From contig JAQICJ010000292.1 in the NCBI GenBank assembly GCA_027858615.1, positions 623 through 64,622 of the forward strand: a stretch of 64,000 nt of DNA. Reading direction: 5' to 3'. Positions 1 to 64,000 of the stretch are shown piece by piece (position 1 is the stretch's first letter; the number at the start of each line of letters is the position of its first letter). This DNA is from Deltaproteobacteria bacterium (GTDB lineage Bacteria > Myxococcota_A > Polyangia > HGW-17). The notes under the pieces were generated by a model. The model saw only the letters and a program-made list of their open reading frames with translations, was not told where the DNA came from and made no database searches. The position numbers were made by a program, and so were the translations under genes.

Positions 1-387
1 ACCCGCGCTTCTTTTTGCAAACTGCTTGAAGAACGTTTGCAAAAGGAAGAAAAATTGATTGCAGAAGAGAGAGACCACAAAAAGCCCCTGGGTAAACGTA
101 AAATCCTGAAGCAGGATCCCTTTTCTCGTCCTCTCAAAGGTAGTTCCGAAGGAGGATTCAATCCTGCAGTGGCCTGTAAAGACAAGGAACTCAGAATCAA
201 AGCGACTTCCTGGCTGAAGAATTTTCGCATATCCTACCGCAAGGCCTGGGAAAGATACCGACGGGGAGAACGTGATGTCGAGTTCCCTTATGGGACGTTC
301 AAGCTGGTTCGGGAGCACGATGTTCGGGTTGCTCAGCGCAGCCGGGAAGCAGAAGATCTGCTTCTGGTGCTACCGGAATTTGCCTGA
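1..387 (+). CDS. 3'-partial ORF that continues from upstream of the window (TRASFCKLLEERLQKEEKL...). It sits in a markedly GC-richer segment than the rest of the window. Product unknown; possibly a remnant of a foreign or mobile element.
   Basis: The reading frame is open from base 1. Local GC is about 50% against about 36% elsewhere. I recognise no conserved motif. Confidence 0.3.
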   Translation, partial: TRASFCKLLEERLQKEEKLIAEERDHKKPLGKRKILKQDPFSRPLKGSSEGGFNPAVACKDKELRIKATSWLKNFRISYRKAWERYRRGERDVEFPYGTFKLVREHDVRVAQRSREAEDLLLVLPEFA

Positions 388-641
388 GAAGGCGTCAAGC
401 GCACAGAGCTAAACACTTTTAGCCGCGTTTGATTAGTAAAAATCAGGGGAGAGCCCGTTCAGACGGGACAAGTGTATTTTGGTCGGTTATTTTTTGCTGT
501 TTTTGGGTAGTTTCGATCAGTTTCGAAAAGAAAAAAAGAAGAAAAATGATAGAAAAAGCGGGGTACAAAAAATAGAAGGGTGGTTGCCAGCAGCAGGGAA
601 AAACTCGACCCGGTCAGGGAAGAGAAGAGGAGGTGAAAAAA

Positions 642-2342
642 TTATTCTATTTTGTTGAGGCCTTCCACTGGAGATACGCTTGATGCTTTCCAGGATGGAT
701 AAAGGGTGGCTGCAACTGCTAGAATAATTGCCGACAAGGAAATGAGTATAATATCTATAGTGTTTACTGAAACGGGGATGCGGGCTGAAACAAAGATGTT
801 TTCACTGGTTTTTATGCCGATAGTAGCAAGGTAGATGCAGATTGACAAACCTCCTGTCAAACCGAGAATCAAGCCGATCAAACCAACGAAAAATCCCTGC
901 ATTACAAATATTTTTTTGATTGAAAAATTGTTTGATCCCATGGATTTTATGATTGAAATTTCTTGTTTTTTATCAATGACGACCATAATGAGGTTGGCTG
1001 TAATTGAAAAAGCGGCGACCAGAATCATTACAACCAGAATTATGAACATGACAATTTTTTCAAGTTTCATTGCATTGAAAAGAGCTCTGTTTTTCGTTTT
1101 CCAAGTGTCAATTTTGAAATCTGGACTGAATTTATTTTTAACTTGATTGGCAAAATCATCGATTTTTACTTTATTATCTAGTCTGATTTCAAATCCACTG
1201 ACAGTATCCTTTTTTTTGGAAAATTTCTGAATTGTTTCCAGTGAAGTAAAGGCGAATTTAAGATCATATTTAAAATGTTTGGTAGAATAAATGCCGGCAA
1301 CTCTGAATCTGAGTATTCTAGGGACGGGACCGGTTGGAGACATGGTAGTTTTTGGGGAAATAACGTCCACGGTATTGCCCAGTGAGAGGCCGAGGGTTTT
1401 GGATTGTTCTTCACTGATGATTATTCCGGGAAAATTCCCGGGCCATCTGGGAAGAAAAGAAAAAAGATCATGTTGACCTGATATTGCAATAGAAAGGACA
1501 GTTGGATCAACCCATTTTAGAATATTTTCATTGGAAAGATTGAGAATAGTTCCATTCTTAAGATGTCCTTCCAGATCGAAAGAAGGAGATTGAGGATCGA
1601 TACCTCTGAGAATTATTCCCTGGGTTGCTTCAAAACTAATTGATTTGAGAAGTACTTCTTCTTCAAGATAAGGAGACATTGAATATTCGAGATTGTTTTG
1701 CTGCAGCAAGTTTTTTATTTGTTTTTTGACTTTTCCCTGATGGGCAATATTTTCGTGGTTATGGCCGGCAATGATAATATGGGGGCTGAAATCGAGAATC
1801 TGATTTTTCTGCTCGCCTTCAAGACCTCCCAATACAGATAAGACTACAACCATGGTGCTTGTACCAAGAAAAACGCTGAAGATGGAGATTGTAGAGAAAA
1901 CATTGAAAATTATCAAAATTACGCCGAAAATAAATACAAGAATACCAATCAGCAGTAAAGCCAGAATCATATATCTGGTTCCAAATAATATTTTAGGCAG
2001 TAAAAATGAATTGGTCAGTTGGATAAAAATTAAAAAAAGTAGAATCAGAGATGGAAAAAGACTGCAAGAACCAAGGAAAAACAAAAATTTCTTTTTGATT
2101 TTAAAGAACAAAAAAAACAGAATCCCACCTAGAACAGCACCGATGAATGCTGTCAATGGTATGATTATGCTGGTTAATTCTTGATGAGAGCCGTTGATGG
2201 GATTAAAAAAATGGTTGAGGCCAAATAAAAAGAGAGCAATAAAAATAATGGTCAGAGCAAAATTAAAAATGCTGAATCTGTTTTTGTCGGACTTTAAATA
2301 CTTAAAGGCCAGAATGCTTTCAAAGGATTTAAGGATTTTCAT
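642..2342 (-). CDS. ABC-transporter permease of the FtsX / LolC-LolE (MacB-like) family.
   Basis: N-terminus ILAFKYLKSDKNRFSIF resembles the LolC/E start. A periplasmic MacB-like core is followed by the C-terminal FtsX signature ...IKSMGSNNFSIKKIFVMQGFFVGLIGLILGLTGG... There is an unusual ~120-aa insertion with 3-4 extra TM helices between the canonical N-terminus and TM1 (STMVVVLSVLGGLEGEQ). Confidence 0.75.
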   Translation of the reverse strand: MKILKSFESILAFKYLKSDKNRFSIFNFALTIIFIALFLFGLNHFFNPINGSHQELTSIIIPLTAFIGAVLGGILFFLFFKIKKKFLFFLGSCSLFPSLILLFLIFIQLTNSFLLPKILFGTRYMILALLLIGILVFIFGVILIIFNVFSTISIFSVFLGTSTMVVVLSVLGGLEGEQKNQILDFSPHIIIAGHNHENIAHQGKVKKQIKNLLQQNNLEYSMSPYLEEEVLLKSISFEATQGIILRGIDPQSPSFDLEGHLKNGTILNLSNENILKWVDPTVLSIAISGQHDLFSFLPRWPGNFPGIIISEEQSKTLGLSLGNTVDVISPKTTMSPTGPVPRILRFRVAGIYSTKHFKYDLKFAFTSLETIQKFSKKKDTVSGFEIRLDNKVKIDDFANQVKNKFSPDFKIDTWKTKNRALFNAMKLEKIVMFIILVVMILVAAFSITANLIMVVIDKKQEISIIKSMGSNNFSIKKIFVMQGFFVGLIGLILGLTGGLSICIYLATIGIKTSENIFVSARIPVSVNTIDIILISLSAIILAVAATLYPSWKASSVSPVEGLNKIE

Positions 2343-2386
2343 TTTAGAGATAAGAGTATTCCTGTTCAGATTTGTGTTTGAAGCTG

Positions 2387-3511
2387 TTAATGATTTTTTG
2401 CCTGAGCAAGCAGGTAAGAAAATATGAATTCATCGAGATCCCCATCAAGAACACCTTCTACATTGCCGATTTTAATATCTGTTCGGTGGTCTGTAGCCAT
2501 TTGATAAGGTGCGAGCACATATGATCTGATTTGTGAACCGAAGTCAATATTTTTTTTATCTCCCACCAAATTGCTCATCTTTTCTTCCTGCTCTTTTTGT
2601 TTTAACTGATAAAGCTTTGCCTTAAGCATTCTAAGAGCTGTTGCTTTGTTCTGATGTTGGGATCTTTCGTTCTGACAGGCAGTTACCAGACCCGTGGGTT
2701 TATGGGTCAGCCGCACAGCACTTTCTGTTTTGTTGACATGTTGACCTCCGGCGCCGGAAGCTCGATAAACATCGACCCTCAAATCTTCTTCATTTATTTC
2801 CACTTCGATAGTGTCGTCGAGATCAGGGGTAACAAGCACGCTGGCAAAGGAGGTATGACGTCGTGAATTGGAATCAAAGGGAGATATTCTGACCAGCCGG
2901 TGAACACCATTTTCAGATTTTAGTTTTCCATAGGCGTAATTGCCTTCAATCAGAATGGTACAAGATGCAATACCTGCTTCAGTTCCAGGTTGAAGCTCGA
3001 GAATTTTACTGTCAAACTTCTGATTTTGGCACCATCTCAAATACATGCGCTGAAGCATTTCAGCCCAATCCATTGCTTCAACTCCTCCAGCTCCGGCATT
3101 GATAGCCAAAAGACAATTCTGGTTATCAATTTTGCCCGAAAGGATAGTTTCCATTTTGAGGGATTGAATTTTTTTGTCCAGCTCTAGAAGTTCTTCCCAG
3201 CCATCTTTTAGCGCATCAGAGTCCTTTTCTTCTTCAGCCAGTTGAATCAAAATTTTTGTATCATCAAAGCTTTCATCCAGATTTTGAAGATTTTCCAACT
3301 GACTTCTGTAATTGGAGGCTTTTTTTAGAATAGACTGGGCTTTTTGGTTGTCATCCCAAAAATCACCAGCCTGAGTCTTTTTTTCCAGTTGGGAAATTTT
3401 TTCTTTTAAATCATCGATTTTCATGACATTTTTGATTTCTTTCAGATCTTTGTCCATATTGTCGATTTTGTTGTATATTTGGGAAATGTCCTGAAACATT
3501 TTTTTCTCCAT
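2387..3511 (-). CDS. prfB: Peptide chain release factor 2, encoded as a single uninterrupted frame with no +1 frameshift site.
   Basis: SPF tripeptide (RISPFDSNSRRHTSF), GGQ motif (ASGAGGQHVNKTESAVRLTH) and full-length colinearity with RF2. The likely true start is the second ATG at 3499 (MFQDIS...), which is preceded by GGAG. Confidence 0.9.
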   Translation of the reverse strand: MEKKMFQDISQIYNKIDNMDKDLKEIKNVMKIDDLKEKISQLEKKTQAGDFWDDNQKAQSILKKASNYRSQLENLQNLDESFDDTKILIQLAEEEKDSDALKDGWEELLELDKKIQSLKMETILSGKIDNQNCLLAINAGAGGVEAMDWAEMLQRMYLRWCQNQKFDSKILELQPGTEAGIASCTILIEGNYAYGKLKSENGVHRLVRISPFDSNSRRHTSFASVLVTPDLDDTIEVEINEEDLRVDVYRASGAGGQHVNKTESAVRLTHKPTGLVTACQNERSQHQNKATALRMLKAKLYQLKQKEQEEKMSNLVGDKKNIDFGSQIRSYVLAPYQMATDHRTDIKIGNVEGVLDGDLDEFIFSYLLAQAKNH

Positions 3512-3583
3512 AAAGCAGAAATAAATTAAAACAAACGGGGTGATATAGAAACCGTTTTTTAGACCCCCATTCTGAGATGGGAG

Positions 3584-4519
3584 CTAAGCAATGATAAGAT
3601 AAATAATGTATGAAGTATAGAGCAATAAAAGAAAAAAGCCTTCCATTCGAATAATTTTACGGGAGCTGTATATGATTGGCAGTAGCAGTAAAGTGATTAT
3701 CCCCACCAGAGCCAGATCCATATAAAGTTGAAATCCACTGGCAAAACTCAGGGGATTGATAATTGATGTTGCTCCCAGGACAAAGGCAATGTTGAAAAGA
3801 TTGGAGCCGATTACATTGCCCAGAGCTATTTCAGAGTTGTGTTTGAAGGCTGCAACCACACTGGCTGAAAGTTCTGGAAGAGAAGTTCCTATGCTGATGA
3901 TTGTAATACCAATGATTCTCTGGCTCATCCCAAAATAATCAGCGAAAAAGACAGCCCCATTCACAGACAAGCTTCCTCCGGCCATCAATCCCAGCATACC
4001 CAGAAAAATTAAAAAATAATTCTTGGCATTGCTGGTTGCAAGTTCTCCTTGGACGGCGACGATTTTTCTTTTTTTGAAAAAAATGAGGTAAATTGTGTAG
4101 CTTAAACCTATGCTCAGGAAAATCATTCCTTCCAGTCTGGAAATGTGGCCATCATAAGCAAAAGCAACAAGCAACAATGTTGTAAGAAGCAAAAGAGGCA
4201 GATCGCGCTTGATTAGTTCAATATTAACACTGATTGGACGAATCAGGGAGGCAATACCAAGAATTAGTCCGATATTGGCAATGTTGGAACCGATAATATT
4301 ACCCATGGCCAGAGGAGAGGAACCGCTTAGAGCCGAAGTGAGACTTACGGTAAATTCCGGAAGAGAAGTACCGTATGAAACAATGGTTAATCCTACTACA
4401 GTGCTGGAAATCCCAAAACGAAGAGCCAGAGAAGCTCCACCGGAAATCAGCCAATTAGCTCCATAGGCAAGCAAGGCAAATCCAACAGCTAATTTAATGA
4501 GGTGAACAAGTATATCCAT
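3584..4519 (-). CDS. Na+/Ca2+ exchanger (CaCA / YrbG-like) membrane protein.
   Basis: Two alpha-repeat signatures, GTSLPEF...GNIIGSNIANIGLILG and GTSLPELSASV...GNVIGSNLFNIAFVLG, and a polytopic membrane topology. Confidence 0.8.
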   Translation of the reverse strand: MDILVHLIKLAVGFALLAYGANWLISGGASLALRFGISSTVVGLTIVSYGTSLPEFTVSLTSALSGSSPLAMGNIIGSNIANIGLILGIASLIRPISVNIELIKRDLPLLLLTTLLLVAFAYDGHISRLEGMIFLSIGLSYTIYLIFFKKRKIVAVQGELATSNAKNYFLIFLGMLGLMAGGSLSVNGAVFFADYFGMSQRIIGITIISIGTSLPELSASVVAAFKHNSEIALGNVIGSNLFNIAFVLGATSIINPLSFASGFQLYMDLALVGIITLLLLPIIYSSRKIIRMEGFFLLLLYTSYIIYLIIA

Positions 4520-4539
4520 ATTATTGCCAAAGTGGTTAA

Positions 4540-5310
4540 TTATATAATTATATTAAGGGCTTTGCAGCTATTTTCAAAAGTAGTTCTGCAAAAAGTTTCA
4601 AAATCAATATTTTTAATTTTGCTGATGTATTTGGCGGTGTGAACTACATGGGCAGGAGTACAAATCTTTCCTCTGAAAGGCACCGGAGCCAGAAAAGGAG
4701 AATCTGTTTCGACCAGAAGCCTGTCTGCAGGAGTGTATAATGCAGCTTCCTGTACATCGTGTGCATTGGGAAAGGTTACTATTCCGGAAAAAGAAATGTA
4801 AAAACCAAGATCAAGAAAAGCTCTGGCTTCTGATTTGTTTCCGGAAAAACAATGGACTATGGAACCGGGCTTGAACTCATGGTGCTTGATAATTTCCACC
4901 GAATCCTTGAAGGCCTCTCTCAAATGCAAAACTACCGGCTTATTGATCTGAGCAGCCAGATCAAGTTGTCGAGCCAGAACTTTTTTCTGAGTATCCGGTT
5001 CCGAATAATTGTAATGGTAGTCCAGCCCGATTTCTCCCCAGGCAGATATTTTGTCTGCATTTTCAACAATCATTTCATAATATTCTTCAGATGAATCTTT
5101 GGCTGAATGAGGATGGATCCCGGCTGCCAGATGGATATTCGGATTAGTTTCCATTATTTCCAGAGATTTGTTGAACTGCTCGGGAGAAGGTCCCAAAGCA
5201 ATATTCATGATTTTGATAACCTGATTTTCTTCAGCATCTTCAATCAATTTATGTGGTTCTGCCTTGACTCTATCCATGAGCAGATGTGCATGAGTATCAA
5301 ATAATGGCAT
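4540..5310 (-). CDS. tatD: TatD-family metal-dependent hydrolase / DNase.
   Basis: Begins MPLFDTHAHL..., with GLDYHY and VETDSPFLAP motifs. Length 256 aa. Confidence 0.85.
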   Translation of the reverse strand: MPLFDTHAHLLMDRVKAEPHKLIEDAEENQVIKIMNIALGPSPEQFNKSLEIMETNPNIHLAAGIHPHSAKDSSEEYYEMIVENADKISAWGEIGLDYHYNYSEPDTQKKVLARQLDLAAQINKPVVLHLREAFKDSVEIIKHHEFKPGSIVHCFSGNKSEARAFLDLGFYISFSGIVTFPNAHDVQEAALYTPADRLLVETDSPFLAPVPFRGKICTPAHVVHTAKYISKIKNIDFETFCRTTFENSCKALNIII

Positions 5311-5328
5311 TTGTTTTCCTGTTATTTA

Positions 5329-5490
5329 GTTCCCATCCCAAAAATGGATGTCATCGTCTGGCGACGGAATCTGGCTTCATCTGCTTTGTCGTAACTTCTT
5401 GAAATAGTTGTGGCTATATCTGCGAAGTTACTCCTCGCATCTGAAACCAGTTTCTTCACCAGCCAACAACCCCACTTCTGGGATGGGAAC
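5329..5490 (+). mobile_element. MITE-like dispersed repeat, copy 1 (~160 bp), with terminal inverted repeats GTTCCCATCCCAAAA ... TTCTGGGATGGGAAC.
   Basis: Direct sequence comparison with the copies at 5493-5652, 23946-24106 (inverted), 42368-42500 (degenerate) and 55461-55614. Shared core motifs are TCTGCGAAGTTACT, TTCTTGAAATAGT and GCAGATGAGG. Confidence 0.7.
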
Positions 5491-5492
5491 TG

Positions 5493-5652
5493 TTCCCATC
5501 CCAAAAATGGATGTAATCGTCTGGCGACGGAACTTTGCCTCATCTGCTTTGTCATAACTTCTTGAAATAGTATCAACTATGTCTGCGAAGTTACTGGGCA
5601 CATCTGAGGCAAACTTCTTCACCAGTCAAAATCCCCATTTTGGGACGGGAAC
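5493..5652 (+). mobile_element. MITE-like dispersed repeat, copy 2, in tandem head-to-tail with copy 1.
   Basis: About 85-90% identical to copy 1 by eye. Ends in TTTTGGGACGGGAAC. The ORF-track entries 5322..5576 and 5428..5622 are translations of these repeats, not genes. Confidence 0.7.
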
Positions 5653-5714
5653 TATTTCGTGTGGTTCCGGTTCAACTAAAAACCCAGTCTGAAACCTTTA
5701 TTTCAAAAAGGTTT

Positions 5715-6791
5715 TCAGAACTTTTCAAGATAGTTTTTGATTTCTGCGGCAAGTTCCTTGTCCAGCTTTTTATTTTTATGTTGAGAGAAGAAATCTTGCA
5801 ATGTTTTTTTTGATTCAGGCAGATCAAGTTTAATTAAGGCTTTGGCTGCGGTATCTCTTTCCAGGGAGGATTTGTCCAGGAACTTTTTCAGTATTTCCGG
5901 TGCCCATTTTCCTCGACTGTAACCAAGCCTGTTAATTGCAAGCAATTTTGTTTCCGGGTTCCAACTACGAGTTTTCGCTTTGAGGTAATTCTGAGCAGTT
6001 TGATAATTTTTCCTGGCCAAAAGTGCTGCAATGGGTAATTTTTTCGTACTACCCAAGAAGGGTTTGGAGAATTTTTTCTTCAGTGTTTCTTCGAGTTGAT
6101 CCAGCTTAAACCTGCTCAAAAGGTTGCAAGCTTCAAGTCCGTATTCTTTGTCGTCACTGAAATCTGCCAAAATCTGAAGTATTTCATCTGAACCAAGTAA
6201 ACCGCAACTGAGTGCAGCTTCGATCCTTATTTCTTTTGAACTTTCATTTTCAGCCATTTCTGTGAGTTTGGTGATACCTTTGGTATATTCCAGATCTCCA
6301 AGAGCTCTAATGAGATTGATGAGGATTTCATGATCTTTCTCCAGATGCAATCTGTCCAAAATATCCTGCCCCAGGTCAAAATATTTTTTTTCTACAATAG
6401 AAACAGGAGCTTGAAATCTTATTTCATTTGAATCGCTTTGCAAACATTGCTTCAATTCTTTTTTTGTATCTTTTTCTGTTTTTCCCATGGCAATAACTAC
6501 AGCTTCCCTTACTTTGACAGATTTATCATTCAACAGGGGAGCAATTTTCTGCCACAAGTTATCCACGGCCTGTAGCTCAATCAAAGACACCAAAGTTGTA
6601 TATCGGTAAAAAGGATGCTTATGTTCAAGATATTTGCCCAGGATTTCAATAACTTTTTCCCGTTGAGAGTCTTCTATTCTACCTGCATATTGCAAGCCTC
6701 TGATTCTTTTTCTTTCATATTTCGAATCCAGTAAAGTCTGGATATCCTGAAAGGTGTATTTCTGATTGTAGTTTTGGAAAAGCGATGACAT
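5715..6791 (-). CDS. HEAT / PBS-lyase-like repeat protein.
   Basis: Recurrent ~30-aa helical repeats with the D/E-x-x-V-R-x-x-A pattern (KSVKVREAVVIAMG, SNEIRFQAPVSI, SKEIRIEAALSCGLLG). Confidence 0.55.
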   Translation of the reverse strand: MSSLFQNYNQKYTFQDIQTLLDSKYERKRIRGLQYAGRIEDSQREKVIEILGKYLEHKHPFYRYTTLVSLIELQAVDNLWQKIAPLLNDKSVKVREAVVIAMGKTEKDTKKELKQCLQSDSNEIRFQAPVSIVEKKYFDLGQDILDRLHLEKDHEILINLIRALGDLEYTKGITKLTEMAENESSKEIRIEAALSCGLLGSDEILQILADFSDDKEYGLEACNLLSRFKLDQLEETLKKKFSKPFLGSTKKLPIAALLARKNYQTAQNYLKAKTRSWNPETKLLAINRLGYSRGKWAPEILKKFLDKSSLERDTAAKALIKLDLPESKKTLQDFFSQHKNKKLDKELAAEIKNYLEKF

Positions 6792-6853
6792 TATGTATCC
6801 AATTCAATTTTGCCGGTTTAAAAAGTGATGTGGCAAGTGAAAACCCGTAAAAT

Positions 6854-8140
6854 TCAACTCCTGTTGTTATTATTGTTATTATTATTGGGTTTTTTATTTG
6901 TTTTGTTTTTCGGATCCGATTTTTTTTCTTTTTGGTTTTTAGATCGGAAATCCTGATATTCATCAACAGTAAAGGTAATTGTTTCTTTGTCTCCGTCTTT
7001 AAGTCTTACTTTAATGATTTCCTTGAGAATATTGGACTCAATAACCCTGCCTCTACCTTTGGGAGTATTGATGCTTTTGCCTTCACGGGGATAATTGCGG
7101 GAATGCTTTTTATAAAATTCATATTCGTAGGAAAGACAACATTTAAGCCGTCCGCATTGTCCGGAAACATTTTGGGGATTGAGAACCAGGTTCTGCTTTT
7201 TAGCCATGCGAATGGAAACAGGCACGAATTTATGCAAGTGGCAGGCACAGCATAAGGAACGGCCGCATACTCCGATTCCCCCGCATACCTTGGAGTCGTC
7301 TCTTACTCCCATCTGCCTCATTTCAATTCTCACCGAAAAGCGGGAAGCAAGGGTTCTTACCAGTTTCCTGAAATCTACTCTGTGATCAGAGGTGAAGTAA
7401 AAAAGCAGTTTGTCTGCAGTATGCAGCATATGGACATGAAAAAGTTTCATTTCCAAACCGTATTTTTCAATTTTTTGTCTGGCGAAGAGATCAGCTTCTC
7501 TTTCAAGTATTCGATGTTTCTTTTCTATTTCAATGTCTTTATCTGTGGCTGGCCGCAGAAATTTACGAGGCAGCTTTTTCTGACTCCAGGTTTTGTATTC
7601 GGATCTTTGAAGGGCGCTGCCGATAAAAATACCTTTTTCAGTGTCCACGATAATTTTATCACCTTTTTCATAAACAGTGTCACATTGAGGAAACCAACTG
7701 ACCTTGCGGGGGATTCCCCAAACCAAAAGCGTCCATATATCGAGTCTGGTTTTTCCTTCAGGTCTTGTTTTGCTGTGGTAATTGGAGTAGAGATCATCTC
7801 CCCATGGATCAACATCGGTGTAGGACTTGGGAAATTGATAACTTTCGATTTTTTCCAGAGGCAGTTTTTCAAATTGTCCCGTGGAATCGTCATGGCCGTA
7901 ATTTACAATTTCAACTTTTTCAGTTGAATGTTCCGAAGAATACCTGTTTCCGTCTATAGTTACTTCAAAATTCAAGGATTTGCTGGAATTGAGAAAATTT
8001 CTCTTGTTTCTTTTGACTGGAGCACTCTTGTTATATTTTTTCTGAGAACCATGTTTCTTTTTTTTATCGCTGCTTCTGCTGTGACAAGACTTTTTCTGCT
8101 TATCTTTGCAGGAGTTGCGATTGTTTTTATCTGATTTCAT
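6854..8140 (-). CDS. PSP1 C-terminal domain protein (YaaT / RicT-like), with a Lys/Ser-rich N-terminal extension and a poly-Asn C-terminal tail.
   Basis: Cys-rich signature VCGGIGVCGRSLCCACHL...GQCGRLKCCLSYEYEFY. It overlaps upstream holB by 4 bp, which is the conserved holB-yaaT synteny. Confidence 0.75.
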   Translation of the reverse strand: MKSDKNNRNSCKDKQKKSCHSRSSDKKKKHGSQKKYNKSAPVKRNKRNFLNSSKSLNFEVTIDGNRYSSEHSTEKVEIVNYGHDDSTGQFEKLPLEKIESYQFPKSYTDVDPWGDDLYSNYHSKTRPEGKTRLDIWTLLVWGIPRKVSWFPQCDTVYEKGDKIIVDTEKGIFIGSALQRSEYKTWSQKKLPRKFLRPATDKDIEIEKKHRILEREADLFARQKIEKYGLEMKLFHVHMLHTADKLLFYFTSDHRVDFRKLVRTLASRFSVRIEMRQMGVRDDSKVCGGIGVCGRSLCCACHLHKFVPVSIRMAKKQNLVLNPQNVSGQCGRLKCCLSYEYEFYKKHSRNYPREGKSINTPKGRGRVIESNILKEIIKVRLKDGDKETITFTVDEYQDFRSKNQKEKKSDPKNKTNKKPNNNNNNNNRS

Positions 8141-9090
8141 CTTCTTCTCATTTCAAGGAAAAGGTGTTCGAAAATTAAGCCTTTATTAATGTTGCCTTCC
8201 AGATCATATTTTGATTGCCTCAGCAAAGCAAGCCATTTAACTGTATCAAAATTTCGCACCGGTTTTCCTTTAAACTGTCTTTCTTTGCCAGTTTTTAACA
8301 GATTGATTTCAAAAAGAGAAAGAAATTGACTAAGCAGTTCTCTGTCTTGATGGGACAATTTATCAGCCAAATTCAAAATGGAGACCAGGCTGCCGTTCAA
8401 AACAGTTTCAGTTGCTTGATCTGCCATAGAAATCAAACCATTGTAATCTTGAGAAGTCAAATACTTTAAAGCTCTGGAAATTCTGCCTCCGCTGATTTCA
8501 GCAATTTTCTGGAGGTCTTCTGGTTTTTTTTCGGAAAAAGATCGGGAAAGGGAAGTAAAAATATCATTTTCACTCAGTGGGGAAAATCGATAACTTTGAC
8601 ATCTTGATCTTATTGTAATGGGTAGCCTGTGTGGTGAAACTGCAATCAGAAAGAAAAAAACTCCATCCGGCGGTTCTTCAAGAGTTTTCAGCAGCGCGTT
8701 GGCAGCACCCCTGGTCATTTGTTCGGCTGGATCAATAATTATGACCAAAGAGTTAGATTCATAAGAACCCGATTTGAGTCTTCTTTCAAGTTGACGGACT
8801 GCTTCTATCTTGATAAAAGAAGTAGGGTTTTTCACTCCCCATTCGAGGTCAATGAAAATGAGATCGGGATGGGTGCGGTGTTCTATTCTTTTTGAAATAT
8901 TGTCAGCATTTTGTTGTCCATGGGACAAAATCATCCTGGAAAAATTAAGAGCAATGGTTTTTTTCCCTATACCTTCTGGCCCTGAAAACAATACACTATG
9001 GGGGAAACGATTCTGAATCCAGGAAGATTTCAAGCTGGAGATCACTCTTTTGTGTCCGATAATATCTGAAAAATAATCGCTCGAATTCAT
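8137..9090 (-). CDS. holB: DNA polymerase III delta-prime subunit (AAA+ clamp-loader subunit).
   Basis: Walker A-like HSVLFSGPEGIGKKTIA, an SRC-like motif (TIRSRCQSY), ~317 aa, and yaaT immediately downstream. Confidence 0.8.
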   Translation of the reverse strand: MNSSDYFSDIIGHKRVISSLKSSWIQNRFPHSVLFSGPEGIGKKTIALNFSRMILSHGQQNADNISKRIEHRTHPDLIFIDLEWGVKNPTSFIKIEAVRQLERRLKSGSYESNSLVIIIDPAEQMTRGAANALLKTLEEPPDGVFFFLIAVSPHRLPITIRSRCQSYRFSPLSENDIFTSLSRSFSEKKPEDLQKIAEISGGRISRALKYLTSQDYNGLISMADQATETVLNGSLVSILNLADKLSHQDRELLSQFLSLFEINLLKTGKERQFKGKPVRNFDTVKWLALLRQSKYDLEGNINKGLIFEHLFLEMRRR

Positions 9091-9480
9091 TTTGAATTAA
9101 TTATGTTAGCCTTTCTCAATGCAAATAAATATGTAAACATGGAATTAACCGAGGATAACCCGCCTAATAATTAGCAAGTTTAATAAAATTTAGCAAGATC
9201 GACTATTTTTTCTTGAAATATCTCCAACTTCTTTTTATATTTCATCCACCAGATATTTTTTTGTTTTTTTCTTGTTTGTTTTCAAATCCCCTTAACAAGG
9301 GTTTTACAAATAGTTTATTTGGTTAGTTTTGCTTATTATTACAATCAGTTGTAAATATTTTTATTTTTAAATTTGTTTTTTGACGATCATTGTTTACCAT
9401 GATCTTCTAAATTAGATGTTCAAGAATTTTCTGGGAAAAAAAGATCTTTTCATATAAAACCGGCTATTAAGGAGTCCAAT

Positions 9481-11211
9481 ATGCTGTCAACCTTTAAAAG
9501 AGTAGTCATGTTTCTGACAATTGCTTCCTTCAGTTTTTCGGGGGCAGTTTTTGCTCAGAAAAAGAAAGATGAGCTTACTTTTGAAGCTGAAGACGTAACA
9601 AAAATCAAGAAATCCAAAAAAATGGAAAGGGCGGAACGGTTTTACAAAAAGGCTCTTTCTCCCACCAGTACAAATCCTCTGGTTTATTTTCAGAGTGCCA
9701 CCATCTATTTCAAACAGGTAGTGGCCAAGGACAATCCCGATGACAGTCCTGAAATCAAGCAGAAAGCACAGTTTTACATGGGGAAGTGCCTTTATCACAT
9801 GGGTTATCATTCAGCTTCCAAAAACTATTTCGAAAAAGTAGTTAATCAGGGTGAATCCCATCCATTTTACAAACTTACTTTGAAATGGCTGGTTTCTTTG
9901 CAGAAAAAAATGCCCGAATCTGCTGGCATTTTGCCTTTGATTGGTAAATACAAAACAGAATATCTTGAATCAAGAGCTCTGCGTCCATTCAAATCCCAAC
10001 TTCTCTATTATCTTGGAAAATTCAACTATAATCAGGGTGAATTGAAAAAGGCTCTTCCCTTTTTCAGGCAGATTCCTTCAGGTTCTATCTACTTCATGAA
10101 GGGCAAAATCTTTCAGGGAATCACTTTGGTAAGATTCGGTCGACCGGTAAAAGCAATCAAGTCTTTTAACGCCATCATTAAATTTGCCAAGAAAAATCCA
10201 AATTTCAAAAATATTCTGGAATATGTTGAGTTGGCCAACCTTTCTCTGGCACGTGTTTATTATCAGGCTGGACGTGTTGCAGTTGGACGTTTTGGTCAAA
10301 CCAAAAAGAAAAAGTTTGCCAAATTGGCCGAAAAATATCTCAGACTTTCCATTACTTTTTATGAAAAAGTTCAAACCAAAAGTTTCAATTGGCCCCAGAC
10401 CCTGTTTGAAGAATCATGGGCCTATTTCATTCTTGATGCCATGTTGAGACCTGTTTTCAAAAAGGACTACGGCGGATATCAGAAAGCCCTCGGTAATATT
10501 CATACTCTGAATGCTCCTTTCTTTGAAAATTTTTTCTTCCCGGAATCATTGATTTTGCGCGGAGTTATCTACTTCAATAATTGTCGTGTAAAAAGAGCTC
10601 AGGAATCCCTTGATGAATTCGGCAACAAGTATCCTCCCCTGCAAAAAGGCGTAAGATCAGTAGCTGACAAATACAGAGATGGTGAAGACGAAGATAACGA
10701 CTCCTATTATAATTATGTTCTTAAAATTAAAAACGAAAAGGCCGGATTGTCTCCAGAGCTTTCAAGACTTGTCAAATCAGCCCTGAACGACAGAACCTTT
10801 GAAAGAAAACTCGAGTTCATCACCGAGTTGAAACGCGAAATCAAACAACTTAAAGCTTCTGATAAATCTTGGCAAACATCTGATATTGCCCGTGAAATCA
10901 GAGAAGGTCTTGAGTTCCAGAAATCAATGGCTCAGGCTCAGGCGGGTAAAGCCGGTAGAATGCGTATCAGAAGACTAGATGATTACCTTACCAAAATGGT
11001 TTTGCAGTTTGGTGACGTTAAAATCGAAATCGACAACTTGAGACTTAAAAAAGTTTCATCCAAAGCACTCAACAAATCCCCCAAAGTAAAAGTAAGGGGA
11101 GTTACTGTTGACGACGAACACGTTATCTGGCCTTTCACAGGTGCCTACTGGAAAGATGAATTAGGTTATTATCGTTTCGTAGTTCGTTCCAGTTGTGGAA
11201 CAGGTAAATAA
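9481..11211 (+). CDS. Secreted TPR-like helical-repeat protein of unknown function, lysine-rich and basic.
   Basis: N-terminal signal peptide MLSTFKRVVMFLTIASFSFSGAVFA. TPR-like Y/F-x-x-G pattern. First gene of a 3-gene co-directional cluster. Confidence 0.6.
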   Translation: MLSTFKRVVMFLTIASFSFSGAVFAQKKKDELTFEAEDVTKIKKSKKMERAERFYKKALSPTSTNPLVYFQSATIYFKQVVAKDNPDDSPEIKQKAQFYMGKCLYHMGYHSASKNYFEKVVNQGESHPFYKLTLKWLVSLQKKMPESAGILPLIGKYKTEYLESRALRPFKSQLLYYLGKFNYNQGELKKALPFFRQIPSGSIYFMKGKIFQGITLVRFGRPVKAIKSFNAIIKFAKKNPNFKNILEYVELANLSLARVYYQAGRVAVGRFGQTKKKKFAKLAEKYLRLSITFYEKVQTKSFNWPQTLFEESWAYFILDAMLRPVFKKDYGGYQKALGNIHTLNAPFFENFFFPESLILRGVIYFNNCRVKRAQESLDEFGNKYPPLQKGVRSVADKYRDGEDEDNDSYYNYVLKIKNEKAGLSPELSRLVKSALNDRTFERKLEFITELKREIKQLKASDKSWQTSDIAREIREGLEFQKSMAQAQAGKAGRMRIRRLDDYLTKMVLQFGDVKIEIDNLRLKKVSSKALNKSPKVKVRGVTVDDEHVIWPFTGAYWKDELGYYRFVVRSSCGTGK

Positions 11212-11436
11212 ATTCAGTATTGTTCATGTATTTTTCAACTGTTAGCAGTTGAATGGTTTCCATCTCATAAATGGGTTATTGATTAAGCTTGAAGTTGAAT
11301 TGACTCGCGCTGGGTAATTTTGCAGACAGGGTAAATTCTATTTGCACAATTAATACAACCCGAATAAATTCAGAGCCTTCAACTAACCTTTGGGCAGGAA
11401 CCAATTAATTTAATTCCCGATAAATAACGAGGAAAT

Positions 11437-14400
11437 ATGATGTTTAGAAAAAGTTTAATCGCCTCTATTGCTATGGGCTTGATGTTTTCAAGTATGGTAA
11501 TGGCCCAGGAAAAAAGAGATATTGATTATAAGGCTGACAAAAGTCTTAATGTCTCCAAAAAAGAACTTATAGCCAAAGCCAAGAAAAAACGTGAGAAGGC
11601 AAAAAGTTCAATCAAATATGAAGATTTCATCCAAAGAGCCAAAAAGGTTCAAAATCTCAAACTGCCGATTTTGAAAAGTATTATCCTCAAGAGTAAAAGA
11701 CAGATTCAACTGCTTAGAAAAACAGACAAGCGCAGAGTTGAATATCTGTTCAGAATGGCTGATGCCTTTGTTCAACTTGAGCAGATTTACAAGTTCAAGT
11801 ATGGTGAAGCAACTGAAAAACTTACTACAGCAAAAGGAACAAAACGCAGACTTTGGGTAAGGCGCAAAGCTTTGTACCTGAAAAGGAAAAAACAATATCT
11901 GGTTACCGCACTTAAACTTTTGAACCGTATTTCTACCAATGAGGCCTATTCTGACTGGCACCGCATGGACGAAGTTCTTTTCAAGCTTGGTGATATTGCT
12001 CGTGAACTCGGATATCAAGATATTATGAAGCAAAAGTTCCAGGACTTGCTCAGTCAACATCCCAAATCCAAGTTTGTTCCCAATGTTTACCTTGCTTTTG
12101 CTGAATTTTATTTCAAGCAAGGACGTAAAGGCCTCAGTAAGGCGACTGCTTTTTATAAAAAAGTTGTTGCTTCCCGTGCCAAAGGAACAGGCATTTACTA
12201 CTATGCAAGAAGGATGCTCGGCTGGTGTTATTTCAACCTCCAGCGTTTCCCCCTTGCCCTTTCCAATTTCCTCTTTGTTGCCAAAAAAGCCAAAAGAGAC
12301 AGTCTTCGTGCTCAGGCTCGCAACGAAGTTGTCATGACATATTCTTACCAGGGTAACAGAAAGCAAGCCTACGACTTCTTCAAACACCAACTGGGCGCCA
12401 AATACGTACGGGATTTGTACATTAAATTGGCTCAGGAATATTTTGCCCAGGGTAATATGATCAACATGATCTGGGTATATCAAGACATGATTCGCAGATT
12501 CCCCCGTGATGTAAATCGTTGTGATTGGCATCGCCAGGTATATCTCGGATACAAACTTGATCAACGCGTAGAAGAGATGACCGAAGCTCTCAATAATCTT
12601 GTTGACACCATGGGCGATATGAAAAAACAATTTGGTGAAAAGAAAATGCAATACAAAGTTTGTCGTGACTTTGCCAAATCCGCCCTTTTTGATCAGGCCA
12701 AGCGCTGGTTTGCCAAAGTTGAAAAAGGCAAGGCCAAGACTGAAGATGAACAGAAAAAACTCATGATCAGTGCAGCCAAATTGTATCAGCGTTTCCTCGA
12801 ATATTTTCCTAAATCAGAAGATGTTTGGGAAATGAGAGGCGACTATGCTTATCTATTGTATAAACTTGCCGAAATGTATGAACAAGAAACCAACGGCCGC
12901 AACCAGGATGCAGTTAGAGCCCGTTACAAAGCTGGTTGTCAGGAATATACAAAACTACTCAAATGGGACAAAAAACCATCTAAATTGACCCAAGTCCAAT
13001 TCAAAAAGCAAAGACGACAGGTAGGTAATGACACCGTAGCCTGTTGGATGAAAGTACTGGCGGTTGACTTTAAAAAAGAAGAAAGTGGTCGCAGCCAAAA
13101 GGCAGAGGATTACAAAAAACGCCGTAATTGTCTGAAAGCCAAAAAGAAAATGGAAGATATGGGACGCAAATTCAGAAGAAGATGCCCCGAATTCAAGAAA
13201 AATCTTCCCATATCTGAAAACTTGAAAAAGGTTATTGAAGTCTTTGAACTTTATGTAAAATATGTTGATGGCGGCAAATATCTTTCCACCATCAAATATA
13301 ACAGGGCGATGATCTTCTATATGTATCGTCATTTCAAAGAAGCAATTCCCTTGTTTAAGGATGCGATTTTTACTACTTACGAAAATAATCCCGAAATGGC
13401 CTATCGAGCTGTCAACTTTTTAATGATAGCCTATGATGCCGAAGACAGATTTGGTGAAATGGTTGATACCATCTCTGAATTGTTGAAACCAAAATACAAC
13501 AAAATGTTCACTGTCAATGCCGAAGCTCGCAAGCTCCGCAAAGAACTGGTTAAAGCCAAATTGGAAAATCTGGAACTTCAGGTATCCAGGCTTGGTTCTG
13601 AAGGCAGATTCCAGGATGCAGGCGATCTGCTCATGAAGATGGCTAGCGAATACAAAGAATCTTCCACCACTGAAAAAGTTATCAAATACTACAACAGTGC
13701 TTACATCGCATATGAAAAGGCCGGACAGGTAGGACAGGCTATTCGTTCCCTCAAGGTAATGCAGCACTTTTTCGGTAGTGAAAAGAAAAACAAGATGATC
13801 ATTGATTCCAATCTTAAAATTGGTCGTCTTTTCGAAAAAATCGCCATGTTTGGTAATGCAGCAAAATCTTACGAAGATTTCTTTAAGCAATATCCCCGTG
13901 ATCCAGATGCTGTAAAAGCTGCCAGACGTTCAGTAAAATTATACTGGTGGTCAGGAGATGTCAGAAAAGCCGAGAAAAAAGCCAGAGAATTTGTCACCAA
14001 GCTCAATCGCATGGGTGCCAGAAAATTCAGAGGCGACATGGCTTCACTCTTTTTTATGCTCCATAAATTCTATCTTGGTAAAAATCAAAGCAGAGTTACC
14101 AAATATCTGCAATTTTTCATCAAGAACATGGCCAAAACACGTACAAATGATCTAATCATTCGTGCTTATTCAAAATTGGGCAAAATTTACTGGGACAGTT
14201 CCTGTCCGGTGGAAACAAAATATGGCGTTTGCATGAAGATAGTTTACGTCACGAAACGATCCAAAACTGACACCTGGAAGGAAGCAAAAACAAAATTTGT
14301 TCCCAGAAAAAGAAAAGTACTGCGTTTAGCCAAAAGTTACTTTAAAAAAGCTGTTAAATATTACAATGCTTGGCGTAGAAGGAAAAAGACTCTGGGATCA

Positions 14401-15021
14401 ACCGGTAAATTTGATAGCACTCAGCGTGTCAAAGAAGCATTGAATGCAGCTGCCATGGCCAAATTCCATCTCGCTGAAATTGAATATGAAGATATTATCA
14501 GTGCTGAAATTCCAATGATCAGTGCCAAAAAATTGCAAAAATCTATGTCTCAGGTTCAAAAATGGATGAAAAAGCAGACCAAACTCATGTTGAAAGCCAA
14601 AAAATTATATGAGCAGGTTGGTAACATCAAGCTGGGTAAAAGAGGCAGATCTAAATATAATGATTGGTATGTACCTGCAGCAGGCCGTTTTGGTGCCATC
14701 TTCAGGAATTTCCATACAAAGGTAAATAACATAAAATTTGGTAAGGCTTTCGATAAAAACATTACTGCCAAGCTCAAAATGAGAGATGTTTTTGCTGAAG
14801 CTACCGAAAAATTCGAAAAATTTGCCAAAAATGGTTTTATTGCATGTGTTAAAGCTGCTCAAAGAACCGGTCGCTATGATGAATGGCAGGAATTTTGTGA
14901 AAAGGAACTGGCAGAAATAAGAAATTCAGTCAGTCCTCTTGCCGATGAAGTCTGGTCAGAACCAAAATACACTAATTTGAAACCAGGAAAAGCAACTATT
15001 ATGACAGTTCCTGTCAGATAG
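11437..15021 (+). CDS. Large (1194 aa) secreted lysine-rich TPR-like protein of unknown function.
   Basis: Signal peptide MMFRKSLIASIAMGLMFSSMVMA. Abundant KK/KR runs and helical repeat texture. 226-bp gap from the previous gene and 17-bp gap to the next. Confidence 0.6.
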   Translation: MMFRKSLIASIAMGLMFSSMVMAQEKRDIDYKADKSLNVSKKELIAKAKKKREKAKSSIKYEDFIQRAKKVQNLKLPILKSIILKSKRQIQLLRKTDKRRVEYLFRMADAFVQLEQIYKFKYGEATEKLTTAKGTKRRLWVRRKALYLKRKKQYLVTALKLLNRISTNEAYSDWHRMDEVLFKLGDIARELGYQDIMKQKFQDLLSQHPKSKFVPNVYLAFAEFYFKQGRKGLSKATAFYKKVVASRAKGTGIYYYARRMLGWCYFNLQRFPLALSNFLFVAKKAKRDSLRAQARNEVVMTYSYQGNRKQAYDFFKHQLGAKYVRDLYIKLAQEYFAQGNMINMIWVYQDMIRRFPRDVNRCDWHRQVYLGYKLDQRVEEMTEALNNLVDTMGDMKKQFGEKKMQYKVCRDFAKSALFDQAKRWFAKVEKGKAKTEDEQKKLMISAAKLYQRFLEYFPKSEDVWEMRGDYAYLLYKLAEMYEQETNGRNQDAVRARYKAGCQEYTKLLKWDKKPSKLTQVQFKKQRRQVGNDTVACWMKVLAVDFKKEESGRSQKAEDYKKRRNCLKAKKKMEDMGRKFRRRCPEFKKNLPISENLKKVIEVFELYVKYVDGGKYLSTIKYNRAMIFYMYRHFKEAIPLFKDAIFTTYENNPEMAYRAVNFLMIAYDAEDRFGEMVDTISELLKPKYNKMFTVNAEARKLRKELVKAKLENLELQVSRLGSEGRFQDAGDLLMKMASEYKESSTTEKVIKYYNSAYIAYEKAGQVGQAIRSLKVMQHFFGSEKKNKMIIDSNLKIGRLFEKIAMFGNAAKSYEDFFKQYPRDPDAVKAARRSVKLYWWSGDVRKAEKKAREFVTKLNRMGARKFRGDMASLFFMLHKFYLGKNQSRVTKYLQFFIKNMAKTRTNDLIIRAYSKLGKIYWDSSCPVETKYGVCMKIVYVTKRSKTDTWKEAKTKFVPRKRKVLRLAKSYFKKAVKYYNAWRRRKKTLGSTGKFDSTQRVKEALNAAAMAKFHLAEIEYEDIISAEIPMISAKKLQKSMSQVQKWMKKQTKLMLKAKKLYEQVGNIKLGKRGRSKYNDWYVPAAGRFGAIFRNFHTKVNNIKFGKAFDKNITAKLKMRDVFAEATEKFEKFAKNGFIACVKAAQRTGRYDEWQEFCEKELAEIRNSVSPLADEVWSEPKYTNLKPGKATIMTVPVR

Positions 15022-15037
15022 AAAATCCGGAGGAAAA

Positions 15038-16849
15038 ATGAAAAGGTCTCTATTTTATAAAATATTTTTAATGATTTTCATATTTGCATCATGCAACGGT
15101 AAAGATGACGATACAACCGCGAACGGAAAGAATGGAAACGGCAAAACTACTTATGGTGGTGATCCTACCAAATTTGGCAATGTAGGAACAGGCAAAGATG
15201 CCAAGGGTCAAATCAGAAAAAGCCAAAAAGTTTCCAAATCAGTAGTCAGGAAATTCAAAGTTGTTCTCGATCAGTATTTCAAATTGGGACAAGATGGATA
15301 TCCTAAAGACGAATGTAAAAAGGTTGCCGAAAAATTTCTCAAACTCAGAGATGAAAAGGGTGGAGAAAAAATAGTCAGTTTTCTTTATAATGCCGGAGTA
15401 ACTTATTATCGTTGTGGCATGAAAGAAAAAGCAAAAGATATTTTCAAGCAGGTGCTTGCAAAAGACGAAACTTTCCCTCCCGCAAAAATAGCTATTCTGT
15501 TGATGGGTAAAGTTGACAACATCAAAGACCTGGTTAAGCATGAAAAAGAAATAATGAGGGATAATTATGCTCTACAGGATCCTGATGTAAATTACAATTT
15601 TGCCCTGGCTTATTATAAACTTTACGAAGCTACTTCCAAGAAAAAATATTTCAAACCTTTGTTGGAATATTTGCGTCGCTCCCTTGCTAATATCGGTAAA
15701 ATTAAAAATGATACCCTTGAAGCTGTACGCATCAGAATGAGCGTCTATGCTCTTGCTATTCAATTTTATCTTCGAGCCGATAAAAATCGCCATGCAGATA
15801 AAGATCTTGCCCGAATTTTTATTTCTTCGGCCAGAGATTATATCAGACAATGCACAGGAAGATCAGCCATCAAAGATCAGGAAGCAAGGCAAGCACTGGC
15901 AAAATATCATAATGCCAGAGGATTGTTTGAACTCTACAATAACGAAATTGGCAATGCCTTCCGTGAATTCAAAAAAGCAAAAGATTGTGTTAATGAAGAT
16001 TATTCAGCTAATTTAAACATAGGAATGCTTGGTATCAAATTTCGCCAGCCTGATCTTGCTATTAACAGTCTCGAACTTATCCTTAAAAAATTCCCCAATA
16101 GTGAGAGCAAATATGAAACTAATCTTGCCTTGGGTGTTGCCTACAAAGTTTATGGAATGGAATTGCAGGATATGGCAGACCATCAATTTGAGAACAAAGA
16201 AAAATTGGAGAATAAACTCAAAGCTTTGCAGGTTTATTACAAAGAATATAAAAAAGGTGTAAAAGTTCTCAAAAAAGCACTTTCAGGCAAGGTAAATATC
16301 AGAAAAATGCTGCGTTACGTGCAGCCTTATCTGGAAGAAGTTTTCAAAAAACCTTATCCCTACAAGGTTATTCTAAAAAAATTGAACAAAGGTGATCTCA
16401 CTATCAAGCAACTCAAAAAGGTAATTGGCAAAGCTGAGTCAATTCTTGAAAACAGTGCCAACAATCTGATACCTGAAAGAATTAAAGATATCGAAAAAAA
16501 TCTTACTTTGCTCAAAGATGCAAACAGTCTGCGTAACAAGGCAAAAGATTATTTCAATAAAGGTATCAGCACCTATGAAAAGGTCATGGCTCAAAACAAA
16601 AATGATTACCGAGCTAAATTCAATCTGGCAATTTTACTTTATAAAACAGGTGGTCTGGTTGGAGATATGAAGACAAATTTTGCAAGAGCAAGAAAATTGT
16701 TCATCGAAATAAATAAAAATCGTAAAGTTCCAAAAGATCTTAGAAAAATATCTCGTAAGAATTTCTCAGATATAAAATCAGCTTTGGTAAATCTTGAAAA
16801 AATAGAAGAAGAAAAGAAAAATCCTCCCAAAGCCAAAGGTAAAAAATAG
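15038..16849 (+). CDS. TPR-like lipoprotein, third gene of the secreted basic cluster.
   Basis: Lipobox ...IFIFASC followed by NGKDDD. TPR-like repeats such as AKIAILLMGKVDN and YNFALAYYKLYEA. Starts 17 bp after the previous stop, with GGAGG upstream. Confidence 0.6.
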   Translation: MKRSLFYKIFLMIFIFASCNGKDDDTTANGKNGNGKTTYGGDPTKFGNVGTGKDAKGQIRKSQKVSKSVVRKFKVVLDQYFKLGQDGYPKDECKKVAEKFLKLRDEKGGEKIVSFLYNAGVTYYRCGMKEKAKDIFKQVLAKDETFPPAKIAILLMGKVDNIKDLVKHEKEIMRDNYALQDPDVNYNFALAYYKLYEATSKKKYFKPLLEYLRRSLANIGKIKNDTLEAVRIRMSVYALAIQFYLRADKNRHADKDLARIFISSARDYIRQCTGRSAIKDQEARQALAKYHNARGLFELYNNEIGNAFREFKKAKDCVNEDYSANLNIGMLGIKFRQPDLAINSLELILKKFPNSESKYETNLALGVAYKVYGMELQDMADHQFENKEKLENKLKALQVYYKEYKKGVKVLKKALSGKVNIRKMLRYVQPYLEEVFKKPYPYKVILKKLNKGDLTIKQLKKVIGKAESILENSANNLIPERIKDIEKNLTLLKDANSLRNKAKDYFNKGISTYEKVMAQNKNDYRAKFNLAILLYKTGGLVGDMKTNFARARKLFIEINKNRKVPKDLRKISRKNFSDIKSALVNLEKIEEEKKNPPKAKGKK

Positions 16850-16974
16850 CCTGGACTTTTTTAATTTAGGTTACAATTTCAAAATTTAGTCAGGGGAATA
16901 GTCAAAGAATAATAATTGCTTAAAGAACTACAAGTTTACCGATTTGGCAGAAGGGTGATGAATTTTAAAGGGGT

Positions 16975-18231
16975 TCAGGAGGATTTATGTTTTTTGATAA
17001 GTCGAATAATGCATGAAGACATATTTTCGGCTATTTGTTGAAGACGGAAAACTTCGTCTTCAATGATGGATTCATCATCAACAATATAGACCACAACAAT
17101 AACCGGCCTGTCCTTGATGAATACAGTTGTTCCCAGAATAAAATCTGCCGGATCGCCTCCGAAAAGCATCATCAGTCTTTTATTAACCGGATTGGAAGAA
17201 GGTTTGCCGAAAAATGTCTTTTCCTGAAGAATGGTATTGATTAAGTGATCCCCTTCCTGGGGAATAATAATGCCTTCTATTCGTTGAGGAAGAAGCCCCA
17301 GACCGGTTCCTTCCCAGCCCATGAGGTAATCATCGATACAGGTAAGCAGGGAGCAGGTACGCATGGCACGAGAGCCGAACCGGTAGAAGACATTCGGAAG
17401 ATCATTTCTGGTCTGGACCATGCTGAGAATGGAGGAAATTTCATCGAGTTCAATATTTTGATAGGAGTCAAGTGAATGTGATTTCAGAGAAGAAAAACCG
17501 CTTTCATGCTCATCAAAATTTTTGGTATCTGCAAAATCACTCATGCCTTCGGTTTGAACCGGGATAATTTCACGATCGGCATTATTGATGATGGAATAGG
17601 TGAAATTTAGCAGTGGCAGTTTGGAAATCAATTCAGATTTCGCAAACTTGGGATCGTTAACAGGGCCGGTAAACGGATCAAACATTTCCAGTTCGGGTAT
17701 GAAATTGGCAGCTGGTTCCAGAGTATTTTCCGGCGAAATAAAATGAATTTTTTGCTGAGCAAGTTTTAAAATACGAGGATCAATTGTCTGATCATAAAAA
17801 AGATGAAGCAAATATTTGAAACGTATAAGGCAGATGACTTCTGGAATGCAATACTTGCCGATCTTTTCCCGGAGCAGTTCCAGGGAGGAATTGTCGGTTT
17901 CAGGTAAAATAAGCACATTACATGAATTGCCATCGATTTGTTGTGGAATTAGCTTGTGCTCAAGAGCAAAATCACCATCTATCAAAGCAGTTGCTTGAGT
18001 AGAAGGCTTGATGAAAGGGTTGACCAGACTTTCAAAACCGGAAAGATCCTGCAGATATAATTGAAGAGTGTTTTCAGAAATAAGATCAAGAGAAAGAAGA
18101 AAATATTCAACACTGTATTTGGAATTCCGATAAAGATTATAAATTGTGGATACCTGGGTAGGTAGTAAAATTCCATCTTGGGTGAGATTTTGGATAAGAG
18201 GAGGATATTTATCAGGTATTACGTTTTTCAT
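16975..18231 (-). CDS. Hypothetical protein; the N-terminal ~100 aa resemble a GspE/MshE-type N-terminal (T2SSE_N-like) domain.
   Basis: Weak resemblance of ...SVEYFLLSLDLISENTLQLYLQDLSGFESLVNP to T2SSE_N domains. No ATPase motifs. Confidence 0.35.
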   Translation of the reverse strand: MKNVIPDKYPPLIQNLTQDGILLPTQVSTIYNLYRNSKYSVEYFLLSLDLISENTLQLYLQDLSGFESLVNPFIKPSTQATALIDGDFALEHKLIPQQIDGNSCNVLILPETDNSSLELLREKIGKYCIPEVICLIRFKYLLHLFYDQTIDPRILKLAQQKIHFISPENTLEPAANFIPELEMFDPFTGPVNDPKFAKSELISKLPLLNFTYSIINNADREIIPVQTEGMSDFADTKNFDEHESGFSSLKSHSLDSYQNIELDEISSILSMVQTRNDLPNVFYRFGSRAMRTCSLLTCIDDYLMGWEGTGLGLLPQRIEGIIIPQEGDHLINTILQEKTFFGKPSSNPVNKRLMMLFGGDPADFILGTTVFIKDRPVIVVVYIVDDESIIEDEVFRLQQIAENMSSCIIRLIKKHKSS

Positions 18232-18242
18232 GCTGAATATTC

Positions 18243-19517
18243 CTAATTGCGGGGATCACTCAAAGGAAGAAGATCCTTTTTTTGTTGGAGCAGTATTCTT
18301 CTGACTTCTCCTGCCAGATAAAAGCTTCCACAGACAATTGTAATTGTATCAGATTTTAAATTATTGAGAAGGGTTTGGAGATCGTTGTTGAATAATTTGG
18401 TGTGTGCACCCCATCCATCCAGATAATCTTTCAATATATTTTCGGGAACAGCATTGGAATTATTAAAGTTAGTCAGGTAAAAAGTCTTGGCAAGAGGAAG
18501 CAAAGGCTGGTAAAAATTTTGATAATCTTTATCTGACATCATTCCGGTAATAATATTAACAGGGGGAGAACAACTATTTTTGATATTAAAAGCAAGTTCT
18601 TGTGCAGCTTGGGGATTGTGAGCTCCATCAAGAATGAAATTTTCGATTATTTCGAAACGACCGGGCCAATTATAATTGGAAAAAGCTGTTTTAATTATTG
18701 GTGAATTTAGTGGTTTTTGCAGAATAATTCTGGCAGCGGCAAGGGCTGATTCGACCAGATAAAATTTGTTACCACCGGAAAATGGCAATGTTTGCAGGAA
18801 CAAGGGCGGATCATTTTTGTACTTAAATTGGTATATTTGATCAAGTTTGCACAGGTAATAATCCTCACCGGCAACAACAGGAAGGCCGCCTCTGGCTGTG
18901 CTGTATTTCAGCAGTTGCTTGCGAATCATTGGGACAGTTCTGGGGATGAGTACCGGTACCCCGGGTTTGACTATTCCTGATTTTTCCCAGGTGATTCTAC
19001 TGGTTGAGGCAGTAAGAAAGGCCTGGTGATCGGTGGAGACACTTGTAATAATAGCCAGAACCGAGTTGCACAGATTGGTGGAATCAAGACGACCACCAAG
19101 CCCGGCTTCGAAAATTGCCAGGTCTATCTTCTGATTGTTAAAATACTGATGCGCTAGAGCAGTTGTGGTTTCAAAAAAGGAAAGATGAGTATCAAGGTTG
19201 GCCAGTTTGTTTAAGAGATGCAAAATCTGGGTGTCTTTAATATTGTGTCCGTTGACTTTAATTCTTTCGCGATAATTGGTGAGATGGGGAGATGTGAACA
19301 GTCCGGTTTTGTAACCATGATGGCGCAGAATTGACTCGAGCAGGGCAGCGGTTGTGCCTTTACCGTTGGTGCCGGCAATTTGTACTGCAGGATAGGAAAG
19401 GTGGGGGTTGCCAAGTTCATCAAGCCCCAGGCTCATTTGTACCAGATCGTATTTAATTCCAGCTTTGCGAAGGTTGTAAAGATGATTCAACCCCTCGGAG
19501 AGATTGTGGAATCTCAT
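18243..19517 (-). CDS. folC: Bifunctional folylpolyglutamate synthase / dihydrofolate synthase (Mur-ligase family).
   Basis: P-loop AVQIAGTNGKGTTAALLESIL and ...TSPHLTNYRERIKVNG. Length 424 aa. Confidence 0.85.
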   Translation of the reverse strand: MRFHNLSEGLNHLYNLRKAGIKYDLVQMSLGLDELGNPHLSYPAVQIAGTNGKGTTAALLESILRHHGYKTGLFTSPHLTNYRERIKVNGHNIKDTQILHLLNKLANLDTHLSFFETTTALAHQYFNNQKIDLAIFEAGLGGRLDSTNLCNSVLAIITSVSTDHQAFLTASTSRITWEKSGIVKPGVPVLIPRTVPMIRKQLLKYSTARGGLPVVAGEDYYLCKLDQIYQFKYKNDPPLFLQTLPFSGGNKFYLVESALAAARIILQKPLNSPIIKTAFSNYNWPGRFEIIENFILDGAHNPQAAQELAFNIKNSCSPPVNIITGMMSDKDYQNFYQPLLPLAKTFYLTNFNNSNAVPENILKDYLDGWGAHTKLFNNDLQTLLNNLKSDTITIVCGSFYLAGEVRRILLQQKKDLLPLSDPRN

Positions 19518-19519
19518 GG

Positions 19520-20155
19520 TTAGAATTTTTCTTTCATGTCCAGAAATTCGAGAAATTCGAGATATCGACCTTCTTCAGCTATGAGAAAACCTTCTTGTTT
19601 GGGTAAAACAAGCTTGGCTTCAGTGAGTTTGTCAATGATAGAAGCAACTTTGCCTAGGGGAAAACCGACAAAAGCAGATAATTGTTTCAAGTTTACGGGA
19701 ACCATAATCCCACTGGGTTTTTTGATACCTTCTTCTATGGAAAGATAATTTAGAGCTTTGACAACCCGGTGGGTTTTGTCTTCGAGGAGCAGCGTTTCAA
19801 TTTGAATATTGGAGCGATAAAGCCGCTTGGCCAGACTTTGCATTACCCGAATGGCAATATTGCTTTCATTTTTGATCATTGAGTTGAAGGTTTGCTGATC
19901 AAAAACCATGATTTTGGATGGTTCAATAACTGTAGCGGTAGCTGAACGGGATCGATTAAGAAGCAGGGACATTTCACCGAAAAAACTCCCCTTGGGAATA
20001 TCTGCCAGGATAAAGTTTTTATTGGCAATTTTTCGGGAAATTTGTACGACCCCTTCTCTGATAACGAAAAGTTCTTTGCCGTTGCTTCCTTCTTCAAAAA
20101 GGATAGTGCCTGCCGGAAATTCTCTCAGATATAGATTTTGAATATTCTTTTCCAT
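19520..20155 (-). CDS. Crp/Fnr-family cyclic-nucleotide-binding transcriptional regulator.
   Basis: cNMP-binding beta-roll (FPAGTILFEEGSNGKELFVIREGVVQISRK ... FFGEMSLLLNRSRSATATVIE) followed by a C-terminal HTH-like segment. Confidence 0.75.
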   Translation of the reverse strand: MEKNIQNLYLREFPAGTILFEEGSNGKELFVIREGVVQISRKIANKNFILADIPKGSFFGEMSLLLNRSRSATATVIEPSKIMVFDQQTFNSMIKNESNIAIRVMQSLAKRLYRSNIQIETLLLEDKTHRVVKALNYLSIEEGIKKPSGIMVPVNLKQLSAFVGFPLGKVASIIDKLTEAKLVLPKQEGFLIAEEGRYLEFLEFLDMKEKF

Positions 20156-20413
20156 ACTAATTCATACCATTTATTTTGGTTTTTGTCATGGAGCATGTAT
20201 CAATTTTACAATTGAAAAGATCTATTGATTTTTATATTTGAAAATATAAAAACACTATGATTGTAAAGTTTTATAATTACTACAATTTATAAAAGTAAAT
20301 AATAATTGTTATTAAAGTTAAAAATGTTATCATCATTGTAATTCCCGGGGATTATTTCCCGGCAAGGTGATAATTTGTCCACTAAAGGTCATTTTCAACC
20401 CATGCTGGTTTTC

Positions 20414-20442
20414 TTTGTAAACTTTAGATAAAAGTTTGCAAA
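20414..20442. promoter_or_regulatory. Near-perfect inverted repeat TTTGTAAACTTT-N5-AAAGTTTGCAAA in the 455-bp AT-rich region between the Crp/Fnr-like gene and rsmD. Candidate Crp/Fnr-type operator.
   Basis: Seen in the sequence: 12-bp arms with one mismatch. The half-sites resemble TTGAT/TGTGA-class dimer sites. Confidence 0.4.
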
Positions 20443-20502
20443 TATTGTAAAATCAAGGCTGTATTTTGTTCAACCTGCTTGAACTTGGCCGTTATTTGCT
20501 TT

Positions 20503-20518
20503 CAGGTCAAATGACCTG
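20503..20518. promoter_or_regulatory. Perfect 16-bp palindrome CAGGTCAAATGACCTG, a second candidate operator in the same intergenic region.
   Basis: Seen in the sequence: 7-bp arms with a 2-bp centre, ~90 bp upstream of rsmD. Confidence 0.35.
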
Positions 20519-20610
20519 TTTTCTGCTTGACCCGATGGCAATGAACATAAAGATAATAAATTTGTTACTGCCTTATTGTCTTGATCATGTCATCATCCTA
20601 GAGGATTACT

Positions 20611-21168
20611 TTGTTATCTATCACTGGTGGTAGTTTTAAAAGTAGAAAACTCTTCACTCCCAAAACAAATTCAATAAGACCAACTCCATCTATAGTCAGA
20701 AAGGGAATCTTTGATGTTATAGGCCATTTTTGGGAAGGGGGTCGGATTCTTGATATTTTTGCAGGTACCGGAATTATGGGATTGGAAGCTTTGAGCAGAG
20801 GTTTTGAAAAGAGTGTTTTTATTGATAGTTCATCTGTTGCTGCCGGGATTATTTCCAGAAATATTGGTCTTTTAAATCTGAAAGACCGGACTGAAATCTA
20901 CAAAATAGAATTTTCCCGCGGGTTGGAATTATTAAATAAAGATGACCAGAAATTTGATTTGATTTATCTGGATCCACCTTACAAACAGGTAAATTTAATT
21001 AATTCAACCTTGGAATTAATCTGGAAATACAGACTTGTCAAAGACAATGGAGTTATTTTGGCTGAACACAGTTCACAGAATAAAGCTCCGAAAAGTAAAG
21101 TTAAAAATCTTCAATTAAAAAGTTCCAAAGTTTGGGGCGAAACAGTGGTTGGTTTTTATGGGTTTTAA
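20611..21168 (+). CDS. rsmD: 16S rRNA (guanine966-N2)-methyltransferase.
   Basis: ...RPTPSIVRKGIFDVIG...ILDIFAGTGIMGLEALSRG...DLIYLDPPY (DPPY motif). Conserved rsmD-coaD pairing. Confidence 0.85.
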   Translation: MLSITGGSFKSRKLFTPKTNSIRPTPSIVRKGIFDVIGHFWEGGRILDIFAGTGIMGLEALSRGFEKSVFIDSSSVAAGIISRNIGLLNLKDRTEIYKIEFSRGLELLNKDDQKFDLIYLDPPYKQVNLINSTLELIWKYRLVKDNGVILAEHSSQNKAPKSKVKNLQLKSSKVWGETVVGFYGF

Positions 21169-21655
21169 AACAGCAGTGTATCCGGGGTCATTTGATCCTG
21201 TAACCATGGGACATATAGATATTATCCTGCGAGGACTGGAAGTATTTGACAAAATTATCGTTGCGGTGGCCAACAATACCACCAAAACTCCACTTTTTTC
21301 TGTTGAGGAGAGAGTAGAACTCATAAAAAATTCTGTAAAAGATTATCAAGGGGTTGTGGTTACCGGTTTTCAAGGATTACTGGTTGATTACCTGGAAAAA
21401 GTTAATGTCCAGGTAATTTTGAGGGGGCTGAGGGCTATTTCAGATTTTGAATACGAGTTTCAGATAGCCAATATGAATGCTAGACTCAACCCGGATATCG
21501 AAACTGTATTTTTGATGACCTCAGAAAAATATTTCTACATTAGTTCTTCTGTTATCAAAGAAGTTGCCCGCTTTGGGGGTAATATTTCGGAATTGGTTCC
21601 CATTCCGGTTGAAGAAGCTTTAAAAACAAAGTTTTCTCCTGATCTTTTAACCTGA
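21149..21655 (+). CDS. coaD: Phosphopantetheine adenylyltransferase.
   Basis: AVYPGSFDPVTMGHIDII (H/TxGH nucleotidyltransferase motif). The start is probably the ATG at 21158. It overlaps the rsmD stop. Confidence 0.9.
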   Translation: MVFMGFKTAVYPGSFDPVTMGHIDIILRGLEVFDKIIVAVANNTTKTPLFSVEERVELIKNSVKDYQGVVVTGFQGLLVDYLEKVNVQVILRGLRAISDFEYEFQIANMNARLNPDIETVFLMTSEKYFYISSSVIKEVARFGGNISELVPIPVEEALKTKFSPDLLT

Positions 21656-21738
21656 TTTATCAGTTCAGGTTTTTCAAGTTAAGGACACACCTTGTAAACT
21701 CAAATGGTTTACGGGTTTTAATTGCAATATTCTCCAAT

Positions 21739-21757
21739 TATCCTGGATTATCCAGGA
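21739..21757. terminator. Hairpin ATCCTGGA-TTA-TCCAGGAT downstream of coaD with T-rich flanking sequence. Candidate terminator or operator.
   Basis: Seen in the sequence: 8-bp perfect stem and 3-nt loop, ~85 bp after the coaD stop. Confidence 0.35.
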
Positions 21758-21922
21758 TGAAAAACAAATTTTTCTCTGGTTTTTCGGGATTTTCTTTTCC
21801 AATAAAAATCAGGGTATAACTCAATTTTTTTCATGTATTTTCCGAAGTAAAAAAAGTTGTATCAATATCAACTCTTTTGTTTTGACTTATGGAAAATACA
21901 GTAATTGTACAGGATTTAAAAT

Positions 21923-23137
21923 ATGCAAGTTGCTCACAGAATTCGATTTGTTCCAGATTCTCCTACTTTGGCCATAACCGCTAAAAGTAAACAGATGATT
22001 TCAGAAGGAAAAGATGTCATCAGTCTTTCTATTGGAGAACCGGATTTTCCTACTCCCAAACACATAATTGAAGCTGCCAAAAGAGCTCTGGACAAGGGAG
22101 CTACCAAATATACTCCGGCTGCTGGCATTCCAGAATTAAGAAAAGCTGTTTCCAACAAGATAAGTGCTGATTACGGAATTGATACCATTACTCCGGACCA
22201 TGTAATTATTTCATCCGGGGCAAAACACAGTCTTTATAATGCGATGATGGCAGTAATTAATCCCGGTGATGAAGTCATTATTCCTGCTCCTTACTGGGTT
22301 TCTTATCCGGTAATGGTAACTCTGGCTTCAGGTATTCCCGTATTTGTTCCCACCACCCTTGAAGAAAATTTTATTCTCACCCCTGAAAAATTGAGAGCAG
22401 CCATTACTCGCAGAACGAAAATGGTGATTCTTAATAATCCAAGTAATCCAACCGGAGCTGTTTACAGAAAATCGCAAATAAAAGCACTGCTGAATGTTAT
22501 TCTTGATTATCCCAACATCATGGTTCTCTCAGATGATATTTATCGTCTGCTTATTTACGGAAATGCAAATTTTCACAGTATCGCATCATTTGGAGAATTG
22601 GCCCGCAAAAGAACTATTGTAATCGACGGGGTTTCCAAGGCCTATTCAATGACGGGATGGAGAATAGGTTTTTCAGTTGCCAGACGCAGAGTTACCAGAG
22701 CTATGGCTCATATTCAGAGTCACTCCACTTCAAATCCGGCGGCAGTATCCCAATTCGCTGCCCTTAAAGCATTGACAGGCACACAGGAGCCCATCAATTT
22801 TATGAGGGAGAAATTCAATTCCCGCCGTAAATTCATGATAAAAAATCTGTCAACTTTGGAAAGTCTGGAATTCAGTCATCCCAAGGGTGCTTTTTATGTG
22901 ATGCCCAGGGTCAGTAAATTACTTGGCAAAATCACACCCAAAGGCGATCTTCTGCGTACTGATGTAGATGTATCCCACTATTTTCTGGAAAAAGCTTATG
23001 TTGGAACTGTACCCGGTACTCCCTTTGGTCTGCCTTCCCATATCAGGTTGAGTTATGCTCTCAAAATGGAAAAATTGAAAAAAGCAGTGGACAGAATTGC
23101 CGAAGCAATTTTAGATCTCAGAGAGCCTGGAGTATAA
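21923..23137 (+). CDS. Aspartate / aromatic aminotransferase (class I PLP aminotransferase).
   Basis: ...SLSIGEPDFPTPKHI...YTPAAGIPELRKA...SKAYSMTGWRIGF (PLP-lysine context). Length 404 aa. Confidence 0.85.
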   Translation: MQVAHRIRFVPDSPTLAITAKSKQMISEGKDVISLSIGEPDFPTPKHIIEAAKRALDKGATKYTPAAGIPELRKAVSNKISADYGIDTITPDHVIISSGAKHSLYNAMMAVINPGDEVIIPAPYWVSYPVMVTLASGIPVFVPTTLEENFILTPEKLRAAITRRTKMVILNNPSNPTGAVYRKSQIKALLNVILDYPNIMVLSDDIYRLLIYGNANFHSIASFGELARKRTIVIDGVSKAYSMTGWRIGFSVARRRVTRAMAHIQSHSTSNPAAVSQFAALKALTGTQEPINFMREKFNSRRKFMIKNLSTLESLEFSHPKGAFYVMPRVSKLLGKITPKGDLLRTDVDVSHYFLEKAYVGTVPGTPFGLPSHIRLSYALKMEKLKKAVDRIAEAILDLREPGV

Positions 23138-23193
23138 GGCAGGGAATTGGCTGATCTTTTGAAATGATATTTGCTTTTGTATCTTGATATCAT

Positions 23194-23940
23194 TTGTATC
23201 TTCAACTATTTTGCTCCGCTTACTTATTTTCAAATAAAAAAGGTTCAAAAACAGTGAAACATTTTTGTATATTTTGTATATTTTTGTTTGCTATTTCTTG
23301 TTCAAATACCCGTGTATATACCCCTTCTGCCTCTTTTGATTCTACCGGAGGCAGAGAAATTAACGATGAGGATATAAAAAAAGCCTATCAGGCTAAACCA
23401 CAAATTATATCACCTTCCCGACTTGCCTATTACAATCTGACCAGAAAAGAAAAAAATTTTGAAAAAGAACTCTCCAAACTTAAAAATATCAAATCTACAT
23501 ATAAAATACCCTTTATTCTGATTGAAGGAATAAATACTCAGGGTAACACCTCCTACTATCATCGCAGGTTTGAAAAAAAAGAGGCAGTTTCCATTAAAAA
23601 GCTTCGTTTACTTGGAGCAAGAGCCCATGCTGATTTGTTGCTGGTTTATTCAACTATCGCCCAGACAGAACTTTCGGTGAATCCATGGATAATATCTTCA
23701 TTATTTTTAATTACACAGCTTTTTGTTCCGATGTACAATTTAAAAGTAGTTTTTACGATGAATGCTTGGCTCTTGGATATTCGTAACGGCTATCTTTACA
23801 AAGAGATTTCTTTAACTAGATGTGCTCGCAGAAAATATCTGAGCATTTGGAATATTGATAAAGGTGAGAAGAAAATAGTTTCCTATTTGGAAAAAAAGAT
23901 TTTTCCTGAAGTTATTAAAGAGTTGAACAAAGTACTCTAG
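23194..23940 (+). CDS. Hypothetical lipoprotein.
   Basis: The hydrophobic N-terminus ends in lipobox AISC-SN. No recognisable domain. Start uncertain. Confidence 0.45.
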   Translation: MYLQLFCSAYLFSNKKGSKTVKHFCIFCIFLFAISCSNTRVYTPSASFDSTGGREINDEDIKKAYQAKPQIISPSRLAYYNLTRKEKNFEKELSKLKNIKSTYKIPFILIEGINTQGNTSYYHRRFEKKEAVSIKKLRLLGARAHADLLLVYSTIAQTELSVNPWIISSLFLITQLFVPMYNLKVVFTMNAWLLDIRNGYLYKEISLTRCARRKYLSIWNIDKGEKKIVSYLEKKIFPEVIKELNKVL

Positions 23941-23945
23941 TATAG

Positions 23946-24106
23946 TTCCCGTCCCAGAAGTGGGGTTTTTGGCTGAATGAGAAGTTCGCCTCAGATGCGA
24001 GGAGAAACTTCGCCGACATAGTTGACACTATTTCAAGAAGTTATGACAAAGCAGATGAGGTAAAATTCCGCATTCAGACGATGACATCCATTTTTGGGAC
24101 GGGAAC
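23946..24106 (-). mobile_element. MITE-like repeat, copy 3, inverted relative to copies 1 and 2.
   Basis: Begins GTTCCCGTCCCAGAAGTGGGG and ends TTTTTGGGACGGGAAC. The internal sequence is the reverse complement of copy 1. It sits between two convergently transcribed genes. Confidence 0.7.
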
Positions 24107-24150
24107 TAGTTAACTTGCCCCCTTTTTGCTCCATTCAATTTTGGGAAAAA

Positions 24151-25827
24151 TCAGGCGGTAAAAGTTCTTTTAATAGTGAGCTTTCCAGTATTTTTCAGTA
24201 TTTTCAATTCGGTTTTTGTCAATTCCCTTCCTTTTACCTGCAATTCATCAGGTTGGAAATAGCGTGACTGGGGGACGTATCGCACCGGTAATTCTTCACC
24301 GAGAAGCAATTTTTTTACTTTCAGATTTTTACTGCAGTTGATTTTGTCGATTACTTCGACCCGGTCTTTATGGAATTTGATGATTCTGTTTAAAGTTATG
24401 GGAAGGGTGTTGTTGCGTAGCATCAGTACTTTGCGAATAGCTCCCTTGATTTGGTTAGCAGCTTTGTGATGCCAGCCCATAGCGGCCATTCCAGCTCTGA
24501 AAACGGACATTTTGGCAGGATTGAAAGTTTGGGAGTTCAAGGTGAGACATCTGGTTGTTAGACTTGCTTCAATCCCGTGGGTGGAAATATTTTTGTCTTT
24601 TTCTATCCAGGATGAGGTAAAAATTTGATTATTTTCGGTAATTCCGGAAATTCCACAATCTGAAGTAATGATGGTTCCCGAAGTTTTTTTGTCATTTATT
24701 TTGAAAAGCTTGAAATTGCCACCCTTTGACAAATTGGACACCAGATAGAGATTACCCTGTTTTCCTCCCCAGATTCCGCTTTCTTTGAAATAAAAAATAT
24801 TGTCTTCATCTTCCTGCCAGGGAAGAGGGGGAAGTTTTGCGGGACGTTTGCTGAAATCACGGGCTGAAAACAAAAATTCAGGAATTCTGTAGACGAAATA
24901 ACGATCAGCCTGCAAAGAAGGATAAACCGATGATCCTTGTTTAAAACCCTGGATCATGTGGTTAGCTTGTGTAAGAGCCAGCGGTTTTTCCCTACCGTAA
25001 ATTTCATAGCCGTGGGAATAAAAGTGAAAGGTTTCTCTGGAACCGACTGTTCCCCCATAATGGTTATTGGGATAAACAAAATACTTGGAAAAATCGATAG
25101 CTTTGTGGGCGACTTCGTCAAGTTCGGAATCAGGTTTGACCTGTTTTAATCTGCCTAAAAAAGAAACAGTTGCACTGAGATATCCCGGATCCACTCCGTC
25201 ATATTCGAGACACCAGCCTTCAGGGTTGCAATATTTGAGAAATTCGTTTTTTCTAACTTTGAAAAGGGGTTCAAGATGGTTGGCGTTGAAAATATTGATT
25301 GTTTCCCGCAGAGGTAGTAAGGCCATTGCGTGATGATTGGCCAGAACGCCTATTTCATTGTTTTCTCCGAGAAATTTTGCTGCTTTTAGCATCGTATTTA
25401 TAATTTTACTTTTATCATCAGGGGAAATAATATCTTTGATGGCCAGGTAGCCGTGGTTCATGGAGTGGAGCAAAAAGCCGGTGGGGCCAGCCCAGCCTCT
25501 TTCATTGGGATAGAATTCATCAAAGGAACCGTCATGGTGTTGAATTTGGGTGAGATAATTCATGCAGGCCAGAATCCAATTCCCTACCTTGGGATGCTTG
25601 AAATAGGGGTTATTAACAAATTTATTGGAGTAGGCGAGGGCAAGCCCAAGAATACCATATTGGGCAATGGAAGAAGGAAAATCAGTTGAACGAGCCAGCC
25701 AATATTCCCGATTGGCACAACCATAGGTGGGCGAAAGAGGATTGCGATCAACCATGGAGATAAATCGCGGTATTTGTTTAAGACCCAATTCCCGATAGAC
25801 AGAAACAAGTTTGCGTGAATTTTTCAT
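24151..25827 (-). CDS. Hypothetical 558-aa protein, possibly an alpha/alpha-toroid enzyme (polysaccharide lyase, epimerase or LanC-like). Unassigned.
   Basis: Recurrent G-x-x-G/H-G helical hairpin motifs (QYGILGLALAY, GWAGPTGFLLH, GVLANHHAMALLPL, EGWCLEYDG). No confident family call. Confidence 0.4.
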   Translation of the reverse strand: MKNSRKLVSVYRELGLKQIPRFISMVDRNPLSPTYGCANREYWLARSTDFPSSIAQYGILGLALAYSNKFVNNPYFKHPKVGNWILACMNYLTQIQHHDGSFDEFYPNERGWAGPTGFLLHSMNHGYLAIKDIISPDDKSKIINTMLKAAKFLGENNEIGVLANHHAMALLPLRETINIFNANHLEPLFKVRKNEFLKYCNPEGWCLEYDGVDPGYLSATVSFLGRLKQVKPDSELDEVAHKAIDFSKYFVYPNNHYGGTVGSRETFHFYSHGYEIYGREKPLALTQANHMIQGFKQGSSVYPSLQADRYFVYRIPEFLFSARDFSKRPAKLPPLPWQEDEDNIFYFKESGIWGGKQGNLYLVSNLSKGGNFKLFKINDKKTSGTIITSDCGISGITENNQIFTSSWIEKDKNISTHGIEASLTTRCLTLNSQTFNPAKMSVFRAGMAAMGWHHKAANQIKGAIRKVLMLRNNTLPITLNRIIKFHKDRVEVIDKINCSKNLKVKKLLLGEELPVRYVPQSRYFQPDELQVKGRELTKTELKILKNTGKLTIKRTFTA

Positions 25828-25867
25828 AAATAAAACCTGAAATTATTTGTGTTTAAAGTTCAAAAGA

Positions 25868-26350
25868 TCAGTCTTCAAAAAAATAGGTAAAAAGCAGGGC
25901 GTCTTCCTGGTTATCAGAATAATATTGAGATCGGTATCCCGTTTGAACAAATCCGAACTTATTGTAAAGGGCTTTGCCGGCATGATTGCTTTTTCTGACT
26001 TCCAGATAAATTTTTTTAACGTTGACATCAGACCCCATTTGGATCAGGAATTTAAGCAAACTGCTTCCCAGTCCTTCTTTTCTGACAGCGGGATCGATGG
26101 CCAGATTGGTAATATGGATTTCATCGCAAACCAGCCAGAAAAAAATGTAACCCCTCAGTTTATTGTCGTTTTTTGAGACTATGCCGAAGGAAAAAGAATA
26201 GGAAAGATGGAATTCGGAAATAAAACTGATTTTTTTCCAGGGAGTTGAGAAGCATAAATTCTCAATTTCAAGAACGTCTTCAAGATAATCTGAATTTAAG
26301 GGAAAAATTTCAATTTGTTCCATTATATGTGATTTTGGATTGATTTCCAT
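25868..26350 (-). CDS. rimI: GNAT N-acetyltransferase, RimI-like.
   Basis: GNAT motif A region ...ITNLAIDPAVRKEGLGSSLLKFL... and ...KIYLEVRKSNHAGKALYNKFGF. It overlaps the engB stop, indicating an operon. Confidence 0.7.
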   Translation of the reverse strand: MEINPKSHIMEQIEIFPLNSDYLEDVLEIENLCFSTPWKKISFISEFHLSYSFSFGIVSKNDNKLRGYIFFWLVCDEIHITNLAIDPAVRKEGLGSSLLKFLIQMGSDVNVKKIYLEVRKSNHAGKALYNKFGFVQTGYRSQYYSDNQEDALLFTYFFED

Positions 26351-26928
26351 AATTCTTGAAGTCCGGTATTTTTGGTAGCTGAAAAAAGAATCGGAGGTGG
26401 CATCTGGGGAAGTTTCTTTTGATACTGAACAAGCAGGTTGCCCCTTTTGTTTTTAGGGATTTTATCTACTTTGGTATAGACAACCACTACATTATTGTTC
26501 ATTTGCTGCAGCCATAAAAGAAAATCAATTTCATAACCGCTGATACCTCTTCTGGAATCTATCAGAAGAACAACCAGTTTGAGATATTCTCTGCCGGATA
26601 AATATTCGGTGATAAGCTCGCCCCATTCATCTTGCAGTTTGCTGTTGACTTTGGCATAGCCATACCCTGGTAAATCCGCAAAAATAAAAGGAGCTAACTG
26701 TTTGGTAACAGTTTTGAAAAAATTAATTTCACGGGTTCGCCCAGGGGTCTGACTGATGCGAACTAATTTACGCCGGTTGAGCAGTAATTTGAGCACGGAA
26801 GATTTTCCCACATTTGATTTTCCGGCAATAGCTATTTCGGTCAGTGCCTCCTGGGGAAATTGTTTGCTTGAACGGGCACCGAGTAAAAATTCTGCCTCAG
26901 TGACTTGGGGAATTTTAGATAGGGTCAT
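26323..26928 (-). CDS. engB: Ribosome-biogenesis GTPase YihA/YsxC.
   Basis: G1 motif AGKSNVGKSS, then TPGRTR (G2) and DLPGYG (G3), and the NKxD-equivalent TKVDK. Its start overlaps the stop of the giant TPR gene (ATGA). Confidence 0.85.
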   Translation of the reverse strand: MTLSKIPQVTEAEFLLGARSSKQFPQEALTEIAIAGKSNVGKSSVLKLLLNRRKLVRISQTPGRTREINFFKTVTKQLAPFIFADLPGYGYAKVNSKLQDEWGELITEYLSGREYLKLVVLLIDSRRGISGYEIDFLLWLQQMNNNVVVVYTKVDKIPKNKRGNLLVQYQKKLPQMPPPILFSATKNTGLQELWKSIQNHI

Positions 26929-29900
26929 GAGATATCTTCGAGGAAATCCTTTATTTTTTGATTGTTTGGATCTTCAGATAATCCGCGTTTAGCAGAAGAA
27001 ATGGCTTTCTTGGTATTGCCAAGGGAGTGATCAATTTTAGCAATTTTGAAATAGATTTCACTTTTAGTAATGATTCCGTCGAGCTTTTGGAAAAGCATGG
27101 CTCGGTAAATTTTCTGGGCTTTTTCCAGTTCTTCGTTGTTTTCATGCAGACCTGCAATGGAAAGCATATTATCGATATTTGTAGGATTCAAACGTCTGGA
27201 CTGATTGAACATTTCCAGAGCTCCTGCATAATCTTCCTGACTTTTCTTGATTTTACCAATACGCTGATAGATTACCGAAAGCGATTTTTTGGCTTTGCGG
27301 TTAGTTTTCAACTTGTCGATAAGGTCTGTATATATTTCCATGGATTTTTCATGGTTGCCCGAGGCATAGTACGTATCACCCAGTTTTTGTTTTACTTCGA
27401 TGTTGTCAGGTTCAATCTTGGCTGCTTCTTCAAGGTATGGGAAAGCAGCTTCAGAAGCACTCAGTTGAACAAATAATTCAGAAATTGAAAGCAGTAGTGG
27501 CAGTCTTTCTTCTGGATCTTCGACTTTGGGTAATTTAATTTCATAAAGTCGCAGTAAACCTTCTTTGTTTTCTGTTTCTTCATAATGTTTTTTCAAAGCT
27601 GAAAAAGCTTCGGAATGTTCGGGATAAAGATCTAGAGCATCTTCCCATCTGGTGATTGCTGTTTCCTTTTCTCCAAGTTTAAGGGCAATATTACCACGGC
27701 GGAAGGCCAGTTCGGCTCCCTCTCTGCCTTTTGGTTCAAGCAAAGCTGCTTTTTCGAGATATTGCTGGCATTTTTCCAGATCTTCCATGTTTTCATAAAG
27801 CCTGGCCATACCGGTAAGAGCAGTTACGTTGCCGGAATCTCTTTCCAGAATTTCTCCGAGAATTTCAAGGGCATTGTCGGCAGAACCGAGGTTTTCTTCC
27901 CAGATGCGAGCAATTCGATCGAGATAATAAACTTCTTCTTCTGAATTACCGAGGGAATTAGACAAATCTTTTCGTTTTTCCAGGATTTGAATTAAATCAT
28001 GATAACGTTCGGTTTTAATGAAGATTTCATCTAACTTATTGAAAGCTTTTTCATTGGATGCATCGATATCGATGATCTGTTTGTAATAATCACCGGCTTC
28101 AAAAAGGTCTTCTTGTTTGTTCAAGACCAGAGAAGCCATATTTTCAAGAATTAGAACTTTGGCGGTTTCTTCCTGGGTTTGGGATAATTTGGTGAAGTAA
28201 ATATCTTTCAAAGCATCCCAGTCTTCCTTGCTTTTGTAGATGGAGCACAAGGCTTCGTAGGAAACTTCATCGGAAGGATACATGAGGAAAGTATCTTGCC
28301 AGATTTCTTCGGCTTCATTGGGTTTATCCATTTTTTCAGCCAATAACCGGGCTGTTTTGTGTTTGACCTCAAGCAGTCCCGGATCGTTGGCCATATAGTT
28401 GGCTTTAACCTTTAGAATATCAATGAGTTTTCCCCAATTTTCAGTTTTTTCGTAAAGTCTGATCAATTGGTCTTGTACTTCTTTTTTAGATTCATTCTGT
28501 TCAAAGAGTTTTTGCCAGGCATCAATTGCTTTTTGTGGTTGTTCAAGGCGCTGCTCACTGAGATTGGCAATTTCTTTGAGAATAGTTTCTTTTTTCTCAA
28601 AATCGAAGATAACTTCACTTCTTTTATCGAGAATTTCGATGAGCTTATTGACTTCATCAGTAATGCGATAGAATTCTTCCAGATGCTTGAGAGCTTTATT
28701 GTTTTCGGGTTCAATATTCAGAACAAAACGATAAAGTTTTTCCACAGACTCGTTGTCACCGCTGTTCAAAGCAATTTGTGCGGTGAGCATGGCCAGGTCG
28801 ATGGCTGTCATTTCATCTAATTTATTGTCAAGAATATCTGAAACAATTTTAATAAGTTCAGTCTCTTTATTGGAAATTTCGGCGATCTTGATGAACTCAT
28901 CAACATATTGCTTTTCTTCAGGGGTGGTTTTAACTGCTTTTCCCCAGAGTTCAAAAGCTACTTCAATATTGCCCAATTGCTGGGAAATATTTGCAGCTTG
29001 AACAATGTATTCAGATTTGATAATTGGATCTTTAGTAATTTCAATTCTTTTCTTGAGGAGAGCAACCATTTTTTCTTGATAACCGAGATTTTCATAAATG
29101 GGTTGCAGAAGATCGAGAATTTCGGAAAGAACCGGAGTATCCTTTTCGAGAAGTTTTTCCAGAGCTGTTATGGTCAACTCGTGATTTTCAGAGAAAGCAA
29201 GAGCTTCTCTCCAGGCAGCCAGGGCTCCTTCATGATTTTCGAAGTGTTCAAGACGAAGTTGGCCGAGGCGATAGAAATAAGTTGATTTCTGATCCGGTTC
29301 AAAAGCAGTGTTGGCTTCCATCTGCAGAATGTTTTCCAATTCGTCAAATTTGGAAGTTTGATTGAGCAGTCTGTCCAGTTGGTTGAGAATTTCCAAATTA
29401 TCAGGCATGAATTCAACAGCTTTTTGCATGACTCTCACAGCACCTTCGAGATCTTCAAGTGAGAGTTCGTAAATATTTGCCTGGGTGAGAAGAATTTTTT
29501 TGCGGATTTCTTCATCGTAGATTTCTTCTACAATTTCGGAATAAAGTTCAACCAGTTTATCCCAGGCCTGTTTTTCAGATGCTATAGTATGCAACTGGGT
29601 TTCAGCATCTTTGTTCTCTGGATTTTCTTTAAAGAGGATTCCCCAATATTTGAAGGATTCCATTGGTTCCTGGATGGTGAGATACAATTCAGCTATGGAT
29701 CTGAGATTTACTTTGCGTTTTTCAGGATCAGCCTGATCTTCGAGCAGTAATTTGTACAATTTGATCAGGGATTTGTTCTGACCTTTGGTTTGATAAAGGG
29801 GTTCGAGAATTTTGGCTACGATATTTCTGTATTCAACTCTGTCGAGAAGTTTTTCCAGAGCAGCTACAGCCTGTTCATGATCGGGGTTGAAATCGAGGAT

Positions 29901-32900
29901 AAAATTGTATTTTTCAACAGCTTTTTCGATGTCGTTGATTTTATCTCTCAGGATATTTCCAGTTTCAAGAATCAGGTCGTTACGTTTGTCGTTGTCAGTT
30001 TCCAGTCCTGTTCTTTGTTCGAGAGTTTTGATTAACTCATACCAGTTCTCGTCTTGTTTATACAAGTCTGAGAGCATTTCCATGGCTTTGATATTGTCAG
30101 GGGAATCTTCAGTGATAATTTTGAGAGCTGAGATAGCTTCGAAGGAATCATTGAGTTTTTCCTGCTGAATTTCTGCCAGTTTGAAAGCTTTTTCAATTTT
30201 GTTTTCTCCATCAAGACGGATGATGTTTTTCAGAATTTCAGAAAGTTCATTATACTTTTCGGTTTCCCGGTAGAGGGATTCGAGAGCACTGAGAGCCTCA
30301 GTGTCTTCGGGGGAATACATCAGCAGTTTATCCCAGGTGGAAATGGCTTCTTCAGGTTCGGAAAGTACGTCCTGACGCAAGCGGGCAAGTTGTCTCAGAG
30401 TGGAAAGAATTTCCTCCTGATCTGTCAGTAGTTCTGACTTTCTAGCCAGGAGAGCAGAAAGTTTTTTCCATTGTTCGGATTCTTGCAACAGTTGAGCAAG
30501 TTCGGTGATTGCCTGCAGATGATCATCACGGATATCCAGCAATTTGTAATAGGTGATGATTGCCTGTTCCCTGTCATCAAGAGTTTCAGCCTGTATTCTG
30601 GCAATTTTCAAGAGAACATCAATTTGCAATTCGGTGTCATAGTTGTCTTTGATGCCTTCCTGAAGAACAGCTATCAATTCTTCCCAATTACCTTCCCTTA
30701 CTGAAATTTCATAGATTCTATTGAGGATTTCACGGTTGGAAGGTTCGAGCTTCCATGCTTCACTGAGGGATGTGAAGGCCCGAGCCAGATCATCCCCCCT
30801 TCCGTCGTAAAGATGGGCGCATTCTTTGAGTAATTCTATTTTGCGATATTCATCTTCGGAAAGTTCAATCTGGATTTCATATACAAAGACAAGTCGTTTC
30901 CAATAATCAAGTTCTTTGTAGATGGGTTCCAGAATTTTAGCCACCCTCAATTTGATGGAATCTTTATCCAGAAGTTTTTCCAGATAATCGATGGTGTTTT
31001 CATTGAGAGGATCGATATTGATGATTTCTTCAAGTCTGAAAACAGCGGAATCTGGATCATCAACTTTTTCATAATAAAGTTCGGCAAGCTTGAGATTGAG
31101 TTCTATGATTTCTGCAGGTACTGTTTTCATTGATACCTGCTGGATCAGGTGTTCGATCAAATCTTCCCAGTTGCCGAGTTTTGTATAGAGTTTGGTTAAA
31201 GCTTCAACCGCTTTTTGTTCTTCTGGTGATGATTCAAGAATTTCGCGATAAACTTCTACTGCCTCTTCGAGTTTATCGAGTTTATCTTCGAGAAGTTCAG
31301 AAATCTTGTACAGATTCTGGTTTTTCTTTTCAGGATCATAAAAGGAGTCGGCTGCATCGCGATATACTTTGAGCAGATTGTCCCAGCGTTCATTTTCAAG
31401 GAGGAGTAACTCAAGTTCTCTGAAGATATTTTCGTTGGAACTGTCACTTTCGAGAATACGTTTGTAATACTTCATGGACTCGTCGATTTTATTCATTTCC
31501 CGGGCATAAATACGGGCAAGGTGAGTCATGATGATAGTGATGTGTTCTCCCGCATAATAGGCATCTTCTACAATTTTAGAGAATACTTCGGTGAGTACTT
31601 CCCATTTATTCAGGAGTTCCGAGAGATTGAGAAGACGATCCCTGACCTTTTGATTGTCAGGTTGTTCCAGCAGCAGATGACCATACCAGGTGTAAGCTTC
31701 TTCAAGATCATCGAGGACAGTTTCATATAGTTCTGCTATGCGGCTGGTAAGTTGGGCTTTTTCTTCGGGAGTTTGTTTAATGTCTCTCTGAATAGAAAGA
31801 ACCTTGATCAGTTTTTTCCATTCCTGACGAGCTGCATAAACAGGCACGAGTACTTCTGAAGCTTCACCGGAGTAATCTTCTTTATCGAGGAAACTTTCCA
31901 GTCTGTTGATGATTTCTTCGGAAGTAGGACTTCCACCCAGAGCGGCACGGAAAGATTCAAGAGCTCTGTCCTGATTTTCGAGATAATCACAGAAAATTTC
32001 ACCCATATTGAATCTGATTTCCACAGCTTCTTGCAATTTGGTGGTGTAGCGAATTCTGTTTTCATACAGTTCTATCAAATTGTCCCATTTTTCCAGATCA
32101 AAGAGAATCTCTTCGAGAGAACGGAAAATCTTGTAGTCGTCCGGCTTGAATTCGAGGATAGTGTTATAGTATTCAATGGCTCGAATTGGTTCATTGAGTT
32201 TTTTCCTGCACAATTCGGCTGCTTTAACCAGAGCGTCATAACGGGCATCAAGATTGTCCAGAGCCATATTGGCCCTTTTTGTATAGATGCCAAGCAGTTG
32301 ATCCCATTGCTCTGTAAGTTCGTAAACCCTTTCCAGAGCATCCATGGAGTGAAAATTTTCAGGGGAAATTTCCAGAACTTTTTCATAATACTTCTGAGCA
32401 ATATCAAGTTTTTCGAGTTCATCTCTGGCAATGTCGGCTATGGTCAGAAATACCTGTTGTTGCAGATTTATGTCGATAATGTCATCGGCTACCTGAATGT
32501 AGAGGTCAACCAATTGTTGCCATTTATCTTCCAGAGCGGCAATGCGCTGAAGTTGAGCAAGAATATCAGGCAGTTCAGGTTCTCCAACAGCTTCCTTGAG
32601 GGCTTGTCCGTAAAAGCCGAAGGCCGAAACCGGTTTACCAAGTTCGGTTTCTTTGATTCCGGCTATTTTAAGGAAGAGGGATACTTTCTGGTGGGGATCA
32701 AAAGCATATCCGGCTTTGAGAACATAAAGGGCTGTAAGTTTTTCCCAATTGTTTTCAAGTTCATAGATAGTTTCAAGAATTTCCGCTGACTGAAGGGCAA
32801 GAGTTTCTTCACCTTGAAGCATGGATTCCAGAGCTGCTTTGGATTTTTCATGGGAGGGATCTTCATCAAGAACATTTCTGTAGTAAAAGATTGCTCTTTC

Positions 32901-35900
32901 AGGTTCTTCAAGATGTACCTGCAGAATATAACCCAGCCTGTAGTTGAGAGAGCGTCGGTCTTCGTCGTTTTCGGTGAGATTGAGTTCTCTTTCTACATAA
33001 TCGAAAACATCGGTCCAATTGCCCGATTGTTCATTGAGGCGGGCAAGATAACGGATAGCTTCGCCATGTTCCGGGTTTTCGTTGAGAATTGAAGTCCAAG
33101 CTTCAATGGCTCCTTCGAGATCATTAAGAGATTCTTCCCTGAGGATGGCAATTCTGGAGAAATAATTGAGTCGTTGTTCTTCATCCTGGGTAAGTTCGAC
33201 TTTTTTGGCCAGAATTTTTACAAGCTCATCCCATTTTTCGATGCGGGAATAAATAAATTCAAGTCGATCAAGAGCTTCGTCATCAGTGGGAAATTCTTCC
33301 AGTAATTTTTGATAGGTTTGAGCGGCTTCCAGAGGAGCATCAAGCATGTCTTCCTGGAGAACTGCGATATTACGGTAAATATCTTTTCGTTCTTCTTCTC
33401 CCTGAGTCCAGTTTAGTTGCTTTTTATAGATTTCAATAATTTCAATCCATTCTTCCATGGATTGATACAGGTTCACCAGAGCCTGGGCAGCTTCGTCCTG
33501 TTTTTGCAACATGCTTTCTTCACCGGCTTTTTCCAGAAGTTTTCTATACCATTCGATGGATTTTTTCGGTTCTTCCAGATGGGTCTCATGGATATCAGCT
33601 ATTTTTTCGAGGTATTCGATGATAAGCAGATTGTTGTCTTCAACTGCTTCAATGGCTTCCTGCCATACTTCTACTAATTTTTCGTAGGAATTGAGAGCAA
33701 TAGCGAGATTTTCGATGGAATCTCTGACATTGGCACTGGCGGGATCAAATTGGATAGCTCGTCGCCATACTTCAAATGCTTTTTCCGGTTCACTGAGTTT
33801 GAGGGTAAGAATTTGGCCGATTTTAGAGAGAATATCAACGGCTTCATAGTTGTCCTGGGTGTTTTCAAGTTTAATTTCCAAGAGATCAACCAATTTTTCA
33901 TGGTTATTTTCATCTTCCATGAGCCGGATGAGAATATCAGCTGCTTTTTGTCTTGTTTCCTTGATTTGAAGCATCTCTTCGAGCATCTGGCGAGTATTTT
34001 CGTGTCTCTGATCGAATTCAAGGATTTCACGGAGAATATCGATGGCCAGATTGGGAGATTCCATTTTGTGCAGGAGAATATCGGCTCGTTTATACATGAG
34101 ATCGATTCGTTCCTGGTCGGAATCAGCATAGATGAGTTCGTCTTCATAGAGGGCGGCCAGATTTTCCCATTTGTCCGATATTTCGTAAAGTCTGATGAGA
34201 GCTTCGAAGGCTTCATTAGATTCATTATCGAGTTCACGCAATTTGGTATATGAGTTGATGGCAGCTTCTACGTTGGCCAGCATATTTTCGTTGAGATGGC
34301 TCAACTTGGTGAGGATATCTTTTTGTTCTTCGGGTTCAACTACAACATCAAGGCGTTTAGTATACAGAGTTTTAAGATCTTTCCAGTCTTCAGAACCGGA
34401 GAAAATTCTTTCGAGAGCAAGAAAAGCGCCTTCATGAAGGGGATCTTCTTCCAGTACGGTAAGATAGAATTTTTGGGCTTCTTCCCGATTGTCTTCGTCA
34501 ATTTCTTCCATGCGGGCAATTTCCCAGGACAGGGAAAGTTTGAGTTTGTCTTCATGGTTTTCTATGTATTCGAGATAAGTTTCTTTGAGAGTGTTAATTC
34601 GTTCATCAAGTTTGGCGAGGGTGTGAAGTTTTTTGCGTACTTCTTCGTCCTCGGGTTTCAGTTTGAACAATTGAATAGCCAGATCAAAGCCCTTGCCCAT
34701 GTCACCTATTTTCTGAGTAGTGATATCGAGAAGTTCCTGGTAAAGTTCAATCTTTTTGGATTCATTTTCTTCTTGTCGGGCAATGACTTCAAGAGCGAAG
34801 GTATAATCTTCCCAGAGTTCTTCTTGCTTGTAATAAGGAAGAAGATGTCCGGCAGCTTCGATTCCGGTCTGGTTGTTTTTTTGATTTTCAAGAATTTCTC
34901 TGATAGCGGCTATAGTTTCTTCGTGCTGGGGAGAAAATTCCAGAACTCTGGCAAAATGGGGCAACGCATCTTCAGGTTGTTCAAGCATGTCTTTGAGAAG
35001 TTCGCCCAGACGGAATTCGAGGTTGATGATTCTTTCTTCTTCCTCAACTTCCTGGATTTCCATTTTAAGGATGCGAGCCAATTCTTCAAATTCATTTTCC
35101 CCGAGATAGAGGCGGTCAAGAGCCTGCAAGGATTTGAGATGAGCAGGATCTATGTCGATAATTTCGTTGTAATAACGAATTGCGCTTTCCTTGTCATCTT
35201 TTTGGATTTCCATGATGGAGGCCATTTTTTCGCGGGCCCAGATGGTTTTTTCGGGTTCGCTGTCTAATTCTATCTGTTTGTTTAAAATTGCTGTAAGTTC
35301 ATCCCACTCTTCTTTGATTTCGTAAATAGAAGCAAGTCCTTCGAGAGCTTTGTGGGATTCTTTATTGATGGCAAGAATTTCCTGGAGAACTGATTCGCCT
35401 TTTTCCAGTTCGGAGAGTTTTTCAATATAAATTTTGGAAAGACGTGAGAGCAGATCAATTTTGTCGTCGCCTTCCATGTCAGGTTTGACCTGATTGTATA
35501 TTTCTGCCAGATCAATCCATTTGTCAGCCTGCTCGGCGAAACTTTGCAATTGCTCAATAATTTGATTGTCAAAAGGGGAAATGAGATAGGCTTTTCCACA
35601 CCACTTGAAAGCTTGAGTGGGATCGCTGAGTTTTTTGTCGTAGCTTTCAATAAGTTTGTGGAGCCATTGCAATTTCTCTTCTTTGCTGTCGGCGTTTTTG
35701 AGCAGAACTTCGTACATATCGGCAGCTTTGTTCCAGCGATTCAACTCTTCATAGAGGGGCAGGAGGTTATCAGCTGCGGTTTTGTTGGTTTCATCGGTTT
35801 TCAGAACTTTTTCGTAAGGCTTGATGGCTCTTTCCGGTTTGCCGATTTTGGTGCGGTAGATATCAGCTACTTTAAAGAGCAGGAAGATTTTAGCTTCAGG

Positions 35901-38084
35901 ATCTTCTTCTCTAGAAGCGTATTGACTTAGAGTTTCGATATATCCCAGCCAATTGTCGTTTTGAGAGAATAAATTTTCCAGTTGTTCCCAATTTTTATTT
36001 TCTGCATAAAGAGTTTTTAAAATTTTGAGAGACTTTGGATGGTTGGGATTGAGTTCGTGAACTCTTTCCCATATTTCCATGGCTTTGGCGCCATAGGATT
36101 TCATTTTGTCAGTGAGGATATTTCCGGTTTTTTCGAGAAGGGGCAGAGCCTCTTCATCGGTGGACATGGAAATTTTGCGATTGAGCATTTCTACCAGAGC
36201 GGGATATCTTTTGTCCCTTCTGTAGAGGAAAATCAGATTTTCCATGGCGTCTATATCGTAGGGATCAACTTCCAGAATGCGATTCCAGGTTTCAATAGCC
36301 AATTTTATGTTGTTAAGGGGGTTTTGAGCAAATTCGGCCAGTTCGACAAGTTTTTCGTGTTTTTCTGATTCGGGGATCAGTTCAAGTTCTTTTTGGCGCA
36401 GGAAAAACAGACCCTTCCAGTTTCTTCTTTGTTCGTAGATGTCTTTGAGACTGTTGATTACTTCGATGTCGCCGGGATCAAATTCAAGAATTTCTTCAAG
36501 GGGCTGAGCAGCCCGATTGGGATTAGAAAGATTTTCGCTCCAAAAATGGGCGATTTGTTTGAGGTATTCTTTTTTGGTGTCGAGCTCTTTGGTATTATCA
36601 GCTTTTTTCTGATAAATGGTGATGACTTCTTTCCATCTTCCCATTTTTTTGTATTTTTCAGAAAGTTCTTCAATGGCCTGTTCATTTTCGGGATCTAGTT
36701 TCAGAACGCTGTTGTAAACATTGACAACCATGGCATCGACTTGCATTTTATCTTCGATAATCTGAGCCATTTTGATGAGGGTGTTTACTCTGGTTTCGAT
36801 GTTATCTTTGGGCAGTGAACGCTCTTCTTTTTTGTAAAGTTCAACCAGGGCATTCCATTTTTCTGTCTTGTGGTAGAGTTTTTTCAACTCTTCTTTGGCT
36901 TCTTCGTGGGCAGGATCCTGCTTGAGAATTCGTTTCCAGACGTCAATTGCCTTGCCGGGGTTAACTTCGATGCTGAATTCAGCTATTTTGCGGGCGAATT
37001 TGACAGTTTCGTTGATGTCGCCTCTGGCTTTGCGCATTGCCTGCTGCAGCATGGAAATATAGCGCATGGGCTCATCTTTTTCGAGGTAATAGGCTTCGTA
37101 AAAATTGAGGAGCAGGGGGGAATCAGGCTCGGTTTTGCGTAATTTGCGGAAATATTGTTCGGCTTTGTCAAGATCTTCCAGTTGTCTCCACCAGATCATT
37201 CCCAATTGGAGATAAATCCCGGGATCGGGGCGACGAGAAGTCTGGATTTCATTTTCATAAAACTCAATCAGATCTTCGGTTTTATCTTGTTGGTTATAGG
37301 CTGAGACAAGCAGAGTTTTAGACTTGGCGTTATCAGGATCTTCTTCTCTTACTTTTTTGATTAGAGTTTCAGCTTCCTGGGGATTTTGAAGGTATTCCAG
37401 CAAGTATTCTGCTGTTTCGAGGGTCAGCAACTGGCGGTTGTCAGGATCTTCAAAAAGATCGAGTTTGGGCTTGATCAGGTTGACAAATTCTTCGTATCTT
37501 TGATTTTCCCTGTAGATGCGACAAAGATGCTTGAGGGCGTCACCGTTGGTTTCATCCTGTTTAAGGGATTGCATGAGCAGAAGTTCTGTCTGTTCTTTGT
37601 CTTCTGCATATTTGGCCGATACTTCCGCAGCTTTGTAGAACATATGAGAAGCCAGCTCTTTTTCTTCAGCGTCTTCGGCTTCAGTGGTGAATTTGGAAAG
37701 CAGCTTTTCGTAATTGCCGGCTTCCAATTCAAGTTCTTCTACTTTTTCGGATAATTTTTCGTCTTCCGGCTGCAATTTGGCAAGTTGGCGGTAAGCTTCG
37801 AGGGAATTGTTCCCTTGCCATAACTCTGATTCCAGCAATTCAGCTTTTCTTTTGATATTTTCAATATTTTCAGGATCTATTTCCAGAATAATATCCAAAA
37901 AAGCCAGGGCAATTCTCAGTCGATTTGACTTGATTGCTTTGCGGAATGATTTTTCCAGAAAAACTACCTTTTCATTGTCAGAAATATCTTCTTGGGCAAG
38001 TTTTTCTTTGATTGTTTCAATCTGGTTGTTGATTTGGGAAGAACTCAGGAGGTTGGTGATTAAGGTTTTGATATCTTTAAGCAT
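26925..38084 (-). CDS. Giant (3719 aa) acidic protein made almost entirely of tandem TPR-like repeats. No signal peptide.
   Basis: A single uninterrupted 11,160-nt frame. Repeats of ~34-42 aa carry a recurring W-(D/E/N)-x-L-(I/V/A)-x-(L/I)-Y helix-turn motif (EKWDELVKIL, ENWEKLTALY, EQWDQLLGIY, EKWDNLIELY, ERWDNLLKVY, GNWEDLIEHL ...). Strongly Glu/Asp-rich. All antisense ORFs inside it look spurious. Confidence 0.85.
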   Translation of the reverse strand: MLKDIKTLITNLLSSSQINNQIETIKEKLAQEDISDNEKVVFLEKSFRKAIKSNRLRIALAFLDIILEIDPENIENIKRKAELLESELWQGNNSLEAYRQLAKLQPEDEKLSEKVEELELEAGNYEKLLSKFTTEAEDAEEKELASHMFYKAAEVSAKYAEDKEQTELLLMQSLKQDETNGDALKHLCRIYRENQRYEEFVNLIKPKLDLFEDPDNRQLLTLETAEYLLEYLQNPQEAETLIKKVREEDPDNAKSKTLLVSAYNQQDKTEDLIEFYENEIQTSRRPDPGIYLQLGMIWWRQLEDLDKAEQYFRKLRKTEPDSPLLLNFYEAYYLEKDEPMRYISMLQQAMRKARGDINETVKFARKIAEFSIEVNPGKAIDVWKRILKQDPAHEEAKEELKKLYHKTEKWNALVELYKKEERSLPKDNIETRVNTLIKMAQIIEDKMQVDAMVVNVYNSVLKLDPENEQAIEELSEKYKKMGRWKEVITIYQKKADNTKELDTKKEYLKQIAHFWSENLSNPNRAAQPLEEILEFDPGDIEVINSLKDIYEQRRNWKGLFFLRQKELELIPESEKHEKLVELAEFAQNPLNNIKLAIETWNRILEVDPYDIDAMENLIFLYRRDKRYPALVEMLNRKISMSTDEEALPLLEKTGNILTDKMKSYGAKAMEIWERVHELNPNHPKSLKILKTLYAENKNWEQLENLFSQNDNWLGYIETLSQYASREEDPEAKIFLLFKVADIYRTKIGKPERAIKPYEKVLKTDETNKTAADNLLPLYEELNRWNKAADMYEVLLKNADSKEEKLQWLHKLIESYDKKLSDPTQAFKWCGKAYLISPFDNQIIEQLQSFAEQADKWIDLAEIYNQVKPDMEGDDKIDLLSRLSKIYIEKLSELEKGESVLQEILAINKESHKALEGLASIYEIKEEWDELTAILNKQIELDSEPEKTIWAREKMASIMEIQKDDKESAIRYYNEIIDIDPAHLKSLQALDRLYLGENEFEELARILKMEIQEVEEEERIINLEFRLGELLKDMLEQPEDALPHFARVLEFSPQHEETIAAIREILENQKNNQTGIEAAGHLLPYYKQEELWEDYTFALEVIARQEENESKKIELYQELLDITTQKIGDMGKGFDLAIQLFKLKPEDEEVRKKLHTLAKLDERINTLKETYLEYIENHEDKLKLSLSWEIARMEEIDEDNREEAQKFYLTVLEEDPLHEGAFLALERIFSGSEDWKDLKTLYTKRLDVVVEPEEQKDILTKLSHLNENMLANVEAAINSYTKLRELDNESNEAFEALIRLYEISDKWENLAALYEDELIYADSDQERIDLMYKRADILLHKMESPNLAIDILREILEFDQRHENTRQMLEEMLQIKETRQKAADILIRLMEDENNHEKLVDLLEIKLENTQDNYEAVDILSKIGQILTLKLSEPEKAFEVWRRAIQFDPASANVRDSIENLAIALNSYEKLVEVWQEAIEAVEDNNLLIIEYLEKIADIHETHLEEPKKSIEWYRKLLEKAGEESMLQKQDEAAQALVNLYQSMEEWIEIIEIYKKQLNWTQGEEERKDIYRNIAVLQEDMLDAPLEAAQTYQKLLEEFPTDDEALDRLEFIYSRIEKWDELVKILAKKVELTQDEEQRLNYFSRIAILREESLNDLEGAIEAWTSILNENPEHGEAIRYLARLNEQSGNWTDVFDYVERELNLTENDEDRRSLNYRLGYILQVHLEEPERAIFYYRNVLDEDPSHEKSKAALESMLQGEETLALQSAEILETIYELENNWEKLTALYVLKAGYAFDPHQKVSLFLKIAGIKETELGKPVSAFGFYGQALKEAVGEPELPDILAQLQRIAALEDKWQQLVDLYIQVADDIIDINLQQQVFLTIADIARDELEKLDIAQKYYEKVLEISPENFHSMDALERVYELTEQWDQLLGIYTKRANMALDNLDARYDALVKAAELCRKKLNEPIRAIEYYNTILEFKPDDYKIFRSLEEILFDLEKWDNLIELYENRIRYTTKLQEAVEIRFNMGEIFCDYLENQDRALESFRAALGGSPTSEEIINRLESFLDKEDYSGEASEVLVPVYAARQEWKKLIKVLSIQRDIKQTPEEKAQLTSRIAELYETVLDDLEEAYTWYGHLLLEQPDNQKVRDRLLNLSELLNKWEVLTEVFSKIVEDAYYAGEHITIIMTHLARIYAREMNKIDESMKYYKRILESDSSNENIFRELELLLLENERWDNLLKVYRDAADSFYDPEKKNQNLYKISELLEDKLDKLEEAVEVYREILESSPEEQKAVEALTKLYTKLGNWEDLIEHLIQQVSMKTVPAEIIELNLKLAELYYEKVDDPDSAVFRLEEIINIDPLNENTIDYLEKLLDKDSIKLRVAKILEPIYKELDYWKRLVFVYEIQIELSEDEYRKIELLKECAHLYDGRGDDLARAFTSLSEAWKLEPSNREILNRIYEISVREGNWEELIAVLQEGIKDNYDTELQIDVLLKIARIQAETLDDREQAIITYYKLLDIRDDHLQAITELAQLLQESEQWKKLSALLARKSELLTDQEEILSTLRQLARLRQDVLSEPEEAISTWDKLLMYSPEDTEALSALESLYRETEKYNELSEILKNIIRLDGENKIEKAFKLAEIQQEKLNDSFEAISALKIITEDSPDNIKAMEMLSDLYKQDENWYELIKTLEQRTGLETDNDKRNDLILETGNILRDKINDIEKAVEKYNFILDFNPDHEQAVAALEKLLDRVEYRNIVAKILEPLYQTKGQNKSLIKLYKLLLEDQADPEKRKVNLRSIAELYLTIQEPMESFKYWGILFKENPENKDAETQLHTIASEKQAWDKLVELYSEIVEEIYDEEIRKKILLTQANIYELSLEDLEGAVRVMQKAVEFMPDNLEILNQLDRLLNQTSKFDELENILQMEANTAFEPDQKSTYFYRLGQLRLEHFENHEGALAAWREALAFSENHELTITALEKLLEKDTPVLSEILDLLQPIYENLGYQEKMVALLKKRIEITKDPIIKSEYIVQAANISQQLGNIEVAFELWGKAVKTTPEEKQYVDEFIKIAEISNKETELIKIVSDILDNKLDEMTAIDLAMLTAQIALNSGDNESVEKLYRFVLNIEPENNKALKHLEEFYRITDEVNKLIEILDKRSEVIFDFEKKETILKEIANLSEQRLEQPQKAIDAWQKLFEQNESKKEVQDQLIRLYEKTENWGKLIDILKVKANYMANDPGLLEVKHKTARLLAEKMDKPNEAEEIWQDTFLMYPSDEVSYEALCSIYKSKEDWDALKDIYFTKLSQTQEETAKVLILENMASLVLNKQEDLFEAGDYYKQIIDIDASNEKAFNKLDEIFIKTERYHDLIQILEKRKDLSNSLGNSEEEVYYLDRIARIWEENLGSADNALEILGEILERDSGNVTALTGMARLYENMEDLEKCQQYLEKAALLEPKGREGAELAFRRGNIALKLGEKETAITRWEDALDLYPEHSEAFSALKKHYEETENKEGLLRLYEIKLPKVEDPEERLPLLLSISELFVQLSASEAAFPYLEEAAKIEPDNIEVKQKLGDTYYASGNHEKSMEIYTDLIDKLKTNRKAKKSLSVIYQRIGKIKKSQEDYAGALEMFNQSRRLNPTNIDNMLSIAGLHENNEELEKAQKIYRAMLFQKLDGIITKSEIYFKIAKIDHSLGNTKKAISSAKRGLSEDPNNQKIKDFLEDIS

Positions 38085-38391
38085 ATCCTCTCTCTTGTAA
38101 ACGCTCTGGAAAAATTTAATTTCTTTGAGTTAATATTACCATTTTACTACTTGCAGAACCTGATCAAAAAAAATCATAAAAAGTTAAATACCTAATAAAT
38201 ACAATTATTAAGCTTTGTTTTATGAATTATGAGGTGTTTATTTTGTTTGGGAAATTTGGAATTTTTTTTACCATCAACTGATGTTAACGGTTTCATTACT
38301 TTGTTGCAATGACAAAGATCATTTTAATGAATTTTTTTGGAAATTAAGTTCAAAATGGGGTTTTTTGACTGGGGAGGAAATAAAATTTGGA

Positions 38392-39147
38392 TTATTTGGA
38401 GGGTTGTTCACATTCGAGGTTGGTGTCATTACTGCGGAAAGCAAGTATTTCAATCAAACCGTTTACAGCACTGAGGACTTCGAATTTGGCGTAAGTATTG
38501 TCCGGCAGGTGCAGTAAATATACATTTTCAGACATGGTGAATCCGGTTTCACCAACTCCGCCGTCTCTCCAAGTATCGCCGATTACATAAGTTTCTGTGC
38601 CGTCTGTAGTGAATTCCATTTCTGAGGGGACTGAATCAACGTCGTAGAAATCAATTTCATTGCCGTAGTTGTGGGCGGCAACATCAGGACAAAGACCAAT
38701 AAGGGGTCCGTCACCTGACGTCATGACACTGATGGTGCAGGGATCGGCATCTGATCCTGTTTCCCAGTTTGTAAAATTTACTTTTTGTACGCCTCCGCCA
38801 TGAAGGTTGACGCTGACAATTACAGCTTCTAAAGGGGCTGTTACTTCGCAACTGCTGGTGTCATAATCCTGACAATCAGCAATGCAAGCCAGATTACCGC
38901 CGGCAAAATCAAAATCAAAACAGGTTAATTCACCCAGATTTGTTCCATCACAGATTTCGGAACCTTCGATTAGTCCATTGCCGCACCCAGAATTGTTTGT
39001 ATTATTTGTATTGTTGACGTTGTTGACGTTGTTGGCATTGTTGTCGTCGGAATCGTCGTCGCAGGCTGCGAGGCCGGCAAATAAAATGAAGGTTATCAAG
39101 AATAATTTAGTTTTCACTGATAGAGTCCTTTCTGTTTTTACAAACAA
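38392..39147 (-). CDS. Cys-rich lipoprotein with an Asn-rich low-complexity linker and a Myxococcus-type cysteine-rich repeat.
   Basis: Lipobox LFAGLAAC + DDDSDDNNANNVNNVNNTNNTNNSG, then CGNGLIEGSEICDGTNLGELTC, which resembles the CGDGxxDxGEECDDGN repeat. Confidence 0.6.
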   Translation of the reverse strand: MFVKTERTLSVKTKLFLITFILFAGLAACDDDSDDNNANNVNNVNNTNNTNNSGCGNGLIEGSEICDGTNLGELTCFDFDFAGGNLACIADCQDYDTSSCEVTAPLEAVIVSVNLHGGGVQKVNFTNWETGSDADPCTISVMTSGDGPLIGLCPDVAAHNYGNEIDFYDVDSVPSEMEFTTDGTETYVIGDTWRDGGVGETGFTMSENVYLLHLPDNTYAKFEVLSAVNGLIEILAFRSNDTNLECEQPSK

Positions 39148-39760
39148 ACATGAAGATTGATGCCATGTAAAATTTTTCTTTGAGCAATTTTAAATTTTCA
39201 AGTTCAAAAGGGGTTGCCAGGATTAATTTGAGCATTTTAAGCAAAGAAGGATATTCAGCTTGTGAAGTTGTCAATTTGACAAAACTCATGGCGATTTTAT
39301 CCCATAAATTATTTTGTGATGCTTGTACCATAATCAGATATCCATCAGGGGTCAACATTTTGGAAAAATTTTTGAGTATTTCTTCCTTGCGGTAATAATA
39401 AGGGAAAGAATGGGTGCAGATAATAACATTATATTTATTTGGTATCAGAACCATTTGGGCAACATCCAGACATTCATAAAATCCTTCAGGATCAAGATTT
39501 TTTGCCATCTCGATCATCTTTGGGGAAATATCAATTCCCTGGCAGTAAACTTTGTCAGTTGGCAAATTGTCCTTGATCATTCTGATAGTTTGACCGGTAG
39601 CACAGCCGGCATCCAGAATTTCAAGTTTACCATCCGAGTTTTCTGCAATTTTTCTGATTTCTTCTAATATCAACTTTCTAGTGGGTTTGAGAGAGTATTT
39701 TTGAACCCAGAGTTTTTCATATTTATGAGCCCAAAAATCCCAGATTTTTGTTGAATTCAT
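39107..39760 (-). CDS. Class I SAM-dependent methyltransferase (type 11/12).
   Basis: Motif I LEILDAGCATGQTIRMI and motif post-I/II DVAQMVLIPNKYNVIICTHSFPY. Confidence 0.8.
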   Translation of the reverse strand: MNSTKIWDFWAHKYEKLWVQKYSLKPTRKLILEEIRKIAENSDGKLEILDAGCATGQTIRMIKDNLPTDKVYCQGIDISPKMIEMAKNLDPEGFYECLDVAQMVLIPNKYNVIICTHSFPYYYRKEEILKNFSKMLTPDGYLIMVQASQNNLWDKIAMSFVKLTTSQAEYPSLLKMLKLILATPFELENLKLLKEKFYMASIFMFVCKNRKDSISEN

Positions 39761-39769
39761 CTAATTTCC

Positions 39770-41071
39770 TTATTGTGTCCGGCCAGATAAGTATTCAGGC
39801 AGATAAGTGTTGATGTTTTTGACAAAAGCCCTGAAATACAATTTATAAAAGTTAAAATAAAAAGAAAATCTGTTCATATTTTCCGGAGGCAGCACCAGGT
39901 GGAGAAAATCCCATTTCCTGATCTTGTTGGTCGTCAATTTTTCCCGGTACTTCTCATAAATTTCGGTTCCCGGCAAGGGCAGAAAGATGGAAAGGGTATA
40001 GGTGTTTATTTTCATCTTTTTGATCCACCTGCCCATTTTCTTGAAATCGCGGCAGGTAGCATCTGGTTTGATCATGAACAGAGCGGTCAGATTTATCCCG
40101 TTTTCCCGCAAGTATTTGACACAAAGGTTGTTCTGGTTGGCTTTCACCCCTTTTTCGTATTGATCGAGGGTTTTATCTTCAGTGGCTTCCAGCCCGACGA
40201 TTATGTCGATTACTCCCGCCTGACGCAGAGCAGGAAGCAGATCACTGTTTTCAGCTATGAAATCAGCTCGACTGTAAACGATAAATTTTTTCCGAATTTT
40301 GTTTTGATGAAGTTGTTCAATAAATTTTTCCACTCTTTTGCGCTTGAGCAGAAAGGTATCGTCGATGATCCAGATTAAATCATGTTCGATGGTTTTCAGT
40401 TCATGGATTACATCTGTTATTTTTCGGGGGAGATATTGTTGATCATTCAGCATTCGGCAATAACAGAAATTGCATTTGAAGGGACAACCCCAGGCTGTTT
40501 TCAGCAGAGCAACGGGTCCATAATTCAAATATCTGAATTTTTGTATGTTTTTCCGAAAATAGCTTCTGTTGGGCAGGGGCAGTTTTTCCGGGTTTAATTT
40601 TAACTTTTTGTTGGTTTTCCAGGTTTTTCCCTGCCTGTACCTGATGCCTTCTGTCAAAGGCCAGGATTTTGTAGAAAAATTGTGGGCAAGCAGCTTGGAA
40701 AAAGGTTGGATTCCCCCGGAACAACTTAGAATATCAAAATAGGGAGTTTGGAGATTCCGGTAATTTAATTCCACATGAACTCCCCCGGCCATGACCAGAA
40801 TTTTCGGGTTGAACAATTTTACCCTTCTGGCAATTTTTTTTATTTCATCTTCAGCGGTAAGATATCCGGTTATCGCAACCAGATCCGGTTTGAATTTCAA
40901 TAATTTTTTGATGAGAACAAAAGCCGAGGCGGGTTGATCGCAGATGGAATACCTGTGTCCCTGTCTGGAAATGATTGTTGCGAGGTATTCAAGAGCCAGG
41001 GGTTCGGTGATAACTGGATTGAACAGGGAGAAAATAGATTTGTAGGCAGGGCGCACCAGAAGAATTTTCAT
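39770..41071 (-). CDS. B12-binding-domain radical SAM enzyme.
   Basis: N-terminal Rossmann-like B12-binding region (MKILLVRPAY...VAITGYLT...) and the radical-SAM CxxxCxxC cluster AWGCPFKCNFCYC. 9-bp gap to the downstream methyltransferase. Confidence 0.85.
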   Translation of the reverse strand: MKILLVRPAYKSIFSLFNPVITEPLALEYLATIISRQGHRYSICDQPASAFVLIKKLLKFKPDLVAITGYLTAEDEIKKIARRVKLFNPKILVMAGGVHVELNYRNLQTPYFDILSCSGGIQPFSKLLAHNFSTKSWPLTEGIRYRQGKTWKTNKKLKLNPEKLPLPNRSYFRKNIQKFRYLNYGPVALLKTAWGCPFKCNFCYCRMLNDQQYLPRKITDVIHELKTIEHDLIWIIDDTFLLKRKRVEKFIEQLHQNKIRKKFIVYSRADFIAENSDLLPALRQAGVIDIIVGLEATEDKTLDQYEKGVKANQNNLCVKYLRENGINLTALFMIKPDATCRDFKKMGRWIKKMKINTYTLSIFLPLPGTEIYEKYREKLTTNKIRKWDFLHLVLPPENMNRFSFYFNFYKLYFRAFVKNINTYLPEYLSGRTQ

Positions 41072-41085
41072 TAAACTATCGGGTT

Positions 41086-42327
41086 CTATTTGTCATCAAG
41101 TTTTTTTTGCAGCAATTTGCCCAAAGATCCCATGCCGCCTTTGTTTTTGTTTTTATTTTTTTCTTTGAATTGAGTGTATAGTTTATTTTCTTCATTTTCA
41201 GGAGCCTGGTTGGAGTCACCGGGCATTGCCAGAGAAATACGGCGTTTCACCGGATCAACACTTTCAATTTTTACTTCTATTTCCTGTCCTTCTTTCAAAA
41301 CCTGAGCTGGAAATTTAACTTTTTTGCCGCCGTTTGTGATTTTTGAAATGTGCAAAAGTCCGTCAATGCCATCTGTTAGAGTAATAAAAGCTCCGTATGA
41401 TTCCAGTCGGGCAACTTTGGCTTTGTGAACTGAATCGACTGGGAAAAGCTGGGTAAGAGATTCCCAGGGATTATCGAGGGTGTTTTTGAGGCTGAAGGAA
41501 TGACGGTTGTTTTCCCAGTCAAGGGACATGATTTCCACATCGACAATTTGTCCCACCTGCAGGTAGTTACTGACGTCTTCAACCCGATTGTAGGAAATAT
41601 GGGAAATGGGGATCAATCCTTCAACTCCGCCTACATCTACAAAAGCTCCAAATTTTTGCAGAGAGGTGATTTTGCCTTCGATTGTCTGTCCCACCTGCAA
41701 TTTTTCTTTGAGTATTTCCTTCTTTTCTTCTTCTTCCTCTTCCAGGAGATTTCTTCTGGAAACAACGATATTTCTGCCTTTTTCAGAGAATTCAATTATG
41801 TGGAAGGTAAGATGGGTGCCAATGAATTTGGAATTGTCGTCGGAACGCCTCAGGGTCATCTGAGAAAAGGGACAGAATCCGCGTTTATTACCCGGGAGTT
41901 TGATTTCGTAGCCTCCCTTTATTTCTTGTTCAACATAGGCTTCAATGGGAATTTCATTGTGGTAGGCATTTTCCAGTTGTTCAATTCCTGCATCCCGGCC
42001 ACCGCCAATTTTCTTGGTAAAATGATATTCCCCATTCTTGGTATAAACAAAGAAACAATCAATGTAGTCTCCGGTTTTAACTTCAAGATTTCCATCCTTG
42101 TCTTCCAGTTCTTCCCGGGAGATAACCCCTTCTCCTTTTCTGCCGATGTCGAGAAAAGCCCATTCATCTGAAATAGTAACTAGTTTGGCTGAGATTTTCT
42201 CTCCAGGTTCGTATCGTTCAAAGTTTGCAGGCTGGTTGTTCAACATTTTTGAAAAATCTGAATTTTCTGGAGTTTTAGAATTGGTTGGATCCATTATGTT
42301 TCCTTTGATAAGTTCCTTGACGTTCAA
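41086..42327 (-). CDS. Multi-S1-domain RNA-binding protein (ribosomal protein S1-like, ~4 S1 domains).
   Basis: Repeated S1 OB-fold signatures (GQTIEGKITSLQKFGAFVDVGGVEGLIPISHIS; AKVARLESYGAFITLTDGIDGLLHISKI). 14-bp gap to the rSAM gene. Confidence 0.75.
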   Translation of the reverse strand: MNVKELIKGNIMDPTNSKTPENSDFSKMLNNQPANFERYEPGEKISAKLVTISDEWAFLDIGRKGEGVISREELEDKDGNLEVKTGDYIDCFFVYTKNGEYHFTKKIGGGRDAGIEQLENAYHNEIPIEAYVEQEIKGGYEIKLPGNKRGFCPFSQMTLRRSDDNSKFIGTHLTFHIIEFSEKGRNIVVSRRNLLEEEEEEKKEILKEKLQVGQTIEGKITSLQKFGAFVDVGGVEGLIPISHISYNRVEDVSNYLQVGQIVDVEIMSLDWENNRHSFSLKNTLDNPWESLTQLFPVDSVHKAKVARLESYGAFITLTDGIDGLLHISKITNGGKKVKFPAQVLKEGQEIEVKIESVDPVKRRISLAMPGDSNQAPENEENKLYTQFKEKNKNKNKGGMGSLGKLLQKKLDDK

Positions 42328-42367
42328 TTTGCCTGCAGAATTGTTTTGCTGTCAGTTAGTTTTCATC

Positions 42368-42500
42368 TCAGAATGGTTTTTTTTGACTGGATAAAAAGTT
42401 TGCCTCTGATGCGTACAGTAACTTCCCAGACATAGTTGCCACTATTTCAAGAAGTTGCGATAAAGCAGATGAGGTTAAATTCCATATTCAGGCGAATACC
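42368..42500 (-). mobile_element. Degenerate MITE-like repeat copy 4, in the same orientation as copy 3 and lacking the terminal inverted repeats.
   Basis: The internal core ...TTCGCCGACATAGTTG(A/C)CACTATTTCAAGAAGTT...AAAGCAGATGAGGT(A/T)AAATTCC... is shared with copy 3. Confidence 0.55.
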
Positions 42501-42891
42501 TTCCTTTTTGAGATGTAAACTAGTTAATTCTTGGAAAAGAAGCAAATTGAAACTGAATTTTTTGTTCGGTTTAAATCCGGATAGGGTTAGTGCTCTGATT
42601 AGGAGTCAGGCAAAAATAAACTGGAAAATTCCCCGTAAATCTGCCGAAAGAAAAATCAGTAGCTGATTAATAAAACAATAAAAGTACTTGATTTTATAAT
42701 TGCTGCTCCTGCCTTTAGCGAACAGACAGCAACTAATCATTAGCAGAAAAAAATCATTTGTGTCAAGGGTCTGGATTTTTTTAAATTTATTGATTATATG
42801 AATAATCAGTTTCTCGGACAAATATTGTTTTATTTGCCTGAGAAATTCTGATCTGTATATTTTATTTATACTTTAATCTCGGGTTTACAGA

Positions 42892-44118
42892 ATGAAACTT
42901 TTAGCTCCAGCAGGAAATTTTTCTTCGCTTGCCGCCGCCTTGAAAGCAGGTGCCGACAGTGTTTATTTTGGTACCAAATTATTGAATATGCGAGCCAGAG
43001 CTCGTAACTTCGAATTAAATCAACTAAAAAAAGTGGTGGAGCGTTGTCATGACTATGGTGCTGAATCCTGGTTGACTCTGAATATTCAAATCTATGACAA
43101 CGAAATAGAAACTGCAGAAAAAGTTTTAAACAGTGCGGCCCAGGCTGAAGTTGACGGAGTGATTGTCTGGGATCCGGCAGTAATTTCTTTGGCTGCCAAG
43201 ATGAATATCCCTTTCCATATCAGCACCCAGGCAAGTGTAGCCAATGTGGAAAGCGCCCTTTTTTATGAAAATCTTGGAGCCAAAGCTGTGGTTTTTGCCA
43301 GAGACTTAAGTCTTGAATCCATATCTCGGATTAAACAGAAGTTGAAAGCTCGGGGATCAAATTTAAAGATGGAATGTTTCGGCCATGGAGCCATGTGTGT
43401 TGCCGTGAGCGGTCGCTGTTTTCTCTCTCAGTTCATGTTCGGACAAAGTGGAAACAGGGGAGAATGTCTCCAGCCCTGTCGCAGAAGTTACGAGGTCAAG
43501 GACACAATTTCCGGCCAAAAATTGAGACTGGAAAACCACACCATCTTCAGTCCTCGTGATCTATGCACCATTCCCGTGTTAAATCAGATTATGGCCGCCG
43601 GGGTCGATCTGTTAAAAATTGAAGGCAGAAACCGCAGTGCCGATTATGTTTTTGAAGTAGTTAAAACTTATCGTCAAGCTTTAGATGCAGCTTCCCAGGG
43701 AAAACTGGACCAGAAAAAACAAAATCGCTTGGTTGATAATTTGAGAAAAATTTACAACAAAGGATTTCACACGGGATTTTATGAAAAACCTCCCGGGCCC
43801 ATGGGTTATTCCAGAGAAGAGAATTCCTCGGGATTGAGAAAAAAGTTTTATCTGGGGCGAATTGATAAGATCTATCGCAAGATTGCTGTTAATGATATCA
43901 TCGTTCATTCGGGACAGTTGAAAACAGGACAGAAAGTTCTGATTTTGGGCAAAACTACCGGAGTGGAAGCAACCACAGTAACTTCAATATATAATGATAA
44001 TCATCAAAGTGTAGAATTTGCAGAAAAAGGACAACTGGTAGGTGTAAAATTCGCCGGCAATCCTCATTTGCACTGTCAGGACAAAGTTTTTGTTTTTGAA
44101 AAACCAGGTAAATCATGA
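42892..44118 (+). CDS. Peptidase U32-family protein (collagenase-like / RNA-hydroxylation-associated YegQ/RlhA/TrhP family).
   Basis: MKLLAPAGN...AGADSVYFG, and E-x-F-x-H-G-A-L-C context in ECFGHGAMCVAVSGRCFLS, then ...LKIEGRNRSADYV. Confidence 0.8.
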   Translation: MKLLAPAGNFSSLAAALKAGADSVYFGTKLLNMRARARNFELNQLKKVVERCHDYGAESWLTLNIQIYDNEIETAEKVLNSAAQAEVDGVIVWDPAVISLAAKMNIPFHISTQASVANVESALFYENLGAKAVVFARDLSLESISRIKQKLKARGSNLKMECFGHGAMCVAVSGRCFLSQFMFGQSGNRGECLQPCRRSYEVKDTISGQKLRLENHTIFSPRDLCTIPVLNQIMAAGVDLLKIEGRNRSADYVFEVVKTYRQALDAASQGKLDQKKQNRLVDNLRKIYNKGFHTGFYEKPPGPMGYSREENSSGLRKKFYLGRIDKIYRKIAVNDIIVHSGQLKTGQKVLILGKTTGVEATTVTSIYNDNHQSVEFAEKGQLVGVKFAGNPHLHCQDKVFVFEKPGKS

Positions 44119-44891
44119 ATAAAGAAACAATCATCAACCAGCTATTTGCATCAACCAGATTTTCTATTATTGCAGGACCCTGTGCGGTTGAATCAGAACA
44201 ACAGTTAGATCTGCTGGCTCGCAAACTTTCTTTTCTGGGGGTTGAAATTTTCAGGGGAGGAGCCTTTAAAAGTCGGACTTCTCCCGACAGTTTTCAAGGT
44301 TTGGGAGTTAAAGGTCTGCAATTACTTCAAAAAATAGCCTCCAAATACAAGATGATTGCAATTTCCGAAATCATGAGTGAAAACCAGTTGGAAGCAGCAG
44401 CCAAATATGTTGATATTATGCAGGTTGGAGCTCGAAATATGCAAAATATCCCTTTGCTTAAAGCAATTGGCAAACAAAAAAAGCCCGTATTATTGAAAAG
44501 GGGGTTTGGCAGCACCATAAATGAAGTAGTGGAGGCTACCAAATATATTTCCGATCAGGGTAACCAAAAAATAATTCTCTGTGAAAGGGGCATCAGAACT
44601 TTTGAACCTGCAACCAGATTTACTCTGGACCTGTCTTCTGTTCCCATTTTCAAGGAAAAAACACCATATCCGGTATTTGTTGATCCATCCCATGCTTCCG
44701 GCAGGGCAAAGCTCGTTCCCTTTTTGAGCAGAGCCGCTCTGGCCATTGGAGCCGACGGTCTCATGATTGAAGTTCATGAAACCCCCCAAAAAGCACGTTC
44801 CGATGGTTTGCAGTCATTGACTCCGATTCAGTTCAGTAAATTGCTCGATTTTCTCAAGCCCATGGCCGGGCTGCTGGGAAAAAAAATCTAA
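44115..44891 (+). CDS. aroF: 3-deoxy-7-phosphoheptulonate (DAHP) synthase, short type I-beta (no regulatory domain).
   Basis: IAGPCAVESEQQ...FRGGAFKSRTSPDSFQGLG...QVGARNMQN...LLKRGFGSTI...ILCERGIRTFE...VFVDPSHASGR. The DPSHA(S/T)G and KPRTS motifs point to DAHPS rather than KDO8PS. Overlaps the U32 stop. Confidence 0.75.
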   Translation: MNKETIINQLFASTRFSIIAGPCAVESEQQLDLLARKLSFLGVEIFRGGAFKSRTSPDSFQGLGVKGLQLLQKIASKYKMIAISEIMSENQLEAAAKYVDIMQVGARNMQNIPLLKAIGKQKKPVLLKRGFGSTINEVVEATKYISDQGNQKIILCERGIRTFEPATRFTLDLSSVPIFKEKTPYPVFVDPSHASGRAKLVPFLSRAALAIGADGLMIEVHETPQKARSDGLQSLTPIQFSKLLDFLKPMAGLLGKKI

Positions 44892-47644
44892 ACTTCCTTA
44901 TCTTTTTTCAGGTATTTACCCGTAATCGAATCGGGATTGTTCATTATTTCCCCGGGAGTTCCCTCACCTGTTATCTGCCCGCCTTCATCTCCCCCGCCGG
45001 GACCAAGATCAATTATATAATCTGCCGCCTTGATTACATTGAGATTATGCTCAATTACTACCGCCGTTGCTCCTTTATCCACCAGAGAATGCAGTACTTC
45101 TATCAATTTCCCCACCTCATGCTGATGTAGTCCCGTGGTTGGTTCATCCAGAATATACAGGGTTCCCGGCAGACTTTTCTTTCCCAGTTCTCTTGAAATT
45201 TTAATTCTCTGGGCTTCACCTCCGGAAAGAGTGGTGGCCGGCTGTCCCAGTTGAATATAATCCAGTCCCACATTTTTCAGAATCCGGAGTTTTCTCTGCA
45301 AAGCTTCAAAGTTGGCAAAAAATTCAACTGCTTCTTCCACAGTCATTTCCAAAACCTCGGCTATATTTTTGCCTCTGTATTCTATGTCCAAGGTTTCCCG
45401 ATTGTATCTTCTGCCTTCACAAAGGTCGCACTTGACAAAAACATCCGGCAGGAAATGCATTTCAACCTTGATTATACCTTCTCCTCTGCAGGCTTCACAG
45501 CGTCCTCCCTTGACATTGAAACTGAAGCGTCCCTTTTGGTACCCTCTGGTTTTTGCTTCCGGCAGACAGGCAAAAATATCCCTGATCTGATCAAAGACCT
45601 TGGTATAGGTTGCTGGATTGGAGCGGGGAGTTCTGCCAATGGGGGACTGGTCGATCATTATGCATTTTTTGATCTTGTCGATATTTTTCATTCCATCTAT
45701 TTTACCTGCTTTTCCGGCTTTTTTACCCAGATGAACCGACAGGTGATTATAAAGGGTGTCCACTACCAGTGAACTTTTGCCTGAACCGGAAACTCCGGTG
45801 ACGCAAATGAGATTTTTATAAGGCAGTTTAAGATCGATATTTTTGAGATTATTGGTTCTGATATTTTTCAAATAAAAGAAATCTTTAATTTTTCTTCTGG
45901 TTTCAGGCTCTTTGATTTTCAGATCGCCCCTGAGATATTTGGCGGTAAGGGATTGTGATGCTTGCAACAATCTTTGGGGTGTACCTTGAAAAACCAGATT
46001 TCCTCCGTGTTTTCCCGAACCCGGTCCCAATTCGATCAGATGATCCGATTCTCTCATTGTCTGTTCATCATGTTCAATAACAATTACCGTATTTCCTCTG
46101 GATTGCAATTCTCTCAAAGTGTTGAGCAGTCTTCTGTTATCCTGCTGGTGCAATCCGATAGTGGGTTCATCCAGAACATAAATCACTCCCACCAGACCTC
46201 CTCCCAACTGACTGGCTAGTCTGATTCTCTGTGCTTCTCCTCCTGATACTGTAGACATTTCTCTGGACAGAGAAATGTAGTTCAATCCCACCTTGTTGAG
46301 GAATTTAAGCCGATGAACCAGTTCTTTGATCAGAGGAGCGGCCAGTTTGGCCCGCAGACCTGTGAATTTGATTTGCAGCAGCCATTGCAAAGCCGAACTA
46401 ATGGGCTTACGGGTGAAATCATCGATATTAATTCCTTCAATCTGAAAAGCCAGGGCTACGGGATTGAGTCTGGCTCCCTCGCACAGATCACATTCCTGGC
46501 TCTGCCTGAATCTGGCATAATTCTTTTTGAAACGTCCCCGGTAGTGTTCGCCCTGCTTGAGAATTTCCTTGATTCCAATCCAGTCAAGCTCGTCATCACC
46601 TTCAAACAGAGCCTTCCATCCCTGGGACGAAATTCTCTCCAGGGGAGTGTCAAGGTTAAATCCATATTTTTCTCCTACCACGGCAAAGGGATCACTCCAG
46701 GTTCTGAGGGCATATTTTTTGAAAGGAATCAAACCTCCCTGATTTATGGAAAGACTGCGGTTGGGAGCGATAAGATCAGGTTCATAATAATAAACAGAAC
46801 CGATTCCGTGGCACTTTTCACAGGAACCATCGGGACTGTTGAAGGAAAAGATATGGGGTTCGGGATCGGGAAGTCCGATCTGGTGAACGGAACAGGCCGA
46901 CTGAGTGTTATAGTATTTTTTTTCACCATCGGCAGTTTCGAAAATGAGCTTTCCATTGCCGTAAACCAACGCCAGTTCAACTGAATCCGCCAGCCTGGTT
47001 CGCATTTTCTTTTTAATTTTCAATCTGTCAACCACCGCCAGAATCGTATGTTTTTTGTTTTTTTCCAGAGTTGGAACTTCGTCTAGTTCATATATCCGGT
47101 TGTCAATTTTCAGTCTGGAAAAACCCTCTTTTCGGGCTTTTTTAATGATATTTTCGTGTCTTCCTTTTTTCCTGTTGACCAGAGGGGCGAGAAGATAGAA
47201 TTTTGTTCCCTCTTTGCCTTTGAGAATATCATCGACAATCTCTTCCCCTGTCTGTTTCTCGATTTTCCTGTTACAAACTGGACAATGGGGTTCCCCGAGC
47301 CGGGCAAAAAAGACCCTGAGAAAATCATGGATTTCAGTGACAGTTCCCACAGTTGAACGGGGGTTGCGAGTGCTGGCATATTGTTCGATGCTGATAGCCG
47401 GAGATAGTCCGTTGATTTCCTTGACTTTGGGTTTGTCGAGTTTTGGCAGAAACTGACGGGCATAGGCACTTAAAGATTCTACATAGCGTCTTTGACCTTC
47501 TGCATAGATTATATCAAATCCCAGAGTTGATTTTCCGGAACCGGAAGGACCGCAGACCACGATGAATTTTTCCCGGGGAATATCAAGATCAATATTTTTT
47601 AAATTATGTTCGGCTGCTTTTTTGATGGAAATATATTTTTTCAT
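44888..47644 (-). CDS. uvrA: Excinuclease ABC subunit A.
   Basis: Two ABC ATPase modules (GPSGSGKSTL; GVSGSGKSSL), zinc-finger cysteines (CPVCNRK ... CEKCHG; CEACRGEG...CDLCEG), 918 aa. Confidence 0.95.
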   Translation of the reverse strand: MKKYISIKKAAEHNLKNIDLDIPREKFIVVCGPSGSGKSTLGFDIIYAEGQRRYVESLSAYARQFLPKLDKPKVKEINGLSPAISIEQYASTRNPRSTVGTVTEIHDFLRVFFARLGEPHCPVCNRKIEKQTGEEIVDDILKGKEGTKFYLLAPLVNRKKGRHENIIKKARKEGFSRLKIDNRIYELDEVPTLEKNKKHTILAVVDRLKIKKKMRTRLADSVELALVYGNGKLIFETADGEKKYYNTQSACSVHQIGLPDPEPHIFSFNSPDGSCEKCHGIGSVYYYEPDLIAPNRSLSINQGGLIPFKKYALRTWSDPFAVVGEKYGFNLDTPLERISSQGWKALFEGDDELDWIGIKEILKQGEHYRGRFKKNYARFRQSQECDLCEGARLNPVALAFQIEGINIDDFTRKPISSALQWLLQIKFTGLRAKLAAPLIKELVHRLKFLNKVGLNYISLSREMSTVSGGEAQRIRLASQLGGGLVGVIYVLDEPTIGLHQQDNRRLLNTLRELQSRGNTVIVIEHDEQTMRESDHLIELGPGSGKHGGNLVFQGTPQRLLQASQSLTAKYLRGDLKIKEPETRRKIKDFFYLKNIRTNNLKNIDLKLPYKNLICVTGVSGSGKSSLVVDTLYNHLSVHLGKKAGKAGKIDGMKNIDKIKKCIMIDQSPIGRTPRSNPATYTKVFDQIRDIFACLPEAKTRGYQKGRFSFNVKGGRCEACRGEGIIKVEMHFLPDVFVKCDLCEGRRYNRETLDIEYRGKNIAEVLEMTVEEAVEFFANFEALQRKLRILKNVGLDYIQLGQPATTLSGGEAQRIKISRELGKKSLPGTLYILDEPTTGLHQHEVGKLIEVLHSLVDKGATAVVIEHNLNVIKAADYIIDLGPGGGDEGGQITGEGTPGEIMNNPDSITGKYLKKDKEV

Positions 47645-47915
47645 TGGAGATTATGCTCCGAGTTGATTGTTTCAGATTTTGATCGACTCACCAGTTTAAA
47701 TCAGGAAGGGACTAAAAAGTACTTTTTGACTTTTAATTATGCATCTTTATAGTAAAGTCTGATTCAATTCTGTTTTGAGTCTGGAACTGACTACCCTTTG
47801 CCGGGCCTTTAACTCAACTTGTATTTTACCGGTGTCAAACAAGCCGATTATTTGGCAACTATCTGGGCAGTTCGGGTTTTTGCTTCAGGTTCCAGTCTTT
47901 TAAATAAAACCTGTT

Positions 47916-48632
47916 TTGGAGGATAGAATGGAAATCGCATCAATATATCAAATATCAGCCCAGTCCCTCAATATAATGGAAATGATCCTCAATTCCAGGG
48001 GAATGGTTCTGCTCGATTTGATAGTTTTGATAATATTCAGTTTGCTAACCTGGTATATTATAGTGTTCAAGGGTGTTTTCTACTCCAAGATCAAAAAGAA
48101 CAATTCTCAGTTTCTAGAGAAGTTCTGGAGTGGCAATAATCTGGATCAAATTTTCAAATTCAGTAAAAACCTGCCGGGAAGTTCTTTGTCCCAACTGTAC
48201 AAAGCAGGTTACAACGAATTGATCCGATTGAAAAAAAGAACAAAAGATACGCCGGGAAGTCAGGGTGAAGATTTGAAAAACCTGGAAAGAGCGTTGCATA
48301 AATCTTCCATGGTGCAGATAACCAAGCTGGAATCACTTTTGCCGATCCTGGCTACAATTTCGGCTACAGCACCATTTCTGGGACTTTTTGGAACAGTTTG
48401 GGGGATAATGACAACCTTCAGTTCCATCGGTATTGAGGGAAATACTACTTTATCCACCGTGGCTCCGGGAATTGTGGATGCCCTGGTTACAACTGCTCTT
48501 GGTTTGATTGCAGCAATTCCGGCCACTATTGCCTATAACTATTTTTTGAGAAAGGTCAAATTGCAGATTGCAGATATGGAAACTTTCGCTAATGATTTTC
48601 TTAACATAGCCCAGAGAAAATTTTTCCAATAA
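47916..48632 (+). CDS. tolQ: MotA/TolQ/ExbB proton-channel protein (TolQ by context).
   Basis: Three-TM topology and conserved C-terminal TM pair (ATISATAPFLGLFGTVWGIM ... GIVDALVTTALGLIAAIPA). Confidence 0.85.
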   Translation: MEDRMEIASIYQISAQSLNIMEMILNSRGMVLLDLIVLIIFSLLTWYIIVFKGVFYSKIKKNNSQFLEKFWSGNNLDQIFKFSKNLPGSSLSQLYKAGYNELIRLKKRTKDTPGSQGEDLKNLERALHKSSMVQITKLESLLPILATISATAPFLGLFGTVWGIMTTFSSIGIEGNTTLSTVAPGIVDALVTTALGLIAAIPATIAYNYFLRKVKLQIADMETFANDFLNIAQRKFFQ

Positions 48633-48644
48633 GTTTAACTACCA

Positions 48645-49088
48645 ATGAAAATATCCAAACAAGCCCACAATGAAAATCTTTCTGAAATGAATCTGACTCC
48701 ACTTGTAGATGTGGTGATGGTTTTAATGATTATCTTCATGGTTACCGCTCCCCTGGAACCAGAAGGTATTGATCTGGATCTTCCTGATGCCGATGCGGCA
48801 ACTATTCCCAAAGATGATGGCAAACTCACCATTTACATGGAGCTCGATAAAACTATCACCATTACCGCCGGTGAAAAACAACTTATCACCACCGAATTGA
48901 AATCACTCAAAAATGTACTGCTCAATAAATTCAGCAACAAAAAAGAAGCCAATATCAAGGCAGACAAAGAGTTGAAATATGAGGAGATTATGAAATTGCT
49001 GGTGGAAGTCAGAAAAGGCGGAATAACCAAACTCGGTCTGCTGGTTAATAAAAAGAAGAAAGATAAAACTAAAGACAAAACTGAATAG
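48645..49088 (+). CDS. tolR: ExbD/TolR biopolymer-transport protein.
   Basis: MNLTPLVDVVMVLMIIFMVTAP (ExbD/TolR TM signature). Length 147 aa. Confidence 0.85.
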   Translation: MKISKQAHNENLSEMNLTPLVDVVMVLMIIFMVTAPLEPEGIDLDLPDADAATIPKDDGKLTIYMELDKTITITAGEKQLITTELKSLKNVLLNKFSNKKEANIKADKELKYEEIMKLLVEVRKGGITKLGLLVNKKKKDKTKDKTE

Positions 49089-49120
49089 TTCCTTAACAGG
49101 AAAATTCGTTCGAATTTTTA

Positions 49121-50068
49121 ATGAAAATTTCAAATCCTTTTCTCAAAAAAAATTTCAACCACCTGCTTTCAGGAAGTATCACCATTATTTTACATCTGAT
49201 AGCAGGATTTCTCCTGGCAAACAGTGTAGCTGGAAGTACCCCGGTAACTGAGGCTAAAAAGCCCGAAAAACCTCTACCTGTTTCCCTTGTTTCTCCGGAG
49301 ATCAATCCTCCGGTACAAGAGGTCAAGGTTGCAAAAAAGACAAAGTTGAATAAAAAGACCCGCAAAACCAGAACCTCTAAAACCAAAAAACATCAGGTGG
49401 TTAAAAAGGATGGAGCCAATGAGTTGGAAAAGAAAGAGGATGAAAAGGAAGAAAAAATAGATGACAGCGGAGTAGACTGCTCCCTTTTTGATGAAGCTTC
49501 CTGTTCACCTTGTCTGGCGGCTCCCGAGGTTTGCAAGGTATGCTGTAAAATCGAGGAAAAAAAAGAAGTAAAAGAAAGCACCCGAACCATTACCAACCAG
49601 TCAACTTGTGAAAATCCTCCCTGCGACAAAAAAGACCCCTGCACTTCAGAAGCTTTGGCAATCATGTCATCTTCTTTCTGTCCCAAAGTTAGAAGTAGTG
49701 TATATTCCCGTCTGGGCAGAATTACCCTCAGGGGAGTGGGCAACAATAAGTTTCTGGCAGCTCGAATTTCCGTTTCTGTCAGTTCCACCGGTTCAATTTC
49801 CCTTTCTTCCTTTTTGAAAAGTTCAGGCAATGGCAAATTCGATGCAGCCATCAGAAAAGCGGTCAAAGGGGCAAGCAGGGTGCTTCCTCCCACCAAAATA
49901 ACTGCTTGTGTGACCACCCGTGGTTGTATTTTTAATGTTACTATTGGAGCTCGCAAAGTTGATAATTCCAAATCAACCATAAAACTTGACAATAAAAAAC
50001 CAGACAGCAATAAAGATAAAAACAAAAAATCTACAGAAGGAAAAACTTCTGGGAAGGATAAATCATGA
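49121..50068 (+). CDS. TolA/TonB-like energy-transducer protein.
   Basis: N-terminal TM anchor, Pro/Lys/Glu-rich spacer and a C-terminal TonB-family domain (...SSGNGKFDAAIRKAVKGASRVLPP). Placed between tolR and tolB, so TolA is the likely call. Confidence 0.55.
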   Translation: MKISNPFLKKNFNHLLSGSITIILHLIAGFLLANSVAGSTPVTEAKKPEKPLPVSLVSPEINPPVQEVKVAKKTKLNKKTRKTRTSKTKKHQVVKKDGANELEKKEDEKEEKIDDSGVDCSLFDEASCSPCLAAPEVCKVCCKIEEKKEVKESTRTITNQSTCENPPCDKKDPCTSEALAIMSSSFCPKVRSSVYSRLGRITLRGVGNNKFLAARISVSVSSTGSISLSSFLKSSGNGKFDAAIRKAVKGASRVLPPTKITACVTTRGCIFNVTIGARKVDNSKSTIKLDNKKPDSNKDKNKKSTEGKTSGKDKS

Positions 50069-51417
50069 ACAAATTACTTCTCCTCTTAATTACTTTTTTT
50101 CCTGTTGCAGCCCAGGGTGTGAAATGCCCCATACCCAATTGTCCCAAAGGGCAATTGTGTTTTTGTCCGCCGCCGCCGCCACATTATATGGTAATTAAAG
50201 ACAAATCCACGGGATCCAACTCCAAAGCCGGCAAAATTTTTACAGACAGATTAAAAAGCAATTTTGCCCTTACAGCTTCTTTTTCTTTCAAAAACAAGTT
50301 CAGTCCCAAATACCAATCTTCCAAAACTCCCCTCGATCAGATTTCAAAATGGCATCTGATTACCCTCAAGTTAAAACAGGGCAATAAAACAACCGGAGTT
50401 GAAGTAAAGTTATTTTCCAGAAAAACACCTCGTTCCAGCCGTAAAAAAGAGATTTGGGAAACAAGTTTCAATTTTAATTCCAGCAACCTGAAAAAATCAA
50501 CTGATCTTCTGGGAAATCAGTTAATGGCTAAAATCATCCAAAGAAAATTCTCCGCTTTTGGTTCAAAAATGGCTTATGTTCACAATATAACGAGGGGAAA
50601 ATCCTATATCAGGGTTGCCCATTTCAACGGAGAAGAAAAAGACCAATCTCTTTCCAGCCATAAACTTGTTTCCTTCAAAGTATCCTATAACAAGGAACCT
50701 TTCTGGGGACCCAGAGGAGAATATCTTTTTTTCACGTCCCATGCTCGTTACAATCCCGATTTATATATCGTCAAACCCGGAAACAATCCGGTTAAACCTT
50801 TGCGTATCAGTGCCCGCAACGGCATGAACCATGCTGCGGTACTCTCCAATAAACGCAAATATCTGGCTCTCACCATGGATTTCAGAGGCAATCCGGATAT
50901 ATATCTGTTGAAACCAGATTTTAAAACTACAAAAAAATGGAGAATTATCAAAAAGTTGACGACTCATCATTCCATAGACACTTCTCCATCGTTTTCTCCG
51001 GACGGCAAAAGAATAGTATTTGTTTCCAACCGCAGAAAAAGAGCTCAGATTTTCACAAAAAAGATTAAAGGTGGTAAACCCAGGTTGTTATTTTCAACTG
51101 GAAATCGCACCTATACACCCAGATGGTGCTCTTCGGGCAAGAGAGAATATCTTGCTTTTACTCAACTTGTAGGAAATAAATCGGTGATTTATGTCTACGA
51201 TCTCAAGACCAGAGGCGGTTGGCAGGCAACTAGCAGTTCAGCTCCAAATGCAGAAAATCCCGCATGGAGTCCCCACTGTAACTTGATTAGCTATGAATCT
51301 TCGGGGTCAAAAACGAAAAAAAATGGAATATGGATAAGCCCCGTCAGAGGTGGAAAATCCTCAGTGTTTTTAAAGGGTTCCCTCACAATGCCCGCTTGGG
51401 ATAGAGGTCGAAAGTGA
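50065..51417 (+). CDS. tolB: Tol-Pal system beta-propeller protein.
   Basis: Signal peptide and repeated WD40-like beta-propeller blades (SFSPDGKRIVFVSNR; P.WSPDG-like blades). Confidence 0.75.
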   Translation: MNKLLLLLITFFPVAAQGVKCPIPNCPKGQLCFCPPPPPHYMVIKDKSTGSNSKAGKIFTDRLKSNFALTASFSFKNKFSPKYQSSKTPLDQISKWHLITLKLKQGNKTTGVEVKLFSRKTPRSSRKKEIWETSFNFNSSNLKKSTDLLGNQLMAKIIQRKFSAFGSKMAYVHNITRGKSYIRVAHFNGEEKDQSLSSHKLVSFKVSYNKEPFWGPRGEYLFFTSHARYNPDLYIVKPGNNPVKPLRISARNGMNHAAVLSNKRKYLALTMDFRGNPDIYLLKPDFKTTKKWRIIKKLTTHHSIDTSPSFSPDGKRIVFVSNRRKRAQIFTKKIKGGKPRLLFSTGNRTYTPRWCSSGKREYLAFTQLVGNKSVIYVYDLKTRGGWQATSSSAPNAENPAWSPHCNLISYESSGSKTKKNGIWISPVRGGKSSVFLKGSLTMPAWDRGRK

Positions 51418-51598
51418 TTGATATGACAAAAAAGTTTATTTCATCACTTGACAAAGATCTTTTTAGGAATAATGTAGTTTTCAATTAAATAGTTTATAAT
51501 TTTAATTTTGATTCTCTAACATTTAACGGGGTTAGTCCCACCTTTTATTAATTTTTTATTCTGCGAATCAGAAAGATTCCAGAAAGCGAGGAACCATA

Positions 51599-51916
51599 AT
51601 GACAAAAACCGAATTAATTGACAAAATTTACAGAAGCGAAAAAATTGCTAAAACCACAAAAAAACAAGTAAGTGAAATCGTAGACGCTCTTTTCGACGAA
51701 TTAGGCGATTACTTCATCAAAACCAAACCTACCAAAAAAACAAGTGACCCCAAACTCACATATCCCGGTTTTGGTACTTTCAAAAAGAGAAAACGCAATA
51801 AAAAACAGGGAAGAAATCCCCAAACTGGTAAACCCATCACTATTCCTGCCCATTTCACTGTTACTTTCACACCAAGTTCAATTCTCAAGAACAAAATGAA
51901 CGGTAAAAAGAAATAA
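51599..51916 (+). CDS. HU/IHF-family nucleoid DNA-binding protein with a Lys-rich insertion.
   Basis: MTKTELIDKI...KKQVSEIVDALFDEL...TYPGFGTFKKRKRNKKQGRNPQTGKPITIPA (the beta-arm RNPQTG signature). Confidence 0.8.
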   Translation: MTKTELIDKIYRSEKIAKTTKKQVSEIVDALFDELGDYFIKTKPTKKTSDPKLTYPGFGTFKKRKRNKKQGRNPQTGKPITIPAHFTVTFTPSSILKNKMNGKKK

Positions 51917-51941
51917 GCAGTTAATTTAAATATATTTCAGT

Positions 51942-51985
51942 GTTTCACCTTTGTCGTTCCGGCAAAGGTGAAACCATCTTTCCCC
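51942..51985 (+). terminator. Rho-independent terminator of the HU gene.
   Basis: Perfect 12-bp stem GTTTCACCTTTG / CAAAGGTGAAAC with a 9-nt loop, followed by CATCTTTCCCC. Confidence 0.65.
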
Positions 51986-52101
51986 TTCTCCTTTCTAAAT
52001 AGTTCTGCTCAACCACTCACAAAACAGTAAATTTTTCCAAAAGTTGCTTTTTTGTTTTAAATCCAGAATGGGAACTAAATAGCCGGATATCAAGCTAAAT
52101 T

Positions 52102-52797
52102 ATGAGTACACTTATCAACAATAAAACTCAAAATTTACCCAAGAGGCTTATCTCCAAATTTGATGCCGGAGTGCTTCTAGGAGGCTTTACCCTGTGGTTT
52201 GCTTCACTAGGTTCCCTGAGTGTTGAACCGGCTTTTCTCTGGAGCCTGCTATTATTACCCTGGCTTGCCTTCAAATTGAAACTAAGTTTTTTTGTAAGAA
52301 CAGTAATCTGGCCGGTGATAATTACCATCATGATTCTTCTTAACCGACAGCCAAACTGGTTTCAGGTTCTGACTCTGTTTTTCCTGACTCTGGCTTATTA
52401 TTTTTTTGTGCTGGAAGAAAGATATCAGACAAAGGAAATCAAGCTTGAAAAGATTGAAATCAAAAATAAGCAGAAGAAAATTTACCCTTTTCTTTTCTTT
52501 TTCTTCAGTCTCAGTCTACTGCTGGTGGAATATTTCAGTTTTTCCCGTTATCAGGCCTTCGTTTTATTATACACGGCTTTCATTTTGTCATCTTTGTTCA
52601 ACTTGCTTAAAGTAGCCGACAAAATTTCTGGAAAAAAACTGAAGGTTTTAGCTTTTTTCTCATTATTTCTTCTGCTTTCAATTTTATTTTCCAGCTATTA
52701 CCAGAAAACAAATTACCTGGTTTCATCCCTCATCTCCCTCTTCTTCCTGGCCACAGGAATAAACCTGATAGCCACCCGAACCCCCAAAAGTAATTAA
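52102..52797 (+). CDS. Hypothetical polytopic membrane protein.
   Basis: 5-6 predicted hydrophobic helices. No recognisable motif. Confidence 0.4.
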   Translation: MSTLINNKTQNLPKRLISKFDAGVLLGGFTLWFASLGSLSVEPAFLWSLLLLPWLAFKLKLSFFVRTVIWPVIITIMILLNRQPNWFQVLTLFFLTLAYYFFVLEERYQTKEIKLEKIEIKNKQKKIYPFLFFFFSLSLLLVEYFSFSRYQAFVLLYTAFILSSLFNLLKVADKISGKKLKVLAFFSLFLLLSILFSSYYQKTNYLVSSLISLFFLATGINLIATRTPKSN

Positions 52798-52800
52798 TTC

Positions 52801-53314
52801 CCGGCTCGGCGATTGACATCGGTTCCTGATGGATTGGATCCGGGGGAGGCTGTCAGTTTAGTCTTATCATATGTTACTGCTTATCAAATGCTCAACAGAG
52901 TTGCCCAAGTTAAACCGGCTTGTAGAAGAAGGACTGGACGCGGTCTTTGATTCAATTGGCGGCAAACATATAAAACGTTCTTTTAAGGTTTTGGGAAGCG
53001 GCGGCAAGCTTGTCAGTTATGGTTTTTATAACTCCGTAATGGGAAAAGGCGGCAGTATTCCTTTGGATTTTCTCCGCCTCAAATGGTGGAATTTCCTTCC
53101 TGATCATCGTTCCACCTCGTTTTATTCTATTGGAGCCCTGCGAAAAAAACATCCAGATTGGTTTTCCGAAGATTTAATCACCCTCTTTAATCTACTAAAA
53201 AATAAAAAAATAAACCCCATCATAGACAGAAGAATTCCACTAGCCAAAGCCAAAAAAGCTTATAAATTAATAGAAAATGCAAAACCAAAAGGAAAAATAA
53301 TCCTGGAACTATAA
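52801..53314 (+). pseudogene. Remnant of an MDR-family (zinc-type) quinone oxidoreductase / alcohol dehydrogenase. The N-terminal catalytic domain and the Rossmann GxGxxG are missing, and there is an internal frameshift.
   Basis: Frame 1 reads ...VPDGLDPGEAVSLVLSYVTAYQMLNRVAQVKP then stops. Frame 2 (ORF 52871-53314) continues with ...LVEEGLDAVFDSIGG...KINPIIDRRIPLAKAKKAYKLIENAKPKGKIILEL, the C-terminal dimerisation region of the family. Confidence 0.6.
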
Positions 53315-53428
53315 CCAACACCTACCACCGCTTGATTTTAGACCGCATGGAGATGATGAATATTATTTACTATTGGTTTGACAAAGATATGTTAATATTT
53401 TAAAAATAATTATTCGATTATAATATTA

Positions 53429-55195
53429 ATGGAACTATCTAAGTTTATCAATATTCAGGTTAAGGATTTTGCTATGCTAAACAAATATATTTGGACACTG
53501 TTTGCTATTGTGTTTCTTGTTTTTGCCGGTTGTGACGACGATGATGGGAATAACAATAATAATATCAACAATGTCAACAACGATAACAACTTTACTTGGG
53601 ATTATGTTCCCACAAATACAAGCAGAAATATTGATCTGCTTTTTGTAATCGACAACTCCCTTTCCATGGAACAGGAGCAAGCAACAGTCAGAAACAGTTT
53701 TACAAACCTGGTTCAGGTTTTAGAAAATATCTCCGGTGGTCTTCCCAATGTCCATATTGGTGTTACTTCTACCGATCTTGGTACACTCCCCCATAATCTT
53801 CCCAGTTGTACCACCCCCGATGGTGACAATGGTCAAATACTCAAGGGTAACAACAATTCCTGTGCCAATCCCGTGGGTCAAAATTACATCGTTGATGTGG
53901 AAGCCAAAAATTGCGATATTCAAAGAGACGATCAGGATTCCAGGGCTTGTGTTGATCACAGTTGTGTAGTTTCAAATTGCCAAATCGAAGGAGAACCAAG
54001 TGGTTTGGTTCTTTATGAAGACGAAAATGGATGTCCCCGTTGTCGTAATTATGAAGGTGAACCTTTGGAAGATGTTTTCTCCTGTACAGCCGATTTGGGA
54101 ATTAATGGCTGCGCTTTTGAACAGCATCTCGAAGTTCTCTACCGAGCTTTTGCAGAAAACAATATTGAAAACGAAGGATTCTTCAGAGAAAATGCCATTG
54201 TGGCCATTTTCTTTATTACTGATGAAGACGACTGTTCTACTACAAACGGTAATATTTTTGATCCTGAAGGTGATATCACTACCACTCTCGGACCACTCAG
54301 TTCTTTTCGTTGTACCGAATTTGGTATCAAATGCGACGAAACTTGGAATCGTGTACCACCCAGTGGAGAAATGACAATGCATAATTGCATGGCTCGTACA
54401 GCCGACGATTATAAATCATTGCTTTATCCAATCTCAAGATATACCACTCTCATGACCAATAATTTTGATCCCAGCAATATCCTCATTGGCGCCATTGCCG
54501 GTCCTTATGATCAAACACTTACAGTACAATCAAACAGAGATTTAGAACCTAGACTTGGTTTTTCCTGCTATGCTTCCGGAGAAAGCGAAATCGGAGCTGT
54601 TCCTGCTGTTAGAATCAAGGAATTTGTTGAGGCTTTTGTTACTTCCGGAGAAGATATGGGCTGGGCCTATACATCAGTTTGCAATCAGTATTATTCTCCG
54701 GCTTTGGAAGGACTTGGCAACAAAATCAAAGATAAGATAGTAGATATTCAATGTTCTCCATCGCCACTTGCGGGTTGCCCCGATCCAGCCGCTGCCAATG
54801 GTTTAACTCCAATTACCGATTTAGATTCTATGACAAGCGAAACCTGCGATCCAAATTGTACTGTTTACGACATCAATCCCGACGATTCACATACCGAGAT
54901 TGAACATTGTGCTCCAGATGCAGGTCCTGATGGCGATGGTCATCCACCCAAAATATGGGATGGCCTGACAGCACCCTGTTATCATGTGGTTTACGAAAAA
55001 AGATGCGACTTCTTTTCTTCTCATTCACCTTCCAGGGGAGCTAGCATCATAATTTCCCGTAAAGAACCCTCCCCCTTTGGTACTATTACCAAAATTACAT
55101 GTGAACTTTTTCCCCTTGAGGAAATAGATTGCCATGACGGAAGAGATAATGATGTTGATGGTTTGACCGACGGTTCGGACCCCGATTGTCAATAA
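53429..55195 (+). CDS. Lipoprotein with Asn-rich linker, von Willebrand A (VWA) domain and Cys-rich C-terminal region ending in a D-rich CxDGxDNDxDGxxDxxDPDC motif.
   Basis: Lipobox VFAGC + DDDDGNNNNNINNVNNDNN. VWA MIDAS-like DxSxS (LLFVIDNSLSM). Many paired cysteines. C-terminus IDCHDGRDNDVDGLTDGSDPDCQ. Confidence 0.65.
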   Translation: MELSKFINIQVKDFAMLNKYIWTLFAIVFLVFAGCDDDDGNNNNNINNVNNDNNFTWDYVPTNTSRNIDLLFVIDNSLSMEQEQATVRNSFTNLVQVLENISGGLPNVHIGVTSTDLGTLPHNLPSCTTPDGDNGQILKGNNNSCANPVGQNYIVDVEAKNCDIQRDDQDSRACVDHSCVVSNCQIEGEPSGLVLYEDENGCPRCRNYEGEPLEDVFSCTADLGINGCAFEQHLEVLYRAFAENNIENEGFFRENAIVAIFFITDEDDCSTTNGNIFDPEGDITTTLGPLSSFRCTEFGIKCDETWNRVPPSGEMTMHNCMARTADDYKSLLYPISRYTTLMTNNFDPSNILIGAIAGPYDQTLTVQSNRDLEPRLGFSCYASGESEIGAVPAVRIKEFVEAFVTSGEDMGWAYTSVCNQYYSPALEGLGNKIKDKIVDIQCSPSPLAGCPDPAAANGLTPITDLDSMTSETCDPNCTVYDINPDDSHTEIEHCAPDAGPDGDGHPPKIWDGLTAPCYHVVYEKRCDFFSSHSPSRGASIIISRKEPSPFGTITKITCELFPLEEIDCHDGRDNDVDGLTDGSDPDCQ

Positions 55196-55340
55196 ATTAT
55201 TTTTATTGATAAAAACTCATTGGGGTTATTGGCATCTCCCCGGAGTAGTATTACCCTTCCTTCCTAATTGCCGGCAGCTTGTTTCCTTCCTGATTACCGG
55301 CAGCTTGTTTCCTTTCTGATGGCCAGCGCCTTGTTTCCTT

Positions 55341-55451
55341 CCTGACAGGCCGGCAGCTTCTTCTTGAATATCAACTTGTTTTATTTGCTTTTTCAGATTA
55401 TTTTATGAGGGTCATTATATGAGCTTGGGTTCTGGTATTATTAATAATAGT
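55341..55451 (+). repeat. ~108-bp direct repeat, copy A. Copy B lies at 56954-57061 immediately 3' of the Sel1/Hcp-like gene.
   Basis: CCTGACAGGCCGGC(A/G)GCT(T/C)CTTCTTGAATATCAACTTGTTTTATTTGCTTTTTCAGATTATTTTAT(G/A)AGGGTCATTATATGAGCTTGGGTTCTGGTATTATTAATAA appears in both places. Copy A is preceded by decayed short tandem repeats (GCCGGCAGCTTGTTTCCTTCCTGAT x3), i.e. a degenerate gene 3' end. Confidence 0.8.
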
Positions 55452-55460
55452 TCTAGCGAA

Positions 55461-55614
55461 TTCCAAAATAGAAGTTTATCGTCTGGCGACGGAATCTGGC
55501 CTCATCTGCTTTGTTCTAACTTCTTGAAATAGTGACAACTATATCTTCAAAGTTATTTCGCGCATCTGAGGCAAACTTCTTCCCCAGCCAAAAACCCCCA
55601 TTCTGGGATGGGAA
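55461..55614 (+). mobile_element. MITE-like repeat copy 5, with a degenerate 5' inverted repeat and an intact 3' inverted repeat (...CATTCTGGGATGGGAAC).
   Basis: Direct alignment with copy 1: ...ATCGTCTGGCGACGGAATCTGGC(T/C)TCATCTGCTTTGT... and the 3' end TTCTGGGATGGGAAC. Confidence 0.65.
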
Positions 55615-56032
55615 CTATTTATCCTGTTTTTCCCCCTTTTTTATCTAAAATTTCAATTAGTCAGCACAATCTTTTCATTACCATCAGGTAAAGCTCTTTT
55701 TCCGTATTTCTTCCACCGTCAGAAGTAATTTACCTGCCGTCAAATCATTGAATGACTTTTCCCTTGAATTGCTTGAATATAGTCGATACACTGTTTTTAG
55801 TTTCGAATAAGGATTATTTGGTTTTTTTAAGTTTCATAACCCTTTTATATCATAAAAGGATCTGCCAAATAATCCTTTTTTTATTATTTTGGTTAGAAAT
55901 CCGGGTTAAAGAATTAAAAAATCCTGTGATTTGAAATATGGAGTAGGCTTTTTATCTCCAGGTGATTGCTACAAAAACGGTTACGGGGTAAAAAGTAGAA
56001 TTATTCCAAAAACTAACAAAAGGAGAAAATAA

Positions 56033-56959
56033 ATGCTAAACAAAATAATTATGTTAACACTGGCATTTCTAATTACTTCGACTGCTAAAGGGCAAAGAAA
56101 AGTTCATTTTAAAAAAGGTTTGAAATTTGAATTAAATCTGGATTTTGAAAATGCTGAAAAAGAATTTAAAAAAGCTTGTGCTTTGAAGTCTGGATCTGGT
56201 TGTTTTAAACTAGGATATTGCTACAAAAACGGTACCGGGGTAAAGAAGGATAAAATAAAAGCAGCAAAATATTATAAAAAAGCCTGTGCTTTGAAGTCTG
56301 GAGCTGGTTGTTTTAAACTAGGGGATTGCTACAAAAACGGTACCGGGGTAAAGAAGGATAAAACAAAAGCAGCAAAATATTATAAAAAATCCTGTGCGTT
56401 GAAGTCTGGATCTGGTTGTTTTAAACTAGGGGATTGCTACAAAAAAGGTACCGGGGTAAAACAGGATAAAACAAAACCAGCAAAATATTATAAAAAATCC
56501 TGTGCGTTGAAGTCTGGATCTGGTTGTTTTAAGCTAGGGGATTGCTTAGGGGATTGCTACCAAAACGGTTACGGGGTAAAGAAGGATAAAACAAAAGCAG
56601 CAAAATATTATAAAAAAGCTTGTGCTTTGAAGTCTGGATCTGGCTGTTTTAAACTAGGGGATTGCTACCAACATGGTTACGGAGTAAAGCAGGATAAAAC
56701 AAAAGCAGCCATGTATCATAAAAAATCCTGTGCTTTGAAGTCTGGAGCTGGTTGTTTTAAACTAGGGAGTGACTACAAAAACGGTACCGGGGTAAAACAG
56801 GATTTAACAAAAGCAGCCATGTATTATAAAAAAGCCTGTAAATATGGGTATCAAGGAGGCTGTAGACTAACCCCGGATCCAAGAAAGCGGCCTTTTACTG
56901 GAACCAGACCAACCAATTACTGTAAGCCAACCAAGCCTCCGTATATTCCTCCTTCCTGA
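56033..56959 (+). CDS. Sel1-like repeat (SLR) cysteine-rich protein of the Helicobacter Hcp type, secreted.
   Basis: Signal peptide MLNKIIMLTLAFLITSTAKG. Seven consecutive ~37-aa units KAAKYYKK(A/S)CALKSG(S/A)GCFKLGDCYKNGTGVK(K/Q)DKTK, with paired Cys per unit as in HcpA/B/C. Confidence 0.85.
   Translation: MLNKIIMLTLAFLITSTAKGQRKVHFKKGLKFELNLDFENAEKEFKKACALKSGSGCFKLGYCYKNGTGVKKDKIKAAKYYKKACALKSGAGCFKLGDCYKNGTGVKKDKTKAAKYYKKSCALKSGSGCFKLGDCYKKGTGVKQDKTKPAKYYKKSCALKSGSGCFKLGDCLGDCYQNGYGVKKDKTKAAKYYKKACALKSGSGCFKLGDCYQHGYGVKQDKTKAAMYHKKSCALKSGAGCFKLGSDYKNGTGVKQDLTKAAMYYKKACKYGYQGGCRLTPDPRKRPFTGTRPTNYCKPTKPPYIPPS
56167..56850 (+). repeat. Tandem array of ~111-bp near-identical DNA repeats (about six units) encoding the SLR units.
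   Basis: Visible unit-to-unit DNA identity well above 90%. Includes a 12-bp micro-duplication GGGGATTGCTTA|GGGGATTGCTAC at 56537-56560. Confidence 0.85.
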
Positions 56960-57061
56960 CAGGCCGGCGGCTCCTTCTTGAATATCAACTTGTTTTATTT
57001 GCTTTTTCAGATTATTTTATAAGGGTCATTATATGAGCTTGGGTTCTGGTATTATTAATAA
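56954..57061 (+). repeat. ~108-bp direct repeat, copy B (partner of 55341-55451).
   Basis: See copy A. It overlaps the last codons of the SLR gene. Confidence 0.8.
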
Positions 57062-57108
57062 GTTGCGATGAAGCAGTAGAATCCAAATTTCCCTGATGGA
57101 GTTTACTT

Positions 57109-58347
57109 ATGTCCCAAAAACGTTCCTGGTTTAATGTGCATCCCGATCTTATTAAAAAATGGAAGAAACAACTAAACGATTATCGGGGCAGCGGTGGAAT
57201 TCAAATGGATATTGATCAATATTCCGTATTGTTGCAAGATAGCAAGATCCCTCTTCGTATTTTGGATAAGGGAGGAATCAGTATCTTGAAATATTTTAAT
57301 GAACTCCCTGTTCTCCCTACTGATTTCACAGCTCTGCTTTATATCGACGAAATTGATTTTGCTTGCAAAATGGCACAGCGCATTTATTCCAGAAAAGAAA
57401 AACAACTCAAGGACCATAAATTTCTTCCCCATCCTGTTTATTTGCTTGCCAACAGTTCCACTTTTAAACCGGAACAAATTGAACAATATTGTCAGATTCT
57501 TCTCAATCTCGAAGATCCTGGAACTTTACTTGATATTCTAACTTATGTGGCAATTTTGGAATTTGTGTTTTCTAAGTCGTGGATTGCCAAACGGGTGTTG
57601 CAAAATTACTGTTCCGGGCCAAGAGGTGCTTCAGATCTGCTTGATGGGGCCAAATATTGGAAACTCATCTTCAACAGCGACAACCAATTCCAAAAATATC
57701 GCAAAAAAGCTTTTGAATCTGAGGATGCTCCTTCCAAATGGAATAGTTTGGCAGTGTATATGTTAAAAGAAGAAAGAAATCTTGAGGTAGTTGAAAAATA
57801 TTACAGTAAATTCATAAAAGACAGAGAGGAAGATAAAATTTACAACTGGACGTTTTTTGCCAATTATGTCTGGTATGTTTTTAATGACTCCGATTTGGTG
57901 GTTACTTATTTGAACAGAGTTTCCACTGAGACAGGGGTGGATTCTCTGACCCACCTGGCAGCTTGCTGGATGAGAATTGGAAACAATCCCTCAAAAGCCA
58001 GAGAAACCATGGATAAAGCAATTTTGCAAGCCACAACTCCCGAAGATTTTATTGTCTGTGCTCGGACACTTTTAGATGTGTTTGACGATGCCAAACAAGC
58101 ACAAAAATACCTGGATAAAATCGATTTTGATGATCTCGATCCTTTTCGCAAACTTCGCTACACCATGGTTGATAAAAAACTTAACGGCGTTATAGCGGAA
58201 AAAGAACATCCTCCCCAGGAAAGTTATAACCAGCTCAAAGAGTTGTTACAACCGGAGCCGGGAACCACAGATGATTTCATGACCGATATAGCCGCAAGTT
58301 TCCTCAAAAACCTCGATCTCCCCTTCGACCTCGACGACGAAGATTAA
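57109..58347 (+). CDS. Hypothetical 412-aa cytoplasmic protein with acidic C-terminus (...DLPFDLDDED).
   Basis: Intact ORF. A start ATG at 57109 is preceded by a purine-rich stretch. No recognisable domain. Confidence 0.45.
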   Translation: MSQKRSWFNVHPDLIKKWKKQLNDYRGSGGIQMDIDQYSVLLQDSKIPLRILDKGGISILKYFNELPVLPTDFTALLYIDEIDFACKMAQRIYSRKEKQLKDHKFLPHPVYLLANSSTFKPEQIEQYCQILLNLEDPGTLLDILTYVAILEFVFSKSWIAKRVLQNYCSGPRGASDLLDGAKYWKLIFNSDNQFQKYRKKAFESEDAPSKWNSLAVYMLKEERNLEVVEKYYSKFIKDREEDKIYNWTFFANYVWYVFNDSDLVVTYLNRVSTETGVDSLTHLAACWMRIGNNPSKARETMDKAILQATTPEDFIVCARTLLDVFDDAKQAQKYLDKIDFDDLDPFRKLRYTMVDKKLNGVIAEKEHPPQESYNQLKELLQPEPGTTDDFMTDIAASFLKNLDLPFDLDDED

Positions 58348-59501
58348 CCCTCCTGGTTGCATCCCACAAAATCCAGATAGTTTTCCCTGTTGATAACTTC
58401 ATACTCAGCTTCAGGGTAGGTTTTTGACCACAGGGCCGGTGCCTTGGGTTTTTTGTTGCCGAACTTGAATTCATATCCGAACAGTTTTCCCTCCCTTTCT
58501 TCCACAAGATCGATTTCCTTTTGATCCCAGGTTCTCCAAAAATAAAGATTATGAAAAATTTCGCAGTATTTGTTTTTTCTCAGTCTTTCATTGAACAAAA
58601 AATTTTCCCAGAGCTGACCTTTGTCATTGCGGATATGCAGCGGATTAAAGTTGGAAATAAGCGCATTCCTGATGCCATTGTCGTAAAAATAGTATTTATT
58701 CTTTTTGACGATTTCTTTTCTCAAATTTCTGCTGAACCCTGAAAGACTATAAATTACAAAGGATTTTTCCAGAATATCCAAATATCTTCCCACTGTTTTT
58801 CCGGCAACTCCAATATTTTTTGCAATTTCCGAAAGAGACACTTGACTGCCTGTCTGAAAAGCAAGTAGTCGCAGCAGATCAAATATAACCCTGCTGTTTT
58901 TTATTTTATCAAAAGCTATAATATCTTTGAGTAGATAGGAGTGAGCCAATTCGTCGAGAATTAACCCTTTTTCCTGTTTTGAGGAAGCTGTGACGACTTC
59001 GGGATAAGCACCGAAAATCAGCAAATCCTCAAGTTTTTCTTTTAGTTCGAACTTGTTGTAAATTTGGGAAAGTTCCAGATGGGAGAGGGGAAACATGGTG
59101 AGAGTTCTTTTGCGTCCTGTTAAAGGTTCTCCAATATTTCCGGCCAGGTCAAAAGATGAAGATCCGGTGGCTATAACCATAAGCTGCGGATGAGAATCGA
59201 CCAGCAGTTTAAGCCCCGTTCCAATATTTTGTACTTTCTGGGCTTCATCTATAACTACAAGCTCGTAACCTGATGCGTATTCTGAGATTTTATCGGGGTT
59301 ATTTGATGAAAATATCTCTGCAATGCGAAAATCTTCGCCTGTGTCATATCTGTATTTTAAAGAGGTTTTGGCAAGAAAGTTTTTAACCAGAGTAGTTTTT
59401 CCAACCTGTCTCGGTCCAAAAATAACTAAAACTTTACCTTTTTTCAGATACTTATCAAGATTATCATAAATTCTGGGAATCATATTATTCTCCTGTTTCA
59501 T
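58344..59501 (-). CDS. AAA+ ATPase of the AAA_14 + DUF4143 type (ATP-binding protein).
   Basis: Walker A VIFGPRQVGKTTLVKNF and Walker B LVVIDEAQK. The C-terminal DUF4143-like region, ~385 aa, is typical of this family. Confidence 0.8.
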   Translation of the reverse strand: MKQENNMIPRIYDNLDKYLKKGKVLVIFGPRQVGKTTLVKNFLAKTSLKYRYDTGEDFRIAEIFSSNNPDKISEYASGYELVVIDEAQKVQNIGTGLKLLVDSHPQLMVIATGSSSFDLAGNIGEPLTGRKRTLTMFPLSHLELSQIYNKFELKEKLEDLLIFGAYPEVVTASSKQEKGLILDELAHSYLLKDIIAFDKIKNSRVIFDLLRLLAFQTGSQVSLSEIAKNIGVAGKTVGRYLDILEKSFVIYSLSGFSRNLRKEIVKKNKYYFYDNGIRNALISNFNPLHIRNDKGQLWENFLFNERLRKNKYCEIFHNLYFWRTWDQKEIDLVEEREGKLFGYEFKFGNKKPKAPALWSKTYPEAEYEVINRENYLDFVGCNQEG

Positions 59502-59553
59502 TCCAAGAAAATTATTACCCCATTCCCCATAATAGTCAAATTATAAAGAACGT

Positions 59554-59614
59554 CACTCCGCAAAATAATCGAATTACGCGGAACTGCACTCCGCATAATC
59601 ATCAAATTGCATGG
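59554..59614. promoter_or_regulatory. Two imperfect ~28-bp direct repeats (CACTCCGCAAAATAATCGAATTACGCGG / CACTCCGCATAATCATCAAATTGCATGG) in the divergent AAA-ATPase / fic control region.
   Basis: Seen in the sequence. Confidence 0.4.
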
Positions 59615-59675
59615 AACCAAAGAAAAGAAAAAACACCTAACGGGGTTATGATTTTCTGTGATTTTGCAACCCCAG

Positions 59676-59698
59676 CTTGTGACAACTTGTGACACAAG
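59676..59698. promoter_or_regulatory. Iteron-like CTTGTGACA-A-CTTGTGACA ending in the 13-bp perfect palindrome CTTGTG-A-CACAAG, upstream of fic. A related, degenerate copy lies at 59813-59851. Three further direct copies of ACTTGTGACAC lie immediately 3' of fic (60966-61001).
   Basis: Seen in the sequence. Confidence 0.5.
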
Positions 59699-59889
59699 AT
59701 ATTGGAGTAACATCCCAAGCAGCTTTTTATGTACCAATCACAAATGAACAACAAATCTTTAAACGTTTATATAATCAAAACGTATTAAAACCCTAACGGG
59801 GTTACGTTTTTTGCTTGTAACTTGTGTCAACATGTGTCATATGTTGTTTAACAACCCCTTTTCCATTGATTTCGAAGTGAGAATTTTAA

Positions 59890-60966
59890 ATGAATATATC
59901 ACAACCCAAATTTCAGATAACCAATTCCATGACTTGTAATATTGCCGCCATTGAAAGGGTGCGTGGTTTTTTTGAAGCTGTAGATTTAAATAGTGAGTGG
60001 ATAAAAATTTACAGTCAGAAGGCTTTGTCCAAAGAAGCACACCACACAACCCACATTGAAGGAACTCAATTAACCTGGCAACAGGCTGACGCCATCTGGA
60101 ATGGAAAACAATTGGAAGATGCAGATCAAGAAGATGTAAGAGAACTTCTGAATTACAGGACTGCTTTCGAATACGTCTCTAAGCACATTGACAATGAAAA
60201 CCCTGTAACTGAAAAATTTATCAGAAAAATCCACTATAAATTAGTGGATAAAGTTCGTAGTGGAAAAGCAGCTCCCGGTATATACCGTAAAATTCCAAAT
60301 TATGTCATAAATTCTACAACAAAAAAAGTTATCTACACTCCCCCTCCTGCCCAAAAAATCCCTGATATGATGTCACAATTGGTAAAATGGTTGAATTATG
60401 AAGAAAATATTCACCCCTTATTGATCAGTGGAATCGCTCAATTCTGGTTGGTTCATATTCACCCTTTCCTTGATGGTAACGGCAGAACATCGAGGTTATT
60501 GTCAACAGCAGTTTTATACGGTTCAGGCTATGATTTTAAGCGCTTGTTCTCCCTGAGTGAATACTATGACCGCAATCGAAGGAATTTTTACAAATCTCTG
60601 CAAAGCGTCAGAGAAAACAATCTGGATATGACCCTATGGCTTGAATATTACCTGAAAGGACTCAACGTACAGTTAAATGAACTAAAATTGTTTGGGGAGA
60701 AAATGATTCGAAAAGATAACCTGGTAAGGAAGTACAAACTTAATGAAAGACAAAATCTTGCTCTGGAATACATCATTAATAATGGGGATTTAAGTATTAC
60801 AGAATACCAGAATTTATGTCCCCAGGTAAATCGGCGTACTTTACAACGAGATCTTGCAAAATTGACAAATAAACAAATAATAACAGAGCAGGGAAAAACA
60901 AATAATAAAATCTACCTTATTAAACATCTAATTCCCCCTCAGCCAGGATCAGGTTTTTACTGCTGA
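59890..60966 (+). CDS. fic: Fic-family protein (adenylyltransferase-type), class II with an N-terminal inhibitory helix. The C-terminal ~70 aa are likely a winged HTH.
   Basis: Canonical Fic motif [14 protein letters not shown] (HPFx[D/E]GNGR). Inhibitory (S/T)xxxE(G/N) motif in [10 protein letters not shown] upstream. Length 358 aa. Confidence 0.9.
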
Positions 60967-61208
60967 ACTTGTGACAACTTGTGACACCAACTTGTGACAC
61001 CATAAACTCCAAACCACCACCGCTGCCACCACCTGCGCCAAAAAATTGTGCTCTCCCGCTGAATGTTGTGCTCTCCCATTTTTCAATCGTCAGATCTTTC
61101 CTCTTGTAATGATAGAAATTGCACTATATAGCAAAATATCGACAGGGAATGATTCTGTTGACAAAAAGTACTCTTTTGATATTTATGCACCGATGGAAGG
61201 GTAAGAGG

Positions 61209-62501
61209 ATGTACATGAATACTGCGGCACAGCTCAGGATCGAATTTATTCAAAAAACCAGTTATGGGGTTATTTTTACTCTTTTGTTGTATGTTTTATT
61301 GGTAACAGGTTGTGATTCAACATCAACAGAGGCTGAACACGACGCTGGTATGCCCGATGTGACCGAAGATGGCCAAGTTTTTGACGCGTCAGAAGATGTG
61401 AAAGATGTGGAAGACCACGTCGACACGATTGATGACGGAGGCAATGAGGAACTGATTCCTTTTGAGCCTCTCACGGGAGTATCAGATCATGTAGTTGCTT
61501 TGCACCATTTGAAATATAGAGAAGAGAGCTCTGTGCTGTCTCCCTGGGTAGCGAATCGGGCCTATCCTGGATATGAGTATTTTCTTAATGATCACAATCC
61601 TGATGACTGGGAGGAGAGCGAAACGGAACATGTTTTTCTTGGAGAGATTTGGGCTCCACCTCCTCATGAAGTTGAGTTTCTGGTGCTTCTCAGCGCCGGA
61701 CAGCAAGGAGCCTTGCTTGATAGACAGGATTACACAGCCATAATCACGGGCCAGACAGACAACTGGCATGAGAACCCTTCACATACGGGGACAAACCTTC
61801 TGGAGGGTTGGCAGACTATAATCACCAAAGACGCGACCATAGCAGGCCTCTCTTTAGCCGGACAATTTATCGCTGACGTTGGGGTGAATAATTCAGCATT
61901 TTTCGGAATGACTCCTCAGAACACCTACATGGCTGTTTTGTTTGATGCCTGTTTTTATTACGAGATGTCCAGTGAGAAAAAACATGAGCTTCTGGACAAC
62001 TATTTGGAATGGTTAATGTCCCGCGCCGATAACAATAGTGCACAGCGGATGGAGGCAATCTATCTTGCCGGGGCGAGCCGAGGTGGAGCGCTTGTCTCAA
62101 GGATGGGGATTGAGCTCACCCATAACCCTCGATGGAAAGCTGTTCTCTCTGGCGTTCAGGTGATTGTCAGCGCGTTTGATGGCGTAGCTAATGAGGAGGA
62201 AGGGGAGCTCTTTGCGACAACCACACAGGTGCAAAACCCACTGGATAACAGTAAGTTTTGCTATGCAACAACCTTGCATGACGAGGTGGACCCAAACGTC
62301 CCTCTGCATCTTTTGCAAACCGCAGGTGGAGCACCAGTAGTACCAGTAGTAGCTCCCAAACGCGCCTTCTATTTTGAAACTATTCCGGAACTTCTCGAGT
62401 TTCGCTGGGTTAACCTGATCCACTCCGAGATAGGGAGAGTATGGCACGACGAGACTGCAGCAGCGCACCTGCGTTGGCTCCAGCGTTGGCTTATGGAATA
62501 A
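61209..62501 (+). CDS. Hypothetical acidic lipoprotein encoded in a GC-rich (~50%) island. The ORF track gives 61119; the start is more likely the ATG at 61209.
   Basis: AAGAGG lies 6 nt upstream of 61209. Signal and lipobox ...LLYVLLVTGC + DSTSTEAEHD. Local GC is clearly above the window average. No recognisable domain. Confidence 0.5.
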   Translation: MYMNTAAQLRIEFIQKTSYGVIFTLLLYVLLVTGCDSTSTEAEHDAGMPDVTEDGQVFDASEDVKDVEDHVDTIDDGGNEELIPFEPLTGVSDHVVALHHLKYREESSVLSPWVANRAYPGYEYFLNDHNPDDWEESETEHVFLGEIWAPPPHEVEFLVLLSAGQQGALLDRQDYTAIITGQTDNWHENPSHTGTNLLEGWQTIITKDATIAGLSLAGQFIADVGVNNSAFFGMTPQNTYMAVLFDACFYYEMSSEKKHELLDNYLEWLMSRADNNSAQRMEAIYLAGASRGGALVSRMGIELTHNPRWKAVLSGVQVIVSAFDGVANEEEGELFATTTQVQNPLDNSKFCYATTLHDEVDPNVPLHLLQTAGGAPVVPVVAPKRAFYFETIPELLEFRWVNLIHSEIGRVWHDETAAAHLRWLQRWLME

Positions 62502-62676
62502 AGCTCCACTATAAATAGAAATTGAAACCGATCCCAAAGCCTGGATGAAGGAAAGAAAAAGAGTGGGCTTGGACGGCGCCTGATTTTTAGCTTTGAAAAT
62601 CCAATGAAAATTGCTACAGAGGAAATAAATAACGAAACCTGATTTGGTTTTGTCCTTTCTTTGAGGTGGATGTATT

Positions 62677-63192
62677 ATGAAAGAAGTTTCTGCTTTGGTA
62701 AAAAAGATCCAGCAGGGGGATCGCCAAGCTTGTGAAACTTTGGTAAGTCAATACTTTGGCAGTTGTTATGCAATTTCTCTTTCCATCGTCAAACAGGTAG
62801 AAGATGCTGAGGATGTAGCCCAGGAGTCATTGGTGAAAGCCATCGAAAAGATCGAACAATTGCGAAATATTAATCGTTTTGAATCCTGGCTGTTTCAAAT
62901 TGTGCGCAATCGTTCCCTGAATCGCTACAAGAAGTTGAAAAAACGCCACCATAGAGAAGTTAGTATTTGGAGGTCTTCCCCTGCCAAAAAGAAAGAAAAT
63001 ATCTATTTGCGTGACAGTTTACTCAAAGCTTTGGCAACTTTGGACGAAAAACAAAGAACAGTGGTTCTTCTTCACGAACTGGAAGGTTGGTCCCATGAGC
63101 AAATAGCCAAACAATTGGAAATTTCCAAGGTAATGTCGCGGCAAATTCTTTTTGTCAGTCGTAAAAAACTACAAGATGAGTTGGGAGAGTAA
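62677..63192 (+). CDS. ECF-type sigma-70 family RNA polymerase sigma factor.
   Basis: Region 2 (...AEDVAQESLVKAIEKI...FESWLFQIVRNRSLNRYKK) and region 4 HTH (LHELEGWSHEQIAKQLEISKVMSRQIL). GAGGTGGA RBS. Confidence 0.85.
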   Translation: MKEVSALVKKIQQGDRQACETLVSQYFGSCYAISLSIVKQVEDAEDVAQESLVKAIEKIEQLRNINRFESWLFQIVRNRSLNRYKKLKKRHHREVSIWRSSPAKKKENIYLRDSLLKALATLDEKQRTVVLLHELEGWSHEQIAKQLEISKVMSRQILFVSRKKLQDELGE

Positions 63193-63194
63193 AA

Positions 63195-63527
63195 ATGAAT
63201 AAAGATAAAAAAGAAAAGAAACCTCTAGATTTTTCAGTTCTGGATCCTGCTCAAGATGCTGAAAAATATGAATTTATGATAAAAAATATTGTAAATCGGG
63301 CAATGGCCGTTAGAGAAATGAAGGTATCCACCCAACTATTTAAATATTTCAAACCCATAATGGCAGGAGCATTATTAGTTATTTTGGTGAGTTTTTTATC
63401 ATTATTCTGGTTAGAATCGAAGGATAGTCAAAGAGTGAAAAAGTCTCAGGAATTGTCCTTTTATGATTGGACCCAGGGGAAAACTGATAATTTGTGGAAT
63501 GAAATTAGAGCAATCAGGAGGGAATAA
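63195..63527 (+). CDS. Probable anti-sigma factor (single-pass membrane protein).
   Basis: Starts 2 nt after the sigma stop. One TM helix (IMAGALLVILVSFLSLFWL). Small size. Typical sigma/anti-sigma coupling. Confidence 0.5.
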   Translation: MNKDKKEKKPLDFSVLDPAQDAEKYEFMIKNIVNRAMAVREMKVSTQLFKYFKPIMAGALLVILVSFLSLFWLESKDSQRVKKSQELSFYDWTQGKTDNLWNEIRAIRRE

Positions 63528-64000
63528 ATGAAAACCAACAATTCATATCAAAAAAAGATAATTTTCTTAGTTTCTTTGCTGTTCTTTTTAGTTTTTCTGG
63601 CGGGGGGATTTGCCGGTTCCTTGTTTTACGGAATTATGACCAAAACTAAAGATGGGGGTAAAGATCAGCCTCCTTTTCATCCTCCGCCGGGCGGATTTCA
63701 TCTGCATAGACTGGGGCTGGATGCTAAGCAAAGAATAAAAGCCAGGGAAATTGGTGAAAAATACCGTAAAGATTTGGATAGAATCAGAAAAAAAATACTA
63801 CCTGATGTTGAAAAAATACATCAAAAAATGAAAAAAGAATTGATCCAAATTCTGACTCCAGAACAATTAAAGATTCATCGCCAAATTGAAAAAGAAAAAA
63901 AAGGCAGTCAAGATCAATCGCGTCGCCATCCCATGGGTATGGGTCCGCCACGTCGCCATCCCCATGGGACTGCTGGCAGTCAATCACCGCCACCGCCACC
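63528..64000 (+). CDS. Spy/CpxP-family periplasmic protein (LTxxQ motifs), 3'-partial at the window edge.
   Basis: Starts right after the anti-sigma stop. Signal/TM IIFLVSLLFFLVFLAGGFAG. Two LTxxQ-type motifs (LDAKQRIKA; LTPEQLKIHRQ). His/Pro/Met-rich tail (RRHPMGMGPPRRHPHG). Confidence 0.55.
   Translation, partial: MKTNNSYQKKIIFLVSLLFFLVFLAGGFAGSLFYGIMTKTKDGGKDQPPFHPPPGGFHLHRLGLDAKQRIKAREIGEKYRKDLDRIRKKILPDVEKIHQKMKKELIQILTPEQLKIHRQIEKEKKGSQDQSRRHPMGMGPPRRHPHGTAGSQSPPPP

Follow-up and report, generated by a model that had tools for sequence, protein, structure and literature searches.

In the Hcp proteins, the cysteine pair of each repeat forms a disulfide that bridges the repeat's two helices (PMC1941758). 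For the SlrV and Msf proteins of Haemophilus influenzae, the number of SLR motifs differs by strain (two versus four), and the evolution of the H. influenzae SLR genes has been ascribed to duplication of genes and motifs and to contraction (PMC4792463). In Legionella pneumophila, the 'TPR repeat protein' genes LPG1062 and LPG1172 contain intragenic 108-bp tandem repeats; in the part of that report available to us, neither is seen among the seven repeat loci that vary between Legionella strains (PMC2639597). Here we describe a repeat-protein gene within a window of 64,000 nucleotides, the whole stretch of DNA that was analyzed. We conclude that the locus is an ordinary case of a known type, a gene for a predicted exported, cysteine-stapled Sel1-repeat protein, in an uncultured Myxococcota-like bacterium.

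The gene is an open reading frame at 56033-56959 (+) and encodes a protein of 308 aa. We found that this protein matches the Pfam Sel1 family (PF08238) in six stretches (E=6e-54, 179 bits versus a cut-off of 30.7), and that phmmer aligns it over residues 29-280 to HcpC of Helicobacter pylori (PDB 1OUV) with E=5.8e-53. It contains seven C-x7-C pairs (49/57, 85/93, 121/129, 157/165, 197/205, 233/241 and 269/277), each preceded by A or S and every one aligned with the cysteines of HcpC. An AF2 model built with a 50-sequence alignment (pLDDT 90.4, pTM 0.81) has paired helices throughout and forms an alpha/alpha solenoid; a single-sequence model (pLDDT 45) was not used. When the former was compared with the PDB by Foldseek, HcpC was the top match (E=5.6e-17, 42% identity), and the top matches were all SLR structures: HcpC, LpnE, Oxalobacter Sel1 proteins and c5321. 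In fold family and cysteine pattern, the gene product is an HcpC-type SLR solenoid in which each of seven alpha/alpha repeats carries one Cys-x7-Cys pair. The first-pass annotation had described a secreted-type, Hcp-like, cysteine-paired Sel1 protein, and the Pfam, HcpC, AF2 and Foldseek results all bear out its Hcp-like, cysteine-paired Sel1 character. From the positional equivalence of the cysteines to those of HcpC, the repeats are predicted to be stapled by disulfides.

HcpC, the top match by both sequence and structure, shares with this protein the seven SLR alpha/alpha repeats, the aligned cysteine pairs, an N-terminal leader and a similar size (308 aa here; 273 residues in the HcpC crystal chain). 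The two differ in several respects. Their identity is only 42%; the host here is an uncultured Myxococcota-like MAG rather than a Campylobacterota pathogen; the repeats here are 75-92% mutually identical, compared with ~28% at lag 36 in typical homologues; and the Sel1 protein carries an extra disordered, Pro/Lys-rich tail (residues ~281-308). With 42% identity to HcpC, 43-46% to the best genome matches and a host contig from a 'Deltaproteobacteria'/Myxococcota MAG, the protein is Hcp-like in architecture but falls outside the gene family of Helicobacter. Among 5.8 billion proteins, its homologues show 33-49% identity; in GTDB genomes the maximum is 46%, the best matches there being from Psychromonas (46%) and Campylobacteraceae (43%). 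We found no close paralogue or orthologue of the gene in the window, among the 5.8 billion proteins or in the GTDB genomes. At least four C-x7-C pairs are present in 63 of the 120 best environmental homologues.

The N-terminus of the Sel1 protein, MLNK-IIMLTLAFLITS-TA|KG, has an n/h/c layout in which the residues at -3 and -1 are small; its hydrophobic leader spans residues 1-18, with cleavage inferred at STA|KG. Sec export is predicted from this hydrophobic N-terminus and cleavage site. By its fold and by analogy with HcpC, the protein would most likely serve as a scaffold, either periplasmic or secreted, whose groove accommodates a peptide or protein ligand. To our knowledge, ligand and function have not been established even for most Hcp proteins. 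The suggestion that the protein is a host-interaction factor extrapolates from pathogens; the organism here is an uncultured environmental MAG, and we do not retain it. The SlrV and Msf proteins are likewise secreted SLR proteins (export being predicted here), but their cysteines are confined to a C-terminal motif, and they come from tandem multi-gene loci whose variation was followed across 24 genomes, whereas a single gene in two assemblies is considered here (PMC4792463).

TRF detected a tandem DNA array at 56167-56839 (score 949, 87% matches). Within it, TRF, unit parsing, an identity matrix and nhmmer defined six homogenised units of 108 bp (36 codons) at 56168-56827 (+). The array itself had been recognized previously, but as seven near-identical 111-bp repeats. 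The cysteine pairs do number seven; only six units are alike at the DNA level, and the seventh pair belongs to a C-terminal cap that has diverged and escapes an nhmmer profile of the six units. The units are similar, yet "almost identical" overstates the case, as pairwise identity among the six is 83-95% for nucleotides (mean 89%) and 75-92% for amino acids. All are 108 bp long except unit 4, which measures 120 bp owing to a perfect 12-bp tandem duplication at 56535-56558 (+) that TRF also identified. This duplication, previously placed at 56537-56560, is real and also present in the second assembly described below; it adds LGDC in frame, and the confidence of the AF2 model drops there (pLDDT ~70). 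The third cysteine that results (LGDCY) is not unusual, occurring in 143 of 590 motifs in homologues. LPG1062 and LPG1172 of Legionella share with this gene the 108-bp (36-codon) period in a repeat-protein gene and repeat lengths divisible by 3, but their arrays are ~70% identical at the DNA level, compared with 87-89% here (PMC2639597).

The self-identity of the protein at lag 36 is 0.69, against a median of 0.28 in the 120 best homologues. The combination of variants is unique to each of the six units, and the units are mosaic, as the four-gamete test fails for 40 of the 66 informative site pairs. Because nucleotide identity exceeds amino-acid identity and so many site pairs are incompatible, these data support recent expansion or concerted evolution, as the first-pass annotation had proposed, and we conclude that the six central 108-bp units were copied recently. 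Diversifying selection between the units was also considered and is ruled out by their pooled dN/dS (pN/pS) of 0.53. We propose that the six 36-codon units were generated, and are kept alike, by unequal homologous recombination or replication slippage together with gene conversion between units. Because each unit is a multiple of 3 bp, the frame survives unit gain or loss; such events would resize the solenoid with the reading frame intact, and would thus make a size switch rather than an on/off switch.

A second assembly, JGI/IMG metagenome 3300051639, contains the locus from a near-identical population on two scaffolds, L002 and L003. Apart from N gaps, these are ~99.9% identical to the window (~12 SNPs in 20 kb), and they reproduce all unit-specific variants and the 12-bp duplication, as well as the flanking elements described below (both copies of the 112-nt direct repeat, the minisatellite and the MITE). 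This second assembly bears directly on whether the window assembly itself created the high identity of the units, through chimeric or collapsed copies. Exact repeats of 32-55 nt could indeed mislead short-read assemblers. However, the second assembly is independent and from another sample, and it matches 831 nt of array and flank with zero mismatches bar one missing unit; the recurrence there of every unit-specific variant and of the 12-bp duplication, and the fact that no two units share the same variant combination, further argue against artefactual identity. We therefore regard such an artefact as highly improbable.

The missing unit is another matter. The array of L003 equals that of the window minus exactly one 108-bp unit, in frame; the absent segment is 56370-56477 (+) or, equivalently, any 108-bp frame up to 56425-56532. 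If the array were in fact stable, this difference would be a short-read collapse, in which a de Bruijn loop through a 55-nt repeat was taken once instead of twice, and the locus would show historical duplication scars alone. Consistent with this explanation, the junction falls in the longest exact repeat of the array (55 nt; 56370-56424 = 56478-56532), and all k-mers of up to 56 nt from the L003 array are present in the window, the sole new 57-mer being the junction itself. In addition, the L002 and L003 scaffolds contain five 10-N gaps in 20 kb and are interrupted within the array, where their ends overlap by 30 nt at an exact repeat of 33 nt, and the assemblies otherwise differ by no more than the few SNPs noted above. 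On the other hand, a true RecA- or slippage-mediated deletion would likewise use the longest identity and remove exactly 108 bp in frame, and the other 32-46 nt repeats of the array did not prevent the remainder from being assembled without error. Because every k-mer of up to 56 nt is found in the window and the gappy scaffold is broken inside the array, collapse explains the one-unit difference equally well, and we judge a stable array and a real polymorphism to be about equally likely. The earlier proposal of a size-variable locus thus gains a second assembly that is one unit shorter, but an assembly that collapse would explain just as well; present-day variability in unit number is possible. 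A search for further alleles with a 24-mer from the units gave 0 matches in JGI contigs, and exact look-ups of the 308-aa protein, an alternative start, the 272-aa six-unit allele and partial products returned no match.

The gene is bracketed by a 112-nt direct repeat, found by repeat search, whose upstream copy (R1, 55336-55447, +) and downstream copy (R2, 56950-57061, +) are identical at 109 of 112 positions when aligned (3 mismatches, 97%), with sharp boundaries and a spacing of 1614 bp. A direct repeat of ~108 bp with its upstream copy at 55341-55451 had been noted before; the repeat exists, is 97% identical and starts in the last codons of the gene, but its length and coordinates are those given here. 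R2, which is 100% identical in L003, starts 9-10 nt before the end of the gene's stop codon, and the coding sequence common to R1 and the gene end is only these 9-10 nt. Outside R1 and R2, we found the repeat neither in the rest of the window nor in related loci, and a 34-mer from it (expected 0 times in shuffles) had 0 matches in GTDB representative genomes and JGI metagenome contigs. The repeat has no Rfam match and no significant RNA structure, folding worse than shuffled sequences (z +1.3 to +1.65); these results rule out an RNA element or terminator. A conserved promoter of the downstream gene is ruled out as well, since homology with the related species starts only ~30 nt before that gene's start codon.

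The last copy of a 26-bp minisatellite runs into R1. This array (55257-55359, +; 3.9 copies; consensus TTCCTTCCTGATTGCCGGCAGCTTGT; TRF score 134, 81% matches, and repeat search) was found nowhere else in the window and has the same copy number in L002. Each of its units joins the gene's last codons (CCT TCC TGA) to the ~15 nt with which the 112-nt repeat opens. What had been read as decayed short repeats resembling a gene 3' end is therefore a minisatellite from the stop-codon/repeat junction. An nhmmer search with the six-unit profile (E=8e-14), together with tblastn and frame translation, revealed a relic Sel1 unit (KKSCDLKYGVGFLSPGDCYKNGYGVK...) at 55917-55993 (+), whose identity with the six units is 67-72% across 96 nt. 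The unit fragment first reported at 55971-56005 is real; it corresponds to a 35-nt piece at 55961-55995 within this longer relic. This relic shares the reading frame of the gene, and the TAA that closes it (56030-56032) is adjacent to the ATG, 7 nt upstream of which lies a ribosome-binding site, AAGGAG (56020-56025, +), read from the sequence. The relic unit may now act as the 5' leader of the gene.

Duplication scars are thus present at four scales: 12 bp, 26 bp, 108 bp and 1614 bp. One kind of event probably lies behind the 12-bp duplication, the minisatellite of stop codon and 3' flank, the 108-bp units with their relic, and the bracketing 112-nt repeat. The A-B-A layout of the last would follow from tandem duplication and subsequent deletion, or from single-crossover (Campbell-type) integration, and recombination of R1 with R2 could delete the Sel1 gene. 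Taken as a whole, the locus is quite probably explained by an exported HcpC-type SLR protein whose units spread by recombination or slippage and gene conversion, leaving scars at multiple scales. Any order assigned to the duplication and recombination events is conjectural. Around the homologues in the single related species (the 412-aa downstream gene, 79% aa identity, and the VWA gene, 75%) we found different neighbours, no Sel1 gene and no 112-nt repeat, and a VWA homologue at 54% has a different context too; because there is no synteny and no orthologous locus in relatives to polarise the rearrangements, the ancestral state is not reconstructible.

The same scars might instead reflect a contingency locus, phase- or size-variable and host-interactive, that descends from a tandem pair of Hcp paralogues through loss of the upstream member. 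R1 does hold the last 9-10 nt of coding sequence and hence originated in a copy of the 3' end of the gene, a relic unit lies upstream of the gene, the one-unit difference is a candidate polymorphism, and the SLR genes of H. influenzae are tandem and vary by motif duplication and contraction (PMC4792463). Yet the sequence before R1 is a minisatellite and not decayed coding sequence, the relic unit adjoins the gene start and not R1, the window contains no paralogue, the best homologue is at most 49% identical among the 5.8 billion proteins, and the organism is an environmental MAG without a known host. Phase variation, moreover, is unsupported. The tandem periods found by TRF were 12, 26, 108 and multiples of 108; those inside the open reading frame are multiples of 3, and the 26-bp array lies ~700 bp upstream of the start codon. 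Neither the promoter nor the 5' coding region contains a frame-shifting simple repeat, and the longest homopolymers there are 7 nt. Together, these observations make a contingency locus of this origin unlikely, and a lost tandem paralogue is one among several equivalent recombination histories.

We also considered whether the segment between the 112-nt repeats could be a mobile cassette, with the repeat serving as a recombinase site in the manner of an integron attC or an island att. One gene and a MITE are bracketed by direct repeats, the neighbours are of accessory type (Fic and a DUF4143 ATPase), and the closest homologues come from the unrelated phyla of Psychromonas and Campylobacteraceae. 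Unlike attC, however, the repeat is less structured than its shuffles; it lacks an inverted-repeat core, far exceeds usual core sites at 112 nt, and occurs nowhere else in the sequence sets searched, and a Pfam scan of 12 window proteins, a minority of the ORFs, detected no integrase. Such a cassette is hardly credible, and recombination or slippage with gene conversion remains the explanation that we favor.

If the unit-number difference is real, an environmental, non-pathogenic lineage would offer a natural case of an SLR solenoid whose length is tuned in frame, and neither cysteine-stapled SLR proteins of the Hcp type nor the dynamics of their repeats would be peculiar to Helicobacter-like pathogens. 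One might go further and suppose a horizontally acquired, Hcp-type, disulfide-stapled adaptor that is truly polymorphic in the population, with its solenoid length tuned in frame by recombination of 108-bp units and its gene excisable via the 112-nt repeats, in an uncultured and possibly predatory Myxococcota-like host. We offer this only tentatively; if true, the encoded surface or periplasmic factor would be contingency-like, varying in both size and presence, with no host-pathogen relationship involved. Should the difference prove an artefact, the main lesson of the locus is one of caution: at 55-nt exact repeats, metagenome assemblies would silently lose or break units, and repeat counts of MAG proteins are not to be trusted without spanning reads.

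Several other elements surround the gene. Downstream, an orphan gene of 412 aa (57109-58347, +) starts 149 nt past the Sel1 gene; we detected no terminator in the intervening sequence, and the product of this orphan gene has only two relatives among the 5.8 billion proteins. Upstream, the element predicted to follow R1 was found as a MITE copy of ~160 nt at 55460-55619 (+), with a degenerate left end. It is one of five copies in the window (5335, 5498, 23943, 42357 and 55460; 76-85% identity) of a small, non-coding, dispersed family with the terminal inverted repeat AGTTCCCATCCCAAAA...TTTTGGGATGGGAACT, which is also present in a related species (L001, L004). A 'freshwater-2' RNA match at 55965-56035 was sub-threshold (E=0.11, 27.9 bits versus a cut-off of 49.9) and was taken as chance. 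Finally, inverted-repeat search and RNA folding identified a terminator-like element at 55806-55887 (+), ~150 nt upstream of the Sel1 gene: a long A+T-rich hairpin with a 16-bp outer stem, followed by a T-run, whose folding energy (-22.5 kcal/mol, z=-4.3) was equalled by 0 of 200 shuffles.

The Sel1 gene is a single uninterrupted reading frame of 308 codons (56033-56959, + strand), preceded by the ribosome-binding site AAGGAG (56020-56025, + strand) 7 nt before the ATG. Within it lies a tandem array (56167-56839, + strand) for which Tandem Repeats Finder reported a period of 108 bp, rather than the 111 bp proposed in the first-pass annotation, with 6.1 copies, 87% matches and a score of 949. 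Parsed on the protein, the array comprises six 36-residue units (56168-56827), of which unit 4 has 40 residues owing to a duplication of LGDC; the 12-bp micro-duplication noted earlier was recovered by the same program as a perfect twofold repeat (56535-56558, + strand). Seven near-identical units had been described: six are indeed alike, but the seventh cysteine pair sits in a divergent C-terminal cap, KKACKYGYQGGC. A DNA profile built from the six units matched each of them (E about 1e-32 to 1e-35) and one extra upstream copy, and did not match the cap. Unit-to-unit identity is 83-95% (mean 89%) for nucleotides and 75-92% for protein; the units are thus similar, but fall short of the "almost identical" DNA first claimed.

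The encoded protein matches Pfam Sel1 (E=6e-54), and its closest solved relative is Helicobacter pylori HcpC (1OUV; E=5.8e-53), which aligns over residues 29-280 with all cysteine pairs in register. An AlphaFold2 model from a 50-sequence alignment was confident (pLDDT 90.4, pTM 0.81): helices are paired throughout, confidence dips at the 4-residue insertion, and the tail is disordered from about residue 281. Comparison of the model with the PDB again ranked HcpC first, ahead of LpnE, Oxalobacter Sel1 proteins and E. coli c5321. The seven C-x7-C pairs, each preceded by A or S, agree with the published Hcp definition (PMC4792463), and Hcp proteins carry one disulfide per repeat (PMC1941758). By its residues, the N-terminus (MLNK/IIMLTLAFLITS/TA|KG) appears to resemble a Sec signal peptide. 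The protein shares this architecture with the Helicobacter Hcp family but lies outside that gene family, since its host is an uncultured 'Deltaproteobacteria'/Myxococcota MAG, a search of 5.8 billion proteins yielded no relative more than 49% identical, and the nearest genomic relatives are from Psychromonas (46%) and Campylobacteraceae (43%). At least four C-x7-C pairs occur in 63 of the 120 best homologues, indicating that the architecture is common in environmental data; the suggested role in host interaction found no support. From these results, we conclude that the Sel1 locus is real and well defined, and that it adds to the known class of Sel1-like-repeat (SLR), Hcp-like proteins.

Comparison of the units indicates that they were recently homogenised. 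Amino-acid identity between units is lower than nucleotide identity, non-adjacent units share variants in conflicting patterns, and the four-gamete test failed for 40 of 66 informative site pairs. Such a picture is expected of units that undergo gene conversion or unequal exchange. The pooled pN/pS between units is 0.53, which does not indicate diversifying selection. Such homogeneity is uncommon, not unique: self-identity at a lag of 36 residues is 0.69 for the Sel1 protein against a median of 0.28 for the 120 best homologues, seven of which reach at least 0.6. In Legionella, genes of the TPR/SLR type contain 108-bp DNA repeats that are about 70% identical (PMC2639597), compared with the mean of 89% here, and in H. 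influenzae the motif number of slrV genes varies between strains (PMC4792463).

A second source for the locus, JGI metagenome 3300051639, was reached via 90%-identity clusters of neighbouring proteins. Contig Ga0534203_000316 corresponds to window positions 43424-56199, and the reverse complement of Ga0534203_005777 to the window from 56170 onward; they agree exactly with the window except at five 10-N scaffold gaps and at about 12 SNPs over 20 kb. This source independently reproduces the unit-specific variants, the 12-bp duplication, both flanking direct repeats, the minisatellite copy number and the MITE. Ga0534203_005777 matches 56170-57108 with zero mismatches once exactly 108 bp are removed, and the short allele would encode, in frame, a 272-aa protein without unit 3. 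The junction, which may lie anywhere within 56370-56425, coincides with the longest exact repeat of the array (55 nt; 56370-56424 = 56478-56532), and all k-mers of up to 56 nt in the shorter array occur in the window, a single 57-mer alone being new. The two contigs end, with a 30-nt overlap, at a 33-nt exact repeat (56167-56199 = 56611-56643). The 10-N runs (window equivalents 43477, 48205, 51519, 51965 and 57833) and a cluster of T indels adjoining one of them (51489-51525) indicate that this assembly is low-coverage or poorly resolved. A real recombinational deletion and the collapse of a de Bruijn graph loop in a low-coverage assembly both predict exactly the same sequence, and we rate them about equally likely. 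Size variation of the array, as first envisaged, is possible and would be in frame. Phase variation gained no such footing, as no simple repeat able to shift the frame or change a promoter spacer was present at the locus.

The flanks of the gene bear several further recombination scars. Direct repeats R1 (55336-55447) and R2 (56950-57061), both on the + strand, bracket it as had been described, although they are 112 nt long, not 108; they have sharp ends and differ by 3 mismatches, and a 34-mer of the repeat is expected 0 times in a shuffled window. The supposed decayed gene 3' end before R1 is instead a 26-bp x3.9 minisatellite (55257-55359, + strand; Tandem Repeats Finder), each unit of which copies CCT-TCC-TGA and the first ~15 nt of the repeat. 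As reported, R1 is followed by a MITE copy of ~160 nt (55460-55619, + strand), one of five in the window; the others form a head-to-tail pair (5335-5494 and 5498-5657) or lie on the - strand (23943-24113 and 42357-42527). Copies are 76-85% identical and end in terminal inverted repeats AGTTCCCATCCCAAAA / TTTTGGGATGGGAACT; the family is shared with a related species, a Myxococcota MAG (GCA_051747125.1), with copies at L001:1898-2221 and L004:665-821. An A+T-rich hairpin with a T-run (55806-55887, + strand; z=-4.3) separates the MITE from the extra profile match, a relic unit (55917-55993, + strand); it is strong and terminator-like, about 150 nt 5' of the Sel1 start, with no gene ending just before it. 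The relic unit is in the reading frame of the Sel1 gene, and its closing stop (56030-56032) directly adjoins the ATG. The 35-nt upstream fragment recognised earlier is present, at 55961-55995, as part of this longer unit.

R1 contains the last 9-10 nt of the Sel1 coding sequence, indicating descent from a copied 3' end of the gene. Its A-B-A layout with R2 (repeat, 1502 bp, repeat) fits equally well a tandem duplication whose upstream copy was then deleted, in line with the lost paralogue first proposed, or a single-crossover integration. At 2.7%, the divergence between R1 and R2 is below that of most unit pairs (5-17%) and far below that of the relic unit (about 28%), which suggests that the upstream gene copy was lost by deletion rather than decay; the relic unit probably records an older, separate event. 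The direct repeat is unstructured (folding z +1.3 to +1.65) and matches no Rfam family; it was not found outside the locus in the window, related loci, GTDB representative genomes or JGI contigs. We rejected it as a conserved upstream region of the following 412-aa gene, since homology to the related species reaches no further than about 30 nt upstream of the start codon. In that species, the only one available, the 412-aa homologue (79% amino-acid identity) has a different upstream gene and the VWA homologue also has a different context, so that the ancestral arrangement is not reconstructable. No further Sel1-like sequence was found within the 64-kb window, nor any close paralogue in a protein collection holding other proteins of the same MAG; the 308-aa protein and its variants were absent from a 15-billion-sequence collection.

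The 412-aa gene (57109-58347, + strand) encodes no Pfam or NCBIfam domain, and its product has two matches among 5.8 billion proteins, itself and the 79% orthologue. No terminator was detected in the 149 nt between it and the Sel1 gene, so the two may be co-transcribed. The neighbours are MDA3864826.1 and MDA3864828.1, and the Sel1 gene is presumably MDA3864827.1. Upstream, a 588-aa protein (53429-55195, + strand) has a weak VWA/MIDAS-like match at its N-terminus, a lipobox-like motif (LVFAGC) and, at its C-terminus, an acidic double-disulfide repeat. Among the candidates scored, 1576 were relatives at E<=1e-10; most of the named ones come from Myxococcota or 'Deltaproteobacteria' MAGs, and gene contexts differ among the homologues looked up. 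Accessory-type genes for a DUF4143/AAA_14 ATPase (58344-59501, - strand), a Fic/DOC protein (59890-60966, + strand) and an ECF sigma factor (62677-63192, + strand) suggest a variable genomic neighbourhood. Elsewhere in the window, TPR-type repeats make up nearly all of a 3719-aa ORF (26925-38084, - strand), which matches Pfam TPR_19 (E=9e-47) as well as many other TPR families, and further TPR proteins are encoded at 9481-11211 and 11437-15021.

Follow-up and report, generated by a model that had tools for sequence, protein, structure and literature searches.

Tandem iterons directly 3′ of a class II Fic gene: a possible docking platform for its winged helix

In a Polyangia genome, short direct repeats (iterons) lie on both sides of a single fic gene, in the region that it shares with a divergent ATPase gene and again directly after its stop codon, which raises the question of what these repeats do. 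A preliminary description of the 64-kb stretch of DNA analysed here (the window) proposed that they form either a cassette or recombination boundary or an autoregulatory operator set. The features of the locus are collected in Table 1.

Table 1. Coordinates of genes, protein motifs, and repeats around fic in the window
Feature	Position	Strand	Remarks
412-aa orphan ORF	57109..58347	+	acidic tail
AAA_14/DUF4143 ATPase	58344..59501	-	AAA_14 1.3e-27, DUF4143 8.4e-42
Three tandem 33-bp repeats	59521..59617	+	units 59521-59551, 59554-59584, 59587-59617; each with internal inverted repeat; adjoin ATPase start
Module A, ~70 nt	59628..59699	+	in order: A-run, TAACGGGGTTA, T-run, GGGGTT...AACCCC stem, two iterons (59676-59685 and 59686-59695), CACAAG
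TAACGGGGTTA hairpin word, two copies	59638-59648 and 59794-59804		one in each module
13-bp palindrome CTTGTGACACAAG	59686-59698		second module A iteron completed by CACAAG
Module B, short variant	59787..59846	+	TAACGGGGTTA, T-run, two minus-strand GACA-core words (59819-59846)
fic	59890..60966	+	358 aa; defence Fic of SoFic type, class II (N-terminal alpha-inh)
Inhibitory motif TTHIEG	60046-60063	+	T53-x3-E57-G58; fits (S/T)xxxE(G/N), N-terminal to Fic core, same chain
Fic active site (12 residues)	60460-60495		residues 191-202; fits HxFx(D/E)GNGRxxR
C-terminal wHTH of Fic	~60736-60927	+	AF2 model
Last ~12 codons of fic	~60931-60963	+	lineage-specific read-through tail
3′ iteron array, three ACTTGTGACA(C) units	60967..61000	+	spacing 10 and 13 bp; begins 1 nt past TGA stop
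TTGTGCTCTCCC x2 direct repeat	61046..61077	+	copies at 61046 and 61066, 20-bp period; upstream of lipoprotein gene

The fic locus and its repeats

Both parts of the catalytic region are recognized by Pfam (Fic, 2.4e-18, 67 bits against a cut-off of 24; Fic_N, 1.9e-6, 28.3 bits against a cut-off of 26.7). The active-site motif, as well as T53, E57, and G58 of the inhibitory motif, is invariant across a 30-sequence alignment, in agreement with the earlier assignment of the product as a class II autoinhibited Fic protein with a canonical active site. AMPylation that an E-to-G change would release is predicted for such a protein, with autoinhibition read from the motifs. The C-terminus, previously thought to resemble a winged helix, is modelled by AF2 as three helices (residues 286-298, 303-309, and 315-327) and a beta-hairpin (331-344) with pLDDT of ~90, followed by a disordered tail (348-358). 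Full-length Foldseek matches to SoFic, CbFic2, CccR, and 4RGL support this fold, and Pfam matches of the domain to HTH_DeoR (0.0015) and TrmB (0.00055-0.014) are sub-threshold. Identity to 3EQX is ~20%. The tail is homologous to the 3′ flank in a sister genome (z = 3.5). PADLOC assigns the protein to SoFic (PDLC03963, 2.2e-62, residues 40-348), while the SoFic equivalog of NCBIfam (NF046030) is not reached (84.4 bits, cut-off 550); the window protein belongs to a subfamily apart from SoFic proper.

With regard to gene context, the adjoining ATPase is itself a defence candidate (PDC-S01 in PADLOC, 1e-146), and relatives neighbour type I R-M, RloB/AAA_21, and RhuM genes. A putative anti-phage role is suggested by this context. 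The 412-aa ORF gave no family match in profile searches. In the sister genome, the closest relative (L003), Sel1, most of the 412-aa ORF (a ~190-nt remnant is left), and the ATPase have been deleted. The notion of a defence-like variable island is supported by these losses and by the two PADLOC assignments. The 33-bp repeats, the modules, and fic were kept in the sister genome despite the deletion of the ATPase, which each of the 15 other fic loci lacks, L003 included. A functional pairing of fic with the ATPase is therefore not borne out, and the latter is a neighbour of fic but no conserved partner. Since fic diverges between the two genomes (86.6% nucleotide identity) much like the core genome (87.8%), it was inherited vertically and is no recent cassette.

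The repeats listed in the preliminary description are all present, with small corrections. The iteron word CTTGTGACA has exactly five matches in the window (59676, 59686, 60968, 60978, and 60991), all around fic, where 0.45 is expected in 64 kb and none of 100 shuffles gave five; in the window and in the genome and metagenome scans described below, the iterons are linked to fic and are no genome-wide repeat. The 20 nt of CTTGTGACAACTTGTGACAC recur without change at 59676-59695 and 60968-60987. The direct repeats next to the ATPase, described as two units of ~28 bp, exist as three units of 33 bp (71-74% identical to the reference copy). At 59819-59846, the second upstream element is likewise present, not as a plus-strand iteron pair but as a TGTGTCA type whose GACA-core words lie on the minus strand, 11 bp from each other; together with 59673-59701 it makes a 29-nt imperfect inverted repeat (72% complementary).

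A ~70-nt module that has been copied locally in this Polyangia lineage contains the first iteron pair. The fic promoter region has an inverted pair of copies, and in the sister genome the module also follows three unrelated genes, which encode CNNM, a 538-aa lipoprotein, and a Zn-ribbon protein. For CNNM and the lipoprotein gene, the stop codon falls inside the module (CC-TAA-CGGGG), and the Zn-ribbon gene has been tandemly duplicated together with its module. Module A is 86-88% identical to the modules of L003 and L006, which come after unrelated genes. Module B has the opposite orientation to module A and is 44 nt away from the fic ATG on its upstream side; over 100 nt, this region shows 89% conservation in the sister genome. 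In a collection of species-representative genomes, the module pattern matched one 6.8-kb contig, which has five matches and continues the sister locus, and otherwise gave a chance match; a metagenome scan gave a chance match only.

Conservation of the 3′ array

An array follows fic in 15 of the 16 assessable loci of a 346-aa subfamily whose members share 45-100% identity and occur in many phyla beside unrelated neighbours (the window, L008, L010, L012, L013, L015-L018, and L020-L025). It consists of three to six same-strand iterons, typically five, each 9-10 bp long, and starts 0-8 nt past the stop codon or overlaps it. The stop codon lies inside the first iteron in L017, L018, and L024, and in L012 the coding sequence ends with an extra iteron-like word. 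Judged against these loci, the window array is a shortened version of the five-unit form; the sister locus has lost the array directly 3′ of fic, with fic intact. No 3′ array was found at eight more distant wHTH-Fic genes (15/16 versus 0/8, hypergeometric p ~1e-5 by hand calculation). In the first 24 loci (356 kb, both strands), every five-unit chain and every chain with a CTTGYGACA-type word lies directly 3′ of fic, and the remaining chains, of three to four units, are without this word. Fic is the sole protein common to all array loci; no subfamily member was found in E. coli genomes. Because arrays recur throughout the subfamily and are absent from the distant genes, the 3′ iterons are a conserved, fic-linked cis element.

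The same comparison bears on the upstream copies. In a check for inverted repeats in the promoter of fic itself, the inverted module pair was found in the window and the sister genome, and in the 14 other loci the iterons are confined to the 3′ side of fic, with none in the 1.5 kb before it. The upstream copies are lineage-specific. The bracketing of the gene by iterons is not supported as a general design, and the autoregulatory promoter-operator reading fails to generalize; since 14 loci are without upstream iterons, a promoter operator is not the conserved function.

The arrays have a regular architecture, in which spacings alternate between 10/11 and 12/13 bp such that sites 1, 3, and 5 are 23 bp apart; the patterns seen are [10,13,10,13], [11,12,11,12], and [10,13,11,12]. 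The GACA core is invariant and the 5′ half is clade-specific (consensus CTTGYGACA). Likewise, the recognition helix (NRRSLQRDL) is constant, and the iteron 5′ halves co-vary with the wing of the wHTH: TNQLVY occurs with CTTGYGACA, DPTRHY with GCTGTGACA / CTATGACA, KKAARY with TTTACGACA, ARQSLY with ATCGCGACA, and LKGAYY with TATAGGACA, a co-variation that spans ~6 clades and is confounded by phylogeny. Inverted copies are found in module B, as T-centred palindromes in L003, and as GTGTCG / GTGTCC after the L016 and L018 arrays.

Similar arrays also exist apart from fic. Dozens of IMG/VR viral contigs, picked by a pattern derived from the fic iterons, carry tandem CTTGCGACAC-type arrays with a period of 10-12, some of 5-7 units, and no Fic gene or homologue of the Fic C-terminal domain was found in them. 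One such array lies inside a replication-initiator gene, and others lie beside terS-like genes. Their period is mostly uniform (10, 11, or 12) and not the alternating 23-bp one. As these contigs carry the iteron word and the array form without fic, neither is exclusive to Fic.

Possible functions of the array

On balance, and with confidence only a little above even, we infer that the 3′ array is a multi-site platform that docks Fic via its own winged helix. The array would act as double-stranded DNA, on which several Fic copies dock head to tail through the DeoR/TrmB-like domain, and newly made Fic would be placed on the 3′ flank of its own gene. By analogy with CbFic2, CccR, and SoFic, docking may control both the oligomerization and the activity of a toxic defence enzyme; a docked array might, in addition, block transcription that enters or leaves fic. 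Through the module copies, Fic would also reach its own promoter and nearby genes, and, as direct repeats, the copies could have driven the deletions and duplications seen between the window and sister genomes. Docking is favoured by the restriction of the motif to the surroundings of fic, its conservation, the 23-bp architecture, the co-variation with the wing, the confident wHTH model, the inverted copies, the local occurrence of the module, and the DNA binding described for CccR, CbFic2, and SoFic. Against it, head-to-tail repeats are not what a C2-symmetric Fic dimer should favour; like CccR, it would be expected to choose inverted ones. Moreover, a DNA site needs neither the fixed strand nor the strict abutment or overlap with the stop codon, both of which would suit an RNA element too. 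The intact fic of L003 without an array directly after it, the phylogenetic confounding of the co-variation, the IMG/VR arrays without fic, and the window array of only three units also count against docking.

The position on the coding strand, 0-8 nt past the stop codon or overlapping it, is what most invites an explanation at the RNA level, in which repeats in the fic 3′ UTR bind a protein (Fic or a host factor) or serve as an antitoxin-like or stability element, coupling their action to translation termination at the adjoining stop. No terminator was seen between stop and array when the downstream sequences were read by eye, and type III toxin-antitoxin systems do use tandem RNA repeats. 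In addition, Sofic is a toxic protein, and an activity that counters the toxicity has been mapped directly downstream of EcSofic (PMC12249575). This explanation is nevertheless unlikely: direct 11-12-nt repeats offer no mutual base pairing, Rfam gives no match, the compensation of 10/13 by 11/12 that keeps 23 bp looks like helical phasing of duplex DNA, inverted copies are present 5′ of fic and beyond some arrays, and the C-terminal domain resembles DNA-binding wHTH domains. The cassette idea of the preliminary description, by which the elements are recombination sites and genes with a 3′ element are swapped, draws on the modules that separate unrelated genes in the sister genome, on the two stop codons inside them and the duplicated Zn-ribbon gene, and on the homology between window and sister, which ends where the 3′ iterons begin. 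Moreover, fic and its array lie between direct repeats of local sequence (42-88 nt) in L008, L015, and L020, and one identical Fic occurs in two upstream contexts. We consider it quite unlikely, since the left edge of the homology block lies at the 33-bp repeats and not at the iterons, fic shows synteny and a core-like divergence, no flanking repeats occur in 10 of 14 loci, the 16 subfamily loci have no conserved integrase or transposase close to fic, the module has no attC architecture (no distal GTTRRRY complementary to the RYYYAAC-like word), and homologous recombination between 70-nt repeats accounts for the duplication.

The viral arrays suggest instead that the iterons are sites of another protein, either a phage or plasmid protein of replication-initiator or packaging type or a host factor, with the fic array as decoy or sensor. 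The frequency of same-word, same-period arrays in contigs without fic, within an initiation gene or by terS-like genes, speaks for such a protein, but those matches were chosen with the fic-iteron pattern and mostly have a uniform period, whereas the iteron variants follow the Fic clade across phyla and hosts and the fic loci share no other protein, which makes this decidedly improbable. Finally, a locus-specific control region co-regulating fic and the ATPase, and nothing more general, would account for the inverted pair of modules in the 388-bp divergent intergenic region, and the ATPase has an HTH-like stretch (HTH_11, 0.0016, sub-threshold). It is largely refuted by the comparative data and highly improbable, as the sister genome keeps modules, 33-bp repeats, and fic with the ATPase gone and the 3′ array is conserved where no such ATPase exists.

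Comparison with known systems

Several known element types were considered and rejected. An integron attC cassette does not fit: an RYYYAAC-like ACCTAAC holds the stop, there is no distal GTTRRRY, the iterons are direct, and no integrase was called in the fic loci save a tyrosine recombinase by one outgroup gene. Type III toxin-antitoxin loci are recognized by ~34-36-nt repeats upstream plus a terminator, and here the repeats are 10-13 nt, downstream, and butted to the stop. Replicon iterons are likewise tandem, but a rep gene occurs in no fic locus, with one phage array of the same word inside an initiator gene. Dispersed intergenic repeats (REP/BIME/MITE/Correia-like) would be scattered; within the window, copies were found only at fic, and the scans gave one sister-locus contig besides and chance matches elsewhere.

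The head-to-tail arrangement, with repeats about one helical turn apart and A/T-rich spacers, recalls the Pho box, whose tandem 7-bp repeats (11-bp period) are read by OmpR/PhoB-type winged helices. These belong to another wHTH family, and Pho boxes lie in promoters, have 2-4 repeats, and serve a response regulator, not an enzyme. The placement resembles that of R1 RepA with CIS and oriR, and of lambda O with the ori iterons, where sites lie just 3′ of or inside the protein's own gene; it favours action in cis by the nascent protein, here as well a winged-helix protein with iterons beside its own gene. RepA and lambda O start replication, whereas Fic modifies proteins, and the window locus has no replicon sign beyond the iterons.

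Closer parallels are found among Fic proteins. SoFic (EcSofic) is, with 'AS1', a single-gene anti-phage system (Millman et al. 2022 preprint; PMC12249575; bioRxiv 10.64898/2026.07.09.737422) and has a specific DNA-binding site upstream of the gene that encodes it (bioRxiv 10.64898/2026.07.09.737422). It shares its domain order with the window Fic, and toxic SoFic is neutralized by an activity immediately downstream, attributed to a 47-aa ORF with a product that resisted purification (PMC12249575). The window Fic differs in having no conserved small downstream ORF and in its score (84 versus 550 bits at the NCBIfam equivalog); eight SoFic-like plasmid genes are without 3′ repeats. CccR of Yersinia pseudotuberculosis (PDB 7XUX) is toxic and footprints on inverted repeats (PMC9755527). 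It matches the window Fic over the full length in structure (Foldseek 1.3e-9, ~20% identity), is likewise of class II with a C-terminal HTH, and binds specific DNA beside its own gene. Its site is a single inverted repeat in the promoter, AGATAATCAT-N26-ATGATAATCT, unlike the 3′ array of ~5 head-to-tail iterons in the window subfamily, most members of which have nothing upstream. In CbFic2 of Coxiella burnetii (PDB 8CIL), DNA binding induces dimerization and turns the AMPylase into a deAMPylase (PMC10628234). CbFic2 is a secreted pathogen effector of another subfamily (22-23% identity), and it was studied with non-specific DNA, no cognate motif being known. Nevertheless, this wHTH-Fic is the best TM-score match of the window Fic (0.65) and may serve as the mechanistic template for a DNA platform that sets Fic activity.

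Repeats at the fic locus and its vertical inheritance

The fic gene itself is of an already known kind, and the interesting part of the locus is the conserved array of repeats 3′ of it. In the homologue alignment, the TxxxEG inhibitory motif and the canonical active site of the Fic protein are both invariant. PADLOC assigns the protein to SoFic (2.2e-62) and the product of the divergent ATPase gene to the defence candidate PDC-S01 (1.1e-146). Because its score against the NCBIfam SoFic equivalog lies far under the cut-off, Fic is placed in a SoFic-like subfamily of its own. In an AlphaFold model with 30 homologues as input (mean pLDDT 76.7, about 90 in the C-terminal domain), residues 286-344 form a three-helix bundle and a beta-hairpin, a predicted winged helix that bears out the winged helix-turn-helix (wHTH)-like C-terminus proposed in the preliminary description, and the last 11 residues are disordered. 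Structural neighbours of the full-length protein include 4RGL, SoFic, CbFic2, and CccR (~20% identity). For the isolated C-terminal domain, HTH_DeoR, TrmB, and HxlR matches were all sub-threshold, and the fold search returned nothing beyond generic wHTH matches (E = 0.1-0.7).

A spacer of 388 bp separates fic from the ATPase gene. Within the 64 kb of the window, the iteron CTTGTGACA has five occurrences, two 5′ of fic and three directly past its stop codon, against 0.45 expected, and no shuffle reaches five; a 20-nt block is 100% identical on both flanks of the gene. The iterons that the preliminary description had placed around fic are therefore real, and its two TAACGGGGTTA words, 13-bp palindrome, and TTGTGCTCTCCC pair were also found. 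The repeats it had given as ~28 bp exist but are actually three 33-bp units, and the second of its upstream elements is present but reads in the opposite direction to the first, its GACA-core words lying on the minus strand. The 430-aa lipoprotein gene is followed by genes for an ECF sigma factor and possibly an anti-sigma factor; neither the lipoprotein nor a 412-aa ORF matched any family in profile searches, including PADLOC and NCBIfam.

Features of the window around and beyond fic
Feature	Position	Strand	Remark
ORF of 3,719 aa	26925-38084	-	by far the largest ORF of the window
Sel1-repeat lipoprotein-like gene	56033-56959		six near-identical repeats (KACALKSGSGCFKLGDCY...)
ATPase gene, AAA_14/DUF4143	58344-59501	-	domain matches
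Tandem repeats, 3 x 33 bp	59521-59617		internal inverted repeat in each; beside ATPase start
Iterons 5′ of fic	59676, 59686
Second upstream element	59819-59846		GACA-core words on minus strand
fic	59890-60966	+	domain matches
Iterons directly past fic stop	60968, 60978, 60991
TTGTGCTCTCCC x2	61046-61077		20 bp apart; between iteron array and 430-aa lipoprotein gene
430-aa putative lipoprotein gene	61209-62501		GC up to 50-53% vs ~38% around

The nearest Fic proteins (89% identity) are encoded by Myxococcota/Polyangia MAGs (L003, L004, and L006; the sister genome). Upstream synteny (UvrA, ExbB/D, TonB, TolB, HU, and lipoprotein) is retained there at 87.8% nucleotide identity, and the fic block (window 59517-60932) shows 86.6%, so that fic is a vertically inherited gene and no recent insertion. 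The sister genome lacks the Sel1 gene and the ATPase gene, and of the 412-aa ORF only ~190 nt remain there; the 33-bp repeats are retained despite the ATPase gene deletion. Since fic is still present without it, the ATPase is dispensable for fic, and an ATPase-fic partnership is rejected on the comparative data; no DUF4143 ATPase was found in the sampled subfamily fic loci outside the window. Homology between window and sister genome stops ~35 nt ahead of the window fic stop codon. The extra 12 residues of the window Fic align to the sister's fic 3′ flank (z = 3.5), and this tail is therefore read-through, ending in a TGA 1 base before the first iteron. At the corresponding 3′ site the sister genome has no iterons, and a CNNM gene is located there.

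A conserved, clade-specific array 3′ of fic

About 7,500 database proteins match the Fic query (E <= 0.001), and the array was checked at 16 loci. The sample was made up of twelve further database members of the 346-aa subfamily (57-63% identity) and, from IMG/VR, four relatives (45-57%; 4 of 6 subfamily loci there were assessable), from Desulfobacterales, Cloacimonadales, Hydrogenedentes, Mariprofundaceae, and further metagenomic lineages. Searches for subfamily members in phage records and E. coli genomes found none, and plasmids yielded distant subfamilies only.

Three to six tandem coding-strand iterons lie immediately 3′ of the stop codon in 15 of the 16 assessable loci (window counted), the exception being the sister genome; the array of L021, CTTGCGACAaaCTCGCGACAaaaCTTGTGACAggCTTGCGACAaaaCTTGTGACA, is an example. 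Eight more distant plasmid wHTH-Fic genes (22-31% identity) have no 3′ repeats (15/16 versus 0/8, p ~1e-5, hypergeometric, calculated by hand). Gene neighbours are unrelated between the sampled loci, and Fic is the sole protein common to those bearing the array. Arrays most often have five iterons, and the three-unit array of the window is a shortened version. Spacing alternates between 10/11 and 12/13, which sets alternate sites 23 bp apart in every clade. The first iteron includes the fic stop codon in L017, L018, and L024, and a further iteron-like word occurs at the extreme end of the coding region in L012. In the first 24 fetched loci (356 kb, both strands), all 5-unit chains are 3′ of fic, and the other chains of 3-4 units are without a CTTGYGACA-type word. 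No iterons were detected within 1.5 kb upstream of fic in any locus outside the window lineage.

The GACA core is invariant across arrays, as is the recognition helix NRRSLQRDL across Fic clades. The 5′ half of the iteron differs between clades, and the wing of the winged helix changes along with it: the wing TNQLVY goes with CTTGYGACA, and LKGAYY with TATAGGACA. As judged from sequence comparison, fic is linked to a conserved cis element, the 3′ array, whose form is specific to the clade. No searchable paper was found to describe iterons 3′ of Fic genes, and to that extent the element is apparently undescribed.

In several relatives, though not in the window, a small gene lies upstream and its end overlaps fic, an operon arrangement (L010 3781-4038, L013 3823-4014, and the upstream genes of L012 and L021). 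These small genes encode an HTH_3 protein (85 aa), a 63-aa ORF, and 23S_rRNA_IVP four-helix proteins.

Related repeats and possible mobility

The iteron pair upstream of fic in the window is part of a ~70-nt module composed of an A-run, CCTAACGGGGTTA, a T-run, a GGGGT...ACCCC stem, and CTTGTGACAACTTGTG[A/T]CACAAG. In the sister genome, module pairs ~180 bp apart follow the CNNM gene and a 538-aa lipoprotein gene (84-95% identity), with the stop codons of both genes falling within the module, and single copies precede a tandemly duplicated Zn-ribbon gene; all are in one orientation. In L006 (2671-4245, minus strand), each Zn-ribbon copy comes after a module and a ~160-nt leader, and the second is truncated (150 versus 207 aa). 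A pattern scan of 185,579 species-representative genomes and JGI metagenomes found no true copy elsewhere, other matches being due to chance. These scans, together with that of the window, rule out a dispersed or genome-wide repeat, and the module is a local, lineage-specific amplification. With regard to the genome-wide motif count proposed in the preliminary description, the repeats are thus not genome-wide, but CTTGCGACA-type arrays do occur in viral contigs without fic.

Several identities of the module were considered and rejected. RNAalifold hairpins (both strands) are essentially without compensatory changes, the sole pair changed on both sides being disrupted in 3 of 7 copies, and Rfam at a permissive threshold returned nothing relevant for the window locus and L003. 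An integron attC site does not match the architecture. The distance from TAA to iteron is equal (37-38 nt) in the module and the fic 3′ flank; derivation from that flank was dropped, since the pre-iteron sequences are not alike (z < 1), unlike the window and sister fic flanks (z = 3.5). A small minus-strand ORF of the window across the module and 33-bp repeats (79 aa) is treated as non-coding, because its openness in all copies follows nucleotide conservation and its start and stop are inconsistent. Sigma-70 promoter and terminator scans gave no excess over shuffles and flagged just a small AACCC-TAAC-GGGTT hairpin in some module copies.

Tandem arrays of the CTTGCGACAC type (period 10-12, 3-7 units) are present in ~45 of 120 IMG/VR viral contigs matched by the iteron pattern (L035, L046, L067, L075, L076, L103, L141, L146, and others), with no Fic gene or homologue of its C-terminal domain nearby. 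In L146 a replication-initiation gene contains the array; in the L035/L046/L141 group, terS-like and exonuclease genes lie on either side of it.

Direct repeats of 20-88 nt flank fic and its array in four loci. In L008, L015, and L020 they are 42-88-nt repeats of local sequence (78-90% identity), at -52..-11 and +98..+139 relative to fic in L008 and at -146..-59 and +63..+150 in L020, where the repeat apparently takes in the promoter and initial codons of the ATPase gene that follows. In addition, one identical Fic was found in two upstream contexts. Within this population (L025-L034, P0060), a RhuM-Fic pair is preceded by either type I R-M HsdR/YgjP or DUF6880/PRiA4_ORF3, and a second PRiA4_ORF3 and a truncated RhuM gene annotated ~1.1 kb downstream resemble a duplication, which suggests recombination at RhuM within a defence island. 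A conserved sequence of ~100-140 nt follows the array in L013 (5086-5190), L022 (2253-2392), and L025 (4099-4240), with 71-87% identity in different samples. On the opposite strand it seems to resemble a tRNA/tmRNA T-arm (GGAATCGAACCCACG), ARAGORN calling no gene there, and it may be an island attachment-site remnant. Within it, 21 nt of the L022 copy match the L020 gene annotated as tmRNA, close to the 3′ end of that gene, and true tmRNA genes adjoin fic in L013 and L020.

Possible roles of the array and known systems

Class II Fic enzymes with a wHTH, including the SoFic anti-phage system, are DNA-binding, and in one case this switches activity. We know of no cognate DNA motif for the defence-type members. 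A five-site array that co-varies with clade and abuts the stop codon in a very large subfamily is a concrete candidate ligand. For annotators, a 'single-gene' defence system may thus have a non-coding part, and the present case shows how such sites get copied to adjacent intergenic regions, remodelling an island.

We infer, rather than demonstrate, that the winged helix of Fic binds the 3′ array of its own gene, since the footprint of CccR covers specific repeats at the gene that encodes it (PMC9755527), SoFic binds specific DNA 5′ of its gene (bioRxiv 10.64898/2026.07.09.737422), and CbFic2 undergoes dimerisation, induced by non-specific DNA, that turns the AMPylase into a deAMPylase (PMC10628234). 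It is somewhat probable that the array serves as a platform, which would load several Fic molecules in cis and control how active the toxic defence enzyme is or how strongly it is expressed; the head-to-tail sites are a poor fit for a symmetric dimer. In the window lineage only, true autoregulation would be added by the upstream modules, which lie as an inverted pair around the fic promoter. Duplex DNA rather than RNA is favoured by the 23-bp phasing, which is conserved, and by the inverted copies seen occasionally. We consider an RNA-level 3′-UTR element unlikely, although it would account for the close link of the array with the stop codon, which a pure DNA model leaves unexplained. Fic and its array may be mobile, given the direct repeats in four loci and the identical Fic in two contexts, but with fic vertically inherited we consider a recombination or cassette site quite unlikely. 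Same-word arrays, which are common in viral contigs lacking fic and reach 5-7 units in some, would suit sites for another protein, which we regard as likewise quite unlikely. Overall, the features given in the preliminary description are confirmed and its interpretation holds in part: the fic-linked iterons and wHTH-like C-terminus have stood up, a functional pairing of fic with the ATPase has not, and a cassette boundary at the iterons is quite unlikely.

A more specific form of Fic binding, in our judgement quite improbable, is that the array acts as a self-encoded DNA 'antitoxin' or sensor, holding the SoFic-type enzyme until infection. On the gene that encodes it, the enzyme would be assembled by the five phased sites into an oligomer that is inactive or deAMPylates; infection would free it, for instance where phage DNA with CTTGCGACA-type arrays (origin or packaging iterons) competes for the winged helix or where host DNA is degraded, leading to AMPylation and abortive infection. 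If true, a toxin would be restrained by a non-coding DNA element. In EcSofic, antitoxic activity was mapped to a 47-aa ORF just downstream whose protein could not be purified (PMC12249575, a 2025 paper); a DNA 'antitoxin' could explain how the downstream 'AS1' region achieves this neutralisation even though purification of an AS1 protein did not succeed. EcSofic belongs to a different subfamily from the window Fic, and the eight outgroup genes checked are without repeats.
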